NCBI GenBank assembly: GCA_027492035.1
Contig: JAOZFT010000004.1
Location: forward strand, 160,001-224,000
DNA: 64,000 bases
Origin: Thermoproteota archaeon
Lineage (GTDB): Archaea > Korarchaeota > JAOZGF01 > JAOZFZ01
Direction: 5' to 3'
A program made the translations under genes and the position numbers. Below, one piece after another: positions 1 through 64,000 of this stretch (positions within the stretch are counted from its first letter, which is position 1; the number at the start of each line of letters is the position of its first letter). The notes beneath the pieces are model-generated. The model saw nothing but the letters and a program-made list of their open reading frames with translations. It was not told the DNA's origin and made no database searches.

Positions 1-47
1 TTACTTTCCTCATTGCTTGGAAGAAAAAGAGAGTTTAATGTTTCCAT

Positions 48-323
48 TCAGCCGTTGTCCCTCTCCATTTCTTGCAAAAATTTAACGAAAAGAGAAACCT
101 CGCCTCTTTTAAGATTTAAACAGTACTTACGGGGACGGTAAGGGAAAGTTTTGAGCCATTTCACCTCCTCAAGGTCTTTCAAGTACTTTCCTAAAGTTTT
201 TGAGTCAATACCTAAACTTTTTCTAATTTGGTACTTGGTGTAAAGTAGTGAAGGATTTTTAGCGAGGAAACGAATAAGTTGAACTTTTCGGTAACTTCCT
301 AACACTTTCTTAATTTTATCCAT
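48..323 (-). CDS. ArsR-like winged-helix DNA-binding protein
   Basis: 91 aa, basic; HTH-like pattern (TKYQIRKSLGIDSKTLGKYLKDLEEVKWL) followed by a wing (PRKYCLN); divergent from cdc6. Confidence 0.7.
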   Translation of the reverse strand: MDKIKKVLGSYRKVQLIRFLAKNPSLLYTKYQIRKSLGIDSKTLGKYLKDLEEVKWLKTFPYRPRKYCLNLKRGEVSLFVKFLQEMERDNG

Positions 324-491
324 GAATATGAACCTGAAGTTTTGTAGTATTTATTTCTTTTGAACGATTAGAGTTAGAGAAATAACCAGCAAAGAACTTA
401 GAACAATTATTTACCCCCCCTCCCCCAAAAAAACAACCCCACAATATAAAAAGTTGATAAAATGAAGAAATTTCAAGGAGGGGGTTGAGAC

Positions 492-1679
492 ATGGGAAGC
501 AATTTTTTAACTTTAAAGGGGTGGCATTCACCCATTTTCAGGGATGAAACAAAACTTTACTTAGAGTATGTCCCTAAAGATCTTCCTCACCGAGAGGATA
601 CAATGAAAAAACTAACCTATTTATTTTGGCCAATTATTTCCTCTACTGGAAATTTTTCAGCTAGTGCCTGGATACATGGGGCTGTAGGAACAGGTAAAAC
701 CGCTGTTTCTAAGAAGTTTGGATTTCTCTTTGAGAAAATCAGTAAACAGAAATCATTTCTTTTAAAGTATATTCACATAAATTGTAAACAGAAAAGAACA
801 GGCTCTAATGTGATTTTATCCATCTTGGATAATTTAAACGTGACAGTGCCTTCTAGAGGACTTTCTTTTCAAGAATTAGCCTCAATACTTAAAAAAATTC
901 TGTTCAAGAAGAAAAGATATATCCTTTTAGTTTTGGATGAGGCAGGTTATCTTTTGAAAAAGGAAGGATCCGACATTATTTACAGCCTTGCACGGCTAAC
1001 AGAGGAAGAATTTAATCAGAGGCCTTTATTCTCATTTATTTTTACCTCTAAACAAGGTAGAGATGCCTTTCTTCTAGATCAAAGTACAAGAAGTTCACTT
1101 GCACCAACTAAAATTCATTTACCAAAATACAATAAGAATGAGTTAAAAGATATACTAACTCTAAGAACTGAGGAAGCTTTAAGAAAGGGAGTGATAAAGG
1201 AGGAAGTAATAGATTTAATAGCAGAAATTGCTTCTTCAAAAGGAGATGCTCGATATGCCATAGAGCTCTTGTGGAAAGCTGGTAAAGAAGCTGAAATGGA
1301 GGATTCAAAAGAAATACTTCCCTCTCATGTCCACAAAGTTAATTTATCTATTATGGAACCTAGACAATATGAGGAGATAAATAACTTGCCGAGACATGAA
1401 AAGATGGTTTTGTTAGCGATCATAAAAGAAAATCTGAGTGGAGAGAGGAAATATGCAAGGATTAAAAGGATAGTGGAGAGGTACAGGGGCATTTGTAGAA
1501 AATATGGTGAAGAACCTAGGTCCTATACTAGGGTTTGGCAATTCATAAAGGATTTACAGCACGCAGGGTTAATAGAAGTTAATAGGTTAAGTGAAGGTGA
1601 AAGAGGAACCTTAAAGATAAGGGTTACCCATGAAGAACTAAACAGTTTGGAGGGAGTAATAAAGGGGCAACTTTGCTAA
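492..1679 (+). CDS. cdc6: Orc1/Cdc6 replication initiator
   Basis: N-terminal YVPKDLPHRE, Walker A GAVGTGKT, Walker B LVLDE, sensor GDARYAIELL, C-terminal winged helix. Confidence 0.96.
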   Translation: MGSNFLTLKGWHSPIFRDETKLYLEYVPKDLPHREDTMKKLTYLFWPIISSTGNFSASAWIHGAVGTGKTAVSKKFGFLFEKISKQKSFLLKYIHINCKQKRTGSNVILSILDNLNVTVPSRGLSFQELASILKKILFKKKRYILLVLDEAGYLLKKEGSDIIYSLARLTEEEFNQRPLFSFIFTSKQGRDAFLLDQSTRSSLAPTKIHLPKYNKNELKDILTLRTEEALRKGVIKEEVIDLIAEIASSKGDARYAIELLWKAGKEAEMEDSKEILPSHVHKVNLSIMEPRQYEEINNLPRHEKMVLLAIIKENLSGERKYARIKRIVERYRGICRKYGEEPRSYTRVWQFIKDLQHAGLIEVNRLSEGERGTLKIRVTHEELNSLEGVIKGQLC

Positions 1680-1702
1680 AATCTACGGAGAGGTGTTTTC
1701 TA

Positions 1703-1990
1703 GTGCCTACTCTCCCACAAAAAATTAGTTTAGAGGAGGTATTCTCAACAAAGGCCCGAGTACGAATTATTAAATTGCTTATTTCAGAGGGAGAGATGAA
1801 CATTACCCAGTTAACTAGAAAAACATGTTTAAATCACAAAATAGTTTCTTCAAACATTAAAGTTCTGTCAGAGAAAGGAATAATCTCTACAGAAAAAATA
1901 GGAAGAATTAGAACTTGCAAAATAAATAAATCAAACCCAAGAGCTAAATTATTAGCTAAATTTATTTCAGAATGGCAAAAAAGGCTATGA
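1703..1990 (+). CDS. ArsR-like winged-helix protein downstream of cdc6
   Basis: LEEVFSTKARVRIIKLL...MNITQLTRKTCLNH wHTH pattern; GTG at 1703 follows SD-like GAGAGGTG (ORF track starts at 1673). Confidence 0.8.
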   Translation: MPTLPQKISLEEVFSTKARVRIIKLLISEGEMNITQLTRKTCLNHKIVSSNIKVLSEKGIISTEKIGRIRTCKINKSNPRAKLLAKFISEWQKRL

Positions 1991-3181
1991 AAGATGTATT
2001 AACTTTTTAACTTCATCTCTACCTAGTGAAAGGTAATTTATGACTTCTTTCCTATATTTACTCTGTTTCTGAACAAGCAATTTAATGAAAGGCAAATACT
2101 CAGAAATTACTTTTTTGCTTGAAACATGACATTTGCTTGAAATCTTAGCCACTAATTCTTTTTCTTCACCCCTATCTTTCCTAGAAGAACTGATCTTCTT
2201 CAAGTAGGTGGGGAATTTAAAGGGGATGAATTTTTTCCTTTTTCCTACTGAAACAAAAGCCACCGTACCAAACATTAAATCAAAAAAATACTTTAGAAGA
2301 GACCAGTTTCCTTCCTTCTTTATTCTTCCAAGAAAAATGTCGGCTTTTGAGAGTTTCTCATAAGCCATGACTAAACCACGAGGTTCATTATAGATGAGAG
2401 GGAGGTTTTCAGCAACCCATTGAAAGAGAAGAGGGTAGTCTATTTCCAATTCTTCAAACACCCTTAGACCTTCTTCGAAACTTTTAGCCCTTAATAATTT
2501 ATTAATTGCGGCAAAAACATCTATTTTAATGTCACGTGCATGAATTTGCGTTTTATAGAGGAGAATACTTTGTAAATCGTTTAAAGCAGCCCTTACATCA
2601 CCTTTTGCATTCTCCGCTATTGCATTAAGAATTTTATTATCTACATGACCCCCTTCTAACTGAACTACCCTTTTTAAGTAATGGAGGATAGTGGGTTTAG
2701 GTATTCTTCGAAATTTAATGGTTTCACTTTTCAAACGGATATCCCTAAGTCCCAAAGCGTAAGCGTTATTTGCAATCAACACTATTGGATATTTAGATTT
2801 CTCAATGACATGGATAAGGAAGGAAATGAATCTTGGAAAAAGGCTTCTTAACCCTTCTACTTCATCAATTAATATTATTTTTCCCTGGGAACCAAATAAA
2901 CTAGTTGACGTCAAAGTGGAGCTCAGTGCTCTACAAAGCTCCTCAAAAGAGGAAATGGATACGGGGTCGATTTTTACTAGCTCAAAACCTAGTTCTTTGG
3001 CCTCTAACTCAACTAGAAGCGTTTTACCTGAACCTGAAGGCCCGAAAAGCAATGCAGGCTTACTAGTTTCTCCTTTAATAAATTTTTTAAGCCAAGTATT
3101 GAATTTTTCAGTAGCTTCTTTTTGATCCAAGTACTCAGATAAACTTTTGGGTTTGTATTTTTCAATGAAAAGAGTGGACAT
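1985..3181 (-). CDS. rfcL: Replication factor C large subunit
   Basis: EKYKP box, GPSGSGKT, IDEVE, GDVRAALNDLQ; follows rfcS. Confidence 0.94.
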   Translation of the reverse strand: MSTLFIEKYKPKSLSEYLDQKEATEKFNTWLKKFIKGETSKPALLFGPSGSGKTLLVELEAKELGFELVKIDPVSISSFEELCRALSSTLTSTSLFGSQGKIILIDEVEGLRSLFPRFISFLIHVIEKSKYPIVLIANNAYALGLRDIRLKSETIKFRRIPKPTILHYLKRVVQLEGGHVDNKILNAIAENAKGDVRAALNDLQSILLYKTQIHARDIKIDVFAAINKLLRAKSFEEGLRVFEELEIDYPLLFQWVAENLPLIYNEPRGLVMAYEKLSKADIFLGRIKKEGNWSLLKYFFDLMFGTVAFVSVGKRKKFIPFKFPTYLKKISSSRKDRGEEKELVAKISSKCHVSSKKVISEYLPFIKLLVQKQSKYRKEVINYLSLGRDEVKKLIHLS

Positions 3182-3187
3182 TCCTGA

Positions 3188-4150
3188 TCACACAGCACCG
3201 AAAAGGGAAAATTTAGCTAGAAGAGCACTTAGCTGGACATCTGGATGTGCTCCTTCACTTAACCTAAAGTCAACTTCACCTACGTAGTCTAGTAAGGCCG
3301 TCTTTCTTTCTTCTTCTATATCCATGTTAAGAATTTCTCTATGAACTTGTTGCAAAATGTCAGAAGCAGAAACTCCATACCTTGTCATCAAATTGTAAAG
3401 GGTATCACGTGCCTCCTTGAATTTACCTTCTAAAGAGAGAGTCAACATTTTCCTTATTTCAGCAGGGTGAGCCCTGCCAGCTACCTTAAAGACTATTTCT
3501 TCAGTAATCTCTTCATTAAGAGCTGCAGAGGTTTGTAATAAATTTATTGCCCTCCTTAGGTCGCCTTCAGTGATGTAAACTATTGCATCAAGCCCCTTTC
3601 CAGAAATCGAAACCTTCTCCTTCTCAGCAATATAGAGGAGTCTTTCTTTAATCTTCTCTTCACTGATTCTTTGAAACCTGAAAATAGCACATCGTGACTG
3701 TATAGGTTCAATTATTTTAGAAGAGTAATTACAAATTAATATGAATCTGCAATTGTGTGAAAAAATCTCCATTGTTCGCCTTAATGCCTGTTGAGCATCG
3801 CTGGTTAAATTATCAGCTTCATCTAGACAAATTATTTTATAGGGGAACTCTCCTATTGGAGATGTTCTTGCAAAATCCTTAACTCTGGTTCTAATTGTCT
3901 CTATACCCCTTTCATCTGATGCATTCAACTCAATAAAGTTGGATCTAAAACTCCCTGGACCGAACAATTCTTTAGCTAAACAAATCGCAGCAGTAGTTTT
4001 TCCGGTTCCTGGAGGACCTGCAAATAACATATGAGGAATTGATTTAGTAGCTACGAACCTTTTTAACCTTTCAACTGTCTCCTCTTGGTCAGTAATTTCT
4101 TTTAAAGTCTGAGGCCTATATTTCTCGGTCCAGATGCCATTAGCGCTCAT
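3188..4150 (-). CDS. rfcS: Replication factor C small subunit
   Basis: WTEKYRP, GPPGTGKT, ELNASDERG, DEAD, SRC motif; no intein; start placed at ATG 4150 after SD GAGGT. Confidence 0.97.
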   Translation of the reverse strand: MSANGIWTEKYRPQTLKEITDQEETVERLKRFVATKSIPHMLFAGPPGTGKTTAAICLAKELFGPGSFRSNFIELNASDERGIETIRTRVKDFARTSPIGEFPYKIICLDEADNLTSDAQQALRRTMEIFSHNCRFILICNYSSKIIEPIQSRCAIFRFQRISEEKIKERLLYIAEKEKVSISGKGLDAIVYITEGDLRRAINLLQTSAALNEEITEEIVFKVAGRAHPAEIRKMLTLSLEGKFKEARDTLYNLMTRYGVSASDILQQVHREILNMDIEEERKTALLDYVGEVDFRLSEGAHPDVQLSALLAKFSLFGAV

Positions 4151-4335
4151 CAAAACAACCTCTAAACCCTGAACCAAAAATTTAAAATACCTTTCAAAAA
4201 CAATGAACTACTATATTTATTTAATGCCCCTTATAAAAAATAAATGCTCAGCTATAACAAAAAAGTTTTCTTCTTAAGAGAAGAAAACTTTTCACGGCAG
4301 AAAACAGAGAAAACAGAAGAAAAAGCAAGAGGGAT

Positions 4336-4875
4336 ATGGAAGGAGAAGAGTGGGAGTTGGAAACAAAAACTAAGAAAAGAATAAAGAATCAATATAATCT
4401 CTTAAATGATGCCCGAGTAAAATCAAAAAGGGGCTTCTACCTACTGAATGAGGAAGGAAACAAGGAAGAAATTAAAAAAGATGAAATTATTAATGTACCG
4501 GTTTGGCAAGCTGAATTCTTGATAAGGGAAAACCTTGCAGAACCCATATATGAGAAAATAAATAATGAAACCTTAATGAGGATTCTTTCACTTGAGCAAC
4601 TGAATACGTTTTCGTTGTATGAATTACCAAAAGATTTTTACCTTAACTGCCTACATACATTGGAACAATTAAAAAAGAGTAAGGATAAAGCAGCAAATGA
4701 CTTCCTGAACCGACTAGAAAACTTAATAACGCTTAGGTTACAGAAGATACTTAAGATGGCGGCTAAGAACTTAGAAAAAAGAAAAGAAAGGGAAAAGATG
4801 ACAGCTGAGGAAGAACTGCTGTATGATTGGGTAAGGAAATTAGTAAATGATTGGGTTAAATCATTAATAGTTTAA
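4336..4875 (+). CDS. gins23: GINS complex subunit (Gins23/Psf2-like)
   Basis: VPVWQAEFL B-domain, LPKDFY and RLQKI motifs; immediately upstream of mcm. Confidence 0.85.
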   Translation: MEGEEWELETKTKKRIKNQYNLLNDARVKSKRGFYLLNEEGNKEEIKKDEIINVPVWQAEFLIRENLAEPIYEKINNETLMRILSLEQLNTFSLYELPKDFYLNCLHTLEQLKKSKDKAANDFLNRLENLITLRLQKILKMAAKNLEKRKEREKMTAEEELLYDWVRKLVNDWVKSLIV

Positions 4876-4892
4876 GTAACTTAGGGAGAGGT

Positions 4893-6974
4893 ATGGAATT
4901 GCAACAGCTAAAAATATCACAAGAAACTTTAATCAAGACATTCCAAGATTTTCTGCTTAGCTTTCAAAGTGGAGGCAGAAAAGGATATTATGAACAACTT
5001 AAAGGTTTACCTGAAACAGGAGGAATTTCGATAAACGTTAATTACAGCGATGTTTTAATGTACAACCCAGAAATAGCGAATACTTTATTAGAGAAACCAG
5101 AAAAAATAATTAAGTCAGCATCTGAAGCACTTAAAAGAACAATCTCCCAAATAGACCCTGAATATGCTAGATATAAGAAAAGATTTTACGTGAGGTTTCA
5201 TAATTTACCCTATAAATCAGCTATAAGAGATCTACGTGCAAGTCAGATAGGGAAACTAGTGGAAATAGAGGGAGTGGTAACGCAGGCCTCAGCAATTCAA
5301 GCCCAGATGATAACAGCAACATATGAATGTAGGAGTTGCTCCTCTATTTTTGAGGTTCCAATAGATGAAGATAACCCAAGTTTCCAAAAAAGTGTTTTAA
5401 TTTGCCCAAATTGTGGAAGAAAAGGCCTACACAAGCTACAGCTGGAAAACTGTACTTTCATGGACTGGCAAAGTATAAGGCTGCAGGAGGACCATGAAAA
5501 CCTTCCTCCAGGTAGGTTACCTCGATCAATATTATGTATTCTAAAGGAAGATTTAGCTGATAAAGTTAGGCCGGGGGACCATGTGCAACTTGTAGGTATA
5601 CTAAAACCTATAAGGTTAATCCGCAAAGGGGAAGTAAGTAAGCTAAATTATTCCATTTATTTAGAGGGAAACTATGTAAAAGCATTAGGTGAAGAAGTAG
5701 AGACTGAGGAATTAAGTGAAGAAGACATTGAAAAGATAAAATCTTTAGCAAAAGACCCAAATATAGCAGAAAGAATAGTAAACTCCATTTCTCCTTCGAT
5801 ATATGGCTTAAGCGAAGTTAAAAAAGCAATAACTTTACTGCTTTTTGGTGGAAACCCAAAACATTTAGAAGGAGGAGGAAAAATAAGAGGGGATCTAAAC
5901 ATATTGTTAGTAGGTGATCCTGGAACTGGCAAAAGCCAAATATTAAAAAATGTAGCGAGAGTAGCACCAAGAGGATTATACACTACGGGTAAAGGATCTA
6001 CAGCTGCAGGGTTAACGGCAGCTGTAGTTAAGGATTCATTGACAGGGAATTGGAGTCTGGAAGCAGGGGCTTTAGTTTTAGCTGATAAAGGAGTTGCATG
6101 TATAGATGAGTTTGATAAAATGAGCAACAATGACAGAGTTGCAATTCATGAGGCTATGGAACAACAAACTATTTCGATAGCAAAGGCAGGCATAGTTGCG
6201 ACTTTAAACGCTAGAACATCAATATTAGCGGCAGCCAATCCTGCTTGGGGCAGGTATGATGAAGATAGAAGCCCAGCTGAGAACATAAATTTGCCAGTTA
6301 CGATACTGTCAAGATTTGATTTGATATTTCTAATTAAAGATGCGCCTGAGGCTCCAAAGGATAAAAATGTAGCCGAATTCATCCTTAAACTTCACGCTGG
6401 CAGAGGGGAAAATAATCAAGACTTGATAGAGCCTGTTCTCCTGAAAAAGTATATCCTTTACGCAAGAAAAAACATAAAGCCCCGTTTGACAAGGCAAGCT
6501 TTAGGAAGAATAAAACAGTTTTATTTAAAATTAAGGAAGGAAAGCGAAGAAAAACAAGTGATTGCGATAACGCCTAGGCAATTAGAGGCAGTAATTAGAA
6601 TGAGTGAAGCAAGGGCGAAAATGGAACTTAGAAAACAAGTAAAAGAAACAGATGCTGAATTCGCAATCAATTTAATGGAAGAGTTCCTTAACCAAATAGG
6701 CTACGAAAGGAAAGAGGGTGCATACGATATAGATAGAGTAATCACAGGAGTGTCCTTCTCAAAAAGAAAAAGAATATTAGCCCTTGAATCTTTAATAAAG
6801 GAACTTTATGAAGACAATGGAAAAAGGCCTGTTGAAATATCAACCGTTATAGATACTTTTAAAGAGAAACATGGAATACAGGAGACATTAATAAGGGAAG
6901 ATCTTGCCAGACTAAAGAAGGAGGGAAGAGTACTCTTTCCAAAAGAGGGATATGTGATACCTCTCGGATCCTAA
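4893..6974 (+). CDS. mcm: MCM replicative helicase
   Basis: Zn finger CxxC...CxxC, GDPGTGKSQ, CIDEFDKM, SRFD arginine finger, ITPRQLEA; no intein. Confidence 0.98.
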   Translation: MELQQLKISQETLIKTFQDFLLSFQSGGRKGYYEQLKGLPETGGISINVNYSDVLMYNPEIANTLLEKPEKIIKSASEALKRTISQIDPEYARYKKRFYVRFHNLPYKSAIRDLRASQIGKLVEIEGVVTQASAIQAQMITATYECRSCSSIFEVPIDEDNPSFQKSVLICPNCGRKGLHKLQLENCTFMDWQSIRLQEDHENLPPGRLPRSILCILKEDLADKVRPGDHVQLVGILKPIRLIRKGEVSKLNYSIYLEGNYVKALGEEVETEELSEEDIEKIKSLAKDPNIAERIVNSISPSIYGLSEVKKAITLLLFGGNPKHLEGGGKIRGDLNILLVGDPGTGKSQILKNVARVAPRGLYTTGKGSTAAGLTAAVVKDSLTGNWSLEAGALVLADKGVACIDEFDKMSNNDRVAIHEAMEQQTISIAKAGIVATLNARTSILAAANPAWGRYDEDRSPAENINLPVTILSRFDLIFLIKDAPEAPKDKNVAEFILKLHAGRGENNQDLIEPVLLKKYILYARKNIKPRLTRQALGRIKQFYLKLRKESEEKQVIAITPRQLEAVIRMSEARAKMELRKQVKETDAEFAINLMEEFLNQIGYERKEGAYDIDRVITGVSFSKRKRILALESLIKELYEDNGKRPVEISTVIDTFKEKHGIQETLIREDLARLKKEGRVLFPKEGYVIPLGS

Positions 6975-6985
6975 GGTGTGTAAAG

Positions 6986-9553
6986 ATAAAGGAACCTAAT
7001 CTCCCGGAAAAAGTTGCACAAGCAGCTGCGAAATTAGGCATAAGGGCCCTTTTCCCGCCTCAAATAAGAGCTATAAAGAAGGGAATTCTAAAGGGTAAAA
7101 ATTTCGTCATAGCTACACCTACAGCTAGTGGAAAAACATTTATAGCATTAGCTGCGATAATAACCAAGTTAAATAAACACAGTGATAAAGCTATTTATTT
7201 AGCACCTCTACGGAGTATAGCATCGGAAAAATACAGTGAATTCAAAGAATTATTTGATGAATTAGGGTTAAGGACGGCTATTTCCACCGGTGACTTCGAT
7301 CTTTCACCCGACTGGTTGAAAGGATATAACATAATTATTTCCACGAATGAAAAAATTGACTCAATCATTAGACACAACCCAAAGTGGTTACAAGACGTAA
7401 AGGTAGTTGTAGTGGATGAAGTGCACCTTATTGACAGTTTGAAACGTGGCCCAATAATCGAACTCTTAATCGCTAAACTAAGGAAGAAAATAGAAAACCC
7501 ACAAATTTTGTGCTTAAGTGCAACAATTAAAAATGTGAAAGAACTAGCGGAATGGATTAATGGAACATATATAAGCAGCAACTGGAGACCCGTAGAACTC
7601 AGGGAGGGAGTATTTTATGATTACAAAATCTATTGGAGCAATGGAACAAAAAACGTAAGGAAAATTAAGGGGGAGAAATACACAGACCTCTGTCTAGATA
7701 CATTAAAGGAGAAAGGGCAGGTACTTGTTTTTTTAAACACCAGAAAAAACGCAGAAAACACCGCAGAAAAAGTAAAGAACGCTATTTCCAACACTCTTAC
7801 TGAAGAAGAGAAAAAGGAACTTAAAAAAACAGCTAGAAGGATTATTTCAGAAGGAGAACAAACTAAACTTTCGAAAAAACTAGCTAACCTAATAATGAGT
7901 GGAGTTGCATATCATCACGCAGGTTTAAGGCATATTCATCGTGCAATAGTAGAGGAAGCATTCAGAAGTAATTTTCTAAAAGTTATTTGTGCAACCCCCA
8001 CCTTAGCTGCAGGAGTTAACCTCCCAGCTAGGAGGGTAATAATAGGGCAAATTCATAGATTTTCAAAGGGAAAAGGAAGTCAACCTATTTCTGTAATGGA
8101 GTACAAACAAATGTGTCTGCCGTATGACACGCTGATCTTAACAGAAGAAGGGGAGATAGAGATAGGGGAGATAGTTGAAAAGAGAACTCCAAAAAAAGTT
8201 GTCAGTTTAGATCTTGAAACCGGTAAAGTAACCTTGAGCAAGATATTATCCTTTTTTGAAAGGAAAACTAATTTTTTGGTTAAACTCTTTTTAACTACTG
8301 GCTTAAACCTAGAACTGACACCTAACCATCCATTGCTGGCAGTTAAAAACGGAAGGTACGGATGGTTACTTGCAAAAAGAATACGGAGAGGCGATGTTGT
8401 ATTTACGTTAGATAAAGGGCTAATGAGAAAGATAAAAGTGAAAAAGGTAAAAAGAATAAACTTAGATAGCCCGATCACTGTCTTCAATTTGAAAACAGAA
8501 AAGGAAACCTTTTTTGCGGAAAGAATTGTATTGCATAATTGTGGACGGGCAGGTAGACCAAAGTATGATGAAATAGGGGAGGCGGTTCTTATAGCAAACA
8601 CTGAAGAAAGAAAGGAAAAGTACTTAAAAAAGTACGTGAACTCGAAACCAGAAAAAATAAAATCGAAACTGGTTGATTCACCTGCCCTAAGAGCGCAGAT
8701 TCTGTCACTAATAACTTCTAATTTGGCATTCACTCCTGAAGATATGAGGGACATATTTAAGTTGACTTTTTATTACAGCCAAACTAAAGAGAAAAAGAAA
8801 ATAGAGAGAAAGATTAAAGAAACATTAGATTTCTTGTTACTTAACGGATTTATAAAGAAAACAGGGGACTTGCTTCATGCTACAAAGTTAGGAAAAAGGG
8901 TTTCTTTACTTTATTTAGATCCTCTTACAGCAATAATTTTACTTAAAGGAATGGAAAAACTAGAAAAGAAGAAAGTCACTCCTCTTTCATTACTAACACT
9001 GATCTGCCTCACTCCAGACATGGAAACACTAAGTTACCGTAAGGCATTCTATCACGAAATGAACAACTTACTTAAAGAAAGAGAGGAAGAACTACCCCTA
9101 GAAGTTTATTATACTTCAACCTATTACTTGCTCGATCAAGACTGGCTGCAAGCAATATGGACTGCAAATATGCTTGAGAAATGGATAAATGAAGAAAATG
9201 AAGACACTTTAAACTTTAAGTACGGAGTTGGCCCAGGAGACATAAGAAGAGTAAATGAAAGTGCTGATTGGCTCCTCTACTCCATGCAGGAATTAGCCAA
9301 AACGTTTAAACATGAGAATTACATTCCTTTAATTGAAGAACTAAGGCAAAGAATAAAATATGGAGTGAAGAAGGAACTAATTGAATTAACTACCATAAAG
9401 GGTATTGGAAGGGTAAGAGCCAGAGTCCTCTACAATAAGGGATACAAACGTTTAGAAGATTTGAGTAAGGCGTCTATAAATGAACTTGCTAAACTTCCAG
9501 CTATAGGCGAAGCCTTAGCAAAAAGTATTAAAGAACAACTAAATGAGGAATAG
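6986..9553 (+). CDS. hel308: Hel308/Hjm Ski2-like helicase with mini-intein; non-canonical start
   Basis: Frame is open upstream of the ORF-track start (7316) and encodes LFPPQ, PTASGKT and APLRSIASEK; also DEVH, HHAGL, QM|intein|CGRAGRP and C-terminal HhH. Start inferred at ATA 6986 (or GTA 6980). Confidence 0.92.
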   Translation: MKEPNLPEKVAQAAAKLGIRALFPPQIRAIKKGILKGKNFVIATPTASGKTFIALAAIITKLNKHSDKAIYLAPLRSIASEKYSEFKELFDELGLRTAISTGDFDLSPDWLKGYNIIISTNEKIDSIIRHNPKWLQDVKVVVVDEVHLIDSLKRGPIIELLIAKLRKKIENPQILCLSATIKNVKELAEWINGTYISSNWRPVELREGVFYDYKIYWSNGTKNVRKIKGEKYTDLCLDTLKEKGQVLVFLNTRKNAENTAEKVKNAISNTLTEEEKKELKKTARRIISEGEQTKLSKKLANLIMSGVAYHHAGLRHIHRAIVEEAFRSNFLKVICATPTLAAGVNLPARRVIIGQIHRFSKGKGSQPISVMEYKQMCLPYDTLILTEEGEIEIGEIVEKRTPKKVVSLDLETGKVTLSKILSFFERKTNFLVKLFLTTGLNLELTPNHPLLAVKNGRYGWLLAKRIRRGDVVFTLDKGLMRKIKVKKVKRINLDSPITVFNLKTEKETFFAERIVLHNCGRAGRPKYDEIGEAVLIANTEERKEKYLKKYVNSKPEKIKSKLVDSPALRAQILSLITSNLAFTPEDMRDIFKLTFYYSQTKEKKKIERKIKETLDFLLLNGFIKKTGDLLHATKLGKRVSLLYLDPLTAIILLKGMEKLEKKKVTPLSLLTLICLTPDMETLSYRKAFYHEMNNLLKEREEELPLEVYYTSTYYLLDQDWLQAIWTANMLEKWINEENEDTLNFKYGVGPGDIRRVNESADWLLYSMQELAKTFKHENYIPLIEELRQRIKYGVKKELIELTTIKGIGRVRARVLYNKGYKRLEDLSKASINELAKLPAIGEALAKSIKEQLNEE
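8114..8539 (+). mobile_element. Mini-intein (142 aa, no homing endonuclease) in Hel308 motif VI
   Basis: Starts CLPYDT (block A), TPNHP (block B), VFNL (block F), ends VLHN followed by Cys+1; removal restores YKQM-CGRAGRP. Confidence 0.95.
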
Positions 9554-9583
9554 TGGAAGGTAAGGGTGAGTTGGTGGTAGCAT

Positions 9584-10987
9584 ATGTCTGTTTGCCCAAT
9601 TGACACCGGAAGATATGGAAGAGAACCCTTAAAGAAAATTTTTACTGAAGAGGGACGTATAGAAAGGCTGCTAAAAGTTGAAGCCACCATAGCCAAAACA
9701 CATGCTGAAATAGGAATCATACCTAAGGAAGCAGCACAAGAGATAGAGAAGAAGGCTTCCTTAAAATATGTAAAAATAGAGAGGATAAAGGAGATAGAAA
9801 AAGAAATACACCATGAAACAATGGCGATGGTTCTTGCGTTAGCGGAACAATGTGGGAAATATGGGGGATACGTGCATTTAGGTTTAACAAGTAGTGATGC
9901 TTTAGATACTGCACTAGCAATCCAAATAAAGGATGCATTAAAAATAATTGAAGGCAAGCTAGAGAAATTGATTCTTAAACTAGTGGAGAAAGCTTTAAAG
10001 TATAAAAGTTTACCTATGATCGGAAGAACCCATGGACAGCATGCAATACCTATAACTCTCGGTTTTAAATTTGCCCTGTTCGCTTCAGAGTTTCATAGAC
10101 ATTATGAAAGATTACAAGAAATAAAATCTCGAATTTTAGTTGGGAAAATCTCCGGTGCAACAGGTACGTTTGCAGCTTTGGGTAAAAAGGGCATCTTGAT
10201 ACAAAAGAGAACGTTAGAGAAATTGGGGCTGGGTGAACCCTTAATTACGACACAAATAATACAGAGAGATAGACATGCTGAACTAATTTTTCTGCTTGCA
10301 TTAATAGGTACTTCTTTAGATAAGTTAGCAACAGAGATAAGGAACTTACAAAGGACAGAGATAAGTGAAGTCTCTGAGCCATTCAATAAACAGCAGATAG
10401 GTTCCAGCACAATGCCTCAGAAAAGAAACCCTACGAAATCAGAGAGAATAACAAGTTTATCCCGACTTTTAAGATCAATGGTTTACCCAAGTCTAGAAAA
10501 TATTGTCACGTGGCATGAAAGAGACCTAACCAACTCAGCAAATGAAAGATTTACAGTGCCTGAGTCATTTATTTTGCTAGACGAGATGTTGACTGAGATG
10601 ATTGAAATAATAGAGAAAATCAAGGTTAACAAAGAAAAAATAAAGGAAAATCTTCACTTAACAAAAGGGTTAGTGATGTCGGAAAGAATAATGATGGCAT
10701 TAACCAAAAAGGGGATGGGTAGACAGGAGGCCCACCAAACGTTGCGAAAAATAGCACTCAAATCGGTAAATGAAAACAAAGAATTCAGAATTACTCTTCT
10801 CCAAGACAAAGAAATAAAGAAGAAATTAACCAGGAAAGAAATAGATGAACTTTTGAACCCTGAAACTTACACAGGTTTAGCAGAGAAAGTAATTGAAAGG
10901 ACAATTCAGGCAATAAACAACTCGTTAAACAAAAAAAGAGGGGAGGGGTTGGGAGAAGCTGATGCTATTCTTTTTAAACGCCTCTAA
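9584..10987 (+). CDS. purB: Adenylosuccinate lyase
   Basis: HLGLTSSD, GRTHGQHA and GSSTMPQKRNP fumarase-superfamily signature. Confidence 0.96.
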   Translation: MSVCPIDTGRYGREPLKKIFTEEGRIERLLKVEATIAKTHAEIGIIPKEAAQEIEKKASLKYVKIERIKEIEKEIHHETMAMVLALAEQCGKYGGYVHLGLTSSDALDTALAIQIKDALKIIEGKLEKLILKLVEKALKYKSLPMIGRTHGQHAIPITLGFKFALFASEFHRHYERLQEIKSRILVGKISGATGTFAALGKKGILIQKRTLEKLGLGEPLITTQIIQRDRHAELIFLLALIGTSLDKLATEIRNLQRTEISEVSEPFNKQQIGSSTMPQKRNPTKSERITSLSRLLRSMVYPSLENIVTWHERDLTNSANERFTVPESFILLDEMLTEMIEIIEKIKVNKEKIKENLHLTKGLVMSERIMMALTKKGMGRQEAHQTLRKIALKSVNENKEFRITLLQDKEIKKKLTRKEIDELLNPETYTGLAEKVIERTIQAINNSLNKKRGEGLGEADAILFKRL

Positions 10988-11180
10988 CAGCCAATTTAAC
11001 GTCTTCTTCGAGAACTGTTTTCCTACCTGCATGTTTAGCGAAGTCTGCAGCTCTCCGGCTGAGTTTTTCGGCGTAATTTTCAACCACGTCCCTTAACACT
11101 AACCTTGCATTCTCACTTACTCTGACCGCACCGGCTTTCCTCATAATTTTATCCAAAGGAGCTAATGGTAATTCAGCCAT
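10974..11180 (-). CDS. Archaeal histone (HMf family)
   Basis: MAELPLAP...AGAVRVS...AKHAGRKTV.EEDVKLA histone fold, 68 aa. Confidence 0.97.
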   Translation of the reverse strand: MAELPLAPLDKIMRKAGAVRVSENARLVLRDVVENYAEKLSRRAADFAKHAGRKTVLEEDVKLAVRGV

Positions 11181-11449
11181 ACAAAACTCACCTAACGAAA
11201 AAACTTATACAAATTTATATTTAAATCTTCCCTTTTTCTTAATGCTCCATTGACCACAAACCACGAAACAAATCAAAAAAGTTACTGCCATTAAGTGACA
11301 TAAGGGAAACCCTAGCAAAAATTTTGCGAAAAAGGAAGAAAAAATCAAATAATTTTAGGAAAATATTTCAAAAATTCGCGAATAAGAGAAAGGGAATAAA
11401 ACAAAACAAAAAAATTTAAATTATGCTGATTAACATAATATAAAGAGAA

Positions 11450-11571
11450 GGGGCCGTAGTCCAGCCAGAGGGAAGCCTAGATATGGGCTTTTCAGGCAAG
11501 GTAGGATGCCTGCCTGGGGAAATTAGCCGGAACGCAGGTGGTCCCGGGTTCAAATCCCGGCGGCCCCACCA
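11450..11571 (+). tRNA. tRNA-Pro(GGG) with two introns (D-loop ~11469-11500; canonical 37/38 at 11520-11532)
   Basis: Acceptor GGGGCCG/CGGCCCC-A-CCA, D stem GTCC/GGAT, anticodon stem CCTGC/GCAGG, T arm CCGGG-TTCAAAT-CCCGG; removing both inserts gives a standard cloverleaf. Confidence 0.9.
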
Positions 11572-11649
11572 TTCCCAGCTTTTAAAATGTAGAGACGTAA
11601 AGAAGGGAATAAGTATTTTTTGAGTATAACTCTTTGGAGAAAAGAAACT

Positions 11650-13101
11650 TTAAACCCAAACTTTTTCGGTTAAAACTCCCGAAAGGAAAAGGCTGAGGCC
11701 TTTCTTATATACCCCCTCGATCTGCTCACTCCCCAAAATTTTGAAAGAAGAGACTAAGTTTTTCTCAACCATGGATTTTCTGTTTAACTTCTTCTTTATA
11801 ATTTGGGACAATATCTCTTTAACTGAAGTTTCCTCTCTTTTTAAGTCAACTACTAAACGCTGTCCCTCCAAATAGGGACCTTTCAGAACCAATTTGTTGT
11901 TTTCATACTTTTTTAGGAAACTTATAACATTTTCTTTGCTCTTTTGAAGAACCGGTGGACCATAATGTTTTTTGATAGGTAACAACCTCTTTGTAACTGT
12001 TTCAAAGATTATGCAACATTTGGTTTGCTCATTAGTCCAGTAATACTTCCCAATTATTTCTACCCCTTCTTGGCTCATAAGCATAGCTAATTTCTTTGTC
12101 GTTTTTTTAAGCTGAGGCCAGATAATATCTGGAGACTCTTCTTTTTCTAAACTGAAATCTATAAATAGCCAATAAGAACCTCGTCTCAATACTTTCCTGT
12201 TAATTTCATTTAAAGATAAAATTTGAGTTTTACCAGGGAAAAAGAAGGATAAACTAGGTTTTTTTAAGAAATTAATTGCAGAAATTATGAATTTACTCAA
12301 ATTTTTATCTGAAACAGCTGCAGCTACATTTCTTTCCTTATCAACAGGGTCTATAACGATCAAAGAGCCAGGAAAACTAGCAATTAATTTTTCAGTTAAA
12401 GGAAATCTTTCAATGTTTATTATTTCTCGTTGAGACCACTTTATAGATTCTTGAAGAAGTTTTAAGAAATTGCCATAGTGTAAAATGAGAAGCTCACAAA
12501 GATAACCAGAGAAACCTTCAGTTTTTGCGTCAGCCCCATAAACCGCTATCCCCTTCATAAACTGTTTCAGAATCCTTACTTCAGCAGCTTTTTCCTCTGT
12601 AATTTTCCCTTTCAAGTACCTATTGTGGAAAATTGTTCTATCAACAGAAGATTTTTTCTCTTCTAAACTTTTTATTTGAAAACAAGGCACTAGATCAATT
12701 TCGTAAGAGTTAATAATTAACCGGGCATAAGGGTGCTCCGCATACTTTATAATTAAGTTTTGTGTTATTTCTTTAGCTATTTTCACTGTTTCATTCTCTA
12801 ATTCTTCTTTACTGAATGATAAGGGGAAAGACAAGAAAATATCTATGTCTTTGTCACCTTTTAGCCAAGTATTTCTTGCAGTTGAACCCACTAACTCTGG
12901 TTTTGCAGGAATATTTCTTTCTTTACAAATTTCTTTTATTTTGCAGAGTAACTTGCTCGTGAACATCTTAACATATTCTATTTCTTTTTTAGAAGGCTCT
13001 ACCCTATTCAAAACATTTTTAAGGATGTCTTCAATGAGTTTTCTTTTATTACTGGAAAATGCCTCTTCAACTAGCCAATTTGACTGAAAATAAGGTTTCA
13101 T
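11650..13101 (-). CDS. cca: CCA-adding enzyme (class I)
   Basis: VGSTARNTWL..DKDIDIF, YAEHPY, DRT.FH, GFSGYLCELL, DPVDKERNVAAA; exact start uncertain. Confidence 0.96.
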   Translation of the reverse strand: MKPYFQSNWLVEEAFSSNKRKLIEDILKNVLNRVEPSKKEIEYVKMFTSKLLCKIKEICKERNIPAKPELVGSTARNTWLKGDKDIDIFLSFPLSFSKEELENETVKIAKEITQNLIIKYAEHPYARLIINSYEIDLVPCFQIKSLEEKKSSVDRTIFHNRYLKGKITEEKAAEVRILKQFMKGIAVYGADAKTEGFSGYLCELLILHYGNFLKLLQESIKWSQREIINIERFPLTEKLIASFPGSLIVIDPVDKERNVAAAVSDKNLSKFIISAINFLKKPSLSFFFPGKTQILSLNEINRKVLRRGSYWLFIDFSLEKEESPDIIWPQLKKTTKKLAMLMSQEGVEIIGKYYWTNEQTKCCIIFETVTKRLLPIKKHYGPPVLQKSKENVISFLKKYENNKLVLKGPYLEGQRLVVDLKREETSVKEILSQIIKKKLNRKSMVEKNLVSSFKILGSEQIEGVYKKGLSLFLSGVLTEKVWV

Positions 13102-13630
13102 AAACAGGACCCTTTGGCGTAAGTACAGATTTCTTTAACTTAATTTCATTAACCTCTAACGGACCGAAATCCATGTTTTTGAGGGTTAAAAGCGCACTAA
13201 CTAAGCTTTTCTCCTTAACGAAACGTTTAACTCTACCCAATGTTATATGGGAAGTAAACTCTTTTCCCAAGTCATAATTTATGTCTTTCCCAAACGAAGA
13301 AAGTAAGGCGTTGTAGACCTCCCTTATTTTTTCGTTATTTTCAGAAACTCCCACCCAGATTACTCTGGGTTTTTTCATGTTTGGAAATGCCCCTACACCA
13401 CTTAACTTTACAATGAATGACTTTATATCTGAGAGAGGCTTCATCCGTTCCTTTATTAACTTTATTTCTTCATTGTTTTTTTCTCCTAAAAAAATTAGGG
13501 TGATATGCAAATTCTGAGGCTCTACCAATTTTATAGGAATGTTTAAAGAAGCTAATTTATTTTGAACAGTCATTATTTTATTTCTCACTTCTTTATCAGT
13601 AACATCAATTGAAATAAAACAACGAACCAA
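13067..13630 (-). CDS. thpR: RNA 2',3'-cyclic phosphodiesterase (2H family)
   Basis: Two HxT motifs (LHITL, SHITL) and GAFP...PRVIWVG. Confidence 0.95.
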   Translation of the reverse strand: MVRCFISIDVTDKEVRNKIMTVQNKLASLNIPIKLVEPQNLHITLIFLGEKNNEEIKLIKERMKPLSDIKSFIVKLSGVGAFPNMKKPRVIWVGVSENNEKIREVYNALLSSFGKDINYDLGKEFTSHITLGRVKRFVKEKSLVSALLTLKNMDFGPLEVNEIKLKKSVLTPKGPVYETLFSVKLAS

Positions 13631-13752
13631 GCTTTCGCCACCTTCCTATAAAGTTTTATTAAATTTAAAAATAAAGAACAACGTGGAAAATTTAAGTTTG
13701 TAACAGATTAAAAAATTTCTTTAAAAGAGATTTATTGAAAAGATGAAAAGCC

Positions 13753-14154
13753 TTGCTTGTAAGGGCATACACGCGAGTTAATCCAACTGAAAGCCGAGAG
13801 AAAGTAGAGAAAGCTCTAAAAAATATAGTCTCGAAAGGAAAAATTCGTTGTTTCAGAAAGGGAGATGTAGATGTACTGGAAATAGAGGGATATGGTGAAG
13901 AAAGTCTTGAAACAATTTTTTACAAGATAAGACAGAAAAAAATAGTTGATTCCTTCCGAAAGTTACTTCGCCGTAATAGAGGTGGAAATGAAACAGTTAT
14001 CATGCTTAACAAACAGTCAGCCTATGTTGGTGTGATAACAGTTTGTGAAACAGAAAAGGAATCCCCTTTAGGTCCTGTGTTTTTGCAAATAAAATCTCAA
14101 AATCAAAAAATAGAAGAAATAATTGACTGGTTGGCACCTGAAACTAAAGCTTAA
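13753..14154 (+). CDS. UPF0201/DUF54 RNA-binding family protein
   Basis: VNPTESREKVEKALKN, LNKQSAYVG and ESPLGP motifs. Confidence 0.85.
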   Translation: MLVRAYTRVNPTESREKVEKALKNIVSKGKIRCFRKGDVDVLEIEGYGEESLETIFYKIRQKKIVDSFRKLLRRNRGGNETVIMLNKQSAYVGVITVCETEKESPLGPVFLQIKSQNQKIEEIIDWLAPETKA

Positions 14155-15094
14155 CTTTTTTATTGGGAAGGAAAATTTCCGGTTCCCCCTTTTCCGGGTA
14201 AGGTATGTGAACCTTCAAAAAATCTTCAGCGATTATCACCTTTTTAGGCAATGAATCTAAACCTTTCATATATTCTTCTTGGGTCGCATATCGGTTACTT
14301 ATGTGGGTAGCAACAACTAACTTAGTACTTGTTTCTTCCGCTAACTTTACCACGTCTTGGATTGTAGAATGCGATTTCTCTTCTGCATGCTGTAAATCCT
14401 TCGCTGAGAAAGGGGCGTTGTAGATTACTAAATCTGAACCCTGTGCAATTGAAATTAATTCCTCAAAAAACACGGTATCTGGTATATAAACTATTTTTCT
14501 TCCTTTCCTAGGAGGACCTATTATGTCAGAGGGCTTAATTATCCGCCCTCCCCAAGTAATTGTTTCACCTTTGATTAAAAGAGGCCTTAAATTGTTTGGA
14601 ATACTGAGTTTTTGAGCTTTTTCCCCATTGAACTTCCCTCTTCTATTTTTCTCTAAAAGAGCAACCCCTAGACAGTCAATAGAGTGCTTCACTCCAAAAA
14701 AGTTCAAGAAGTATTCATCATAAGAGTAAATGCTTCCGTCGGAAATAGGAAGAAAGGTTACTTCAAAGTTTGGATTAAGCTTGAAAAAATTTGCATGAAA
14801 AAGCAGGAAACTTCTTAATTTCTTAGGTCCAAACAGTTCTAGCTGAGTTTTGCGTCTAAACATTTTCATTGATTGAAGTAATCCTGGTAAGCCGAGTATG
14901 TGGTCCCCGTGTACATGAGAAACAATTATTTTCATTGGTTTACAGAAACCTAATTTAGATTTAGCTAGAAGGAATTGTGCCCCTTCAGCCGGATCAAGCA
15001 TAATTAGTTCCTTTTTTCGCTTAATCACTACGCAGAAGGGGTTCCTGTTCCCTAAAGAGGCTGAAGCGCCTGTTCCTAGAAAGTACACATCCAT
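14144..15094 (-). CDS. rnz: Ribonuclease Z
   Basis: FLGT, HVHGDH metallo-beta-lactamase motif, exosite, HST, THISNRY. Confidence 0.92.
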   Translation of the reverse strand: MDVYFLGTGASASLGNRNPFCVVIKRKKELIMLDPAEGAQFLLAKSKLGFCKPMKIIVSHVHGDHILGLPGLLQSMKMFRRKTQLELFGPKKLRSFLLFHANFFKLNPNFEVTFLPISDGSIYSYDEYFLNFFGVKHSIDCLGVALLEKNRRGKFNGEKAQKLSIPNNLRPLLIKGETITWGGRIIKPSDIIGPPRKGRKIVYIPDTVFFEELISIAQGSDLVIYNAPFSAKDLQHAEEKSHSTIQDVVKLAEETSTKLVVATHISNRYATQEEYMKGLDSLPKKVIIAEDFLKVHIPYPEKGEPEIFLPNKKVKL

Positions 15095-15142
15095 TTTCTA
15101 TCATTCTCTCAGGTAAGTTAATTCTAAAAGAAAATAGTATTA

Positions 15143-16183
15143 TTAGGGTTTAAAGTAAAGGTCCACTTTGCGTATAAGGTGACGATGTAGGTAAACATTA
15201 AAAGAAGCAACAAGTTTAAACCCTATCTCTTCAGCATATTTGTGAATATTTATTCTGTTAGGGTAGGAGATACACATATATTTTCCTTTTTTCAAGGACT
15301 TAAAGGCAGATGGGATAAATTTTTTCAACAGCTCAATAAGGGATCTACCATAAGAACTTGTTGAAATGGAATAAGGAGGATCTGTTACTATAGCATCAAC
15401 TTTTTCATTTAATGAACAGGCATCACCTACCTTCACCTCAAAATCTGTTTTACCTGTGAAAAGTAGGTTTATTTTGGCTAATTCCACAATTTGAGGGTTT
15501 AGGTCAATCCCTATTGCCTTGCAATTTATGTTTAGGGCTTCAACAAGTATTCCACCTGGTCCACAGAAAGGGTCCAAGACAACGTCGCCTTTTTTGACAT
15601 GTGCTAGGTTTACCATAGCCCGGGCTAATGCAGCGTTCATCATTCCGCTTCTAACAATAGGTAGAGAAACCCCTCTCCCGAAAAGTAGTTTAGTTCTATC
15701 CACTTCCTCCAACTTTTTACCAAAAATAAATTTGTTTTGGATAAGAAGACCTAAATAAGTGATTTCAGGTCTTTCCAGGTTAACTTTAAAGGTGCTTTTC
15801 TTAGATTTAATTATAGCCCCTATTTCTTTGGTTAATAGTTGAGTTGAAACGTGTTTCGAGCTTCCTCTCACCCTAATGATTTCAACTTTAAAACCTAATT
15901 CGCCCTTGTTCGAGTTAATTTCTAATTTTTTGGTTGCTTCAAGAATTTTCTTCTCCTCCGAAGTACAAGCGAAGTAGAGCTCACTGATTATTTTTGTGAA
16001 TGCGGCCCGGTTTGAAATAGAGGCAACTGATTGTTCATTTGACTCAAAAACTAGGCACTGAGGCAGAGAAAGGAGTTCACGATATGGTTTATTTTCTCCT
16101 TTAAGTATTGATTCAACTTCTAAGGCTGCTAATTCAGGATTTTCACCTGAAAGAAAACAAAAGAAATTCTTCACTGACCTCAC
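15143..16183 (-). CDS. trm11: tRNA (guanine-10-N2) methyltransferase, THUMP + MTase
   Basis: LSGENPELA, VNLERP THUMP, ARAMVNL, DPFCGPGG, TDPPY. Confidence 0.88.
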   Translation of the reverse strand: MRSVKNFFCFLSGENPELAALEVESILKGENKPYRELLSLPQCLVFESNEQSVASISNRAAFTKIISELYFACTSEEKKILEATKKLEINSNKGELGFKVEIIRVRGSSKHVSTQLLTKEIGAIIKSKKSTFKVNLERPEITYLGLLIQNKFIFGKKLEEVDRTKLLFGRGVSLPIVRSGMMNAALARAMVNLAHVKKGDVVLDPFCGPGGILVEALNINCKAIGIDLNPQIVELAKINLLFTGKTDFEVKVGDACSLNEKVDAIVTDPPYSISTSSYGRSLIELLKKFIPSAFKSLKKGKYMCISYPNRINIHKYAEEIGFKLVASFNVYLHRHLIRKVDLYFKP

Positions 16184-17121
16184 TCTTTTTTCATAAAGTT
16201 ATTAATTTGCTGAACAAGTTGACAGGCCTTACAAATGTCATGTGACGAAGGTTCGCCACATATTTCGCAAGTTTTAAGCTCTATTTTTCCTATGAACCTT
16301 TTTTTCATGAGTGAAAGAGTATTTAACATGTAATTGTAAAAGTTAATTTTTGCGCCAGGCATAAAATTTTCAACTGAATTTATAGTTTCTCTCATGAGAT
16401 TCCTCATTCCTTCCCAAGAATAGGGGCATTCACCAAAATACACGGGGATTTTCTTTAACAGGACATAAGCTGCTATTTCTTTTTCAGGAATGTTAGCGAG
16501 AGGTTTTATCCTTTTCACAAAGGATTTACTTATCTTTCTTTCAGGGTAGGATTTCAATATTGACTTTACATCACCTCTCACCACGTTCATAAAAAGGGTT
16601 TGTATATTATCATCTAAGTTGTGCCCCGTTGCTATTTTAGTTGCATTCAATTCACGTGCAGTGTTATTTAAAATTCTTCGCCTAAACACACCACAGAAGG
16701 TACAGGGACTTCTAGGCTCTTTGAGAGTATCCGGCCAAGAATTAACTACTTCATCCAAACTAAAACCGAAAAAATCTTTAAATGAAACTATGTGATAATT
16801 TACGCCGAGAAATTCGCAATTTCGAACAGCTAACTCTATGCTTTTCTCTCTGTACCCCCTTATTCCTTCATCCACAATCAACGCAAACAGTTCAAATTTT
16901 TCTTTTTGTCGCAGATTATTGAGAATATAAAGAGTCAACGTGCTGTCTTTCCCACCCGATAAAGCAACAGCTACCCTGTCATTTTTACTTATTAACCTTT
17001 GCTGAACAAAGGTTTTTCTTATTTTCTCCTGGAAGTAATTAAAGAAACATTCTTTACAAAGAACTTGACCCAAGTACCTTATACTTATGACCCCTCTCCC
17101 CCCGCATTTACTACATTCCAA
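16180..17121 (-). CDS. ncsA: tRNA 2-thiolation protein NcsA/TtuA (Ctu1 family)
   Basis: Terminal Zn fingers, SGGKDS PP-loop, CTFCGVFRR, TGHNLDD, CPY; directly downstream of a SAMP gene. Confidence 0.92.
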   Translation of the reverse strand: MECSKCGGRGVISIRYLGQVLCKECFFNYFQEKIRKTFVQQRLISKNDRVAVALSGGKDSTLTLYILNNLRQKEKFELFALIVDEGIRGYREKSIELAVRNCEFLGVNYHIVSFKDFFGFSLDEVVNSWPDTLKEPRSPCTFCGVFRRRILNNTARELNATKIATGHNLDDNIQTLFMNVVRGDVKSILKSYPERKISKSFVKRIKPLANIPEKEIAAYVLLKKIPVYFGECPYSWEGMRNLMRETINSVENFMPGAKINFYNYMLNTLSLMKKRFIGKIELKTCEICGEPSSHDICKACQLVQQINNFMKKE

Positions 17122-17129
17122 AGTCTTTC

Positions 17130-17339
17130 TTAACCTCCACTGATAACTTGCAAAATTTCGACTTCATCCCCATCAGTGACATATTCTTCTTCAGGGGTTA
17201 ATTCACCATGAACCAATACCAGAACAGTCTCTCGATCTATTCCTAAATCCTCAAGTATGTCCATAATTCTAATTTTACTCTTTTTAAATTGAACATTAAC
17301 TTCTTTTTCTCCTGGAACAAGTTTAACTTTAACTTTCAT
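17130..17339 (-). CDS. Ubiquitin-like sulfur carrier (SAMP/ThiS/MoaD family)
   Basis: 69-aa beta-grasp pattern ending DGDEVEILQVISGG. Confidence 0.93.
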   Translation of the reverse strand: MKVKVKLVPGEKEVNVQFKKSKIRIMDILEDLGIDRETVLVLVHGELTPEEEYVTDGDEVEILQVISGG

Positions 17340-17448
17340 AGCGTTTTCATCTCTATCTACACAAGAAAGGAAAAATAAGAATTATAAAGTTTAAGGAGGA
17401 GGTATATCATAAAAGGTTATAGGGGCTATAGGGGCTTGAGGTTATTCC

Positions 17449-17697
17449 GTGAAAGGTGAAATTAAGGAAATATTCAGTAAAGCGAAATGGGACCCATCCT
17501 TTAAAAACAGAGAAATTGAAATAGTAATAATTGATCGTTTAGTTAAAAATGGAAGGCGAATAATTAAATTTAGTGAAAAAATAAAGGTCAAGGATTCACT
17601 AATAATAGAAGAAAATGGCAATTGGATACCGTTCCATAGAATTTTAGAAATAAGGGACAAAAATACCGGTGAAGTGTTTTGGAGGAAAAAACTGTAA
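17449..17697 (+). CDS. DUF504 / RNA-repair-associated small protein
   Basis: KWDP N-terminus, IIDR, IPFHRILEIR...VFWRK. Confidence 0.85.
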   Translation: MKGEIKEIFSKAKWDPSFKNREIEIVIIDRLVKNGRRIIKFSEKIKVKDSLIIEENGNWIPFHRILEIRDKNTGEVFWRKKL

Positions 17698-18704
17698 TTT
17701 CTTTTAAAAATATTCCGCCAGTGCTTTCAGCAGAGAAAATAATAGACAAGGCATTCCGTAAAGCGTCTAGATCAGCAAAAGCAATCAATGTAAGAGGCTC
17801 TCCTTTAAGAAAAGCAGAAATTAGAGAAAAAAATAGAGTTACTGTTGCATGGCAAGTAATGGACAATGAACTCACCAAAATTGTAAATAATTTTCCAAGG
17901 CTATCAGAGTTACCTAGATTTTATTTTGACTTAGTGGATCTGTTAATAGGTATAAGGAAGTTGAAAAAATCTTTTGCAAGCTTAAATTGGGCTCGAAAAA
18001 CGATGAAGCGAATTGTTCTAGCTGAAATGAAGAAAATAAAAACAGTTAAATCCCCAGAAGAAGCCGGTAAAGTGCGTAGACATGTTTTCGGCAGAATAGC
18101 TTCCATAATGAATCAAATTGATGATAAATTGACCTTCCTTGAGGAAACAAGATTAAGAATAAAAGAAATACCTTCCGTAAAGGAAATGTTTACAGTAGTG
18201 GTAGCAGGTTACCCCAACGTCGGGAAGTCAACATTCGTTAGAAACATCTCTTCCGCTGAACCGAAAGTAGATGTGTACCCCTTCACTACAAAAGAGATAC
18301 ATGTAGGTCACACTTACCTTGAAGGAAAAGGCTCCATCCAAATAATTGATACTCCCGGCATTCTCGACAGACCAATTTCTAAAAGGAATAAAATAGAGAA
18401 ACAAGCCATACTTGCGTTGAAACATCTTGCCAATTCAATAATTTTCCTTTTAGATCCTTCTGAAACCTGTGGTTATAGCTTAAAGAACCAGTTACATTTA
18501 TTTCATGAAATCAAAAAATTATTCAAGGAGGTGCCTTTAGTACCAGTATTAAACAAAATAGACTTGAGCGAAAGAAGTAAAGTTGAGAGATTAGTGAAGG
18601 AATTAGATGCTTTAACAACAATCTCCGTACAAAGGAAAAGGGCAATAGAGACTTTCAAAGCTTGCATGTCAAATATTTTAGTTATAAAGAAGAACAGAAA
18701 GTAA
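17679..18704 (+). CDS. NOG1-family GTP-binding protein
   Basis: AGYPNVGKS, YPFTT, IDTPGILDRP, DPSETCGY, NKID. Confidence 0.93.
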   Translation: MEEKTVISFKNIPPVLSAEKIIDKAFRKASRSAKAINVRGSPLRKAEIREKNRVTVAWQVMDNELTKIVNNFPRLSELPRFYFDLVDLLIGIRKLKKSFASLNWARKTMKRIVLAEMKKIKTVKSPEEAGKVRRHVFGRIASIMNQIDDKLTFLEETRLRIKEIPSVKEMFTVVVAGYPNVGKSTFVRNISSAEPKVDVYPFTTKEIHVGHTYLEGKGSIQIIDTPGILDRPISKRNKIEKQAILALKHLANSIIFLLDPSETCGYSLKNQLHLFHEIKKLFKEVPLVPVLNKIDLSERSKVERLVKELDALTTISVQRKRAIETFKACMSNILVIKKNRK

Positions 18705-18715
18705 AGAAGGTTTAT

Positions 18716-19324
18716 TTATGGTTTGGGTAAAGTCAACTGACTAATATTTTCAGTTTGAACCCTTATACCTTTTTGAGTTATTACCATGATATCTATATTG
18801 GCCCCTGTAATGGCATCCCTTTTCATGGAGGCAAACAAAGCCTTTTTTGCCAGGTTCACTCCTTCATCAATTGAAAACCCTTTTCTGTATTCCTTTTCCA
18901 TTACTCCTAGGGACACTTGGGTCCCTGAACCTACTGCAGCAAAGTTATCGAACATTGCAGAACCCACAGGGTCTAAACTGTATAATTGAGGACCTTTTGA
19001 ATCTACACCACCGACCAGAACTTGAACGTAGAAGGGATTAAGCCTCCTTGAAAAAAGGATTAAACTTAAGAGGTTTACAGCTCCTTTAACTGAAATCTCT
19101 CCCTTTTTTTCAGCGGCGTAAAGTTCTATATTGATTTTTAGATAATCAATTGCTTTTTTCATGTCTGCCATTAAACCTGCACAAGCAGCACCTATTTTGT
19201 CGGTTACTTTAAAAACTTTTTGTCCTCTCTCACTGACAATGTAAGCACCGTAACTTATTCTTTTGTCAGCAGCTAAAACCACAGAGTCTTGACAAATTAA
19301 GCCTACAGCAGTTGCTCCGAACAT
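18716..19324 (-). CDS. psmB: Proteasome beta subunit, probably the non-catalytic type
   Basis: GATAVG..VVLAADKR, AGLMAD, GSG, RDAITG; Ala at the catalytic Thr1 position; SD GGAGGT before the ATG. Confidence 0.92.
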   Translation of the reverse strand: MFGATAVGLICQDSVVLAADKRISYGAYIVSERGQKVFKVTDKIGAACAGLMADMKKAIDYLKINIELYAAEKKGEISVKGAVNLLSLILFSRRLNPFYVQVLVGGVDSKGPQLYSLDPVGSAMFDNFAAVGSGTQVSLGVMEKEYRKGFSIDEGVNLAKKALFASMKRDAITGANIDIMVITQKGIRVQTENISQLTLPKP

Positions 19325-19539
19325 CTGCAGAAACCTCCATTAAAAATTTTTCTCACACGAATGTAGAGACAGATTTATATTTAAATTTCTCTTTTTCCTT
19401 TAAACTTTATAAAAGGGAGAAAAAGATACGTGTGAATGCGCTGAGGCTACCTTCCACTCAGTATTTAGCCCATCTTCATTTCTGGAAAACCTAAAGAGTG
19501 TTTGATTGCAGATAAACATGGGATAGACATTTGTTGTCA

Positions 19540-20160
19540 TAAGGTGACCGTATTACTTGACTATATTTTCTTTCCCTGATTGTTCATGGGAAATGGAAAC
19601 CCTTTGTGTCACCATCTTTTGGAGTTGATTTAGATGCTTATGCATTTTTACAAATAGATTTTTATTTACCATTCAGCATTTTTGTCATGGGCATTATTAC
19701 TCAACTCTCTTAGAATATTTAACGTATTTGAGATTACCTTTTCCCTTCTCCCTTTACAAGATTGTACAACTAAATTGCACAATTATTGACATATTTGCGA
19801 TACTTACCGTGGACAACTTTTATCATTACTTTACTACATACACCTATACTCTTATTGGGGAAAAAGTATTACTGTGCAGTGAGCATAATATCAAAATATT
19901 TATAAATTGAAACTTTCGGGAAAAGTAGTTAGCAACTTAATAGCGGCGGTTGTATGGATTGCAGTCTGTGGAATGTCTTGGAAGTAGATGTTGGAGTTAG
20001 TAAAGGGCATGACGGATTTGGATACTCAGTAATGTTTCGCATCTTGTCCTTATTTAGGTTACTTAACAAGTGTGTACCTGGTTTGGGCTTTCAGCTCTCA
20101 CCCAAATTATTTGCAGCGACTTCAGATACCAGCCGGACGTTATGCTAACAAGAAATTAAC
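19540..20160 (+). pseudogene. Heavily decayed membrane-protein gene remnant (possibly ABC-2 permease-like)
   Basis: Hydrophobic translated stretches (FYLPFSIFVMGII; YLFPSPFTRLYN*IAQLLTY; NLIAAVVWIAVCG) broken by many stops and a frameshift. Confidence 0.35.
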
Positions 20161-20221
20161 AGAACACTTTTTCTGGTCTCTCTTTAAATCAAGTTTTTCT
20201 AAAGAAATAAAGGGGTTACTT

Positions 20222-21274
20222 ATGTTGGAAATAGATGGTTCATTTCTTGAAGGTGGAGGTCAGATATTAAGGACAGCGATAGCTCTTTCAGCTGTGTTGA
20301 ACAAAGATGTAAAGGTTGTGAATATAAGGTCGAAAAGAAAGAAACCTGGCCTTAAACCTCAGCATTTCGCTTCAGTAAACATGGTTGCTAAGTTAACTGG
20401 AGCAGAAGTTGAGGGGTTAAGAATAGGTTCCAAAGAAATAGTGTTTAAACCTAAGACAATAAAGGGCGGGAGTTTCATAATGGACATAGGCACAGCTGGC
20501 AGTGTTACTTTAGTTCTGCAAACTCTTCTTCCTTTCATAATTTATGCACCCACAAAACTTAATTTAGTCATAAGGGGAGGAACAAATGTGGCTTTCTCCC
20601 CTCAAGTAGATTACTTCATAAACGTGTTTACCCGTTGGGCCAAAAGTATAGGAGTGGAAATGGAGCTAGAGTTAGTTAAAAGAGGAACATACCCAAAGGG
20701 GGGAGGAGTGGTTAAAGTTTCTGTTAAACCATTAAAAACAATTCAGGGATTCTCTTTCCTGGAGAGAGGGGAAGTGAAAAAAATAAAAGGGATTTCTTGG
20801 TGTGAAAACTTACCGTTACACGTATGCAAGAGACAAAAAGAATCAGCTGAAAAATTACTTTACCAAGCCGGATATGAAGATGTAGAAATTGCAGTTCAAG
20901 CTGGAAAGATGAGTAGAAGCCCAGGAAGCGGGGTAGTGGTGTGGGCTGAAACAACAAACAAAGCCTTCATTGGGGCTGATTCCCTTGGAGAAAGAGGTAA
21001 ACCTGCAGAGAAAGTTGGTAGAGAAGCAGCTAATAAACTTTTGACAGAGTTAACATTGAAAGCACCCCTAGATAAACATATGGGAGACCAAGTTATTCCC
21101 TTTATGGGTTTAGCTCAAGGAACATCTCAAGTTAAAGTTACAGAGATAACTCGCCACACTAAAACAAATATTTTCGTTACAGAAAAAATTTTGAAAGTGA
21201 ATTTTGAGGTGGAAGATGATAAACCAGGGTTGATAAGGGTTAAGGGCATGGGTGCACAAAACAAATTTATTTAG
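20222..21274 (+). CDS. rtcA: RNA 3'-terminal phosphate cyclase
   Basis: IDGSFLEGGGQILR, PGLKPQH, GTAGS, YPKGGG, DKHMGDQ; real start ATG 20222. Confidence 0.96.
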   Translation: MLEIDGSFLEGGGQILRTAIALSAVLNKDVKVVNIRSKRKKPGLKPQHFASVNMVAKLTGAEVEGLRIGSKEIVFKPKTIKGGSFIMDIGTAGSVTLVLQTLLPFIIYAPTKLNLVIRGGTNVAFSPQVDYFINVFTRWAKSIGVEMELELVKRGTYPKGGGVVKVSVKPLKTIQGFSFLERGEVKKIKGISWCENLPLHVCKRQKESAEKLLYQAGYEDVEIAVQAGKMSRSPGSGVVVWAETTNKAFIGADSLGERGKPAEKVGREAANKLLTELTLKAPLDKHMGDQVIPFMGLAQGTSQVKVTEITRHTKTNIFVTEKILKVNFEVEDDKPGLIRVKGMGAQNKFI

Positions 21275-23430
21275 ATTTTTCTGCGCCCAATAAATACCAA
21301 CAAAGCTAGAATCAACACATCCAACCCTACTAAAGCTGCAATAACCAAATCTCTACTTTCTAGACCGAGTAGAGGAAATATGGTAAAAGTTGGTGGAACA
21401 AGAATTTTTACAGTTGCAGAATCCAAGACTAACCCCTGATTGCTTAATTGCGCATTTAATGCTTGATAACCTTCTTTTTCAGGAATAACGGAGAATAGGT
21501 AAGTCGCTTGTTCCCCTGGCTCTATTTCAATATCCCTTTGGTGAGGGTTAATTGAGAAATTAACTGATTCTAATGTCACAGTAAAAGAGGATTTAGTTTC
21601 ACCAGTATTTCTTACTGTTAAGTTAATTATGCCTGGGCTATTTAGTTTGAGGGTTTGGGGGGAATTTATTTTGACAAATTCAGCTTTCGCTTCATAAACT
21701 AAAATTTTTGCTTCTTTCCTGGTCTGTTGACCTAAATAACTAAGTACTATGGACAATTTTTTTTCACCTCCTCCTTTTGGTCTAATGTGGAAAGATAGAG
21801 CTGTTGCTTCATCAGGTTTCAAAGTTGCTTTTTTTTGGTTAGGGGTTATTTCAAAATCAGGTGATGACAATGAAACGTTAAACTCGGTTTCGATGCCTCC
21901 ATCGTTAGTTACTACCACGGTTACTTTTCCTTCTGAACCCAATGACATTTCGGAGGGTAGTTCTGAAATAGTGAAGTAGCCGTGAGCAGAAAGTACATCG
22001 ATCTCCACTGTTTGCGTTGTGGTTTTATCGCCATAAGTTAGGGTAAATTGCACCGTTTTATGTCCTTCTTTTAAAGGTGTTAACTTAAGGTAAATGGTTT
22101 TTTTGCCTTTAGGTGGGATAGAGTAGGTTTCGGTGCTTATAGAACTATTGAAATCTGCAGCTGAAACTTTTAGTAGAAAATTGCCGGATGTTTCACTTGG
22201 ATTTTCAATTTCAATGCCGATTTGGTAACTTTTCCCTTTAATCATTTCTTTGGGGTAATCTATGACGTTCAAGTTTCCTTGGAGAGAATATTCTACTTCC
22301 AAAGTGATTTGTAAGTAATTTACATAACTGTTACCTAATTCATCGTAATAACTAACCCTGATCTGTATCAAGTGGTAGCCTGTTTCAACAGCTTTTAAAT
22401 GAAATGCAACTGACTCTTTGTCTCCTGGATCTAAATTAACTATTTTTGCTATAGGGTAAGGTGCTTCAAAACCTGGTGCAGCAGTAATTTCTAAGTAGAG
22501 ATTTTTAGCAGTAGATTCTCCATCGTTGGTTAGAGTTACATAGAGATTAAAGTCTTCACCGTATTTCACAGTTGAAGGGAAACTATACCAAAGACTAATT
22601 GGCCCCGGCTTAAGCGATTTCACATTAACAGTAACTGTTTCTGTATCTATCAATCTCGAGTAGCTGTACAGCTTAAAGGTGATGGGTATACTGCCCGTCA
22701 CAGTGGGTGTGACGGAAAAACTAAGTGTTGTATCTGAGTATGGAGGTAAAGAAATTGTTTGGGAGGGAGTAGATGTCGTGAACCCGTTTCCTGAAAAATA
22801 CACTGTGAACACTTTTGAAAAATACATTAAATTCCTTACATTAACTTCAACTGTGTATCCTTTGTTAACCCACATTGGAGATGGAGCATTAATGATCGTT
22901 AATTCACCTTCTTCCAAGTAATAGTTATGATAATAAAATTGTAATTCTTGGTATCCTATTAAGTGAGAGCTTGAATCCTTTAAAGTGACATTCCAGAGAT
23001 AGTAACCTTCAGAGTCGTGGCTTCCAGGGATGAAGGGGCCTATTCTGTAGGAGCCTGAGTTTGGTAAACTAATTTCCGATATGAGGGAGTAGGTGGAGGG
23101 AGGGTAAGGGTAGTTTTCTAGTATAGAGAGATAAGTGTTTGAGTGGTTAGTGGCCACGAACAACCAAACTTCATCTCCTTCATAGAAGGAGGTAGTAATT
23201 TGTCCATAACTATTTTCTAACCAGCAAGTTAAGTTAGAGTTATAATGAAAAGGACTTACATAAATTACCTGAAGGTGAGGGGAATAAAACTTACTGTTAG
23301 CGTCGGGTCTCGTTGAAATACCGTAAGCTTGTGGAACAAAAAGGGAGGTGCCGGAAAAAAGGAAAACAAAAATTAAAGATGTAACGGCGGTTTTAATTGC
23401 AGAACGTTCCTTAAAATGTTTTTCGTCCAT
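21271..23430 (-). CDS. Secreted, C-terminally anchored surface protein with tandem CARDB/Ig-like domains
   Basis: N-terminal hydrophobic signal, ~5 repeats of 'V.V.N.G...F.V.L.S..F.I.P....L.P.E', C-terminal TM followed by RRKI. Confidence 0.8.
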   Translation of the reverse strand: MDEKHFKERSAIKTAVTSLIFVFLFSGTSLFVPQAYGISTRPDANSKFYSPHLQVIYVSPFHYNSNLTCWLENSYGQITTSFYEGDEVWLFVATNHSNTYLSILENYPYPPSTYSLISEISLPNSGSYRIGPFIPGSHDSEGYYLWNVTLKDSSSHLIGYQELQFYYHNYYLEEGELTIINAPSPMWVNKGYTVEVNVRNLMYFSKVFTVYFSGNGFTTSTPSQTISLPPYSDTTLSFSVTPTVTGSIPITFKLYSYSRLIDTETVTVNVKSLKPGPISLWYSFPSTVKYGEDFNLYVTLTNDGESTAKNLYLEITAAPGFEAPYPIAKIVNLDPGDKESVAFHLKAVETGYHLIQIRVSYYDELGNSYVNYLQITLEVEYSLQGNLNVIDYPKEMIKGKSYQIGIEIENPSETSGNFLLKVSAADFNSSISTETYSIPPKGKKTIYLKLTPLKEGHKTVQFTLTYGDKTTTQTVEIDVLSAHGYFTISELPSEMSLGSEGKVTVVVTNDGGIETEFNVSLSSPDFEITPNQKKATLKPDEATALSFHIRPKGGGEKKLSIVLSYLGQQTRKEAKILVYEAKAEFVKINSPQTLKLNSPGIINLTVRNTGETKSSFTVTLESVNFSINPHQRDIEIEPGEQATYLFSVIPEKEGYQALNAQLSNQGLVLDSATVKILVPPTFTIFPLLGLESRDLVIAALVGLDVLILALLVFIGRRKI

Positions 23431-23616
23431 ATTCCTCCCTCCCACGAAAAAAGCCTTCATGAAAATTTTTCACTTACATTAGTTTTTTATTTTAAAGCCT
23501 CAGAAAGAATATTAAATTTAATTCTTTTCCCCGGGAAAAAAATAAATGTTTTTTTAAGTTAAAAAGTTTGAAATGCTTTTTTGTAGATAGTTTCTTTTTA
23601 ATTGTAGGTGTTGTTA

Positions 23617-24897
23617 TTGAGCGTGAAGGATGCTTTTGTTTATGGAGAAGATTATGGCACATCAAAGTTTAAGTTTGGACCCGTTTTCCTCCATGAAAAA
23701 CCTGAAATGATAGATAATAGAGGATACTTCCCTTCACCTTCACAACTTTTACCTCATATGATGGAGGAAGAAGTAAAAGAAGTTGTTGTGGGAGAAGAGG
23801 TTCAGAAGTATCTGGAAACAATAGAAGATTTATCTACTAAGTTGATTTATCCAATGAGGAAGGGAGTAGTTAGAAAAGACGATAAAAAAGCTTGGAAAGT
23901 CATAAAAGAGATAACTAAATATGGATTGTTGAAGTTCTTCCCAAAAAGAATGAAAGAATTCAACGGATTCTATGTTGTCTCCTCGCTTGCCGCTCAATCA
24001 CCACGTTACATGTACGAAAGAATTTTTGAAGTGCATAAGGAAATAAATGAAGAAGAGAATGTACCCCTTGTAAATTCCATAACAATAATTCCTCAACCAT
24101 TGGCTGTAGCTATTTCACATAAGGCAGTTACTTGCACCGTAATAGAGAGTGGTCACGGGAACACCCAAATCACACCAGTTAGTAGAGGATTAATAAGAGG
24201 TGCAATAATAGCTTTGAACAGAGGCGGAAGCGATGCAAATGCAATTACTGCCCAAATCCTTAAAGATATTGGATATAGTGACTTAGCTAGGGAAGAAAAA
24301 TTTGTTACTTTATTTAAAGAGGAAGTAGGCTTACTTCCACTGGATTTGAATATGGCAATAGATAAAGCTAAAAGGAATCCTGAAAGATTTGGGGTTATTT
24401 TTAAAGTTCCAGGGACATCAATAGAGGTTGAACTGAAAGAGGATTCATGGCAGCGTTTCTTGATAGGGGAGTATATATTTAATCCTCAGCATGAAATTTT
24501 TGAATCATATTACCAAAGGGGGTTCACTAAGCCTAGGGATACTTATATAGCTGGTGAGGAAGTTATTCCTGGTTTAGCCTCTCTTTCTGAAGTAATAATA
24601 AAATCCGTTGAGAAATGCCCGACAGAGATTCAGCCTATGTTATACCGGGACATAATTCTTTCAGGTGGAAATTTCCTTTGGAGAGTGCCCCTAAGTATGG
24701 TAGATGTTGCCACGAATTCTCAAACCAAGATAAAGTTGATGTTAGAGGAAAAGGGAATTCCTGATGTAATAGTACGGGCTGCTGAAAATCCTCAATATAG
24801 TGTTTGGAGAGGGGCTATAGTTTATGGGTTATCCTTCCCAGAGGAGGTGGAGTGGAACTGGGAAAAAATGGAAGGCTGGCTTAAGTTAATAAACTAG
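23617..24897 (+). CDS. Crenactin (archaeal actin)
   Basis: GEDYGTS phosphate-1, YPMRKG, PQPLAV, ESGHGNTQITP phosphate-2, ILSGG, QYSVWRGA, C-terminal WNWEKMEGW. Confidence 0.93.
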   Translation: MSVKDAFVYGEDYGTSKFKFGPVFLHEKPEMIDNRGYFPSPSQLLPHMMEEEVKEVVVGEEVQKYLETIEDLSTKLIYPMRKGVVRKDDKKAWKVIKEITKYGLLKFFPKRMKEFNGFYVVSSLAAQSPRYMYERIFEVHKEINEEENVPLVNSITIIPQPLAVAISHKAVTCTVIESGHGNTQITPVSRGLIRGAIIALNRGGSDANAITAQILKDIGYSDLAREEKFVTLFKEEVGLLPLDLNMAIDKAKRNPERFGVIFKVPGTSIEVELKEDSWQRFLIGEYIFNPQHEIFESYYQRGFTKPRDTYIAGEEVIPGLASLSEVIIKSVEKCPTEIQPMLYRDIILSGGNFLWRVPLSMVDVATNSQTKIKLMLEEKGIPDVIVRAAENPQYSVWRGAIVYGLSFPEEVEWNWEKMEGWLKLIN

Positions 24898-27332
24898 TTC
24901 TCTAATTCACTGACTGAACTGAAACCATTTATTTTCTTAATATGGAGGAGTTTACAGTTGACCCCTGCCTTTTTAGAGATTTTTAAAATTTTCCCTTTCA
25001 GAATATTATCTTGTGTTGCAACTAAAACTTGATGGAATACATTGCTTTTTAAAAGGGTTGAAAGGAAGACTTCCTTACATAGTTCATCTGTACCTGGTAA
25101 GGGGTCATCAAAAGCTATGAAACCTAAATTGTGGGGGCTTAAGGTGTATGAAGCAAGCAGGATAGACAGTGTTACTATTATTTTTTGACCGTCACTTAGT
25201 TTCAACGTAAATGGAACTACTTCTTTATCCCGAGTTTTCACAACTAAAAACCTATAGATGCTTCTCTTGCCCCTTTTGTCCTCTATTTCTTCTATTTTAA
25301 TAAGGATTTGAGAGAGGTCATTGTATGGGTAAATATGGTTGAAGAAACTATTTGCTGTTGTATTCAAGTTAGATACCACCTTCTTCCTCAATTCTGTTTG
25401 AATTGCGCGATAGCTTTCTCTGATAGAAATTAATTCGGTAAGAAATTCTGACAACCTTTTTTCTTTGTCTCTTAATTCTTTAAGTTTACCTTTGATTTTA
25501 ACGAGATGAGGTATGTTCTTTTGTAGCGTTAATATTTGTTTTCCTATGTTCCTTCTTTCATTTTTCAAAGAATTCAGTTGTTGAGTATTGAGGGAAAGCT
25601 CTTCAACTGTTTCCAAGTACTCTTCTTCATTAAAATTAAGCATTTCTATTCTTTTTTCAACTTCGCTCAAATTTGTTTCTATCTCAGAAAGTTTCTCCTT
25701 TAGCATTTCTATTTCCTTTATCTCCAGAGAGATAGTGTCTAACTTCCTTATTTTTTGTAGGCATATGTTTCTCGATTTTATTTTTTCGTTTATTTCATCC
25801 AGTTTCCTTTTTTCGTTTTCTACCCTAATTTCTAGCAATTTTTTGTCGTTAGTCAGTTTCTCCAGTTCTTGATTTACTTTTTTGAGGTTTAGAATGTCTA
25901 GACTTAATTTTTCAAGTCGATCTTTGGCGTCTGTAAGTTCAGTGTGGAGTTCATTGAGCTCAGAAAACCTAGCAGTTATTTTCATTATTTTCTTTTCATT
26001 TTCCCTTATTTTAGTGTTTAGTTTATCTATTTCTGACTTAGTTACTTTATGGCCGCAAACTAGGCATTCAGTTTCATTTGTTTTCTGTAACTCGTTTGTT
26101 AGAGTAGATAGTATCTTATTTACTGCCTTAACTTCTTTTTCTTTTACTTCCAGAGTTGAAAGTTCTTGCTCTATTTTCTTAATTCTTTTCTCTATTTCGG
26201 GGAGGGAACCATACTTCATTGATAATTTTTCAGCTTCCTTCCTTAGAGATTCAGCTATTACCCTTTTCTTGGTTAAGTTATCAATTTCTCCTCTCTTCTT
26301 TTCAGCTTCTAAAGTTAATTCTTTTATGTTCCTTTCCAGTAACATCTTTTCCTCTTCAAATTCCCTTATTTTTTTATGTATTACTTCCAGTTGAAAGGGC
26401 CCCGAAGAAAATGCGTTTTCATTTATTGGTGTTAAATTGATTTCATGAAACCCAGAACAAAGTTCTCTCGTTTCTTTTATCAAGTTATCTCTTTCAGAAA
26501 CTAAGTTTTCAATGTTTTTCCCACCCAAGTGTAGCAGAATTTCTTCTTTCCTGACTTCAAGGTTGGTTTTTTCCCTTATTAGACTAAAGTACTCTCCTTT
26601 ATCTTTTTCTATTTCTTCTTTCTTTTGCAGCAAAGTATTGCAAATTTTTTGCAGTTCCCTTTCTTCAGCCGCCAGCTCTTCTTCCTTTTTTAAGAGGTTT
26701 TTTAATGTTTCTTTCTTTCCGGGTAAAGATTTTACTTCTGGATAGGTAGTAACCAATTCGTTTATTTTTTGTTTAAGCTTTTCAAGTTCGTTCTTCACCG
26801 TTTTTACTGGAAAAGACTTGTAAAGGTTTTCTAATTCTGAAATCCCCATTAAGCGATCCATGATAATTGTCCGCTCAGAATCAGAACCGAAAATTAACGT
26901 TTGCAGCTCATGGTTCCTCACCAGCACATGTTTTGAGAATTCATCTGGAGTTATTTGAACTATGGCGCCTATCTTTTTCTCCACGTTTTTCTTGATTTCT
27001 TTACCTTTAAGAATTAATTTTGTCCTTAATGGGTTCCTTAATTTTTTTGTTCTAAGGATTTCAAGAACTGTTCCCTCCTCGCTAAAAAGTTCAAGTTCTA
27101 CATCCATTTCCGTAGAGCCACTGAGCATCAGGTCATCCACCTTCATTTCTCTTAGTTTCCTGGTTTCGTATGTATCCCCGAAAAGGGCAAATTCAATAGC
27201 GTCAAAAATAGTTGTTTTTCCTGCACCTGTTCTACCGTACAATAGAATTAAGCCAGGGCTGAGATTAATTACAGTTTTATTTTTAAAAGATTTAAAGTTC
27301 CCGATTGCTATTTTCTTTATGGTGTAAGCCAT
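24894..27332 (-). CDS. SMC-superfamily ATPase with Zn-hook (Arcadin-4/ClsN/Rad50-like)
   Basis: NFKSF, Walker A GRTGAGKT, long coiled coils, central CLVC hook, signature LSDGQK, Walker B FDDP; no mre11 nearby. Confidence 0.88.
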   Translation of the reverse strand: MAYTIKKIAIGNFKSFKNKTVINLSPGLILLYGRTGAGKTTIFDAIEFALFGDTYETRKLREMKVDDLMLSGSTEMDVELELFSEEGTVLEILRTKKLRNPLRTKLILKGKEIKKNVEKKIGAIVQITPDEFSKHVLVRNHELQTLIFGSDSERTIIMDRLMGISELENLYKSFPVKTVKNELEKLKQKINELVTTYPEVKSLPGKKETLKNLLKKEEELAAEERELQKICNTLLQKKEEIEKDKGEYFSLIREKTNLEVRKEEILLHLGGKNIENLVSERDNLIKETRELCSGFHEINLTPINENAFSSGPFQLEVIHKKIREFEEEKMLLERNIKELTLEAEKKRGEIDNLTKKRVIAESLRKEAEKLSMKYGSLPEIEKRIKKIEQELSTLEVKEKEVKAVNKILSTLTNELQKTNETECLVCGHKVTKSEIDKLNTKIRENEKKIMKITARFSELNELHTELTDAKDRLEKLSLDILNLKKVNQELEKLTNDKKLLEIRVENEKRKLDEINEKIKSRNICLQKIRKLDTISLEIKEIEMLKEKLSEIETNLSEVEKRIEMLNFNEEEYLETVEELSLNTQQLNSLKNERRNIGKQILTLQKNIPHLVKIKGKLKELRDKEKRLSEFLTELISIRESYRAIQTELRKKVVSNLNTTANSFFNHIYPYNDLSQILIKIEEIEDKRGKRSIYRFLVVKTRDKEVVPFTLKLSDGQKIIVTLSILLASYTLSPHNLGFIAFDDPLPGTDELCKEVFLSTLLKSNVFHQVLVATQDNILKGKILKISKKAGVNCKLLHIKKINGFSSVSELEN

Positions 27333-27340
27333 GTAAACAC

Positions 27341-27502
27341 CTATTTTGAAAGCTTCGTTAATATTTCCTTTATTTCTTCCTCGACTCCACTAACTCCCTT
27401 ACGTAAGTAGATCTCGAAAAGTTTAAAAGCCAAGTCACGTGTATGCTTATTCTCCTTAAAATATTCGTTTAATAATTTTTTTACCTCCTCTTTTACACTC
27501 AT
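27341..27502 (-). CDS. Small 53-aa helical protein upstream of the SMC ATPase (Arcadin-3-like candidate)
   Basis: Below the ORF-track cutoff: MSVKEEVKKLLNEYFKENKHTRDLAFKLFEIYLRKGVSGVEEEIKEILTKLSK; SD AGGT upstream; stop lies 8 bp before the SMC start. Confidence 0.75.
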   Translation of the reverse strand: MSVKEEVKKLLNEYFKENKHTRDLAFKLFEIYLRKGVSGVEEEIKEILTKLSK

Positions 27503-27546
27503 AACTTTCTTACCTGCAGAAAATTGTTTTTTGGTTTAAGTGAGAA

Positions 27547-28086
27547 GTGATGACTGAGAGAGGATTGTTTGTGGGAAGATTTCAACCTTTTCATTTAGGC
27601 CACAGTTTTGCCATTAAATATATTTTAGAGAAAGTTAATAATTTAATAGTTTTGGTGGGTAGCGCCCAGTTTAGCTATACATGGAGAAATCCTTTCACTG
27701 CTGGAGAAAGAATTGAAATGATTTACAGGTCTTTAGATAAACATGATTTAGAGAAAGTGTTAATTATTCCGGTTGACGATACCTATGAGAGAAATTATAT
27801 CTGGGTTAGACATGTAGAAAACTACACGCCTAAATTTAGTGTTGTGTTTTCAAACGATTTTTTAACAAGAAGACTTTTCTTGGACGCGGGGTATAGTGTT
27901 TTAAATGTACCTTTTTACAACAGGAAAGAAGTTTCAGGGACAAGGATAAGGCAACTTATGGCTGAGGAGAAAGAATGGAAAAATTTAGTTCCTAATGGAA
28001 GTAGAGAAGTTATTGAGGAAATAGGGGGAGAAAAGAGAGTAAGAATGATTTTTCAATCACGTAGAATTGAGAATTTTTCCTATTAA
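27547..28086 (+). CDS. nadM: Nicotinamide-nucleotide adenylyltransferase
   Basis: GRFQPFHLGH, GSAQ, NPFTAGER, SGTRIR. Confidence 0.95.
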   Translation: MMTERGLFVGRFQPFHLGHSFAIKYILEKVNNLIVLVGSAQFSYTWRNPFTAGERIEMIYRSLDKHDLEKVLIIPVDDTYERNYIWVRHVENYTPKFSVVFSNDFLTRRLFLDAGYSVLNVPFYNRKEVSGTRIRQLMAEEKEWKNLVPNGSREVIEEIGGEKRVRMIFQSRRIENFSY

Positions 28087-28253
28087 CAGATTTCCTTGTT
28101 TAGCAAAGAGTTTTCGCAGTAGAAAAGGAGAATAGTTGGTTTTAGGATGTAATACATTTTTTGCAACCTTATTTATAAAAGAAAGGAAACTTTAAAATGT
28201 CAATGGAGTTAATGAAATTTTCTTGCGAATTAAGGTTTTAACTGGGGATATAA

Positions 28254-28532
28254 TTGCTTTTGAAATGTCGAAAATGTAAAAAAATTTTTAAAGAGGAAGA
28301 ACTGAAACTAGAGGGGAATCAATATATTTGCCCTAATTGTGGCTATAATTTATTCAGTGTAGTGAGGCTGCTTGATACAGTTAAAAGGTTGCAAGGTACT
28401 GTGGAGGAGAGAGAACCCTTAGAAGAAGCATTCAAAGAATTCGAATTTGAAAACATTAAAGAAGATAAAGAATTAAGTGGTTCAAAGAGGGAAAAAGCTA
28501 AGGCTAGGGAAGAAGAACTTCCTTTACTTTAA
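28254..28532 (+). CDS. Zn-ribbon protein resembling RNAP subunit Rpo12 with a charged C-terminal extension
   Basis: CRKC...CPNCGYNLFSVVR...VKRL resembles the Rpo12 pattern; ~45-aa E/K-rich tail. Confidence 0.55.
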   Translation: MLLKCRKCKKIFKEEELKLEGNQYICPNCGYNLFSVVRLLDTVKRLQGTVEEREPLEEAFKEFEFENIKEDKELSGSKREKAKAREEELPLL

Positions 28533-28537
28533 AAACT

Positions 28538-28819
28538 TTAATCCAGAAGCCCTGCTAAACCTTCTGTTTCCTTTTCTCTTTCTCTTTCGATTTTTTCTAT
28601 AACCAATTTAGCTGTTTCTTCATCAACACTCTTTAACTTAGGCATTTCTTTCTCTATTTCCTTCATTTTTTCTTCTGAAGCATCAACTAAAATAAAATAC
28701 CCTATTTCTTCAAAATCATTTTTCAAGTTGGTAGCAGGAATGAAGTCAAAGCCTATTCTTTTTAGTAAATCATTCCTTTCCAGATATTCTAAGTCTTTAA
28801 CAAAATAAATTTTTCTCAT
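28538..28819 (-). CDS. Hypothetical protein
   Basis: 93-aa ORF with SD (AGGGAG/AAGGT) and protein-like composition. Confidence 0.7.
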   Translation of the reverse strand: MRKIYFVKDLEYLERNDLLKRIGFDFIPATNLKNDFEEIGYFILVDASEEKMKEIEKEMPKLKSVDEETAKLVIEKIEREREKETEGLAGLLD

Positions 28820-28864
28820 TTTCTTCTTACCTTACTCCCTACTAATTTTATTCAGTGTTGCTTC

Positions 28865-28882
28865 AATTTGACGCGTCAAATT
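28865..28882. promoter_or_regulatory. Perfect 18-bp palindrome, candidate operator
   Basis: AATTTGACG-CGTCAAATT, overlapping a TTTAAA TATA-like box, in a divergent intergenic region. Confidence 0.4.
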
Positions 28883-29013
28883 TAAAGTGCAGTTAAGTAA
28901 TAGTGAGCATAGGATGATATAAAAGTATTTAAAAAAGGAAAGGTATTTAAAAAGTTAAAATTTTACCGCAAATTAAATATGGTGAAAGAGAAAATTTAAA
29001 CATTTAACAAGAA

Positions 29014-29355
29014 GTGGTTGAAGTGAGGAGGCGAAGACAGAGAACAACTGTGAGCTTTTTTTTAAGTGAAGCACTTTATGGAGTCGCTTTAAGCTTAATT
29101 ACGATAGCGACATCCTTTTTGATTTCTGAGTTCGGTGTATGGGTTTTTACTCAATGGTTATTTACAAGAGATGCTTTACTTTACATTTTCTTAATTTTGA
29201 ACTTTACAATTTCTGGGACGATAATTTTCGTCCCATTCTATAACAAAAGATTTGTACAAGCTATTGTTGCAGTACTATTTACTACATTTTTTTGGTTTTT
29301 GCTCTTTCAGTTTTACGGCTTTCACCCTGTGGACACCTTGCTAGGTTTAATATAG
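29014..29355 (+). CDS. Small membrane protein (about 3 TM)
   Basis: Basic N-terminus followed by three hydrophobic segments. Confidence 0.7.
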   Translation: MVEVRRRRQRTTVSFFLSEALYGVALSLITIATSFLISEFGVWVFTQWLFTRDALLYIFLILNFTISGTIIFVPFYNKRFVQAIVAVLFTTFFWFLLFQFYGFHPVDTLLGLI

Positions 29356-29364
29356 TCCCAGAAA

Positions 29365-29439
29365 GCCCCGGTGGTGTAGCCCGGTTAAGCATAATGGCCT
29401 CTCGAGCCATTGACGCGGGTTCAAATCCCGCCCGGGGCA
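29365..29439 (+). tRNA. tRNA-Glu(CTC), intronless
   Basis: GCCCCGG/CCGGGGC acceptor, ATGGC-CTCTCGA-GCCAT anticodon arm, GCGGG-TTCAAAT-CCCGC. Confidence 0.97.
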
Positions 29440-29518
29440 TTATTTCTTACTTATAGAAGGTTCAGCTTAATGACAATACTTAAAATAATTTGGTTTATGC
29501 ATGTTATAAAGTTTTTAC

Positions 29519-32191
29519 TTAGAGCTTTAAGGCTTGTTCAAGAAACTCTAGTATTTCTTTCCGTTGAGAAGCAAAGAATAGCACTGAATTATTAGTTTTG
29601 AACGGAATTTTGAGCAAGTTTTCTTTATATGGTGGCTGCGTTATCGAAAGATCCCTTAGTAATACCAGGATTTTTATCCTTGTTCCATCGTCAATTATCT
29701 CTTTTAGATTACTTTCACTTAGAGAAGCGTTGAGGGAAGTTGGTGCAATGAATTCAACCTCTACCTTCCCATCGATCAAGAGTCCGTTTCCCTTTAATTC
29801 AATTGGTACAGCGTTTTCAAAACAGAAATCAAAAAGGTAATCTGTGACCATTTGTTTCAACAACTTTCCCTTATTGAGCAAAGTGGCAACTTCCATTGTT
29901 GATCCGTCAACGCAGACTTTCCATATTTTAACGGCGCTATCGGTTTCAATTAATTGTGTTATTATGTTTAGGGGGAGGCCTATAATATCGCGTAACTCTT
30001 TTAAAGTAAAGTATTTATATCTTTGGATTATTTGGAGGATTTCTTTTTTCACTGCCTGCCTAAAACCATGTTTTCCTTTATTTTTCAACAAGTTTAAGTA
30101 TTTTCTCAGTTCTAAATTGGAGACGGGTTCCCAATTTTTATTTCCTATAGTTTTTATTAGGAAGGGCTCATTGTAAGTAGGAGAAAAAAGAACCGCTTCG
30201 AACTTACCTAATTTAGGAAATATTTCCTTTTGAGTTTCATCTAAACCCATATTGTTAGCCATTATTGCTTTGTCTTTGTTGTCTACTGTCCTGAAACAAA
30301 TTTTGGTAGAAGTGTTTCTAATTACGTAACTACTTAGTATTGTGGGGGAAGGAGAAATGAATAACATCCCCACCCCTACTTTACGCAAATAATCCACTGC
30401 CTTCAATACTGCACTAGATTCATTACCGTTCTCAGGAACAATTACCTGCGCCTCATCCATTACAACAAGAAGTTTGAAGTTGTTCGAGATTTCTTCTGGT
30501 TTGTAATAGTGTTCAAAAACCTTTTTAAGAATAATAGCGGCGATTACTTGTTTCGAATTTCTATTAACTAATTTAGAGAAATCGAAACTGACAAGTCCGT
30601 ATTCGTCAAGGTAGTTAAAGAGATCTATCTCCCTTTCTGTATTGAGCACTTCACCTAGTTCTCCCTTCACTAAGAGATGCAGTCTCCTTATTAAGGCGTT
30701 TTTAATTTGTACAGAGGCACTATCCTCTGGCTCATATTCTAAAAGGAGATTGAGAAGTTTTCTAAATGAAACTTCATGTTTATTTTCCCTATAAAGTTTT
30801 TCAAGTAGTATTCTTAAAAATTCAGAGGTGGGTTCCGATAACTTGAGCTCTTCCGAAAGGAAGGAATGAACCCAATTGATGTGTTCATTTAAGTTATTTC
30901 CCTTGAAATTTAGGATGTTCAGGGTTAAGGGAACTTCTTCATCATTTACAACAAAGATAAAACCTAAATTTTTCATTATGACTGACCTGTACTCGCCGCT
31001 TTGATCAAGCACGATCACTTTGATTTTTAATTCGTTAAAAAGATTGTTTATGATGTTTTTAGCCAACGTGCTTTTACCGAACCCTGTACAACCTGTAATT
31101 AAGCACCTGGCTAGTAAGTCATGAATTGATAAATAAATTGGAAAGTGCCCCCTTCCTTTATAAAGAGAATAACCTATCGATATACTATTTACGGGTTTTT
31201 TGGGTGTAGGAAGAGGAAAAACATCTTCTTCCATTATTTTTATCCCTGAGGAGCTAGGAGGTAAAGGAAATAGAAGAGATGCTTCAGGAAGGGTAAGGTT
31301 CAGTAACTTTTTTCTTGGTACACGAAAAAAAAGTTCTTTCCAGGCCAGTAAAAGCTCTTTACCTTTGAGTTCTTCGAGTTTGATGCCAGGCAGCATAGCT
31401 TCAAACACGCTCCTAACCACTTTAAGCTTTTTGTCCATTTCAATTAACTGTCTTGAAAGAGTTTGCTCCTCACAAATGTTTTGTAATACTATAAAGAGAG
31501 ATGTTTCAACGAACCCTTTTGATAGACCTGTTTTTAGTCTAATAGCTTCGGTTAATTCTTTGTCTTCAGGTGGAAGCTGCGAAGTTAGATCCTCCTTTTT
31601 AGATATGGCTATATGATTTTCTAAATTCTTTAACTCGCGTAGCGCCCTCCCTTTTAGTTCTTTTGCGTTAGTGACAGGTCTTGCAAATAGGGAATAGGTA
31701 CAAGGTATTTCTAGCTCTTGAATCCTTGAGAGAGCATCTTGCAATCTTGAGAAGAAATTTATGAAGTTCATTACCTTTTGAGTCAAGTATGCACCATTTT
31801 TTTCTTCTAAAAGAGGAAACTTTGGTCTTTCAACCATATTTAGTATAGAATAAATCACAATTTTATTGTTTATACGCATTAAAAGGAAAGTGTTTAATGT
31901 TCTGATGTTAAGATTCAAATTTTCGTTGTTTTTAGAATACTTTAGTAAAATATTTCTTTCGGTGGTTAAGGTTATTACTTTCCCTTTCTTAAAATAAAGA
32001 AGGAAAAAAATACCCGCTACCATACTTGAAAATAAGATACATAACTTATAGTTCCTTTGCATAAACAGGGCGATGGCGATAGCTAGGGTGGCTAGGTCGC
32101 TAAAGTTAGCTATTACAAGTATAAAGATGAGTAAAATGATTAAGAAGTTAATTAGCCGTTCAGAGGTTCCGTAACCAAGTACCTCTCTCAT
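29519..32191 (-). CDS. Membrane-anchored HerA/VirB4-like (DUF87) ATPase
   Basis: N-terminal TM segments, GCTGFGKS, VLDQSGEY, VMDEAQ, LRKVGVG, NTSTKICFR. Confidence 0.85.
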   Translation of the reverse strand: MREVLGYGTSERLINFLIILLIFILVIANFSDLATLAIAIALFMQRNYKLCILFSSMVAGIFFLLYFKKGKVITLTTERNILLKYSKNNENLNLNIRTLNTFLLMRINNKIVIYSILNMVERPKFPLLEEKNGAYLTQKVMNFINFFSRLQDALSRIQELEIPCTYSLFARPVTNAKELKGRALRELKNLENHIAISKKEDLTSQLPPEDKELTEAIRLKTGLSKGFVETSLFIVLQNICEEQTLSRQLIEMDKKLKVVRSVFEAMLPGIKLEELKGKELLLAWKELFFRVPRKKLLNLTLPEASLLFPLPPSSSGIKIMEEDVFPLPTPKKPVNSISIGYSLYKGRGHFPIYLSIHDLLARCLITGCTGFGKSTLAKNIINNLFNELKIKVIVLDQSGEYRSVIMKNLGFIFVVNDEEVPLTLNILNFKGNNLNEHINWVHSFLSEELKLSEPTSEFLRILLEKLYRENKHEVSFRKLLNLLLEYEPEDSASVQIKNALIRRLHLLVKGELGEVLNTEREIDLFNYLDEYGLVSFDFSKLVNRNSKQVIAAIILKKVFEHYYKPEEISNNFKLLVVMDEAQVIVPENGNESSAVLKAVDYLRKVGVGMLFISPSPTILSSYVIRNTSTKICFRTVDNKDKAIMANNMGLDETQKEIFPKLGKFEAVLFSPTYNEPFLIKTIGNKNWEPVSNLELRKYLNLLKNKGKHGFRQAVKKEILQIIQRYKYFTLKELRDIIGLPLNIITQLIETDSAVKIWKVCVDGSTMEVATLLNKGKLLKQMVTDYLFDFCFENAVPIELKGNGLLIDGKVEVEFIAPTSLNASLSESNLKEIIDDGTRIKILVLLRDLSITQPPYKENLLKIPFKTNNSVLFFASQRKEILEFLEQALKL

Positions 32192-32334
32192 TTCATGAAA
32201 ACCGTTAGAGGCTCTCTTTATGTTTTTAATGAAAGAAAAGTGCAGAAGCTTGGCTAGGTAAAATGTTTTGTAACATTAAAAAGTATTCTAAAAACTTTTT
32301 TACAGAGCTATGAAAAAAGGGGAGGGAGAGAGGC

Positions 32335-33180
32335 TTAAATATATTCAACAATTCGCTGTGTAATTTCCCTATACTCTTCAACAGAAACTTGAAATGGTCT
32401 TTTTTCCATCACTCCAAGTTGAGATAAAACATTTTCTAAAATTTCTTTTGAAATATTAAAGCTTCGAAGCTTTTCTTGTAAAGTGTTAACTGAATTCCTA
32501 ATTTTTTTATTTCGATTACTGAAAAAGGCAGAAGTAATAGCTGTTAAGGTTTTTTCCTCAAGGTGGGTAAGAATTTTAGGTTTAGGCTCTAGTTTAAGAA
32601 GCAAGGAATCCACCTTTGGAACCGGCCAGAAGCAGTTTTTCGGGACTTCCATAAGTTTTATGATACACGACTTCAAACGGGCATGAACCGTTAACCTACC
32701 ATATTTTTTATTACCTATCTCCGCAACCAATCTCTCACCGAATTCTTTTTGAAAAGTTAAAATGGCTAATTTAAACTCTTGATTGAGCAAGTGAAAGAGA
32801 AATTTGGAAGAAATAGAGTAAGGAACGTTAGAAATAACTTTGCAAGAAGACGGAAAATTGAAACGAAGCACATCCTTTTTAATTATTTTTACTTTGGAAT
32901 TGCTGGAAAAAATTTTTTTTAAAAGGTAGACAAATCTCTCATCCTTTTCAATTAGAATTACTTCTTTTGCTAGAGGTAAAATCTTGCGAGATAAAACTCC
33001 TAATCCAGCTCCTACATCCACTACTATATCAGATTCTTTTATTTCAGCTTCCTGAATCATTTTATCCATTAAAGAAGAACAAACCATAAAATGTTGAGAT
33101 AATCTTTTTAAAGGCTTGATGTGGTACGTAGCCATCGTATCTTTTATAAAATCGATTATAAGCCTGTCAGGATCGTCCAT
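32335..33180 (-). CDS. rsmA: 16S rRNA adenine dimethyltransferase KsgA/Dim1
   Basis: KRLSQHF, DVGAGLG, SNVPYSIS, FQKEF, FWPVPKVDS. Confidence 0.95.
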   Translation of the reverse strand: MDDPDRLIIDFIKDTMATYHIKPLKRLSQHFMVCSSLMDKMIQEAEIKESDIVVDVGAGLGVLSRKILPLAKEVILIEKDERFVYLLKKIFSSNSKVKIIKKDVLRFNFPSSCKVISNVPYSISSKFLFHLLNQEFKLAILTFQKEFGERLVAEIGNKKYGRLTVHARLKSCIIKLMEVPKNCFWPVPKVDSLLLKLEPKPKILTHLEEKTLTAITSAFFSNRNKKIRNSVNTLQEKLRSFNISKEILENVLSQLGVMEKRPFQVSVEEYREITQRIVEYI

Positions 33181-33775
33181 TAATCCCCCTTCTTAATCCA
33201 AACCCATGTGTGAACAAGTAATATTTGCAGTTTCCTTTGAGTTCATCCATTATCCTTTTAATTATTATCTTTTCAGGTTTCTTCAAACGTGTCCGTTGAG
33301 AAAGATCTAAAAAACTTACGAAGGGCTTCTTTTTCCTTTCCTCCAAAATACTCCACATAAGTTTCTTTCCTATCCCGGGGAGAAGTTCAAGTTCATTTAA
33401 TCTTTTGGTCAAGGGCTTTGCTGAGTTGAAAAAATCAACAAACCTACTTTCTTGCTCCTTAACTATCATCTCCAAGGCCTTCTCTAACTGATCCTTGGCT
33501 TGTGTCGTAAGTCTTTCGAAAGGAATAACACCTTTAACAAATTTTATCTTCGACCTCACCCCTTTCCCAATGAAGAGCCTTTCTCCAACAGAAATAGGTA
33601 ATCCCTCTATAGCAACCAGCTCTAAAAGCAGAAAATAATCAACACCTAATGCTTGGACAAGCGGCCTGAACCTTTTGGGTTTATTAAAATCTTCGGGATG
33701 GCCATCTGGTAAGTAATCTAGCGCATACGCTTCATTTTCATAAAGTTTCTTAGCAACACGCCTCATTCGGTTCAC
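33167..33775 (-). CDS. DUF655 putative RNA-binding protein
   Basis: LDYLPDG, QALG..YFLLLE, LELLPGIGKK; conserved position between rpo4 and ksgA. Confidence 0.92.
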   Translation of the reverse strand: MNRMRRVAKKLYENEAYALDYLPDGHPEDFNKPKRFRPLVQALGVDYFLLLELVAIEGLPISVGERLFIGKGVRSKIKFVKGVIPFERLTTQAKDQLEKALEMIVKEQESRFVDFFNSAKPLTKRLNELELLPGIGKKLMWSILEERKKKPFVSFLDLSQRTRLKKPEKIIIKRIMDELKGNCKYYLFTHGFGLRRGINGRS

Positions 33776-33776
33776 T

Positions 33777-34106
33777 TTATTCCTTCACATAACTAGTTAG
33801 TAAGTCAAGAATCTCTTTTAGTTTATTTTCATCGAAAACAAAATCCACTTTTTGCAGAATATTAATCAGTTCCGTTTTAGATGACGGTTTTGTATTTACT
33901 ATTTGAACTGAGATATTCCTGGGTAAGGAGTATTTTTCAGTTAAAGTGGCAATTATTTTCTTTGCGTCCTCAGCTTCGAACATAGAGAAGATGTTACAGT
34001 ATTCTAGAGTCAATTTTTGGAAATGTTTATATTCCTTTACACCCAGGTTCAGTAATAATTGTTTAACTTCAGGAATTGATATATCTTCCTCCTCTAAAAT
34101 TTCCAT
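33777..34106 (-). CDS. rpo4: RNA polymerase subunit Rpo4 (F)
   Basis: ISIPEVK, TLEY..F, VQIVNTKP HRDC-like; between rpl21e and DUF655; start ATG 34106 after SD GGAGG. Confidence 0.88.
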   Translation of the reverse strand: MEILEEEDISIPEVKQLLLNLGVKEYKHFQKLTLEYCNIFSMFEAEDAKKIIATLTEKYSLPRNISVQIVNTKPSSKTELINILQKVDFVFDENKLKEILDLLTSYVKE

Positions 34107-34119
34107 TTCATCCCTCCTT

Positions 34120-34416
34120 CTAATCAGGAAAAGCACGAAGATGCTCAGGTCTAACTATGATTATCTTGTTTTTTCCGCCATCTTTCACTCTAACTAAGTA
34201 AGAGGACCCCCTTTCAGAAATTACTGAACCTAGTTTCCCATGGAAACGCGGATGAGGCATTCCTTTATGTACGGAAGGATTAATTTTTATAACCACTTTA
34301 TCCTCTGGTTTATACTCATGCAGAACCACGGAAGCTGGTATTAACCCCCTTTCCCTAACTTTTTTACTTAATTTTTTACGAGTTTTTCGCCTAGGGCCTT
34401 TACTTTTCTTAGTCAA
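34120..34416 (-). CDS. rpl21e: 50S ribosomal protein L21e
   Basis: SKGPRRKTR, INPSVHKGMPHPRFHG, RPEHL. Confidence 0.98.
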   Translation of the reverse strand: MTKKSKGPRRKTRKKLSKKVRERGLIPASVVLHEYKPEDKVVIKINPSVHKGMPHPRFHGKLGSVISERGSSYLVRVKDGGKNKIIIVRPEHLRAFPD

Positions 34417-34419
34417 CTC

Positions 34420-35607
34420 TCAATAACCCCCCTTAAGCCTTTCAAGCCCAGAGCCTATATTCTCTGCAACATAAACAACGTCAAGCTCCAAAAATTTAAC
34501 CTTTTTCTTTAACACATCCAAAAGACTGGGCGTTGTTCTGCCCTCATCCCCGTTAACAAATTCCTTAATGTACAGTCCACCCTCACTTAAAATTATTAAC
34601 TCAAGTTCATTATTTGAAATTTTCTTAGCTCTTATGTCGTAAATCTTTTTAAATCTGACCTTATCTGTTCTATGGGAAAGAACTCTAGTCGGTGTTTTTT
34701 GTTTTATTACACAGTTTTTCAGTGTTCCCTCGATTTTTTCAAGGTCTTTACAGGAGACACCTTCCTCAACAGCCACAACGACACGATACACTTTTTTAAG
34801 TTTGGGGGATAAAGCTTTCAAGCGTCGCATTTCATCACGAGAGGAAAAAGTTAGATTCAGAACTTGAATTTTTCCTTTTCCATATTTATTAATTTCCTTT
34901 TCGATCTTGTCTAAATCAACCTTTCTTTTTTTTGGATCAAGCAACTCAACAACAAATGGACGGCCGTTACCTAACATTCTTGCATCAACGTCTTCCCTTC
35001 CTACACCATGAAATTTAGATTTCGAGGCGTTAAAGTGGTTTATCAAAGGGGTCGTTATCAATTCTTCAACTGAAGGAAGACTGGAACTGTTTCGAAAATT
35101 TTTAGTTTGTAAGAGTCCTCTAACTAGTTTAAGGTATCTTCCCTTAATGAAAAGCGGCGCTGCTTTAACTTCCACGTCCCTTTTAATAAAATTGACAGTT
35201 ATGTAAAGATCTGGTTTCCCATGAGTTGATTCTAAATTTGTTTTTTCTCTCAGTAAATTACTAATTTTTAGATTTAAAGCAGTTTTAATACTCATTTTTG
35301 GGTATAAGTTAAACCTTGAAATAAACTCTTCCTCGCGAAAAAGCATTATTTTCGGAATTATTGAGCTGATGTTGAAGCTATTACCTTCATAGTTCTCCAA
35401 TTTGGACATAATCATCTCAATAAACCCAGGAATTTCGGAAAAGTAGTTTAAACAAAAATAACATTCATTAGGTTTAGCATGGAAAGTTTTTAAACATGAA
35501 TAAGAAGGAACATGTTTCTCTAAATACAAAGAAAAACAATTTCGGCAAAGAAAATGCTTTTTCAAGAAATTTTCCATTGAAGGAGAAAGCCTGGCTAAGC
35601 AAGACAT
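34420..35607 (-). CDS. pus10: tRNA pseudouridine(54/55) synthase Pus10
   Basis: GRYLKL, GREDVDARMLGNGRPF, QKTPTRV, GGLYIKEFVNGDEGRT. Confidence 0.95.
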   Translation of the reverse strand: MSCLARLSPSMENFLKKHFLCRNCFSLYLEKHVPSYSCLKTFHAKPNECYFCLNYFSEIPGFIEMIMSKLENYEGNSFNISSIIPKIMLFREEEFISRFNLYPKMSIKTALNLKISNLLREKTNLESTHGKPDLYITVNFIKRDVEVKAAPLFIKGRYLKLVRGLLQTKNFRNSSSLPSVEELITTPLINHFNASKSKFHGVGREDVDARMLGNGRPFVVELLDPKKRKVDLDKIEKEINKYGKGKIQVLNLTFSSRDEMRRLKALSPKLKKVYRVVVAVEEGVSCKDLEKIEGTLKNCVIKQKTPTRVLSHRTDKVRFKKIYDIRAKKISNNELELIILSEGGLYIKEFVNGDEGRTTPSLLDVLKKKVKFLELDVVYVAENIGSGLERLKGGY

Positions 35608-35620
35608 AAAAAAACACTTT

Positions 35621-36967
35621 TTATAGACTCTGTAGGGGGAGGGAGGTGAAAGGAAGTTTACCCTTTTTCAAAGATTTCTGCTTCATAATTTTCCTGATCA
35701 TCTTTTTCGTCTCCTTGTAATATTTTAGGAGAGTTCTTACATCTTTAGGAGTAGTTCCAGAACCAAAAGCTATTCTTCTAATTCTGGATTTATCAATTAT
35801 GTCTGGATTAATAAGTTCTGCCTTAGTCATTGATTGCATTATAATCTTCCATTTCTCAATATTTGCCTGTATCTGTTTCTCGGTAGATCCTGGAAGAGAA
35901 TACTTAAAGCCTGGCAAATACTCGACTATTTTCTTAAAGGGACCTAACCTATACATAGCATTTATTTGCTCCATTAAATCATAAAGAGTAAACTTGCCCG
36001 AAATAATTCTCTCAATTTTTTCTTTACTAGGTTTCTCTTCCAGTTCCTCTATTTTCCTCAATAAGCCTTTAACGTCACCTAGCCCAAGCAGTCGAGAAAC
36101 AAAACTTTCAGCATTGAATTGTTCAATGTCCGAAACTTTTTCTCCAGTACCTATGAAAGCTATTGTAGCGTTTGTGGCGGCTACGGCTGATATAGCCCCT
36201 CCTCCTTTAGCTGTACCGTCTAATTTTGTTAAAAATATGTACCCGAGATCCGTGTGTTTTTTGAAGGCCTCTGCTTGCTTATAAGCCTGTTGACCAATAG
36301 TTGAATCTACCACGAGCATAGTCTTATCTGGTTTTATTTTTTCAACCATTTCCTGCATTTCAGAAAATAGCTTCTTTTCCTTTCTATGTCGTCCTGCAGT
36401 GTCAATTATAAAAACATTTGATCCTTGTTGTTTAAGCTCTTTAATTCCATTCTTTACTATTTTTAAAGCGTTTTTACTGGATAGATCCCCGTAAAAGTCC
36501 GCTCCCGCTTCTTCACTTAATTGTTTCAATTGTTCAAATGCACCAGGCCTATAAGTGTCAGCACAAATTACACCTGGTTTTCTCCCTCTAGATTTGAAGT
36601 AATACGCCAATTTAGCAGCAGAAGTAGTTTTACCAGAGCCTTGCAAACCTACAAGCAAAATAATTTTGCCATCAAAAGGTTTTCTTTCCTCCTTTTTACC
36701 AAGTAAATCAATAAGCTCTTGATATATTGTGGCGATTGTGTAAACTCTTCTATTCAAGGCTGGAGGTAACTTTCTATTTAAAACTTTATTTTTAACCCTT
36801 TCAGAGAGAGAAAAAACTAAATTGACATCTACATCTGCCTGTATAAGAGCCCTTTGAATATCTTTCAAAGCTTCATTGATTATTCTTTCATTTAGAGTAG
36901 GGTACTTCAAAAGTTTCCTAATGGCTAAGTTGAGTTGCTTACCTAGAGCATCCAGCATCCAAACCAA
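35621..36967 (-). CDS. srp54: Signal recognition particle protein SRP54
   Basis: GLQGSGKTT, DTYRPGA, DTAGRH, TKLDGTAKGGG, M domain SRIRRIAFGSG. Confidence 0.97.
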   Translation of the reverse strand: MVWMLDALGKQLNLAIRKLLKYPTLNERIINEALKDIQRALIQADVDVNLVFSLSERVKNKVLNRKLPPALNRRVYTIATIYQELIDLLGKKEERKPFDGKIILLVGLQGSGKTTSAAKLAYYFKSRGRKPGVICADTYRPGAFEQLKQLSEEAGADFYGDLSSKNALKIVKNGIKELKQQGSNVFIIDTAGRHRKEKKLFSEMQEMVEKIKPDKTMLVVDSTIGQQAYKQAEAFKKHTDLGYIFLTKLDGTAKGGGAISAVAATNATIAFIGTGEKVSDIEQFNAESFVSRLLGLGDVKGLLRKIEELEEKPSKEKIERIISGKFTLYDLMEQINAMYRLGPFKKIVEYLPGFKYSLPGSTEKQIQANIEKWKIIMQSMTKAELINPDIIDKSRIRRIAFGSGTTPKDVRTLLKYYKETKKMIRKIMKQKSLKKGKLPFTSLPLQSL

Positions 36968-36975
36968 CTTATAAA

Positions 36976-37374
36976 CTACTTAACCTGCATTATTTTTTGA
37001 TAACCTAAAGAAGACCACACAGTCACTTCTTTGCCTATTTCTACTTGCGACTTTAACTCTTCATTATCTGGAAAAGGAACTTCAAAAACTTCATAAGTTT
37101 CTAAATCCATAACTTGAACAAATTCACCTGGAATCGCTATGACTTGACATGTCCTCTTTTTAATTATGGGAGTGTCTACAATGGCATCTACAGGGCTAAC
37201 TATACTTTTTCTTTTGTTTGTAAAAACACCTATAGCCGTTATGCGTGCTTTGGCGGCTCCATGTTTCCCTGGTTTAGATTTTTCAACCGAGACAACCCTA
37301 TAAGGTTCTGACTCAATTACTATATAGCTTCCCTTCTTTAATTTTCCTACTTCGGTAGGTCTTGTTTCACTCAA
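36976..37374 (-). CDS. eif5a: Translation factor aIF5A
   Basis: Hypusine loop SKPGKHGAAK, QVMDLETYE. Confidence 0.97.
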   Translation of the reverse strand: MSETRPTEVGKLKKGSYIVIESEPYRVVSVEKSKPGKHGAAKARITAIGVFTNKRKSIVSPVDAIVDTPIIKKRTCQVIAIPGEFVQVMDLETYEVFEVPFPDNEELKSQVEIGKEVTVWSSLGYQKIMQVK

Positions 37375-37485
37375 TTTTTTCCCAACCCCTAAAAAATTTA
37401 GTTTTAAAAGAGAGGAAATAGGTGAGGTTATTTAAAAGCCTGAATTTTTATAACCTCTTTTTATTTTTAAAATCTACGTGCTTAA

Positions 37486-38388
37486 ATGATAAAGTGGTTA
37501 AGGTTAAAGGAGATGGAAGACCTGTTTGAGAAAGTTTTCATAGTTTCAAGAGTGGATAAACAAGAAGCTAAACAAGTTTTAACTTTAGCAATTAATCTCC
37601 TAAAAAATAAAACTACAGAATTATATGTAGTAAGTGATGCTGCTGGTTTGGTGGAAAAGCCGGAATTAAGCCGCCCATTAAATGAAGTGAGGAGCATAAA
37701 GCCGAGTTTATTGGTTTCAATCGGAGGCGATGGAACTATCCTATGGCTTCACAACAGAATACAGGAAGAAACTCCCCCAATTCTACCGGTTAAAGTTGGA
37801 ACCTTTGGCTTCCTAAGTGAGATAACCCCTGACCAACTGGGAAGGGCAATAGCTAAAATAGAGAAAAATTCCTTCTACATAGAAAGGAGAGCCAAGCTTA
37901 AGTTAAAAGTAAATAAAATAGAAAAGGATTTCCTCAATGAAGCAACTATAATAACGAAAACTTGTAAATGTTCCAATTTACAAATAAGTATAGAAAAAGA
38001 AAAGCTAATCCAAGGGTTAATGGATGGATGTTTAGTCTCGACACCAACAGGGTCTTTAGCATATAACTTAAGCGCAGGCGGCCCAGTTGTTGATCCAGAA
38101 ACCGAAGTATCAATTGTTACATTATTAAACCCTTGGCCGTTCGCAAGCTTCACCCCGATAAAAAGGATAGTAGTGCCAATGAACAAAAGAATTTCAGTTA
38201 CAAACATAGATAAGAAGGAGGTAGCAGTATTTGCTGACGGTGAGAAAGTGACTGAAATCAAGAAACTTGAAAAAGTGGAAGTGGAGAAATCTCCCAAAAA
38301 AATAAGTTTCGTAAGATTTGACAAAAACTTTTTCTATAAGAGGTTTAGAAATTGGAGGAAGAAAATTCCGAAACGATTTATGTTCTAG
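37486..38388 (+). CDS. nadK: NAD kinase
   Basis: GGDGT, GFL, LNE, DG.LVSTPTGSLAYNLSAGGP. Confidence 0.94.
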   Translation: MIKWLRLKEMEDLFEKVFIVSRVDKQEAKQVLTLAINLLKNKTTELYVVSDAAGLVEKPELSRPLNEVRSIKPSLLVSIGGDGTILWLHNRIQEETPPILPVKVGTFGFLSEITPDQLGRAIAKIEKNSFYIERRAKLKLKVNKIEKDFLNEATIITKTCKCSNLQISIEKEKLIQGLMDGCLVSTPTGSLAYNLSAGGPVVDPETEVSIVTLLNPWPFASFTPIKRIVVPMNKRISVTNIDKKEVAVFADGEKVTEIKKLEKVEVEKSPKKISFVRFDKNFFYKRFRNWRKKIPKRFMF

Positions 38389-38891
38389 ACACTTCAGCAT
38401 TAGCTTTCATCAACTCATTAAAAGGATTTAGGAGGGGATACATAGCAGAAGAAACAAAAAAGGAGCTGCGGCACTTCAAAACAAAATTAGTTTTTGAAGC
38501 ACTAATTCATTCTCAAAGGCTTCAAGTGAAGCCTGTGAATAAAAAATTTTTGAAAGAAACAGTTAAAAAAGCAAATGAAACAGGGGAATATTTGAGACTG
38601 TCCAAAACAGACTTGTACACGGTTGCTCTCGCTCACCAAATCAAAAAAGAGGAAGGAAAGAAAGTAATCGTTCTAACAGATGATTACACAATTCAAAACT
38701 TATGCGAACACATGGAAATAGATTGGAAACCTGTAAAGGAGCGAGGAATAAGGAAAGTTGCCAAATGGGAGCTGAAATGTACATCTTGCGGCAAAATATG
38801 GAGAAATACAGAAATAGAAATATGCCCCATCTGTGGAGGTAAATTAAAAAAGAGAATGATCTTCCAAGACAATGGAGAGACAAAAAAATGA
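38352..38891 (+). CDS. nob1: Nob1-family rRNA-processing endonuclease (PIN + Zn ribbon)
   Basis: VLDTSA, LSKTD, TDDYTIQN, C-terminal CxxC..CPICG. Confidence 0.92.
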   Translation: MEEENSETIYVLDTSALAFINSLKGFRRGYIAEETKKELRHFKTKLVFEALIHSQRLQVKPVNKKFLKETVKKANETGEYLRLSKTDLYTVALAHQIKKEEGKKVIVLTDDYTIQNLCEHMEIDWKPVKERGIRKVAKWELKCTSCGKIWRNTEIEICPICGGKLKKRMIFQDNGETKK

Positions 38892-39625
38892 TTATAACAT
38901 ATGTAATAGGGAGCGCTGGCTCCGGAAAAACCTTGTTCACTTTGGCACTAAAAACTCAGTTAACATACAGTGAAGAAAACATTATTTCAGTAAATTTGGA
39001 CCCGGCAGTTAAAAAAACACCTTACTCACCAGAAGTAGACATAAGAGACTATGTCAACATAGATAACATTGTTTTCGAAGAAGAAGTAGGGCCTAATGCC
39101 GCATTAATGCTGTCCTATGAGAAAGCCACCACAGTCATTGACCAAATAATTAGGGACATAAATTATTACTCCCCTGAAGTAGTGATAATAGACACCCCAG
39201 GCCAGTTAGAATTGTTCATACTTAAAAAAGTAGGTTTAGACGTGATAAACAGTTTAAGAATAGATAAACAACTTGCTTTTTATTTGATAGATTCACATGC
39301 AGCCCTAGATGCAGAGGATCTCATTACTCAACTCTTACTAGCCACTATTTGCCATTTTCGGTTGAAAATGCCCATATATCTAGTGCTTTCAAAAACAGAT
39401 TTGGTTACAGACAAGGAAGTAGATATACTTTGTGAAAGAATAAAAAAACCCAGTGAACTCCTAAAGGAGTTGAACAAAAAACACGAAGTAGGAGACATAG
39501 ATCTACATACAATTAGATATCTTGAAACATACGAAGGCTTCGGGGAAGTCTTACCTACTTCAGCATTAGCAATGAAAGGGTTCGACAATGTGTATTTAGT
39601 TATTGATTCATACAAAAATTTATAA
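38888..39625 (+). CDS. GPN-loop GTPase
   Basis: GSAGSGKT, NLDPA, GPN, DTPGQLELF, SKTD. Confidence 0.93.
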   Translation: MIITYVIGSAGSGKTLFTLALKTQLTYSEENIISVNLDPAVKKTPYSPEVDIRDYVNIDNIVFEEEVGPNAALMLSYEKATTVIDQIIRDINYYSPEVVIIDTPGQLELFILKKVGLDVINSLRIDKQLAFYLIDSHAALDAEDLITQLLLATICHFRLKMPIYLVLSKTDLVTDKEVDILCERIKKPSELLKELNKKHEVGDIDLHTIRYLETYEGFGEVLPTSALAMKGFDNVYLVIDSYKNL

Positions 39626-39693
39626 GGAAACTTAAAATGAATTAAGAAATAAGGAAAAGTAACGGTTGAGAAAGACAAAGGAGATGTAAAAGG

Positions 39694-40227
39694 ATGCCAT
39701 TAAGACCAGGTAGGAGTTACAGAAATTATAACGGCCCAGCATTTACCAGACTAGAATATATGAACGTGAAACCTAAATCCAAATTAATGAAGGTCACCAT
39801 GGGAAACCCGAACCGGGACTATGATTACAGAGTAAAATTAGTCGCCAAAGAACAATTACAAATAAGGCATAACGCACTTGAGGCTGCAAGGATGGCTGCA
39901 AACAGGTATTTAACAACAAAAGCAAGCAAGGAATCCTTTTATTTAGTTATGAAAACGATCCCCCACCAGATCCTAAGAGAAAACCCAATACTTAACACAA
40001 CCCATGCTGATAGGTGGCAGGAGGGAATGAGGAAAGCATTTGGGAAAAACATAGGGTTAGCTGCAAGGGTTAAACCCGGTTCAGTAGTGATGGAAGCCAT
40101 GATAAAGGAAGATGCACTGCCAATCGCTAAAGAAGCTCTAAGAAGAGCTGCAAGTAAACTACCTAAAAAATATAAAATAGTAATAGAGAAAATGAATGGA
40201 CAACAGAAAAATGAAAATAAATCTTAA
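39694..40227 (+). CDS. rpl10e: 50S ribosomal protein uL16 (L10e)
   Basis: LRPGRSYR, QIRHNALEAAR, ADRWQEGMRKAFGK, KLP. Confidence 0.97.
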   Translation: MPLRPGRSYRNYNGPAFTRLEYMNVKPKSKLMKVTMGNPNRDYDYRVKLVAKEQLQIRHNALEAARMAANRYLTTKASKESFYLVMKTIPHQILRENPILNTTHADRWQEGMRKAFGKNIGLAARVKPGSVVMEAMIKEDALPIAKEALRRAASKLPKKYKIVIEKMNGQQKNENKS

Positions 40228-41185
40228 CATAGACAAAGTGATAGAAACAATAAAAGAAAAGAAATATAAGGTAATTGCTTTAGAGGGACCTGAAGGCTTA
40301 AAACCGAAAATAAAAGATGTTGCAGAAAAAATTGAGGAAGAAACGGGAGCAACAGTAATTACTGTAGGTGAACCTTGCAGAGGTGCCTGTGACTTAAAAA
40401 ATGAAATTCTACCAAAAAATGTAGAAGCTATTTTCCATTTCGGCCACAAAAAGATGTTAAATACCATTAAAAACGTTTACTACCTAGAAGCAACAATAGA
40501 TTGCCCTAATTGGACAAAGAAAATAGAAAGAGAAATCCAGAAACTTGATGAAACAAAAAGGATAGTTGTTGTAACAACTAGCCCTTACGAGGAGTTAGCT
40601 AAAAAGACAGCAAGATACATCTTAAAAAGAGGAATGAAAATACATACCACAGAAAAGGGGCATCCAACCGTGATAAATGTTTTAGGATGTCAAGTAAAGG
40701 AAATAGAAGGAGTTGATAAAGAAACTGACCTTTATTTATTCATTGGAGACGGAGTTTTCCATCCTTTAGGAGTTGCGCTTAACACAACAAAGAAAGTCTA
40801 CCAAATAGGCCCTGAGGCACCTATATTGAGAAACCTCAGCCAATACAGAAACAAAATACTGAAAAAAAGGCTTTTAGTTATAGAAAAGGCGAGAGAAAAA
40901 AAGAAATTTGGAGTGATACTGGGCCTAAAGCCTGGGCAAAGAAAACTAAAAGAAGCCATGCAAATAAAAGAAAAATTAAAGAAGGCAGGTTACAAAGCAG
41001 TAATTATAGCTTTAGATGAAATAAATCCAGAAAAAATAATTAATTTCCCGGACCTAGAAGCAATAGTTAACACAGCTTGTCCCAGAGTTTCAATTGACGA
41101 CCAACAAAACTTCCACGTACCTGTATTGACAACAAAAGAGGCTGAGTATATGTTAAAGCTCATAGGGAGGTATAAACCATTCTAA
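40196..41185 (+). CDS. dph2: Diphthamide biosynthesis protein Dph2
   Basis: PEGLK, GACD, HFGH, VLGC, FHPLG, KPGQ, TACPRV..DD; start could be ATG 40211. Confidence 0.94.
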   Translation: MDNRKMKINLNIDKVIETIKEKKYKVIALEGPEGLKPKIKDVAEKIEEETGATVITVGEPCRGACDLKNEILPKNVEAIFHFGHKKMLNTIKNVYYLEATIDCPNWTKKIEREIQKLDETKRIVVVTTSPYEELAKKTARYILKRGMKIHTTEKGHPTVINVLGCQVKEIEGVDKETDLYLFIGDGVFHPLGVALNTTKKVYQIGPEAPILRNLSQYRNKILKKRLLVIEKAREKKKFGVILGLKPGQRKLKEAMQIKEKLKKAGYKAVIIALDEINPEKIINFPDLEAIVNTACPRVSIDDQQNFHVPVLTTKEAEYMLKLIGRYKPF

Positions 41186-41811
41186 GAATTAAACCCCTCA
41201 CCCAAAAAAATTTAGAAATAATATTAGAGAAACTGAAAAAACCTGAGAAATTAAACTACAAATTAGAACAATATGTTACGCCTTCAAAATTAGCAGCGGA
41301 CTTGCTTCATTTTGCTTACATGCAGGGGGACATAGAAGGCAGAAAGGTAATCGATTTAGGTTGCGGAAATGGCATATTAAGTATAGGGGCTTGGTTACTT
41401 GGAGCTAAAACAGTTACAGGCGTAGAAATAGATAATAAATTACTTCAATTAGCTATACAAAACAGTAAAGTATTTAAAGCCCAAATAAAATGGCTGAACT
41501 TAGATATAAGGGAGTTAAAAGGAGAGTATGACACAGTTCTCCAGAATCCCCCATTCGGAACAAAGAAAAGATCAACCGACATTTTATTCCTTAAAAAGGC
41601 TTTACAGTTAGGAAAAGTAGTTTATAGCATTCACAAGTCAGGCAATAGGTTATTTATAAGCAAAAAAGCTAGGGAAAACAGAGGAATTGTAACCCATGTT
41701 CTGCAACGTGAAATACAAATACCATGGTGTTATATCTTCCATATAAAACCAAAATACACAGTGGAAGTGGAAGTCTATCGCATAGTCCGGCAAAATCAAG
41801 TCAAATTATAA
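41179..41811 (+). CDS. METTL5-family RNA methyltransferase; non-canonical ATT start
   Basis: DLGCGNG, QNPPFG, YSIH, FH; conserved N-terminal LEIILEKL...LEQYVTP lies upstream of the ORF-track TTG (41302); SD GGGAGGT 7 nt before ATT 41179. Confidence 0.88.
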   Translation: MLRIKPLTQKNLEIILEKLKKPEKLNYKLEQYVTPSKLAADLLHFAYMQGDIEGRKVIDLGCGNGILSIGAWLLGAKTVTGVEIDNKLLQLAIQNSKVFKAQIKWLNLDIRELKGEYDTVLQNPPFGTKKRSTDILFLKKALQLGKVVYSIHKSGNRLFISKKARENRGIVTHVLQREIQIPWCYIFHIKPKYTVEVEVYRIVRQNQVKL

Positions 41812-41860
41812 GGCCTAATTAAAAGATTTATGAAGACGATGAAGAAGAGGTGGTAACGCT

Positions 41861-42463
41861 GTGTTAAAAAAGTACCCAAAAACAGGGGAGTTAGTTATAC
41901 CAGGCGAAAAATTAAGCCCATTGGAAGTTTTCATGCCTGGGGAAAACGTGTACGTGGAAGACGGTTTTATTTATGCAGCCAAAATTGGCAATGTATTACA
42001 GGACTTGAAAAAAAGGAAGGTGTGGGTTTACTCCAGAACAGATAAACCTGCTTTACTCAAACCAGGGGAAATAGTACTAGGTCAAGTGACTCAAATAAAA
42101 GATAAATCCCTTACTGTCAAAATATTTGCTAAGTTAAAACCGAAGAAGACGTTGTTCAAAACCCCTTTCACCGGCGAGATTTACATTGCAAATGCAAAAA
42201 GGGAATTTCTTGAAACAATGAGCCAAGCGTTCACGGTAGGAGATATTATCAAATGCAAAGTGTCTAAAGTTACAGGTTACCTAATAGCTCTAGACACTAA
42301 AGATCCTGATTTAGGAATAGTTTACTCTAGATGCACAAAATGTTACATACCGTTAAAAGCAGTAACAATAAAAAGGAAGCAAATACTTCAATGCCCAAAA
42401 TGTAAGATAATATACCCAAACAAGAAAGTAGCTAGAGATTACGGAAAAATAATCTTGCACTGA
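41861..42463 (+). CDS. csl4: Exosome complex RNA-binding protein Csl4
   Basis: VIPGEKL, S1 domain, DLGIVYSRCTKC..CPKC Zn ribbon; upstream of rpo11. Confidence 0.93.
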   Translation: MLKKYPKTGELVIPGEKLSPLEVFMPGENVYVEDGFIYAAKIGNVLQDLKKRKVWVYSRTDKPALLKPGEIVLGQVTQIKDKSLTVKIFAKLKPKKTLFKTPFTGEIYIANAKREFLETMSQAFTVGDIIKCKVSKVTGYLIALDTKDPDLGIVYSRCTKCYIPLKAVTIKRKQILQCPKCKIIYPNKKVARDYGKIILH

Positions 42464-42478
42464 AAGAAGGCGAAGGAA

Positions 42479-42787
42479 ATGGAAGTAAAAATATTAAACA
42501 AGGAAAAAAACAAATTGAGATTGTTAGTGAAAGGAGAAACTCACACTCTCCTCAATTTAATTGCTGACTATGGGAACAAAGACCCAAAAATAAAGTTCAT
42601 CGGCTACTCAATACCTCATCCATTAAAAACGGAAGCTGAACTAAACCTCCAAACTATAGACGAAGACCCTATCCAAGCGTTAAAAAGACAAGTCTCTAAA
42701 GCAACTATAGATCTAGAGCAACTCCAAAAAGTTTTTAATTCAGTTTTTACAAATAACAAAAGCAAAGAGAAGGGGCCTTCAAAGTGA
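42479..42787 (+). CDS. rpo11: RNA polymerase subunit Rpo11 (L)
   Basis: GETHTLLNL, YSIPHPL. Confidence 0.94.
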   Translation: MEVKILNKEKNKLRLLVKGETHTLLNLIADYGNKDPKIKFIGYSIPHPLKTEAELNLQTIDEDPIQALKRQVSKATIDLEQLQKVFNSVFTNNKSKEKGPSK

Positions 42788-43176
42788 GACACCCAAGAAT
42801 AGCAGTAGATGCAGTAATAATTAACAAGAAAGGAGAGATACTGTTAATAAAAAGGAAAAATGAACCTTATAAAGGCTACTGGGCACTGCCTGGAGGATTT
42901 GTGGAATACGGCGAAAAAGTAGAAGAAGCGTTGAAAAGAGAGATAAAGGAAGAGACAGGCCTAAAAGCAAAGAAAATAGAACTTGTAGGAGTGTATTCCG
43001 ACCCTAAAAGAGACCCAAGGGGACATGTAATAAGTATCGCATATTTAGTGGAAGAAACTGAAGGAAAACCGAAACCAGCTACAGACGCTCAAGACCTAAA
43101 TTTCTTTTCAAAACTGCCGGAAAAAATAGCTTTTGACCATAGAAAAATACTTAAAGACACAATTAGAAAAATTTAA
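42784..43176 (+). CDS. NUDIX hydrolase (ADP-ribose pyrophosphatase-like)
   Basis: Nudix box GGFVEYGEKVEEALKREIKEETG, RDPRGH, AFDH. Confidence 0.93.
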   Translation: MRHPRIAVDAVIINKKGEILLIKRKNEPYKGYWALPGGFVEYGEKVEEALKREIKEETGLKAKKIELVGVYSDPKRDPRGHVISIAYLVEETEGKPKPATDAQDLNFFSKLPEKIAFDHRKILKDTIRKI

Positions 43177-43235
43177 AAGCCACAAAATTCACCAATAGAG
43201 ACCTTAACAAACAAGTAGGAAAAGGGGGGAACTGA

Positions 43236-43556
43236 ATGTTTTGCCCTATTTGTGGAAACCTTTTAATAGCAAAAAGAAAGAACGGAAAAAAAGTTTATAT
43301 CTGTTCACAAGGCCACATAATAGAGAAACTTAACGCAAAAAATTCAGCAACAATTTACCAAGCTAAAGAAGCAGAAAAAAAGGGAACAGTTATAATTGAA
43401 GAAGAGCTTATTGCACAGCCAAAAATAGAAATAGAATGTCCAAGATGCGGAAATAAGGAAGCTTATTGGACATTAGAACAAACAAGGTCAGCTGATGAAG
43501 GAGAGACAAGAATATTTACCTGTACGCGATGCCACTATACTTGGAGGGAATATTAA
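43236..43556 (+). CDS. tfs: Transcription factor S
   Basis: MFCPICG N-terminal ribbon; C-terminal CPRC...QTRSADE...CTRC..TWREY with the acidic pair intact. Confidence 0.95.
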   Translation: MFCPICGNLLIAKRKNGKKVYICSQGHIIEKLNAKNSATIYQAKEAEKKGTVIIEEELIAQPKIEIECPRCGNKEAYWTLEQTRSADEGETRIFTCTRCHYTWREY

Positions 43557-43623
43557 AAAATTGTTAATATAATTTAACTTTCCCTATTGTTTTAAAGAAT
43601 AAAGATAATTTGTAAAAAAGCCT

Positions 43624-44052
43624 TTAAGGTTTCGGCTGAAGTGAAAGCACCTTTTCGTTAAGTCTGTACCTGTACCCAAGCTTATTTTCTCCCCATCTTC
43701 TAATTAATTTACCACTGCTAAAGAAACGGTATAGGTAAGTTGAAGCCACATTTTTTGGGAGTTTCTCCCCAAAAAAATCTAAATAGGCCTCTCTAAGTTC
43801 TCTACTCGTAAACCAAACTTTGCTAAACCTAGAGCAGATGATATACCAAACTCTGTCAGAAGTAGAATTAAATGAAGAAAAGCTGAAGGAAGAAAATTCA
43901 TTAAGTGAAGAATTATCAACACTTGACAATGAAAACTTTGTTAAGAAATCAAGAAGTATGGAAGGATCAACTTTCCCTTCAAGAGACATTTTAATTTCTC
44001 CATTTTCAAACAAATCAAAGATCAATCTAGCTTTCCTTTTCCTTAAATTCAT
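43624..44052 (-). CDS. Origin-adjacent winged-helix protein of unknown function
   Basis: Small N-terminal domain, Ser-rich linker, C-terminal wHTH (FTSRELREAY..FGE.LP...STYL.R....G.L.R...YRY). Confidence 0.75.
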   Translation of the reverse strand: MNLRKRKARLIFDLFENGEIKMSLEGKVDPSILLDFLTKFSLSSVDNSSLNEFSSFSFSSFNSTSDRVWYIICSRFSKVWFTSRELREAYLDFFGEKLPKNVASTYLYRFFSSGKLIRRWGENKLGYRYRLNEKVLSLQPKP

Positions 44053-44076
44053 TGTTTAAAACCCTCGCCTGTATTA

Positions 44077-44489
44077 CATTTCCACTCTTTAATAAAATAT
44101 TAATAATCGGTTTACAAAGGTAAAAAATTTGTGAACTATAACAGAAAGGGAACCAATGTACAGAATAAAAATTTAGCTATTAAATCTTTCATTTCCACTG
44201 AAAAACGATAAGTCATCAACAAAAAGAACTAAAGGAATTAAATTCAAACAATACTGGCAAAACAGAAGAAAATAAAGGTATATGTAATACTTCCTGTATC
44301 CTCCCTCTAAACGCTTTTTAGGTGGAGTTTAGTGGAAATGAAGGGGGGACGTAATAGTAAACTTTCATTTAAATATGTGAATTTTAGTGAACTTTTAACA
44401 TACACACCCCTTTATTTCAGCTGAAATAAATCTTCAATAAATTTTCCGAAGTTCTATTTTCTGCTGGGGTAAAGTTGAGTGGAAATAGA
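44077..44489. other. Putative replication origin (oriC): ORB/mini-ORB repeats around an AT-rich DUE
   Basis: Full ORB GTTTAGTGGAAATGAAGGGGGG (44327-44348, +); inverted ORB TTTCAGCTGAAATAAAGGGG (44407-44426, -); mini-ORBs with AGTGGAAAT at 44077-44087(-), 44186-44203(-), 44474-44489(+); ~78% AT spacer 44349-44406. Confidence 0.8.
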
Positions 44490-44612
44490 TGAAACATACG
44501 TGTGTGCAGGTTTTTCAAACATAAATTATTAAAACCTTTCTGTTTTAAGAGAAGGTAAAGTTTTTAAAAATAAGAGTGAATTTCTCTGTACCTTCTTAAT
44601 TAAGGTGGTTTA

Positions 44613-45710
44613 ATGCGAGAGAAATCGTTGGGAGATCTTCTTGTCGAGATTGAAAAAAGAAGTAAACTCGTTTATGAAACTTATATACTCAGTAGTAAAT
44701 ATAAATCCATTTTTAAGCCGAAAGATATAATGGAAGGTATTCTTCTTTACCCCTCCTATAAGGGAAAGGGATTAAGGCCCGCTGTGCTTCTTTTTGCTTG
44801 TGGCGCAGTGGGAGGGGATGAAAATAAAGCTTTACCTGCAGCTGCTGCTGTAGAACTTTTCCATACTTGGACATTAGTTCATGATGACATAATTGATAGG
44901 GATAAGAAGCGGAGAGGAGGACCTACTGTTCATATATATTTAAGTGACAAAGCAAAAAGAGTTTATGGGTGGGACCCCGAAACTTCCTTACATTATGGAC
45001 TATCACTAGCCATACTAGTTGGAGATACCCAAAAAGGCTGGTCAATAGGGGAGTTAATGTATCTACTTTATAAGGAGAAAGGAGTTAACCCTGTTTTAGT
45101 GCTTGAATTGATCCACAAATTAGATTTTATTACTCTTAACACTTTAGTAGAGGGTGAATCCCTAGATGTTCTTTATTCTAGGAAACCAGTTAATAAACTC
45201 ACCGAAAAAGAAATAATAGACATGTTATGGAGAAAGACAGGGGCCCTTTATAGTTTTTGTGGTGAAGCAGGTGCCATGATAGGATTAAACACTATCTATG
45301 AAAACGAGTTTGTTAAGGCTTTAAGAGATTTCACTGCAAGTTGTGGAATTGCTTTTCAACTTCAGGATGACATTCTAGGGATTGTGGGAGATGAAAATAA
45401 GCTTGGTAAACCTGTTGGTTCTGACATCCGGGAAGGTAAAAGAACGGTTATTTTGTGGTATGCTTACAAGTCTGTGGGTCCATCTGAAAGGAAATTACTG
45501 GAAAAGGTTGTAGGTAACGCCTCAGCAGAGCCGGAGGAAATTCAGGAAGTTGTTGATTTGTTAAAAGAATCAGGAGCTATTGATTACGCCAAAAATTTAG
45601 CTGTGGATTATGTAGAAAATTCTTTACCGAAACTAAATATTCTCCCTGAGACCAAGTACAAGGATCTTTTAATTTCATGGGCTAACTTCTTAATCGAAAG
45701 GAAATTTTAA
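44613..45710 (+). CDS. Polyprenyl (geranylgeranyl) diphosphate synthase
   Basis: GKGLRP, LVHDDIID..KRRG, KTG, FQLQDD, GSDIREGKRT. Confidence 0.94.
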   Translation: MREKSLGDLLVEIEKRSKLVYETYILSSKYKSIFKPKDIMEGILLYPSYKGKGLRPAVLLFACGAVGGDENKALPAAAAVELFHTWTLVHDDIIDRDKKRRGGPTVHIYLSDKAKRVYGWDPETSLHYGLSLAILVGDTQKGWSIGELMYLLYKEKGVNPVLVLELIHKLDFITLNTLVEGESLDVLYSRKPVNKLTEKEIIDMLWRKTGALYSFCGEAGAMIGLNTIYENEFVKALRDFTASCGIAFQLQDDILGIVGDENKLGKPVGSDIREGKRTVILWYAYKSVGPSERKLLEKVVGNASAEPEEIQEVVDLLKESGAIDYAKNLAVDYVENSLPKLNILPETKYKDLLISWANFLIERKF

Positions 45711-47080
45711 CCTCTTCCTAATTTTTCAATTACTCCCTCTGCGGCTATCAACCCGGTTGCACCAGCAGTTACTATTCCTCTAGAAACTCCTGCACCATCC
45801 CCTGCAACAAAAAGGTTCTCAGCCGCCTCCAAATTTTTGTTTGTCACGATTCTATGGGCTGAAAATTTTACTTCGGGTGCATAAAGTAAAGTTGATGCAC
45901 TATTAATCCCGCTAATTACCTTATCTAACATGTTAAGTCCTTCCAGTATATCTGTTAATATTCTATGAGGAAGTACAAGCGCCAAGTCTCCCGGAGTTAC
46001 ATCTGTTAAGGTTGGTTTCACATGATTTGACTTTATTCTTTTCCATGTAGATCTTCTTCCCCTTTCCAAGTCACCAAGTTTCTGTATTATGGGTTTTCCA
46101 CCGCCTAAAATATTTGCTTGTTTAGCTATCTGTCTTCCAAAGGCTGTTGTGTTTTCTACAGGCTCTGTTAACTTAACTCTTACCAAAAAAGCGAAGTTTG
46201 TATTCTCTGATTTCTTCTCATACATTGCGTGTCCATTGACGAGTATAAGTTCATCATAGACTTCCTTAACTACAAAACCTCTTTCATTTACACAAAATGT
46301 CCTTGTAAAGTCGTCATAGGTTCTGGAGTAAATATGGAACTTCGGATCTAAACTTACTTCCGTCACAGGGTCCATTACTAAAGCTGGCACCTCTACACGA
46401 ACTCCTACATCTATAGGTTCAAATTTTTTTTCCAACCCCAGTTTCTCAGCTTGATGAGAAAGCCAATTAGCTCCATATCTCCCAGGGGCAATGACCAAAA
46501 ATTTTGTTTTTATTTTTCCATTAGTGGTTTCTAACAAGTACTGTTTATTTTGCTTTTTTATTTCTAAAACCTTCGTTTTCAGGAGAAACTTAACCCCCTT
46601 TTCTCTGAGATAATTATATATGTTAGAAATAACTTTCACTGAATTATCACTCCCTATGAACCTCTGCCTTATGGGTATAAACTTTATTCCTGCAGCTGCG
46701 GATTTCCTTTCTAAGAATTTTACTTCAGGTCGATCGCCATAAACTTTCCTTGAAGCTCCAAACTTCAAAAAGAAATTATCTACTTCTTTGATGAGGTTCC
46801 ATGCTTTCTTATTTGATCCTGTTAATGCTTCAAGATCCCCTCCTATATCAGGTCTAAGGTTCAATCTCCCAGCTGATATTAAACCCGCCCCACCCACCCC
46901 GGTGAGGATTTTACATGGGTTACATTTAGTGCAAACACTAGTAACTTCTAATGGACATTTACGTTTACTTGGTTCATTCCCATAATCTATCACTAACACT
47001 CCCTTAACTTTGTTTTTAACAAGTCTATAGGCAGCCATCAAACCTGCAGGCCCAGCTCCAATTATTGCCACCTGTTGCAT
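45707..47080 (-). CDS. NAD(P)/FAD-dependent oxidoreductase (COG2509-like)
   Basis: GAGPAG, Cys cluster, GVGGAG, DVGVRVE, NGH, YAPEVKF, GDGAGVSRG. Confidence 0.88.
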   Translation of the reverse strand: MQQVAIIGAGPAGLMAAYRLVKNKVKGVLVIDYGNEPSKRKCPLEVTSVCTKCNPCKILTGVGGAGLISAGRLNLRPDIGGDLEALTGSNKKAWNLIKEVDNFFLKFGASRKVYGDRPEVKFLERKSAAAGIKFIPIRQRFIGSDNSVKVISNIYNYLREKGVKFLLKTKVLEIKKQNKQYLLETTNGKIKTKFLVIAPGRYGANWLSHQAEKLGLEKKFEPIDVGVRVEVPALVMDPVTEVSLDPKFHIYSRTYDDFTRTFCVNERGFVVKEVYDELILVNGHAMYEKKSENTNFAFLVRVKLTEPVENTTAFGRQIAKQANILGGGKPIIQKLGDLERGRRSTWKRIKSNHVKPTLTDVTPGDLALVLPHRILTDILEGLNMLDKVISGINSASTLLYAPEVKFSAHRIVTNKNLEAAENLFVAGDGAGVSRGIVTAGATGLIAAEGVIEKLGRG

Positions 47081-47408
47081 TTACTCTTCCCCATAGTAAA
47101 TAATAATAGAACCACATTATTTTTCAATCTTCAATTTCATGGCATTTCCAAAAACAAAAACCATGGTTCTTCTTTTTAAAAAAGAATATAAATTTGTTTT
47201 ATAGTTAATAAAGGTACAGAGTAACTTAAGAAACAAACCCTTTTAATATAAATTTCCTTTAAAATAATCTTTTTTAGCTTTAGTTTAGAAGTTGCAGTTT
47301 AGGAATTATTCCTTTTTACGTAACCAAGGGTGCTATTTTGTGCTGAGGTCAAAAAAACTTTACATCTATTTGCCAGAACTAAAAAAGAAACTTTATAAGG
47401 TTGGTAGA

Positions 47409-47750
47409 TTGACTTCAAGTCTTAGGTCATCTTTCTTTCAAAGATACGGTTCACGTTTTCAGAAAGCTGTTGAAGCAGTAAGTGAAGGCAATGTTTACAA
47501 GTATATTTTTAAACCTAGTGGAAGAGTTGTTTGGGTGGTGGTGGGAAGAGAAAGGGACTACTTACTTACTTCAGAATCTTTTTGCGGCTGTCCAGACTTC
47601 TACCTTAACGTAATTGTAAGGAAGAGGGTTGATGCATGCTATCACATATTAGCCAAGGTCCTAGCTGAATTTTTAGGAGTTTATAATTTAGTCGAAGCGG
47701 ATGATGAAAGCTACTCCTCTCTAAGGGAAGAATGGAACCATGTAATCTGA
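47409..47750 (+). CDS. SWIM zinc-finger protein
   Basis: WVVVG, CGCPDF...CYHILA; probable TTG start at 47409 after AAGGT. Confidence 0.85.
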   Translation: MTSSLRSSFFQRYGSRFQKAVEAVSEGNVYKYIFKPSGRVVWVVVGRERDYLLTSESFCGCPDFYLNVIVRKRVDACYHILAKVLAEFLGVYNLVEADDESYSSLREEWNHVI

Positions 47751-47780
47751 GGAATTTTAGAAAAAGTAGGAGTTTTTGAA

Positions 47781-50576
47781 TTGCTGACAATCGAAATACT
47801 TTCTTGTTTCGGAGATCAACTAGCTAATCTTGGTATAAAAGAGTTCACTAAGTTTCAAGTTTCAGTTTTTCGCTCTGTCTTTAAGGGCGAAAATTTACTA
47901 GTGGTTGCTCCACCAGGTGCCGGTAAGACCGAAGCTGCGATACTGCCCATATTTTATAAATTGTTCAAAGAACCAATTAATAACCAAAAAGGTATTAAAC
48001 TTCTCTACATCACTCCATTGCGGGCGTTAAATAGAGACATGGAAAGAAGACTAGTTTCTCTAGGCGAAAAAGTTAATTTGAAGGTACAAGTCAGACATGG
48101 TGATACAAGTAACGCTTTACGTCGATTGCAGGCCAGCCACCCACCTGACGTACTAATTACAACCCCTGAAACTTTGCAGGTGATCTTAGTCAGTCGAAAA
48201 ATGAGGAAACACCTATCCTGTGTTAAATTTGTCGTGGTTGATGAAATCCATGAACTTTTTTCAAGTAAGAGAGGAGTGCAGCTTTCTTTAGGGCTTGAAA
48301 GACTAAATAGATTAGTTAAAGGCTCATTTCAAAGGATAGGTTTATCAGCTACGGTTAAAAACCCATATAAATTAGGAGTCGCTCTTATGGGGACGAGTAG
48401 GCCGTTTAAGGTATTTATTGACAAAGGAAAGAAAAAGTTTTCATTCACAATAGATTTGTTCGAGGACTTTAACAAAGATTTACCAGCTCTTCTCAAGGAA
48501 CATATTGCTCACCATAACGCCGTGCTTGTTTTCGTTAATACTCGTGAACTGGCAGAAAGACTTTCTTCTTCTTTGCAGCGTAAATACCCCTCTCTAGGAG
48601 TAGAAGTTCACCATGGTTCTCTTTCTAAAGAACACAGAGAGTTAGTGGAAAAAAATTTTAAGGAGGGTAAGTTGAAAGCTTTAATTTGTACATCTTCACT
48701 TGAACTTGGGATAGATATAGGAAGTGTAGACTCTGTTGTTCAAGTTCTTTCCCCAAGATCAGTCTCTAGACTTGTTCAAAGAATTGGGAGGTCAGGCCAC
48801 AAATTTGGCAAGTTCCTTTATGGAGTATCTGAAGGTTTAATATTATCCAATAGCATGATTGATTTACTAGAGTCGCTGGCCATTGTTAAATTAATGTTTA
48901 AGAACGAATTAGAGACAGGGAATCATTATGCTGCACCCTTGGATGTTTTAGCCCATCAAATAGTGGGTCTTACACTTGAAAAACAAGAAATAAGTGTTAA
49001 AGAAATTTTTGAGGTTATCAGCAGATCTATTTTTTTCAAGAATTTCTCAACTGATAACCTGCTGAATGTGTTATTTTTTCTTAAAAAACTTGGGCTTTTG
49101 TTTTTTGATGGAGAGAAATTGAGAAGGGCGAAGAAAGGGCTGCTTTTCTACTTTCAACATGTTTCAACAATACCAGCCATTAGACACTTCCCAGTCATCG
49201 ATGTTTCTTCAAACAAAGTTCTGGGTTTTGTTGACGAGAAATTTATTGGCAGAATCGCTGATGGCACTACCTCATTCATAATTAAAGCTCAACCTTGGAA
49301 AGTTGTGAAAGTGGAAGAGGAGAAAGTTTTAGTAGAAAAGTGGAAGTGGGAAAATAATATAATACCATCTTGGATAGGGGAAATGCTTCCGGTATCATTT
49401 AAAGTGGCCCAAGAAGTAAGGTCTATCCTCAGCACTTTGATGAATGGGTCCTTGACCCAAAAGGAGGAAAAGAATTTGATAGACCTCTACTTAACTGATT
49501 ATTCGAAACAAAGAATCCAGCAATTAATTGCTGAAATTCGCAGAGAAAATTTACATGTTCCTACAAACGAAAACATTTCGGTTAAACTCTTTAAAAACCA
49601 TATTTTACTTTATACTTTCTTGGGAACTAAAGCTAACGAAACACTTAAAATTCTTCTTTCTTACTTCCTAGGGCAAAAGCTTGGTTTCTCCATTGTTGCT
49701 TTCTCCGACCAATATGGTGTATTACTTAAAGTCCCTGGACTAAACATAAACTACATCTATGAGTTTCTAGATGGTTTGAACCTTAAAAAATTACAAGCCA
49801 ACCTATTCAATGCCTCACTTTTACTGAATGACTTTATTTGGCATGTTTACCAAGTTTCAAAACGTTTCGGCGTGACTGAAGAAAATGTTACCTTCTTAGA
49901 GTTCAAAAAGTTTTATGAAAAGTTTCTGAAAATTTATAAAGAGACCCCTATCTTTCTCGAGGCCTATAATGAATTTTTAGTTGGAAATATGGACCTAAAA
50001 ATTGTCAAGGAATTCATTAAAAACTTCCAAGAAGGGAAAATACAGCTTCACCTCATAAAAGAAGATGAAAAAATGGCTTTTTATCCTCCTTTAATGAATT
50101 ATAAAAACTTCCTCAGCTGCACCTCCCACCAAATTCCCCTCTCGTTAATAATTGAAGAATTTAAGGAGAAAATAAAAAATAAACAGGTAAAACTCATTTG
50201 TGTTTTTTGCGGGAAATGGTTAGCAGTGCGTCGAATAAAATATATAGAAAAAGTTAAATGCCCACGTTGCAGATCAATTTTTATTGGAATAACTGATCCA
50301 AATGATGAATTAAGTTTTAAAGTCCTCAAAAAACATAAGCTGGGCCTCAGTTTACCTCAAAGGGAAAAGGAAGTCCTCAAAAAATTGATGGATTCTGCTG
50401 ATTTAGTCGCTAACTTCGGCTTAAAAGCAGTAATTGCCTTGTCAGTTTTTGGTGTTGGTGCAAGAACTGCTAAGAAAATACTTTCAACAAGGCCTCTCTC
50501 TGAGGAAGATTTTTTCAAAGAACTATTTACTGCAGAAAAAACATTTATAAGGACGAGAGAATTCTGGAAAAAATAA
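47781..50576 (+). CDS. lhr: Lhr-like DEAD/H helicase
   Basis: APPGAGKT, YITPLRALNRD, DEIH, HHGSL, SSLELGID, QRIGRSGH, PSWIGE, C-terminal Zn finger and HhH. Confidence 0.94.
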   Translation: MLTIEILSCFGDQLANLGIKEFTKFQVSVFRSVFKGENLLVVAPPGAGKTEAAILPIFYKLFKEPINNQKGIKLLYITPLRALNRDMERRLVSLGEKVNLKVQVRHGDTSNALRRLQASHPPDVLITTPETLQVILVSRKMRKHLSCVKFVVVDEIHELFSSKRGVQLSLGLERLNRLVKGSFQRIGLSATVKNPYKLGVALMGTSRPFKVFIDKGKKKFSFTIDLFEDFNKDLPALLKEHIAHHNAVLVFVNTRELAERLSSSLQRKYPSLGVEVHHGSLSKEHRELVEKNFKEGKLKALICTSSLELGIDIGSVDSVVQVLSPRSVSRLVQRIGRSGHKFGKFLYGVSEGLILSNSMIDLLESLAIVKLMFKNELETGNHYAAPLDVLAHQIVGLTLEKQEISVKEIFEVISRSIFFKNFSTDNLLNVLFFLKKLGLLFFDGEKLRRAKKGLLFYFQHVSTIPAIRHFPVIDVSSNKVLGFVDEKFIGRIADGTTSFIIKAQPWKVVKVEEEKVLVEKWKWENNIIPSWIGEMLPVSFKVAQEVRSILSTLMNGSLTQKEEKNLIDLYLTDYSKQRIQQLIAEIRRENLHVPTNENISVKLFKNHILLYTFLGTKANETLKILLSYFLGQKLGFSIVAFSDQYGVLLKVPGLNINYIYEFLDGLNLKKLQANLFNASLLLNDFIWHVYQVSKRFGVTEENVTFLEFKKFYEKFLKIYKETPIFLEAYNEFLVGNMDLKIVKEFIKNFQEGKIQLHLIKEDEKMAFYPPLMNYKNFLSCTSHQIPLSLIIEEFKEKIKNKQVKLICVFCGKWLAVRRIKYIEKVKCPRCRSIFIGITDPNDELSFKVLKKHKLGLSLPQREKEVLKKLMDSADLVANFGLKAVIALSVFGVGARTAKKILSTRPLSEEDFFKELFTAEKTFIRTREFWKK

Positions 50577-50652
50577 TTATAAGCTATTAAAAGAGAGGAG
50601 GAGTTTATAAAGAATGTTTAGAAGCACTAACGGACGCCACGGTTGAAACTAA

Positions 50653-52233
50653 ATGAGTGAAGAAATCAATTATTTAATGAATTTAATAAAAAAGAAAACT
50701 GGGTTAACAGAAGAGTTAATTTGGGAGAAAATTAGAAATGATCCTGTCCTTTCTGGTTCCTTGATCTCAAAGAAAGGTGCACTTATTCTATTGGCCTCCG
50801 AACTAGGAGTGCCACTGCCCAAGAAAAAAACTTCCTCTACCCCCTTTCTTAAACTAAAGGATCTTATTCCAGGGATGAGAAGAGTTAGAGTTGCTGGCCG
50901 TGTAAAAAGAATATTTCCTCTTCTGTCTTTCAAAAGGAAAAACGGGGCAAAGGGTGAAGTTAAAAAAATAATTATTTTTGACAGCTCTCAGGAAGCTGTT
51001 TTGACTTTATGGAATGAAGCTGCACGTAGCTCTTCAAAAATCAGGCCAGGGGATATCGTAAAGGTTTCTAACGCCAAAATTATTCAAGGTTTAAATAATA
51101 AATTAGAAATACATGTTAATTCAGCTTCAGATTTGGAAATTAACCCGGAAAATCTTGACACTAAACTTTTTCCCTGCGTAACGTTGAAATTCCAAAAAAT
51201 TCTAGATATAGAAAATGAAGCTAATGAAATAAGTGTAAGGGGGTTTATCTCAAACAAATTTGATGTTAAGACATTTATAAGGAAAAATGGTTCTACAGGA
51301 TCCGTTTCGTTCCTAGAATTAGCTGATAAAACCGGGAAAATACCTGTTATTTTTTGGAATAAAAAAAAGTTCTTTGAAAAAGTCAGAGAAGGGGATATGT
51401 TAGAATTAAGGTTTGCTAAAGTGAAATTTAACAGGGGTTACCAGCTGGAAATCCACGTGACAAATTCTACAAACATAATTCTTAACCCTTCCCAACTAAT
51501 TGGGAACAAACCATTCCTTAATTTGAAAAACCTAAATCCTGGGTTTATTAGAGAAAAAGTATTCGTTAGAGTTTTCGGTGGAGCTGGTTTACTTCCTCCT
51601 GAACTTTTCTGTGCTTACGATTTACTAGGCTTTGCTCAATTACAGGGTGATAAAGAAGTTATGGAAAAGATCTCTAGTTTAAGCTTTGACACCTGCATAA
51701 GTATTTCAAATTTCCAAGTTGAATCAAATAATCATCCCCTACTTAAAATTTTTTTGGATAAAAGATCAATTATTCAGAAAGAACACTTCCTAGATAAACT
51801 TTTTCCAACCCTGTCTGTGCTTCATAACAGAAGATCGTTAAACGAATTAGCTGAGTCTTTTTATGAGGTGAAAGGAACATTGGTTGAGTTTAGAAAATTT
51901 AAATTTACTGGAAACAGTTTAATTCTGAACTGTTTAATAGATGATGGTTCAGGTGTACTGATTGTTAATTTAACAGGGGTTGTTGCTGAAAAACTGCTCG
52001 GTAAAACCTTGAAACAAATAAAATCAGAGATGAATTCGATGGGGGTTGATGAGTACTCTGTAAGTGAAATTAACAAAGGTCTGCTTGGTCAAGAATTTAT
52101 CTTTTCAGGGTTCGTTAAATATAACTCCCTTACGGGCTTTTTAGAAATGAACTGTGCTAAGGTAGAGAAGGCTAACCCGATTTCTGAAGCATTAATTGAG
52201 GCTTACAACTTTCTTAAAACTAGAAGATATTAA
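50653..52233 (+). CDS. rpa: Replication protein A (multi-OB ssDNA-binding protein)
   Basis: N-terminal LISKKGAL.LLASELGV, repeated OB folds (F.RKNG..G.V, D.TG, LEIHV), DDGSG. Confidence 0.85.
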   Translation: MSEEINYLMNLIKKKTGLTEELIWEKIRNDPVLSGSLISKKGALILLASELGVPLPKKKTSSTPFLKLKDLIPGMRRVRVAGRVKRIFPLLSFKRKNGAKGEVKKIIIFDSSQEAVLTLWNEAARSSSKIRPGDIVKVSNAKIIQGLNNKLEIHVNSASDLEINPENLDTKLFPCVTLKFQKILDIENEANEISVRGFISNKFDVKTFIRKNGSTGSVSFLELADKTGKIPVIFWNKKKFFEKVREGDMLELRFAKVKFNRGYQLEIHVTNSTNIILNPSQLIGNKPFLNLKNLNPGFIREKVFVRVFGGAGLLPPELFCAYDLLGFAQLQGDKEVMEKISSLSFDTCISISNFQVESNNHPLLKIFLDKRSIIQKEHFLDKLFPTLSVLHNRRSLNELAESFYEVKGTLVEFRKFKFTGNSLILNCLIDDGSGVLIVNLTGVVAEKLLGKTLKQIKSEMNSMGVDEYSVSEINKGLLGQEFIFSGFVKYNSLTGFLEMNCAKVEKANPISEALIEAYNFLKTRRY

Positions 52234-52251
52234 TTTATTATTTAGACTGTA

Positions 52252-53193
52252 TCACTTAAGTTTTAAGTCTTCATACGCTGACAAAGCAGCTACGGCTCCT
52301 TGTGCTGCTGCAACAATTATTTGGGCGGTTTTACCAGTAACATCTCCAGCTGCATAAATTCTAGGTAAGTTTGTTCTTTGGTTTTCATCTGTATAAATAT
52401 AGCCCTTGTCGTTAATTTTAACCCCTATTTGTTTTGCTAATTTACTCTGAGGTTTTAAACCGACATAGATGAAAACACCATCCACTTCTAAATTAAAGGA
52501 TTGATTGTTCTCCTTGTTTTTTATTTTTAGGCCCTTTACCGAATTTCCACCATAAATCTCTGTTACTTGATGATTTGTCAAATAATTTATTCCCAGTTCA
52601 TTTATTTTTTTCCAGTAGGCTGCTTCACACATTACTCTTGGCATAAACTCTACTACTGTTACCTCTTTACAAATATTGTTGAGATAAATAGCTGCTATCG
52701 CTCCTGAGTTTCCCCCACCTATTACGGCTACTTTCTTATTTTTGAAAAAGAAACCGTCGCAGGTTACACAGTAAGACACTCCCTTGCCTAAAAAATTCTT
52801 TTCCCCTTTTACATTTAATCTTTTATGGGTTGTACCAGTTGCAAAAATAACCGCCTGAGTTACATATTTCCCATTAATTGTTTTAACCACGTACTTTTTG
52901 TTTCCCTTAATCACTTGCTTAGCTTCCTCCATTTCCCTTATTTCTACGTAATTTAAAGCATGGGACTTAAACTTCTCTGCCAGTTTATTTCCTTCAATTT
53001 GTTCAATTCCCAAATAGTTCTCGATGAGTGGTGCTTCAAGGCTTAGGCCACCAGCTAGCCCCTTTTCCACAATTATTGTTTTTAATCCAGCTCTGGAGGC
53101 ATATATGCCTGCTGACAAACCTGCAGGTCCGCTACCAATTATAACAACGTCATAACCACTGTTTATAGAATCTGTAGATTTTATTCTGTTCAT
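52252..53193 (-). CDS. trxB: Thioredoxin reductase
   Basis: GSGPAG, IENYLG, GVSYCVTCDG, GGGNS, YAAGDV; start ATG 53193 after SD GGAGGT. Confidence 0.95.
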   Translation of the reverse strand: MNRIKSTDSINSGYDVVIIGSGPAGLSAGIYASRAGLKTIIVEKGLAGGLSLEAPLIENYLGIEQIEGNKLAEKFKSHALNYVEIREMEEAKQVIKGNKKYVVKTINGKYVTQAVIFATGTTHKRLNVKGEKNFLGKGVSYCVTCDGFFFKNKKVAVIGGGNSGAIAAIYLNNICKEVTVVEFMPRVMCEAAYWKKINELGINYLTNHQVTEIYGGNSVKGLKIKNKENNQSFNLEVDGVFIYVGLKPQSKLAKQIGVKINDKGYIYTDENQRTNLPRIYAAGDVTGKTAQIIVAAAQGAVAALSAYEDLKLK

Positions 53194-53290
53194 TTTATTT
53201 AACCTCCAAAAACATAAGTCATTTTTATACAAACTTAATTTTTAATTAAAACATATTCCCTCATCTTTCACTTTCGAAGAGGTTATTTCA

Positions 53291-53521
53291 ATGGGTAGGA
53301 AAAAGAAAAGAGTTGTTATTAAGAGGGTTAAGCCAAAGTTACCTGAATTTTTTCTTTGTCCGCGTTGCGGTTCTCAAACTATCCAGGTAGAACTAAACAG
53401 AAAGGAGTTATTTGCAGTAATAAAGTGCGGCTCCTGCGGCTTAAAGGAAGAAATCAAAATAAGTAGGGGAAGCCAACCAGTTGATGCTTATGCTAAGTTT
53501 ATAGATGAATACTCCTCTTAA
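53291..53521 (+). CDS. elf1: Transcription elongation factor Elf1
   Basis: MGRKKK, F.CPRCG...CGSCG, PVDAYAKFID. Confidence 0.94.
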   Translation: MGRKKKRVVIKRVKPKLPEFFLCPRCGSQTIQVELNRKELFAVIKCGSCGLKEEIKISRGSQPVDAYAKFIDEYSS

Positions 53522-54236
53522 TTAGGGTAATGACCTTTATGATCTTGTGGAATGCTTCTTTAAATCCTTGGATTAGTAAAATGCAGTAAATAAATTTTAG
53601 GGTGTGTTTTACAGGTTTTATTTTTGATTTTTCTCTTCCATACTTGACTGGGATCCGAACTTCTCTTATTCTAAATCCCCTTCTTATAGCCTCTATTAAG
53701 GCTTCACTTTCGGCAATGTAGTCATTTGATTTAGTACTTACTTCCTCTATGACTTCCCTCCGATAAGCTCTGAAGCCTGACTGCGAATCCGTAGTGTTAA
53801 CTCCAAAAAAGAGTTTAAGTATATTTGTGGTGATTTTGTTAGATAAAATTCTTTGCAGCGGCATATCCCCTGTCAGTTTCAATTTTCTATTTAAAAAACG
53901 TGAACCTATCACTATAGAAGTACCTTTTTCTTTGAGCCGTTCTATTAATAGAGGAATTAAGTTCGGGTCATGTTGGCCGTCTCCATCCAAGGTGACTATT
54001 GCTTCTGCCCCTAGTTCTAAAGCTTTTCTAAACCCTGTTCTTAAAGCAGCCCCCTTTCCCATATTTTTAGGATGCTTTAGAACTATGGCCCCTGTTTCTT
54101 TCGCTTTATCGAATGTGTCATCATAGGATCCGTCATCAACTACTATAACTTCGTTGCAAAACCTCCTAGCCGACGTAACAACTATAGAAATGTTATTTCC
54201 TTCATTGTAAGCTGGAATTACGCAAATTACCTTCAT
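53499..54236 (-). CDS. GT2 glycosyltransferase (Dol-P-sugar synthase-like)
   Basis: IPAYNE, VDDGS.D, NMGKG, DGDGQH, DSQSGFR. Confidence 0.93.
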   Translation of the reverse strand: MKVICVIPAYNEGNNISIVVTSARRFCNEVIVVDDGSYDDTFDKAKETGAIVLKHPKNMGKGAALRTGFRKALELGAEAIVTLDGDGQHDPNLIPLLIERLKEKGTSIVIGSRFLNRKLKLTGDMPLQRILSNKITTNILKLFFGVNTTDSQSGFRAYRREVIEEVSTKSNDYIAESEALIEAIRRGFRIREVRIPVKYGREKSKIKPVKHTLKFIYCILLIQGFKEAFHKIIKVITLIKRSIHL

Positions 54237-54340
54237 TATATTTTGACCTTCTGCTTAAAAGAATAAATTATTAAGTTACTTCTTTCTTATAATAATTCCT
54301 CTTTTTTAAAAAAAGAATTTTTACGTTAGGTGTATCTCCT

Positions 54341-57300
54341 GTGGAACTTAGCAAATATCAAACCCTTCTTTCGGAAGAAGTAGATAAACTATATAAAATA
54401 GCTAGTGAAGCAAGAAAGAAAGGTTATGATCCTACAGAGACGGTTGAAGTAATAAAAGCGGAAGACACGCCCGAAAGAGTGGAGAAAATCCTAAACTTGA
54501 AAGGTTTAGAGCAGGAAATACGGAGTTTATTTGAGAAAGGTAAAGATAAGATAGAGTCAGGGTTTGTTGTAGCTAAAAAGATATTGTCAGGTGAATTCGG
54601 TAATTTTCCACTTGAAAAAGGTTTGGAACTCGCTTTAAGGGCCGGTTTAGCGGTAATGACCGACTGTGTCACCGCTTCACCTCTTGAAGGAATTTCAGGG
54701 GTGAAAGTGAAAAATAATTTTGATAATTCAAAGTATTTAGCAGTTTACTATTTAGGACCTATAAGAACAGCTGGAGGCACAGAGGCAGGTTTATCAGTTA
54801 TCTTAGCAGATTACTTAAGGAATTTAGCTCACTTGGATAGATATAAACCAACCGAGGATGAAGTTTTCCGTTATATGGAAGAAATGGTTCTTTACCAGAG
54901 AGGAAAGGGTAAATTACAGCAGTACGTAACTGGTGACGAATTAAAGAAGCTTCTAGATTACTTACCTGTTGAAGTAACAGGCCCTGCTTCTGAAGAAAAC
55001 GTGGAAGTAACTTTTTACCGTGACCTAAAAAGAGTTGAGACAAATGGTATAAGGGGGGGTGCTCTTATAGTTCTTGGTGAAGGTTTGCTTCTTAAAGCAA
55101 AAAAACTACTTCCGATAGTTAAAAAATTAAAAATGGAAGTTTCACTGAAAGGATGGGACTGGCTTAGTGAATTCATTAAAAAAGAAGAGCAGGGTAATTC
55201 TGTTTTCTCACTAAACAACGTCAAATATCTTGACAAATTAGCTGGTGGCCGGCCTATCTTCTCAATGCCTAATTCCAAATGGGGATTCCGCTTACGTTAT
55301 GGAAGGGCTAGAAACACCGGCTTCGCAGGGGTTGGCCTCAATCCCGCTACTATGTATCTATTAGATCAATACCTCGCAATTGGCACACAAATAAAAACTG
55401 AAAAACCGGGAAAAGCTGCTATAGTCACTCCTGTGTCCTCTATCGAAGGCCCCTTTGTACTGCTTAAAAACAACTCCCTTTTACAAGTTAATACACTTGA
55501 AGAAGCTAAACTTTTAGAACCTGAAGTTAAAGAAATAATCTCACTTGGTGATATACTTATTTCAATTGGTGACTTTTTAGAAAACAATTCTCCTCTACTT
55601 CCTTGTGGATTGAATGAGGAGTGGTGGGTTCAAGAATTAGAGGAAGCCTTGAAATCGAAGGTTAGTATTTCTCTTTCCATAACCAAAGAGAGGATTTTTT
55701 CATTTATAAATAACCCCTACACTGCCAAACCCTCCCCGGAGGAGGCTTGGGAGATATCGACAAGCTACAAAATACCGCTTCACCCGAAATACCTTTTTAA
55801 CTGGCAAAATTTAACTTTGGCAGAATTAAAGGAACTTAAGGAAATTATCAAAGTGGCTAGCACCGAAAAAGATAGCGTAGTCCTTAGTTATTCCAAAAAA
55901 CTTATTGATATCTTTCAAAAACTCTTGATTCCTTACTCATTTAAAAATGGCCAAATAAAAATTCAGCATTCACTCGCATATATTCTTTTCCGTATCTTAA
56001 ACTCTTTTACTGAAACAGACATTGACCAAGTATTGAAAGAAATAAAGATTAACCCCCCTGAAAAACTTTTTTCTGATACCTTAAACTTCCTTTCACAGAA
56101 AGTGAAGTTTCCATTTTATCCTAAAGGAGTTACCTTTATCGGTGCAAGAATGGGTAGGCCCGAAAAATCCAAAAGCAGGGTACTAAAACCACCCGTGCAT
56201 ATATTGTTTCCTGTAGGTGAATGTGGAGGCAGAGAAAGAAGCTTAAATAAAGCCTTCATTAAGGGTTACTGTAAAATAAAAATTAAGTCTAATTATTGTC
56301 CCTCATGCAAATTAGTGACACCCTACAATAAATGTGACTTTTGTGGTTCCCCTACATTACCTGCTAGATACTGCCTAAAATGTAAATCAATAGTTCCAAA
56401 TGAAACATGTCCTAATTGTGACTCTAAAACAATCCCTTACAGTTTTGCAGTTGTGAATTTACGGGAATTAATAGAGTTATCTTTAAAAAAGCTTGGTTTA
56501 TTAAGTTTAGAATCTGTAGGTGAAGTTAAGGGAGTAAAGGGCCTCATGAATAAAAGTTTAACTCCTGAATACTTAGCAAAGGGCATTTTAAGAGCTAAAT
56601 ATAAAATCTTTGTAAATAAAGATGGTACGTGCCGCTTCGATGCGGTAAATGCTCCATTAACTCATTTCAAACCCAAAGAGATAGGTTTACCTATTGAAAA
56701 AGCGCATAAACTTGGATACCTTACAGATTACAAGGGAAAACCTTTGGTTTCAGAAAACCAACTTTGCGAATTATTCGTTCAGGACGTGATTTTGCCCAGG
56801 GAAGCTGCAGCCTACTTTGTCAACGTAGCAAATTTCATAGATGAACTACTTGAAAAAATTTATGGGATGGAACCCTACTACAATATAAGTAAGGATGAAG
56901 ATCTGATAGGACATATAGTGTTCGGTATTTCACCTCACACCTTCGTTGCCATAACAGGTAGGGTTATAGGATTTACTGATTCCAAGGTTCAGTATGCTCA
57001 CCCTGTCTTCCATGCTGCTAAGAGAAGAAATTGTGACGGTGACGAGGATTCCTTCATACTTGGCCTAGACGCTTTCATAAATTTCTCTAGGGAATATATT
57101 CCTTCAAAGGTTGGGGGTAAGGAAGATGTACCCCTTCTTTTTCTCGTTAAAATAGACATGAAAAATGTCGACGATGAAGTATACAGTATGGAAATATCAA
57201 ACCGCCTCCCGTTAAAGTTTTATAGGTCAATTCATTCAAGGGAAGCGTTACAGGCTTCTTTAGATGGTTTAAGGAAAGTTGGTGACATATTGGATTCTGA

Positions 57301-57793
57301 GTTTATTCATTTCCCCTTTACACATGAAACTTCATCTATTCAGGGTGCACCACTTGTTTCTCGCTACAAAAACCTAGGTTTAGAGAGTTCAATGTTTAAC
57401 AAAATTATAGCTCAGCTTGAATTAGCTAAAAAATTGAAAGGCGTTTCAGTCGATACCGTTGCTTCTCTTCTTATTGAAAGCCATTTCCTTCCGGACATAA
57501 TTGGGAACCTAAGGAACTTTACTCAACAGAGCTTCAGATGCGTTGTATGCAATAGAAAATATAGAAGGCCTCCCCTATCAGGTAAATGTGTTTGCGGAGG
57601 CAAGTTAATTCTTAACACCCCAAAGGGTGGTGTGTTAAAATATGTTGAAGTTGTTCAATACTTAATTGACAATTACAAAGTTCCATCTTACTTAAAAGAA
57701 AGATTTAGGTTACTTAAAGAAGAAATAAATCAACTCTTCGCTGTTGAATTTAAAAATAAAGAGTCTAAGGGGCTACTAGAGGAATTCCTTTAA
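54341..57793 (+). CDS. polC: DNA polymerase D large subunit (DP2)
   Basis: GPIRTAGGT, FRLRYGRAR, IGARMGRPEK, DGTCRFD, HAAKRRNCDGDED, C-terminal Zn finger; no intein. Confidence 0.97.
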   Translation: MELSKYQTLLSEEVDKLYKIASEARKKGYDPTETVEVIKAEDTPERVEKILNLKGLEQEIRSLFEKGKDKIESGFVVAKKILSGEFGNFPLEKGLELALRAGLAVMTDCVTASPLEGISGVKVKNNFDNSKYLAVYYLGPIRTAGGTEAGLSVILADYLRNLAHLDRYKPTEDEVFRYMEEMVLYQRGKGKLQQYVTGDELKKLLDYLPVEVTGPASEENVEVTFYRDLKRVETNGIRGGALIVLGEGLLLKAKKLLPIVKKLKMEVSLKGWDWLSEFIKKEEQGNSVFSLNNVKYLDKLAGGRPIFSMPNSKWGFRLRYGRARNTGFAGVGLNPATMYLLDQYLAIGTQIKTEKPGKAAIVTPVSSIEGPFVLLKNNSLLQVNTLEEAKLLEPEVKEIISLGDILISIGDFLENNSPLLPCGLNEEWWVQELEEALKSKVSISLSITKERIFSFINNPYTAKPSPEEAWEISTSYKIPLHPKYLFNWQNLTLAELKELKEIIKVASTEKDSVVLSYSKKLIDIFQKLLIPYSFKNGQIKIQHSLAYILFRILNSFTETDIDQVLKEIKINPPEKLFSDTLNFLSQKVKFPFYPKGVTFIGARMGRPEKSKSRVLKPPVHILFPVGECGGRERSLNKAFIKGYCKIKIKSNYCPSCKLVTPYNKCDFCGSPTLPARYCLKCKSIVPNETCPNCDSKTIPYSFAVVNLRELIELSLKKLGLLSLESVGEVKGVKGLMNKSLTPEYLAKGILRAKYKIFVNKDGTCRFDAVNAPLTHFKPKEIGLPIEKAHKLGYLTDYKGKPLVSENQLCELFVQDVILPREAAAYFVNVANFIDELLEKIYGMEPYYNISKDEDLIGHIVFGISPHTFVAITGRVIGFTDSKVQYAHPVFHAAKRRNCDGDEDSFILGLDAFINFSREYIPSKVGGKEDVPLLFLVKIDMKNVDDEVYSMEISNRLPLKFYRSIHSREALQASLDGLRKVGDILDSEFIHFPFTHETSSIQGAPLVSRYKNLGLESSMFNKIIAQLELAKKLKGVSVDTVASLLIESHFLPDIIGNLRNFTQQSFRCVVCNRKYRRPPLSGKCVCGGKLILNTPKGGVLKYVEVVQYLIDNYKVPSYLKERFRLLKEEINQLFAVEFKNKESKGLLEEFL

Positions 57794-57801
57794 AACCTTT
57801 T

Positions 57802-57969
57802 TTACAGAAAGATTCTCGCAACTATTTCAGTTATCACTACTCCTACACAGAAGAGAATAACAAATTCCGGCCTTATTTTCACTCCTTCCTTCTCTTCCTG
57901 ATAGAAACTCATCAAACCAGCCATGGATGTGGGCATGTAGGTCTTGTCCTTCTTCCTTTTCTTGGGCAT
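57802..57969 (-). CDS. secG: Preprotein translocase subunit Sec61beta
   Basis: Not in the ORF track: MPKKRKKDKTYMPTSMAGLMSFYQEEKEGVKIRPEFVILFCVGVVITEIVARIFL (AGL..FY.EE..GVKI.P motif + one TM). Confidence 0.92.
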   Translation of the reverse strand: MPKKRKKDKTYMPTSMAGLMSFYQEEKEGVKIRPEFVILFCVGVVITEIVARIFL

Positions 57970-58059
57970 TTTCTATCCCCTCAACAACATTCTCTGTTTT
58001 GAAATAAACAAATTTACTTTTATATTTTTTTTCTTTCTGATCATGTTAACTTATTGTTG

Positions 58060-58136
58060 GTATCACGTTTCGTGGATAAAAGAAGTTGAAGGCAATTTGA
58101 GCGAAGTGTAGTGAAGCCTTTTATCCACTGTTGTAC
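58060..58136 (-). repeat. Integron attC-like site 1
   Basis: Minus strand R'' GTACAAC ... R' GTGATAC (GTT degenerated to GTG); inner 11-bp IR GTGGATAAAAG/CTTTTATCCAC. Confidence 0.7.
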
Positions 58137-58277
58137 GACCTGTAAGGGCAACTCCGCCCTCTAAGCAGCTTAAATTGTTCTCAATAATCTCAAATTTTTT
58201 TAATTCAGTTTTAATAACGAGTAATTCTGGTAGTATAGAGGGCGAGGGTTGAGTTGCGAGCCCGCTAAATTTTAACA

Positions 58278-59604
58278 TCATTTTTTACTTTGGGCAAGCT
58301 CTTTTATAGTATCATAAGTATCAAATTCGGGGGCAAGAGCGTCATACCAATTATATTTTTCGTAAGATAATTTGGTTATTTTTCCTTGAGGTCCCATACA
58401 ACCTCCATGAATTGGGTATATGAAAATTATCCCTTTGAGGAAAAGAAATTATCCGCTCTTTTCAAAAATTCATTTGTTTCCTTTATACTTAACTCCTGAC
58501 TAAAAACACCTAATGGGCTTCTCTCCTTTCCTCCATAATCAATGCGAGCAAAGATTGGGATATTGTATTTTTATTAATGATGGTTACAATTTCGTTCCAT
58601 TCTGCTTCATTAAACTGCCCTACCTCTCCTGTTTTTTGATTAAGAATTTCATCAGGAAGCGGACTAGTCATTGCTGCATCCACATTAGATTTTTCCGGGG
58701 CACTAATTCAATAATTTTGCCATCTCTATGTACAACAACCCATGTTATAACAAGAATATATCTCTTCTTATATATTTATGAATCCTCTCCACAAGATTCC
58801 ATATCGCTGTATAACTTTCTTGAACTGCTGGGTGATTTTCATCTTTTGTTATCTCCTTAAGCAAAAATGGTTGCACATATAACATTATCAATCCAGATTG
58901 CATCAACGCCAGCGTCAATTTGTTTGTATATTTTATTTAGAAGAATTTTTTGAAAATCAGGATTGGTAATATCAGGGAAATATGCTTTATAATATCCATG
59001 ATGCGCCATCATCCATTTCAATTCTTCTTCTGAGGGGCAAGGTTCTTTTTTTGATATTACACCCCATCTTTTTGCCCAATAGCATTGCATATCTCTTTTG
59101 CTTACATTTATTCCCCATTTTGGAGGGTCCAATGCCATTTTCCATGCTTTATTTATGCGTTCTGTTTCATTTTTTCCCGAAACATCTTCAATGAAAAGAA
59201 ATTCAGCTTGCACACCTCCGCTAAATATAATATCTGGCATCTCTTTCTTTATCTTAGAAATAGCATTCCTGAGATGTTCATAACTATAGCCATTTTCTTC
59301 GCATTGTCGTCAGTGTTTCTGAGGATAAATCTGAACAATTTTCAGGACAAGGCCACTGGGTTAGCCATCCCTGGAATATAAAATCCGTTTTTGTTTCCTT
59401 GAATATCTTTATGACTTCATCTAACCCTCTGCTTTGAGATATCCTGTCTGTCACCCATCTGTATTGAGAAGCTACCTTAATTTGAGAAAGTTCTGTTGGC
59501 TTGAGCATCTCTTTTGACTCTTTCTGGAATCTAAAACCAATTAACCCAGATGCCAAAATTAAGACCAGAATAACCGCTATTAAAGTTTTATTTTTCATCT
59601 CCAT
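58278..59604 (-). pseudogene. Frameshifted secreted protein gene (possibly glycoside-hydrolase-like), integron cassette
   Basis: Signal peptide at 59604 with SD GGAGGT; successive fragments (DITNPDFQ, GVDAIWID, HPAVQESY, PIFARIDYGG, YPIHGG, WYDALAPEFDTY) joined by several frameshifts; ends at TGA 58278. Confidence 0.75.
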
Positions 59605-59652
59605 AATTTATACCTCCTTTTTTAAAGTCTTTCCAAACGTGCTCGCAATTTC

Positions 59653-59809
59653 GGACAACGTCCCGAGCGTATCTGAGGTCCTGTGAAGGAGGATTTGGGC
59701 GAAGTGCCGGAGGCACGAAGCCAGATATTGAAGAAACAAACGGGAGGTAAACCTGTGCAACTAAAATTTAATCCAGAAGTTCGATACACAACTTCGCCTA
59801 ACAGAGCGT
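59653..59809 (-). repeat. Integron attC-like site 2 with an inverted R'' end
   Basis: Minus strand ends GATACGCTCGGGAC-GTTGTCC (R'); its partner arm GCCTAAC-A-GAGCG lies in the reverse orientation at 59787-59808. Confidence 0.65.
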
Positions 59810-60235
59810 TTTTGCAGCCTCATCCATAAATTGTACGAAGCCTGTGTAATAGTCTTCTTCGTTACGAACTTTTTGCCAAGCCTCTCTAAACGCTGGTTTG
59901 CTCATATAATATTTAATTCCTCTTTCCCATTCTCCCCATAATTCCTTTTCAATCCATTTTTTCTTTTCTTTCAAATAAAATTCCTCAGAACAAAGATCAA
60001 AGTATCGCCGCATAAGTTTCATCAAATCTTCACTTTCTAATCTGTTAACATCGAATTTATCAGATAGTATGTCGTTAGGGAACTGCCAACGAATTTCTGC
60101 ATATCTCCTATTAAATTCAAAATACAGGGTAATCCAGTGCTCTTTTCTGATAAAACGAAAATTTATTATAGCAGTAACCACTGTTCCCAAAAATAGCATA
60201 AAATTGATGACGTTTGAAATATCTAAAGTAACCAT
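59798..60235 (-). CDS. Cassette-type hypothetical protein with N-terminal TM (DUF4760/DUF6082-like)
   Basis: TM helix then YFDLCSEEFYL...LWGEWERGI...FREAW; SD AGGTGA; followed directly by the attC-like site. Confidence 0.75.
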   Translation of the reverse strand: MVTLDISNVINFMLFLGTVVTAIINFRFIRKEHWITLYFEFNRRYAEIRWQFPNDILSDKFDVNRLESEDLMKLMRRYFDLCSEEFYLKEKKKWIEKELWGEWERGIKYYMSKPAFREAWQKVRNEEDYYTGFVQFMDEAAKTLC

Positions 60236-60366
60236 ACTATCACCTGTGTAACTAAATTTCGGTTTTCTTAAATAGATAAAAAATTATTACCCCACTAGTA
60301 AAACCTATTGCTGTGTTTGTTATTATAGAGAGTACAGCAGTTACGTGCATTATAAAATATTTTTTT

Positions 60367-60934
60367 GGCTCTGTTAAGTCTTAGTATGTTAAAAAAAGTT
60401 TGTTAAGATTTGTTTGTTAGGGCTTTCTTGATTAGCCCTAGCTACTTGTTTCTTCCCAGCTCAAATCCTATGTTTAATGCTTATGCTGGTGTCAGCCCTT
60501 TCAGGGAAGAAAGATTGGAAAGAAATAGAAAGAACAAGACACAAATATAGCGATTGGCACCGCAGAGCCTTACCTCGCTGGTGCTACATGACCAATGGAG
60601 ACTAGTTCGAGCAGAGAATAATAGATGGGGAAGTTAGAGTGGTTGCCTACATCGAGACCATAGGAGTTCTAAGGAAGACCGTGGAAAACGCTGACAAGGA
60701 CTACCAGCCTTGAGGGCTTAAACCACACCTCTGTCGTGAAATCGAAGAGAAGATGAACATCCCAGCCTACATAGTCTGGCATAACGAAGATTGCACAGAT
60801 TTCCTAGTTCTAAGGATAACAGAAACAAAACCTAAAAGAATGAATGAAAAACAGTATGTCGAGTTCCTCAAAAAACCTGAAAACCAAACCAAATTTAACA
60901 AACTTTTTTTAACATACTAAGACTTAACAGAGCC
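60367..60934. mobile_element. Non-autonomous 568-bp element with perfect 40-bp terminal inverted repeats (IS6- or IS903-like ends)
   Basis: GGCTCTGTTAAGTCTTAGTATGTTAAAAAAAGTTTGTTAA at 60367-60406 and its exact reverse complement at 60895-60934; no transposase inside; no clear TSD. Confidence 0.9.
60483..60920 (+). pseudogene. Passenger gene, putative PD-(D/E)xK-like nuclease, with two in-frame stops
   Basis: One frame: YSDWHRR..P.WCYMTNGD*FEQR...VVAYIET...YQP*...IPAYIVWH; stops TAG 60603 and TGA 60711. Confidence 0.6.
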
Positions 60935-60945
60935 TTCTTTCTAAA

Positions 60946-61485
60946 CTAGGTTTCTCCATTAAAAATTTGACTTAATCCCTCGGGATCTTCCAAAATAACC
61001 GTAAATTTTTCATTTCCGTCAATAGCCTTAATTATTCTCTTTAGTATTTTCTCAGCTTTTTCCTTTTTTTCCTTGTCCTCATTTAAAACAAGGAAACTCT
61101 CAACGGCTTTTTTCATCCTTAACAAGACCCCCTCGATGTTGGTTAGAAACCATTTGGCTGAAGGGCCTGGAGAAACCTCTATTTCCAATTCAGGGATCTT
61201 AATAGCTGCAAAAGGAGACCTTAATACTTTCACATATAAATCTCTTTGAGAAGTAACTACAAATTTCTGTTTCCTTCTTTCTATCCCCCTACCTGAAGGA
61301 GTTATCAAGTTGGTTTTATAACCGCAATCGCTACACCTAAACGAAACAATTAGGATTCTATCTACGAAAGGGACCATATAGAAAACTTCAAAGAGAATAG
61401 TGTTTTTAGAGCCACAAACTGGACATCTTAGACCCTTTACTTCTTCTTTCCTTTCAACATACTTATTTTCTTCACTAAAACCCAA
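60946..61485 (-). CDS. zpr1: ZPR1-type zinc-finger protein
   Basis: CPVCG, VPF, CSDCGYK, DL.VKVLRS, IPEL, PGP, TNIEGVL, DPEGLS; probable TTG start at 61485. Confidence 0.92.
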   Translation of the reverse strand: MGFSEENKYVERKEEVKGLRCPVCGSKNTILFEVFYMVPFVDRILIVSFRCSDCGYKTNLITPSGRGIERRKQKFVVTSQRDLYVKVLRSPFAAIKIPELEIEVSPGPSAKWFLTNIEGVLLRMKKAVESFLVLNEDKEKKEKAEKILKRIIKAIDGNEKFTVILEDPEGLSQIFNGET

Positions 61486-61689
61486 ATTTTTACACCCTTT
61501 CCCCTTGTCAATTTTAGTAAGGAACAACCTTTAAAAAGGGAATCTCATATAACTCTAAAGGGAAACCTATCCCTCTCCTCTGTTGAATGGAAATTTTTCG
61601 ATTTATGAAGATTGAAAAAGATTTACTTTTTAAAGAATGGTTTAAGTAATCTTGAATTTATCGATTATTAGAAAGAAGGGGGTTCAACT

Positions 61690-61875
61690 TTGGGCAGAAT
61701 AAAGCCTCGGCACATAAAAACATTAGGGAAGAAATTAAGTGAGAAATATGGTGAATTGTTCGTCGCTGATTTTGAAACAAATAAGGAAATACTTGAGAAA
61801 ATAGCTGAATTTCCCGGAAAAAAATTTAAGAACAAATTAGCAGGGTACTTGACAAGAATAAAAAAGAAGAGGTAA
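61690..61875 (+). CDS. rps17e: 30S ribosomal protein S17e
   Basis: MGRIKP..IK, F.ADFETNK, NKLAGYLTR. Confidence 0.96.
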   Translation: MGRIKPRHIKTLGKKLSEKYGELFVADFETNKEILEKIAEFPGKKFKNKLAGYLTRIKKKR

Positions 61876-61878
61876 GAA

Positions 61879-62001
61879 TGGGCCGGGCGGGAGATCCAGA
61901 AAGGGTATGTACCCTCCTCACTTGAACCCGCGACCTAGGGCTTTCTACTCATTAAACAAAACCGAAGGCCCCCGCTCTATTCCTAACTGAGCCACCGGCC
62001 C
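61879..62001 (-). tRNA. tRNA-Arg(TCG) with two introns (37/38 at 61943-61961; T-loop 59/60 at 61893-61920)
   Basis: GGGCCGG/CCGGCCC acceptor, GCTC/GAGC D stem with A20, GGGGC-CTTCGG|A-GCCCT, GCGGG-TTCAAG|T-CCCGC; BHB geometry at both junctions. Confidence 0.9.
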
Positions 62002-62115
62002 ATTAGATGCAGCATCTCACGGAAGAAATTCTCAATTTTTTATTTTCTAGGAAAAAAATTTAAATTTTTACATTTTGTAGGGAACCTATACTTTAGCAGA
62101 GTAAGGTAAAGGGAT

Positions 62116-62754
62116 ATGAATGAGCTTCCTTCTCAAAAAGGCATTTTTGTAACTGTAGATGGGATAGACGGTGCAGGTAGCACTACCATAGCAAAATATA
62201 TAGTTAAATCCCTTAAAAAAAAGGGTTTCAAAGCTATTTACACAAAGGAACCCACAAACACACATATAGGCAAAATTTTAAGGAAAGACCTAGAACTTAA
62301 CTTTTTCTCTCCACAGGTTGAAGCATTACTTTTTGCAGCTGATAGACTGGTTCACCTGAACAAGGAAATAATCCCAGCACTTAAAGACAATTTTATTGTG
62401 GTTTCAGACAGATATGTTGAGTCAAGCATTTGTTACCAATCAGCTCAAGGGATAGACATAAATTGGGTAAAGGAAGTCAACAAATTCGCTTTCAAGCCAC
62501 ATCTAACCCTAATCCTAGATATCTCTCCATCTACTGCAAAAAAAAGAAAGAAAGGGTTTGGGAAAGCGAAATTTGAAAAATTAAAATTTTTAGAGAAGGT
62601 ACGTAAAAACTTCAAAACCAGGGCTTTAAAAGAGGGCTACCTTCTAATAGACGCTGAACAGCCTTTAGAAGAAGTTAAGAAACAAGTAAAAATTCATGTA
62701 CTTACAAAGATTTGGGAGCTAAAAGGACGAAAACCCTCCGCTGGATCATTGTGA
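62116..62754 (+). CDS. tmk: Thymidylate kinase
   Basis: DGIDGAGSTT, KEPT, LLFAADR, SDRY.ESS..YQ. Confidence 0.94.
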   Translation: MNELPSQKGIFVTVDGIDGAGSTTIAKYIVKSLKKKGFKAIYTKEPTNTHIGKILRKDLELNFFSPQVEALLFAADRLVHLNKEIIPALKDNFIVVSDRYVESSICYQSAQGIDINWVKEVNKFAFKPHLTLILDISPSTAKKRKKGFGKAKFEKLKFLEKVRKNFKTRALKEGYLLIDAEQPLEEVKKQVKIHVLTKIWELKGRKPSAGSL

Positions 62755-62771
62755 AACAGTTCAGGGAGGGA

Positions 62772-62899
62772 TGGGGTCGGAGGGATTTGAACCCTCGATC
62801 TACGGGTGCCTTCGAAACAACAGAAACTAATCATCCCTTTTTAGGTCATCGCACCAGTTCTCTGGAGCCCGGCGCCCTACCTGGCTAGGCCACGACCCC
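62772..62899 (-). tRNA. tRNA-Trp(CCA) with a 54-nt canonical intron (62808-62861)
   Basis: GGGGTCG/CGACCCC acceptor, GCCT/GGGC D stem, CCGGG-CTCCAG|A-CCCGT, GAGGG-TTCAAAT-CCCTC. Confidence 0.92.
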
Positions 62900-62958
62900 T
62901 ATACTCTCCCAACCCTGCAAAACTTTAAAGTGAATATTCATTTTTAAAAATTACTCTT

Positions 62959-64000
62959 TCATGTTTTCTGTTTAATTGTCCCAGCAGCTTCATCTAAAGT
63001 CATATATCTCTCCTCTCTTGTCTGTAAATCCTTTAACCTTATTACTCCCTCTCTAATTTCTTTTTCACCCAGGAAAACAGCGAATTTGACCCCCATCTTT
63101 AAACATCTTTCTAACTGGGTTGAAAATGATCTCTCCTGCAAATCAAAATCTGCACTTATCCCCTTTCTCCTCAATTTATAGGTCACCTTCCTTGCAAACT
63201 TTCTGAATTCTTTAGCTACAGGTATTACCAAAACCGAAACGCCAGTTTTAGGTAAAGAAATTATCCGCTTCTGTATTAAAAGGGAAGCTAATCTGGAGAC
63301 ACCGATGGAAATTCCTGTTGCAGGTGTAGGTCTCCCTCCAATAGCTTCAACTAAATTATCATACCTTCCTCCGCCGGCAAAACTACTCCCTCCCTTCTCC
63401 AACCTAAACTCAAAAATCAAGCTTGTGTAGTAATCAAGTCCCCGTGCAAGCGTCAAGTCAAACTTGATTTTCCCATTCATTCCCTCATCCAGCAATATTT
63501 TCAGAAACTCCTTTGTTTCTGAAAATCCTGAATCAATACTTCTCTCCTTTTCCTCAAAATGCCTTTCTAAAATATCTATTTTTTCCTCCTCCTCTTCAAC
63601 TTTCCTAAGGTTGTCTGTCAATCTAAAGAAATCTTTCACGGTTTTATGTGATAATCCTGCTTCCAACATTTCTTTTTCAACTTCAACTAAAGGCTTCTTT
63701 TCAATTTTATCCACAGCCCTGCAAGCTGCCAAAAACCTTTCTTCAGATTCGGTTTCTTCACCGAAAAAGGCCTTCAAAATTTTCCTGTTGTTCACCTTCA
63801 CAACGAAGCTTTTCAAACCTAACTCTTCCAAAACAGTTGAAACAGCTAAAACACATTCGGCGTCAGCCTCAACCGATTTAATACCCAAAATATCAACATC
63901 AGCTTGCCAAAACTCCCTCCACCTTTCTCTCGACTTGACTTCCTCATATCTCCAAACAGGGCCAAACGTAAATCTTTTAAAGGGAAGCTTCAAATTCTTC
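62959..64000 (-). CDS. hisS: Histidyl-tRNA synthetase (5' part outside the window)
   Basis: Motif 2 WRYE...RWREFWQAD, LARGLDYYT, GGGRYDNL, GISIGVSR, anticodon-binding domain; frame open to the window edge. Confidence 0.96.
   Translation of the reverse strand, partial: KNLKLPFKRFTFGPVWRYEEVKSRERWREFWQADVDILGIKSVEADAECVLAVSTVLEELGLKSFVVKVNNRKILKAFFGEETESEERFLAACRAVDKIEKKPLVEVEKEMLEAGLSHKTVKDFFRLTDNLRKVEEEEEKIDILERHFEEKERSIDSGFSETKEFLKILLDEGMNGKIKFDLTLARGLDYYTSLIFEFRLEKGGSSFAGGGRYDNLVEAIGGRPTPATGISIGVSRLASLLIQKRIISLPKTGVSVLVIPVAKEFRKFARKVTYKLRRKGISADFDLQERSFSTQLERCLKMGVKFAVFLGEKEIREGVIRLKDLQTREERYMTLDEAAGTIKQKT

Follow-up and report, generated by a model that had tools for sequence, protein, structure and literature searches.

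The protein P0001, encoded within the 64,000-nt stretch of DNA analyzed here (hereafter, the window, to which all positions refer unless a contig or another locus is named), belongs to an unannotated and unnamed archaeal family whose genes are located next to ORB arrays. The linkage between the family gene and the ORB array is conserved across archaeal classes, also where orc1 has left the locus. We consider P0001 to be an origin-associated DNA-binding accessory or regulator encoded in an ancestral origin module, and assign to this reading a probability of roughly 0.45. The family is found beside ORB boxes in very distant archaeal groups and is therefore a good candidate for a helper or regulator of replication start. 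To our knowledge, the proteins known to act at archaeal origins are Orc1/Cdc6, WhiP, and the UBP of Sulfolobales; a full-text search of the literature retrieved no paper on the family.

Fold and family of P0001

The P0001 gene is a minus-strand ORF (Table 1). The initial annotation of this DNA described its product as having no AAA+ domain, in agreement with a Pfam search, which found no such domain. Its description of the product as an orphan was wrong: an exhaustive phmmer search with P0001 yielded a family of 59 cluster representatives at E<=1e-3. A word-based homologue search with P0001 recovered only the protein itself, and the Nitrosopumilus member of the family has 4354 relatives at E<=1e-10. 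In the phmmer search, the family members were 80-226 aa long, with the exception of one 706-aa match. The family survey covered Nitrososphaeria, Bathyarchaeia, and the Thermofilum class; the comparison genomes were collected via the MCM of the window. The family was found, as a single-copy gene, in 116 of the 121 genomes of Nitrososphaeria (115 of 120 if the unpublished G155 is excluded), and further in 61 of the 101 Bathyarchaeia genomes and 32 of the 86 genomes of the Thermofilum class. P0001 is also a single-copy gene in its own genome.

The AF2 model of P0001 (mean pLDDT 85) comprises a small N-terminal domain, a linker, and a C-terminal winged helix-turn-helix (wHTH). The C-terminal winged helix, already proposed in the initial annotation, is borne out by the model, with pLDDT of 92-98 in the blocks covering residues 61-130; it includes helices H64-75, H83-94, and H100-112, and wing strands 116-120 and 127-131. 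The recognition helix, which contains VASTYLYRF, is nearly invariant in the family alignment (A1), and Y106, L107, R109, and Y129 are invariant across it. The N-terminal domain displays the pattern K.KIE..DG.KI.I.LEG, which is conserved in the same alignment, and might possibly serve multimerization. The linker, with pLDDT of 52-54 in the blocks covering residues 41-60 and below 50 at residues 47-55, varies in length among the aligned family members.

Table 1. Features of the P0001 locus and of the surrounding window
Feature	Positions	Strand	Basis or remark
P0001 gene, 142-aa origin-linked winged-helix protein	43624..44052	-	ORF with ATG at 44050-44052; family of 59 representatives
N-terminal small domain, residues 1-45	43918..44052	-	AF2 model: beta-hairpin E9-14/E20-25, helix H30-45
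Ser-rich linker, residues 46-60	43873..43917	-	Low AF2 confidence
C-terminal winged helix-turn-helix, residues 61-134	43651..43872	-	AF2 and fold searches
P0001 gene neighbours: TFS-type zinc-ribbon gene and polyprenyl synthetase			Pfam
Noncoding spacer, 560 bp: ORB array, candidate oriC, promoter of the gene	44053..44612	.	29.6% GC vs 35.8% in the window
ORB-like box a, AGTGGAAAT	44078..44086	-	Promoter-proximal; start codon 25 bp further on
A+T-richest spacer segment, possible unwinding region	44087..44190	.	23% GC, between boxes a and b
GTGAAYT box, TGTGAA-type candidate second motif	44131..44137	+	One of four
ORB-like box b, TTCAGTGGAAATGAA	44191..44199	-	One arm of 15-nt inverted repeat I1 with box c
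ORB box c with G-string, AGTGGAAATGAAGGGGGG	44331..44348	+	Most canonical ORB of the spacer
ORB-like box d, GAGTGGAAAT	44478..44486	+	19-nt direct repeat D2 with box c, 84%
cdc6-1, Cdc6 paralogue of the window	492..1679	+	Pfam Cdc6_lid, Cdc6_C, AAA_22
PolD large subunit DP2	54341..57793	+	Pfam; 10 kb from the spacer

Three fold searches (Foldseek pdb, pdb_via, and pdb_via_wide; best 50 matches of each) covered the C-terminal wHTH. The VIA searches yielded the Fur DNA-binding domain (9ire_B; Z 10.9, rmsd 1.9 over 71 aligned residues), a PadR-like protein (3elk_B; Z 10.0), and a BlaI-type protein (2g9w_B; Z 8.6). As modeled, the C-terminal winged helix is of a generic regulator type, closest to Fur, PadR, and BlaI/CopY among the matches listed.

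At E<=10, P0001 itself had no Pfam match other than a chance one to DERM. The 48 family members compared with Pfam matched 51 families in all, of which the 25 most frequent were listed. Weak matches to Penicillinase_R (E<=0.1) were obtained for 31 of the 48 members (best E-value, 3.5e-6), and weak matches to CopY_TcrY, the only NCBIfam signal, for 10. By sequence similarity, the Penicillinase_R signal indicates a related wHTH type, membership not being implied. A search of PDB sequences with the family profile produced nothing meaningful, the best matches being RAP and a PLP-homeostasis protein (E 0.007-0.01).

The comparison with Pfam also yielded weak MCM_C matches in six of the 48 members (best E-value, 5e-5), and in the fold searches the protein-binding winged helices of cullin and kleisin had Z-scores of 8.2-9.1. 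Given also that the MCM wH domain binds Orc1-1 (PMC12141716), the winged helix of P0001 could be imagined to bind protein rather than DNA, as an origin adaptor or competitor similar to the C-terminal wH of MCM, which contacts ORB-bound Orc1, or to Cdt1/WhiP. We consider this quite improbable: far more members (31 of the 48) resemble the DNA-binding BlaI/CopY types, and the conserved T-Y-L-x-R helix, like the wing tyrosine, occupies the position seen in winged helices that read DNA. A predicted complex of the Orc1-1 of this genome (alignment A4) with P0001 (A1) scored 0.00 in both runs, which were carried out without controls; this result does not bear on binding in either direction.

The initial annotation had likened P0001 to a stand-alone Cdc6 winged-helix domain, on account of a likeness to the WH domain of the window's Cdc6 seen by eye. 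This comparison fails on several counts. With BLASTP, no similarity was found to the WH region, and the highest-scoring segment (E 0.29) falls in the AAA part; hhalign of the family profile A1 against the Orc1-1 alignment A4 gave a probability of 0.3%; and Pfam Cdc6_C had no match to P0001 and was not among the 25 listed families of the 48 members. No Orc1/Cdc6 chain occurred among the best 50 matches of each of the three fold searches, although missing from such a list does not by itself exclude a family. The generic-regulator fold is an outcome that the annotation itself had named as evidence against its proposal. The position of the gene beside ORBs, and the combination of an ORB core that is the one element in all family lineages with a nearly invariant recognition helix, would suit a stand-alone Cdc6-derived winged helix reading ORBs or a WhiP-like alternative initiator, the latter being a role that the annotation had also raised and for which we obtained no support. 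Such a reading of P0001 is highly improbable: in addition to the missing similarity, the protein has one winged helix vs the two of WhiP/Cdt1, and an Orc1-1-type Cdc6 is also kept in every genome examined in detail.

The ORB array and the Cdc6 genes of this genome

The spacer upstream of the P0001 gene contains four of the nine AGTGGAAA sites of the window, two per strand in an inverted arrangement, one of them followed by GGGGGG. Genome-wide, the 9-mer AGTGGAAAT occurs at 44 sites in 1.87 Mb; the four in the spacer, located within ~410 bp, are the only cluster, and the assembly contains one other pair of sites less than 1 kb apart, on contig C37. The four identical 9-mers in inverted pairs, together with the G-string, are the strongest ORB array of the assembly. 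The mini-ORB that the initial annotation had noticed ~25 bp upstream of the start is indeed present (box a), and its position is kept in the closely related genome G001 as AGTGGAAG. The arms of inverted repeat I1 (boxes b and c) are 93% complementary and 125 nt apart. GTGAAYT boxes lie at 44131, 44377, 44387, and 44576, all on the plus strand, so that four of the 23 such sites of the window fall within 560 bp; the block around 44131, TTCACAnATTnTTTACCTTTGT, is conserved between this genome and G001. In Rfam, the spacer had only a chance match (E 0.92).

The loose 7-mer A[GC]TGGAA has 951 sites in this genome and 35 clusters of at least three sites within 600 bp, mostly coding. It was rejected as a genome-wide ORB detector, the clusters inspected being coding, and, because of this lack of specificity, the case for an ORB array in this genome rests on the 8/9-mer. 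A PWM scan of the genome found no second cluster, the scan being circular in that the matrix was self-derived.

Inverted ORB boxes in an A+T-rich, gene-free spacer, a characteristic of archaeal oriC, are present at this locus, and another such characteristic, an adjacent orc1/cdc6 gene, is absent. The initial annotation had invoked a general rule by which an origin is usually found beside its initiator. This locus departs from it: 42 kb separate the spacer from the window's Cdc6, and none of the three Cdc6 genes of the genome (C9:160 kb, C9:324 kb, and C12:57 kb) adjoins the spacer (C9:204 kb). The Cdc6 encoded in the window, cdc6-1, is not orthologous to the origin-adjacent Orc1-1: its product is 25-32% identical to origin-adjacent Cdc6s, compared with 36-46% for the paralogue at G000:C9:324189-325373 (G000 being this genome).

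With no Cdc6 gene adjoining it, the spacer might be either a relic or a region of regulation that depends on Orc1, the active origin being elsewhere, for example near orc1-1 (C9:324 kb) or at a cluster on contig C32, and the link of the family to the origin only historical. A single palindromic TTCCACTGGAA is found ~560 bp upstream of orc1-1, and three AGTGGAAA sites form a second cluster on C32. Between its inverted inner boxes (44200-44330), the spacer has 31% GC and is not especially A+T-rich, and the cumulative GC skew of contig C9 is ambiguous, with a weak maximum at ~200-210 kb and no minimum. A look-up of sequencing runs for positions 43200-45000 listed none, RNA included. We regard this reading as improbable nevertheless, considering the strength of the spacer array, the presence of only single boxes near the three Cdc6 genes, and the homologous spacers of Nitrososphaeria, outside which the respective genomes have no ORB cluster: G044 has 41 SAGTGGAAR sites and G046 has 68, and in both genomes three sites fall within 800 bp at one place only, immediately upstream of the homologue.

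Linkage of the family to ORB arrays in other archaea

A lack of origin linkage among homologues was another outcome that the initial annotation had named as evidence against its proposal. It is contradicted: homologues of P0001 also neighbour ORB arrays, and in other classes lie directly downstream of them. The homologue of a Nitrosopumilus MAG (E 5e-38) and the Cdc6 gene beside it point away from each other, and the 473-bp spacer between them contains three ORBs. The neighbourhood of origin, family gene, and DP2 is common to this genome and Nitrosopumilus, with DP2 putative in the latter (locus L103: family gene, 8207-8596; a 1125-aa ORF as putative DP2, 10797-14174). Pelve and colleagues reportedly mapped the N. 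maritimus origin in 2013, to a position beside cdc6. A single origin is stated for this species (PMC4010727). The accessible part of the Thermofilum adornatum preprint reports origins obtained with Ori-Finder2, none of which could be mapped to the family.

The linkage was quantified as the number of loci with at least two ORB cores within 700 nt upstream of the family gene. This was the case for 23 of the 28 loci in Nitrososphaeria (66 sites vs 2 with the pattern reversed, 6.8 after shuffling, and 1 on the downstream side), 17 of the 27 loci in the Thermofilum class (48 sites vs 3, 5.1, and 8, respectively), and 11 of the 28 loci in Bathyarchaeia, where 25 had at least one core (42 sites vs 4, 6.3, and 8). 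When 7-mer enrichment was analyzed without bias in the Thermofilum class, the ORB core and the G-string came out on top, at 21-22 of the 28 loci vs 0.7-2 expected. A divergent Cdc6 gene is located within 1.5 kb at 24 of 30 loci in Nitrososphaeria and 27 of 30 in Bathyarchaeia, but at none of 30 in the Thermofilum class; the family gene is thus retained beside the boxes even where orc1 is not. The closest relatives, G001 and G002, are weak cases: a single exact ORB core is present in either spacer, the other positions in G001 being degenerate, and the 8-mer AGTGGAAA is not enriched genome-wide in either, among the matches listed. No ORB core was found at the Helarchaeota homologue.

The ORB core is the only DNA element conserved in all lineages with the family. 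A candidate second motif varies by lineage: TGTGAA in Bathyarchaeia, GTTAAC/GGTGTGTG in Nitrosopumilales, and neither in the Thermofilum class. In Bathyarchaeia, TGTGAA is present at least twice in all 28 spacers (138 sites vs 16 for the reversed pattern and 13.6 in shuffles). They accumulate between -350 and -1, on the side of the family gene, often as TTCACA...TGTGAA around the promoter.

The core of the initial annotation's proposal, an uncharacterized origin-linked factor whose promoter is located within the ORB array, is supported by the position of homologues downstream of ORB arrays; its stated basis, the likeness to the Cdc6 WH domain, is not supported. In the reading that we favor, an origin-associated accessory or regulator, the ancestral origin module would have consisted of orc1-1, the ORB array (oriC), and the family gene, in this order. 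A rearrangement in this genome would have moved orc1-1, along with polD-DP1, 120 kb away, the family gene staying with the ORB array. The protein would bind double-stranded DNA sequence-specifically within the spacer, on the side of its own gene, with the box nearest to the promoter and those of the TGTGAA/GTGAA type as candidate sites. It would control its own promoter and modulate the action of Orc1 or MCM at the origin, in a mode resembling that of Sulfolobus UBP or bacterial IHF/Fis/SeqA-type factors, without kinship to them. The second-motif boxes fit badly as sites of the family because the motif differs by lineage although the recognition helix is nearly invariant.

The fold of P0001, shared with Fur, PadR, MarR, and BlaI-type regulators, would by itself fit any transcription factor. 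P0001 could be an ordinary one, with the ORB boxes serving as operators for cycle-linked control by Orc1/Cdc6, its targets located elsewhere, and the position at oriC providing timing or dosage. A protein bound at the box 25 bp before the start codon, a position kept in G001, would block the promoter; the TTCACA...TGTGAA arrangement around the Bathyarchaeia promoters resembles an autoregulatory operator; and Saccharolobus has Orc1 paralogues that function as global transcription regulators (PMC12490963). We hold this explanation to be somewhat unlikely. It leaves unexplained why the gene stays with the ORB array across classes, even where orc1 has moved off, and the promoter-proximal ORB is not conserved, the exact core nearest to the gene in Nitrosopumilales being typically at about -171.

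A bolder version of an origin-bound role, which we find rather unlikely, is that the family is a second conserved and essential origin-recognition component of Thermoproteota-type archaea, gating Orc1 binding or MCM loading and releasing once per cycle. In the same, equally tentative, reading, this component would be common to Nitrososphaeria, Bathyarchaeia, the Thermofilum relatives, and the present lineage. The protein would then read oriC boxes, possibly the ORB-like core itself, because the recognition helix is nearly invariant. If this were true, the family would represent the long-missing equivalent to the UBP of Sulfolobus or to the origin regulators of bacteria, and would be tied to the origin more tightly than the orc1 gene. 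The family reaches the globally abundant ammonia-oxidizing class Nitrososphaeria, and its gene could serve as a practical origin marker for MAGs in which orc1 is not adjacent to the origin.

Comparison with known systems

The closest sequence signal of the family is to BlaI/MecI/CopY (Penicillinase_R, PF03965; TIGR02698), and both have the pattern S-T-x-S/T-T-x-L-x-R-L...G-x-L. The BlaI/MecI/CopY operators contain TACA/TGTA, which is close to the TGTGAA boxes of the family spacers. These regulators combine an N-terminal wHTH with C-terminal dimerization helices, whereas in the family the order is reversed, with the wHTH at the C-terminus; furthermore, the P0001 gene has no BlaR1/MecR1-type membrane protease partner, no BlaR1-type sensor protease being found among its neighbours with Pfam. 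Apart from 2g9w, no BlaI/MecI chains occurred among the best 50 matches of each fold search. P0001 was not assigned to BlaI/MecI/CopY given the absence of a Penicillinase_R match to P0001, the C-terminal wHTH, and the absence of a sensor partner. Weak 130-aa matches (in G025, G028, and G047) are accompanied by an HExxH membrane protein; these BlaI-BlaR1-like pairs were set apart as a separate family.

P0001 resembles Cdc6_C (PF09079) in the general winged-helix topology and in the proximity to ORBs, but Orc1/Cdc6 has AAA+ and lid domains ahead of the WH, in place of the beta-hairpin and helix of P0001. WhiP is larger and contains two tandem winged helices; the P0001 model, unlike WhiP and Cdt1, has one. 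No CDT1-type family was detected for P0001 in Pfam or among the 25 listed Pfam families of the 48 members. Like the family studied here, WhiP of Sulfolobus oriC3 is a winged-helix protein encoded beside the origin that it serves, but oriC3 is described as having neither ORB nor mini-ORB (PMC4010727), whereas the P0001 spacer is an ORB array.

The ucm-binding protein (UBP) of Sulfolobales and Desulfurococcales (Saci_0847/SiRe_1573) binds a non-ORB origin motif (PMC12141716). Both UBP and the family are small non-initiators tied to an archaeal origin, and in the reading that we favor the family would likewise bind a non-ORB motif in oriC. The two differ in structure: UBP adopts a beta-rich fold in the shape of a saddle, with beta-hairpins that read the DNA (PDB 9EFD-9EFF; PMC12141716), whereas the family is predicted to adopt an alpha/beta winged helix, and none of the UBP 9EF* entries was among the best 50 matches of each fold search. 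UBP is also highly abundant and has more than 300 genomic sites (PMC12141716). The gene of the present family adjoins the origin. The UBP study raises the question of analogues in other lineages (PMC12141716), to which the present family is a concrete candidate answer.

The winged-helix family and its distribution

The initial annotation is borne out in part. The reading frame it proposed is present, with an ATG start and a length of 142 aa. A Pfam scan of it gave no match beyond a chance one, and a word-based homologue search recovered only the protein itself. An exhaustive phmmer search retrieved 59 cluster representatives at E<=1e-3, mostly of 120-170 aa and aligning end to end. Alignment of 48 of these (A1) shows a conserved N-terminal pattern, a variable linker and a C-terminal block (WFTS...Y...YGE.I.LST.STYL.RL...G.L.R.G.R...YR) in which Y106, L107, R109 and Y129 are invariant. 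The AlphaFold2 model built from A1 has a mean pLDDT of 85. Foldseek matched its C-terminal domain best to STIV F93, the Fur DNA-binding domain, MarR and PadR (E about 0.01), and VIA-align to Fur 9ire_B (Z 10.9, rmsd 1.9, 71 residues), PadR-like 3elk_B (Z 10.0) and BlaI-type 2g9w_B (Z 8.6). Three concordant fold comparisons identify the modelled domain as a generic regulator-type winged helix. Among the 48 aligned members, Pfam Penicillinase_R (BlaI/MecI type) matched 31 weakly (best 3.5e-6), NCBIfam CopY_TcrY 10, and MCM_C 6. That this winged helix is a protein-binding module is the fourth-ranked of five readings, and improbable.

The C-terminus had been likened by eye to the winged helix of the window's Cdc6, itself a normal Orc1/Cdc6. 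This likeness is rejected: BLASTP of the two proteins left the winged-helix region without an alignment, and comparing the family profile with that of twelve aligned Orc1-1-type proteins gave a probability of 0.3%. On these results, the by-eye alignment reflects shared winged-helix topology and nothing more specific. A Cdc6-derived ORB reader or initiator, the form in which the protein was originally cast, ranks last and appears very improbable.

In the window's own phylum, the family was found in three of the 43 genomes searched, namely G000 (the window's own genome) and its relatives G001 and G002. Two further weak matches in this phylum belong to a different family, that of genuine BlaI-like genes with an HExxH membrane protein as partner. 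BlaI/BlaR1-like regulator-sensor pairs are better known from bacteria; three archaeal MAGs (loci L018, L102 and L017 of G025, G047 and G028) carry 130-aa BlaI-type winged-helix genes with a 4-bp overlap with a downstream HExxH membrane protein gene, and these BlaR1-like pairs adjoin an ABC transporter. Profile searches detected the family in 116 of 121 Nitrososphaeria genomes (115 of 120 without the unpublished G155), 61 of 101 Bathyarchaeia and 32 of 86 genomes in the class of the Thermofilaceae MAG, always in one copy per genome in these class-wide searches. One Helarchaeota genome and one MAG labelled Njordarchaeota also encode it; it was not found in Thorarchaeota, Heimdallarchaeota or Korarchaeum (one genome each). 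In the ESM Atlas the protein falls into unnamed archaeal clusters that are most frequent in Bathyarchaeota and Nitrososphaerota; the source names seen were 'hypothetical protein' throughout, and full-text literature searches turned up no paper about the family.

Locations of the features discussed (C9, the window's contig; C32, another G000 contig; L numbers, loci in other genomes)
Feature	Location	Strand	Basis
Family gene	window 43624-44052	minus	
Gene-free spacer, candidate oriC	window 44053-44612		
AGTGGAAA box	window 44079	minus	motif listing
AGTGGAAA box	window 44192	minus	motif listing
AGTGGAAA box	window 44331	plus	motif listing
AGTGGAAA box	window 44478	plus	motif listing
ACACACCCC / GTGTGTG pair	window 44402-44410 and 44500-44506		
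Window Cdc6 (cdc6-1)	window 492-1679		
Actin-family gene	window 23608-24897	plus	Pfam Actin, E 5e-16
Rad50/SMC-like ATPase	window 24894-27332		
FAD-dependent protein	window 45707-47080		
152-aa Cys/His-containing protein	window 47292-47750	plus	
Counterpart of 152-aa protein, G001	L009 10505-10942		
PolD DP2	window 54341-57793		
orc1-1	C9:324189-325373		
orc1-1/DP1 pair (outside window)	C9:324189-327013		
C32 box cluster (outside window)	C32:8562-9525		
Structured-RNA-like, Thermofilaceae MAG	L105 6796-6905		
Structured-RNA-like	L009 5913-6040		
Structured-RNA-like	L104 spacer		
Beta-hairpin and helix	protein residues 9-45		AlphaFold2
Low-confidence linker	protein residues 47-55		AlphaFold2, pLDDT below 50
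Winged helix-turn-helix	protein residues 61-134		AlphaFold2, pLDDT 92-98

ORB boxes upstream of the family gene

The 560-bp spacer upstream of the family gene ends at a polyprenyl synthetase gene and contains four of the nine AGTGGAAA sites of the window. The 9-mer AGTGGAAAT is common to all four boxes; the inner pair makes up a 15-nt inverted repeat with arms 125 nt apart, and the box at 44331, followed by GAAGGGGGG, resembles a full origin recognition box (ORB). As initially annotated, the gene-nearest box lies close to the start codon, ending 25 bp 5' of it. AGTGGAAAT occurs at 44 sites in the 1.87-Mb assembly, and its only cluster is that of the spacer, within ~410 bp of non-coding DNA. 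A looser 7-mer is unspecific (951 sites, 35 clusters of at least three), and the four of its 4-5-site clusters that were inspected all lie wholly or partly within reading frames of at least 120 aa. Base composition weakens the case: GC content between the inverted inner boxes (31%) is not below that of the whole spacer (29.6%), A+T being richest (23% GC) in the stretch that separates the two left boxes, and cumulative GC skew along the contig shows a weak, ambiguous maximum around 200-210 kb.

Outside this spacer, AGTGGAAA 8-mers form just one further group of three in G000, on C32. There a ~960-bp spacer, flanked on one side by a 315-aa ORF and on the other by two small genes resembling, by eye, an AbrB-type antitoxin and a PIN toxin, holds three AGTGGAAA(C/A) boxes, one of them inverted relative to the other two; the cluster might serve as a further origin or belong to an integrated element as its origin. 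G001, Nitrosopumilus and another Nitrososphaerota MAG have words like GGTGTGT(G/C), akin to the ACACACCCC / GTGTGTG pair of the G000 spacer, in their own spacers, as do 24 of 29 Nitrososphaeria loci.

Loci of other lineages were reached via their MCM loci. A Nitrosopumilus MAG encodes a strong family member (E 5e-38) divergent from a 402-aa ORF read as Orc1/Cdc6 (37% identity to G000 cdc6-2, BLASTP); the 473-bp spacer between them has three ORBs (GAGTGGAAAT and two CCTGGAGTGGAAAT...GGGG), and ORFs read as PolD DP1 and DP2 are nearby. Family members of a second Nitrososphaerota MAG and of a Thermofilaceae MAG lie directly downstream of four canonical ORBs each (e.g. TTCCACTGGAAATGAGGGGG, TTCCAGTGGAAGTAAGGGGG). 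In the two genomes where all SAGTGGAAR sites were listed (41 and 68), the only three-in-800-bp cluster is upstream of the family gene. ORB cores (A[GC]TGGAA in both orientations, sites within 8 nt being merged) were then counted in the 700 nt upstream of the 30 best loci per class, limited to loci whose upstream sequence extended over 400 nt or more.

ORB cores and divergent Cdc6 genes at family loci, by class
Class	Loci with at least 2 cores	Sites	Reversed pattern	Shuffles	Downstream	Divergent Cdc6 within 1.5 kb
Nitrososphaeria	23/28	66	2	6.8	1	24/30
Thermofilum class	17/27	48	3	5.1	8	0/30
Bathyarchaeia	11/28 (at least 1: 25/28)	42	4	6.3	8	27/30

Unbiased 7-mer enrichment in the Thermofilum class ranked the ORB core and a G-string element first, at 21-22 of 28 loci against 0.7-2 expected. 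Two of the six Nitrososphaeria loci without a near Cdc6 have truncated upstream sequence, two have Cdc6 and three ORBs at a distance of ~2.4-2.8 kb on the upstream side, one is close to a contig end (2.4 kb away, on a contig of 1.58 Mb), and one has neither Cdc6 nor ORBs within 5 kb. Comparison across Nitrososphaeria, the Thermofilum class and Bathyarchaeia thus answers in the affirmative the decisive question, raised in the initial annotation, of whether homologues also neighbour ORB arrays, and this comparative evidence from sequence supports the predicted origin linkage of the family gene.

Closer to home, some loci weaken the case. One exact ORB core is present in the spacer of G001 (protein identity 52%) and one in that of G002 (30%); in the G000/G001 alignment the other box positions of G001 are degenerate variants, and a promoter-proximal block including AGTGGAA and TTCACAnATT is kept. 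The region upstream of the Helarchaeota homologue has no ORB. Structured-RNA-like stretches (tRNA-like, one 5S-like by eye) were seen in or beside several ORB spacers.

Gene order around orc1 in G000

G000 has three Cdc6 genes. One, orc1-1, adjoins a 535-aa ORF read by eye as PolD DP1 and is 36-46% identical to the origin-adjacent Cdc6 of other classes, whereas identities for the window Cdc6 and the third paralogue are just 25-35%; by these values, orc1-1 is the orthologue of the origin-adjacent Cdc6. The order in Nitrosopumilus is DP1, orc1, ORB spacer, family gene and, a few genes further, DP2. In G000, orc1-1 and DP1 lie at 324-327 kb, and the ORB spacer, family gene and DP2 at 204-218 kb. 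On the simplest reading, a rearrangement broke an ancestral orc1-oriC module between orc1-1 and the boxes, and orc1-1 now lies 120 kb from the ORB array; ~560 bp 5' of orc1-1, one palindromic TTCCACTGGAA is left. That the G000 spacer is a relic and not an active origin ranks third and is unlikely.

Two tRNA genes precede orc1-1. The 152-aa Cys/His-containing protein, which has no Pfam match, is kept with its FAD-dependent neighbour in G001, where the family gene and spacer are inverted relative to both. Elsewhere in the window, the actin-family gene adjoins the Rad50/SMC-like ATPase gene.

A second motif and the candidate function

The word most strongly enriched upstream of the family gene in Bathyarchaeia is TGTGAA/TTCACA. 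TTCACAA is found at 26 of 28 loci (4 expected), and all 28 spacers have at least two TGTGAA sites, 138 in total; the reversed word gives 16 and shuffles 13.6. These sites are concentrated at -350 to -1, on the family-gene side, and frequently flank the likely promoter in the arrangement TTCACA...TGTGAA. The TGTGAA count is five in each of two basal Nitrososphaerota-type spacers, three in G002, and two in both G000 and G001; four of the window's 23 GTGAAYT sites are in the G000 spacer, this motif having been chosen after the data were seen. The TGTGAA word is not enriched upstream of the family gene in Nitrosopumilales or the Thermofilum class; GTTAAC-type and GGTGTGTG words are prominent in Nitrosopumilales spacers.

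Because the recognition helix of the family is nearly invariant while the second-motif boxes differ among lineages, these boxes may not be the sites of the protein. An Orc1-controlled transcription factor with targets elsewhere is the second-ranked reading, a tentative one. The only DNA element common to all lineages is the ORB core. We rank first, at a probability of about 45%, an origin-associated DNA-binding accessory factor or regulator, which would bind within the spacer on the side of its own gene.

The family is an unnamed and new candidate 'origin-adjacent DNA-binding factor', a known kind of protein; for research on archaeal replication it is a truly interesting subject and one open to direct testing. 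UBP of Sulfolobus binds the ucm motif in origins and contacts MCM; its authors point to its restricted distribution and raise the question of counterparts in other lineages (PMC12141716). UBP would be the closest working analogue of the family, although its fold is beta-rich and unrelated (PMC12141716). WhiP is likewise an origin-adjacent winged-helix protein, but its oriC3 is without ORBs (PMC4010727).
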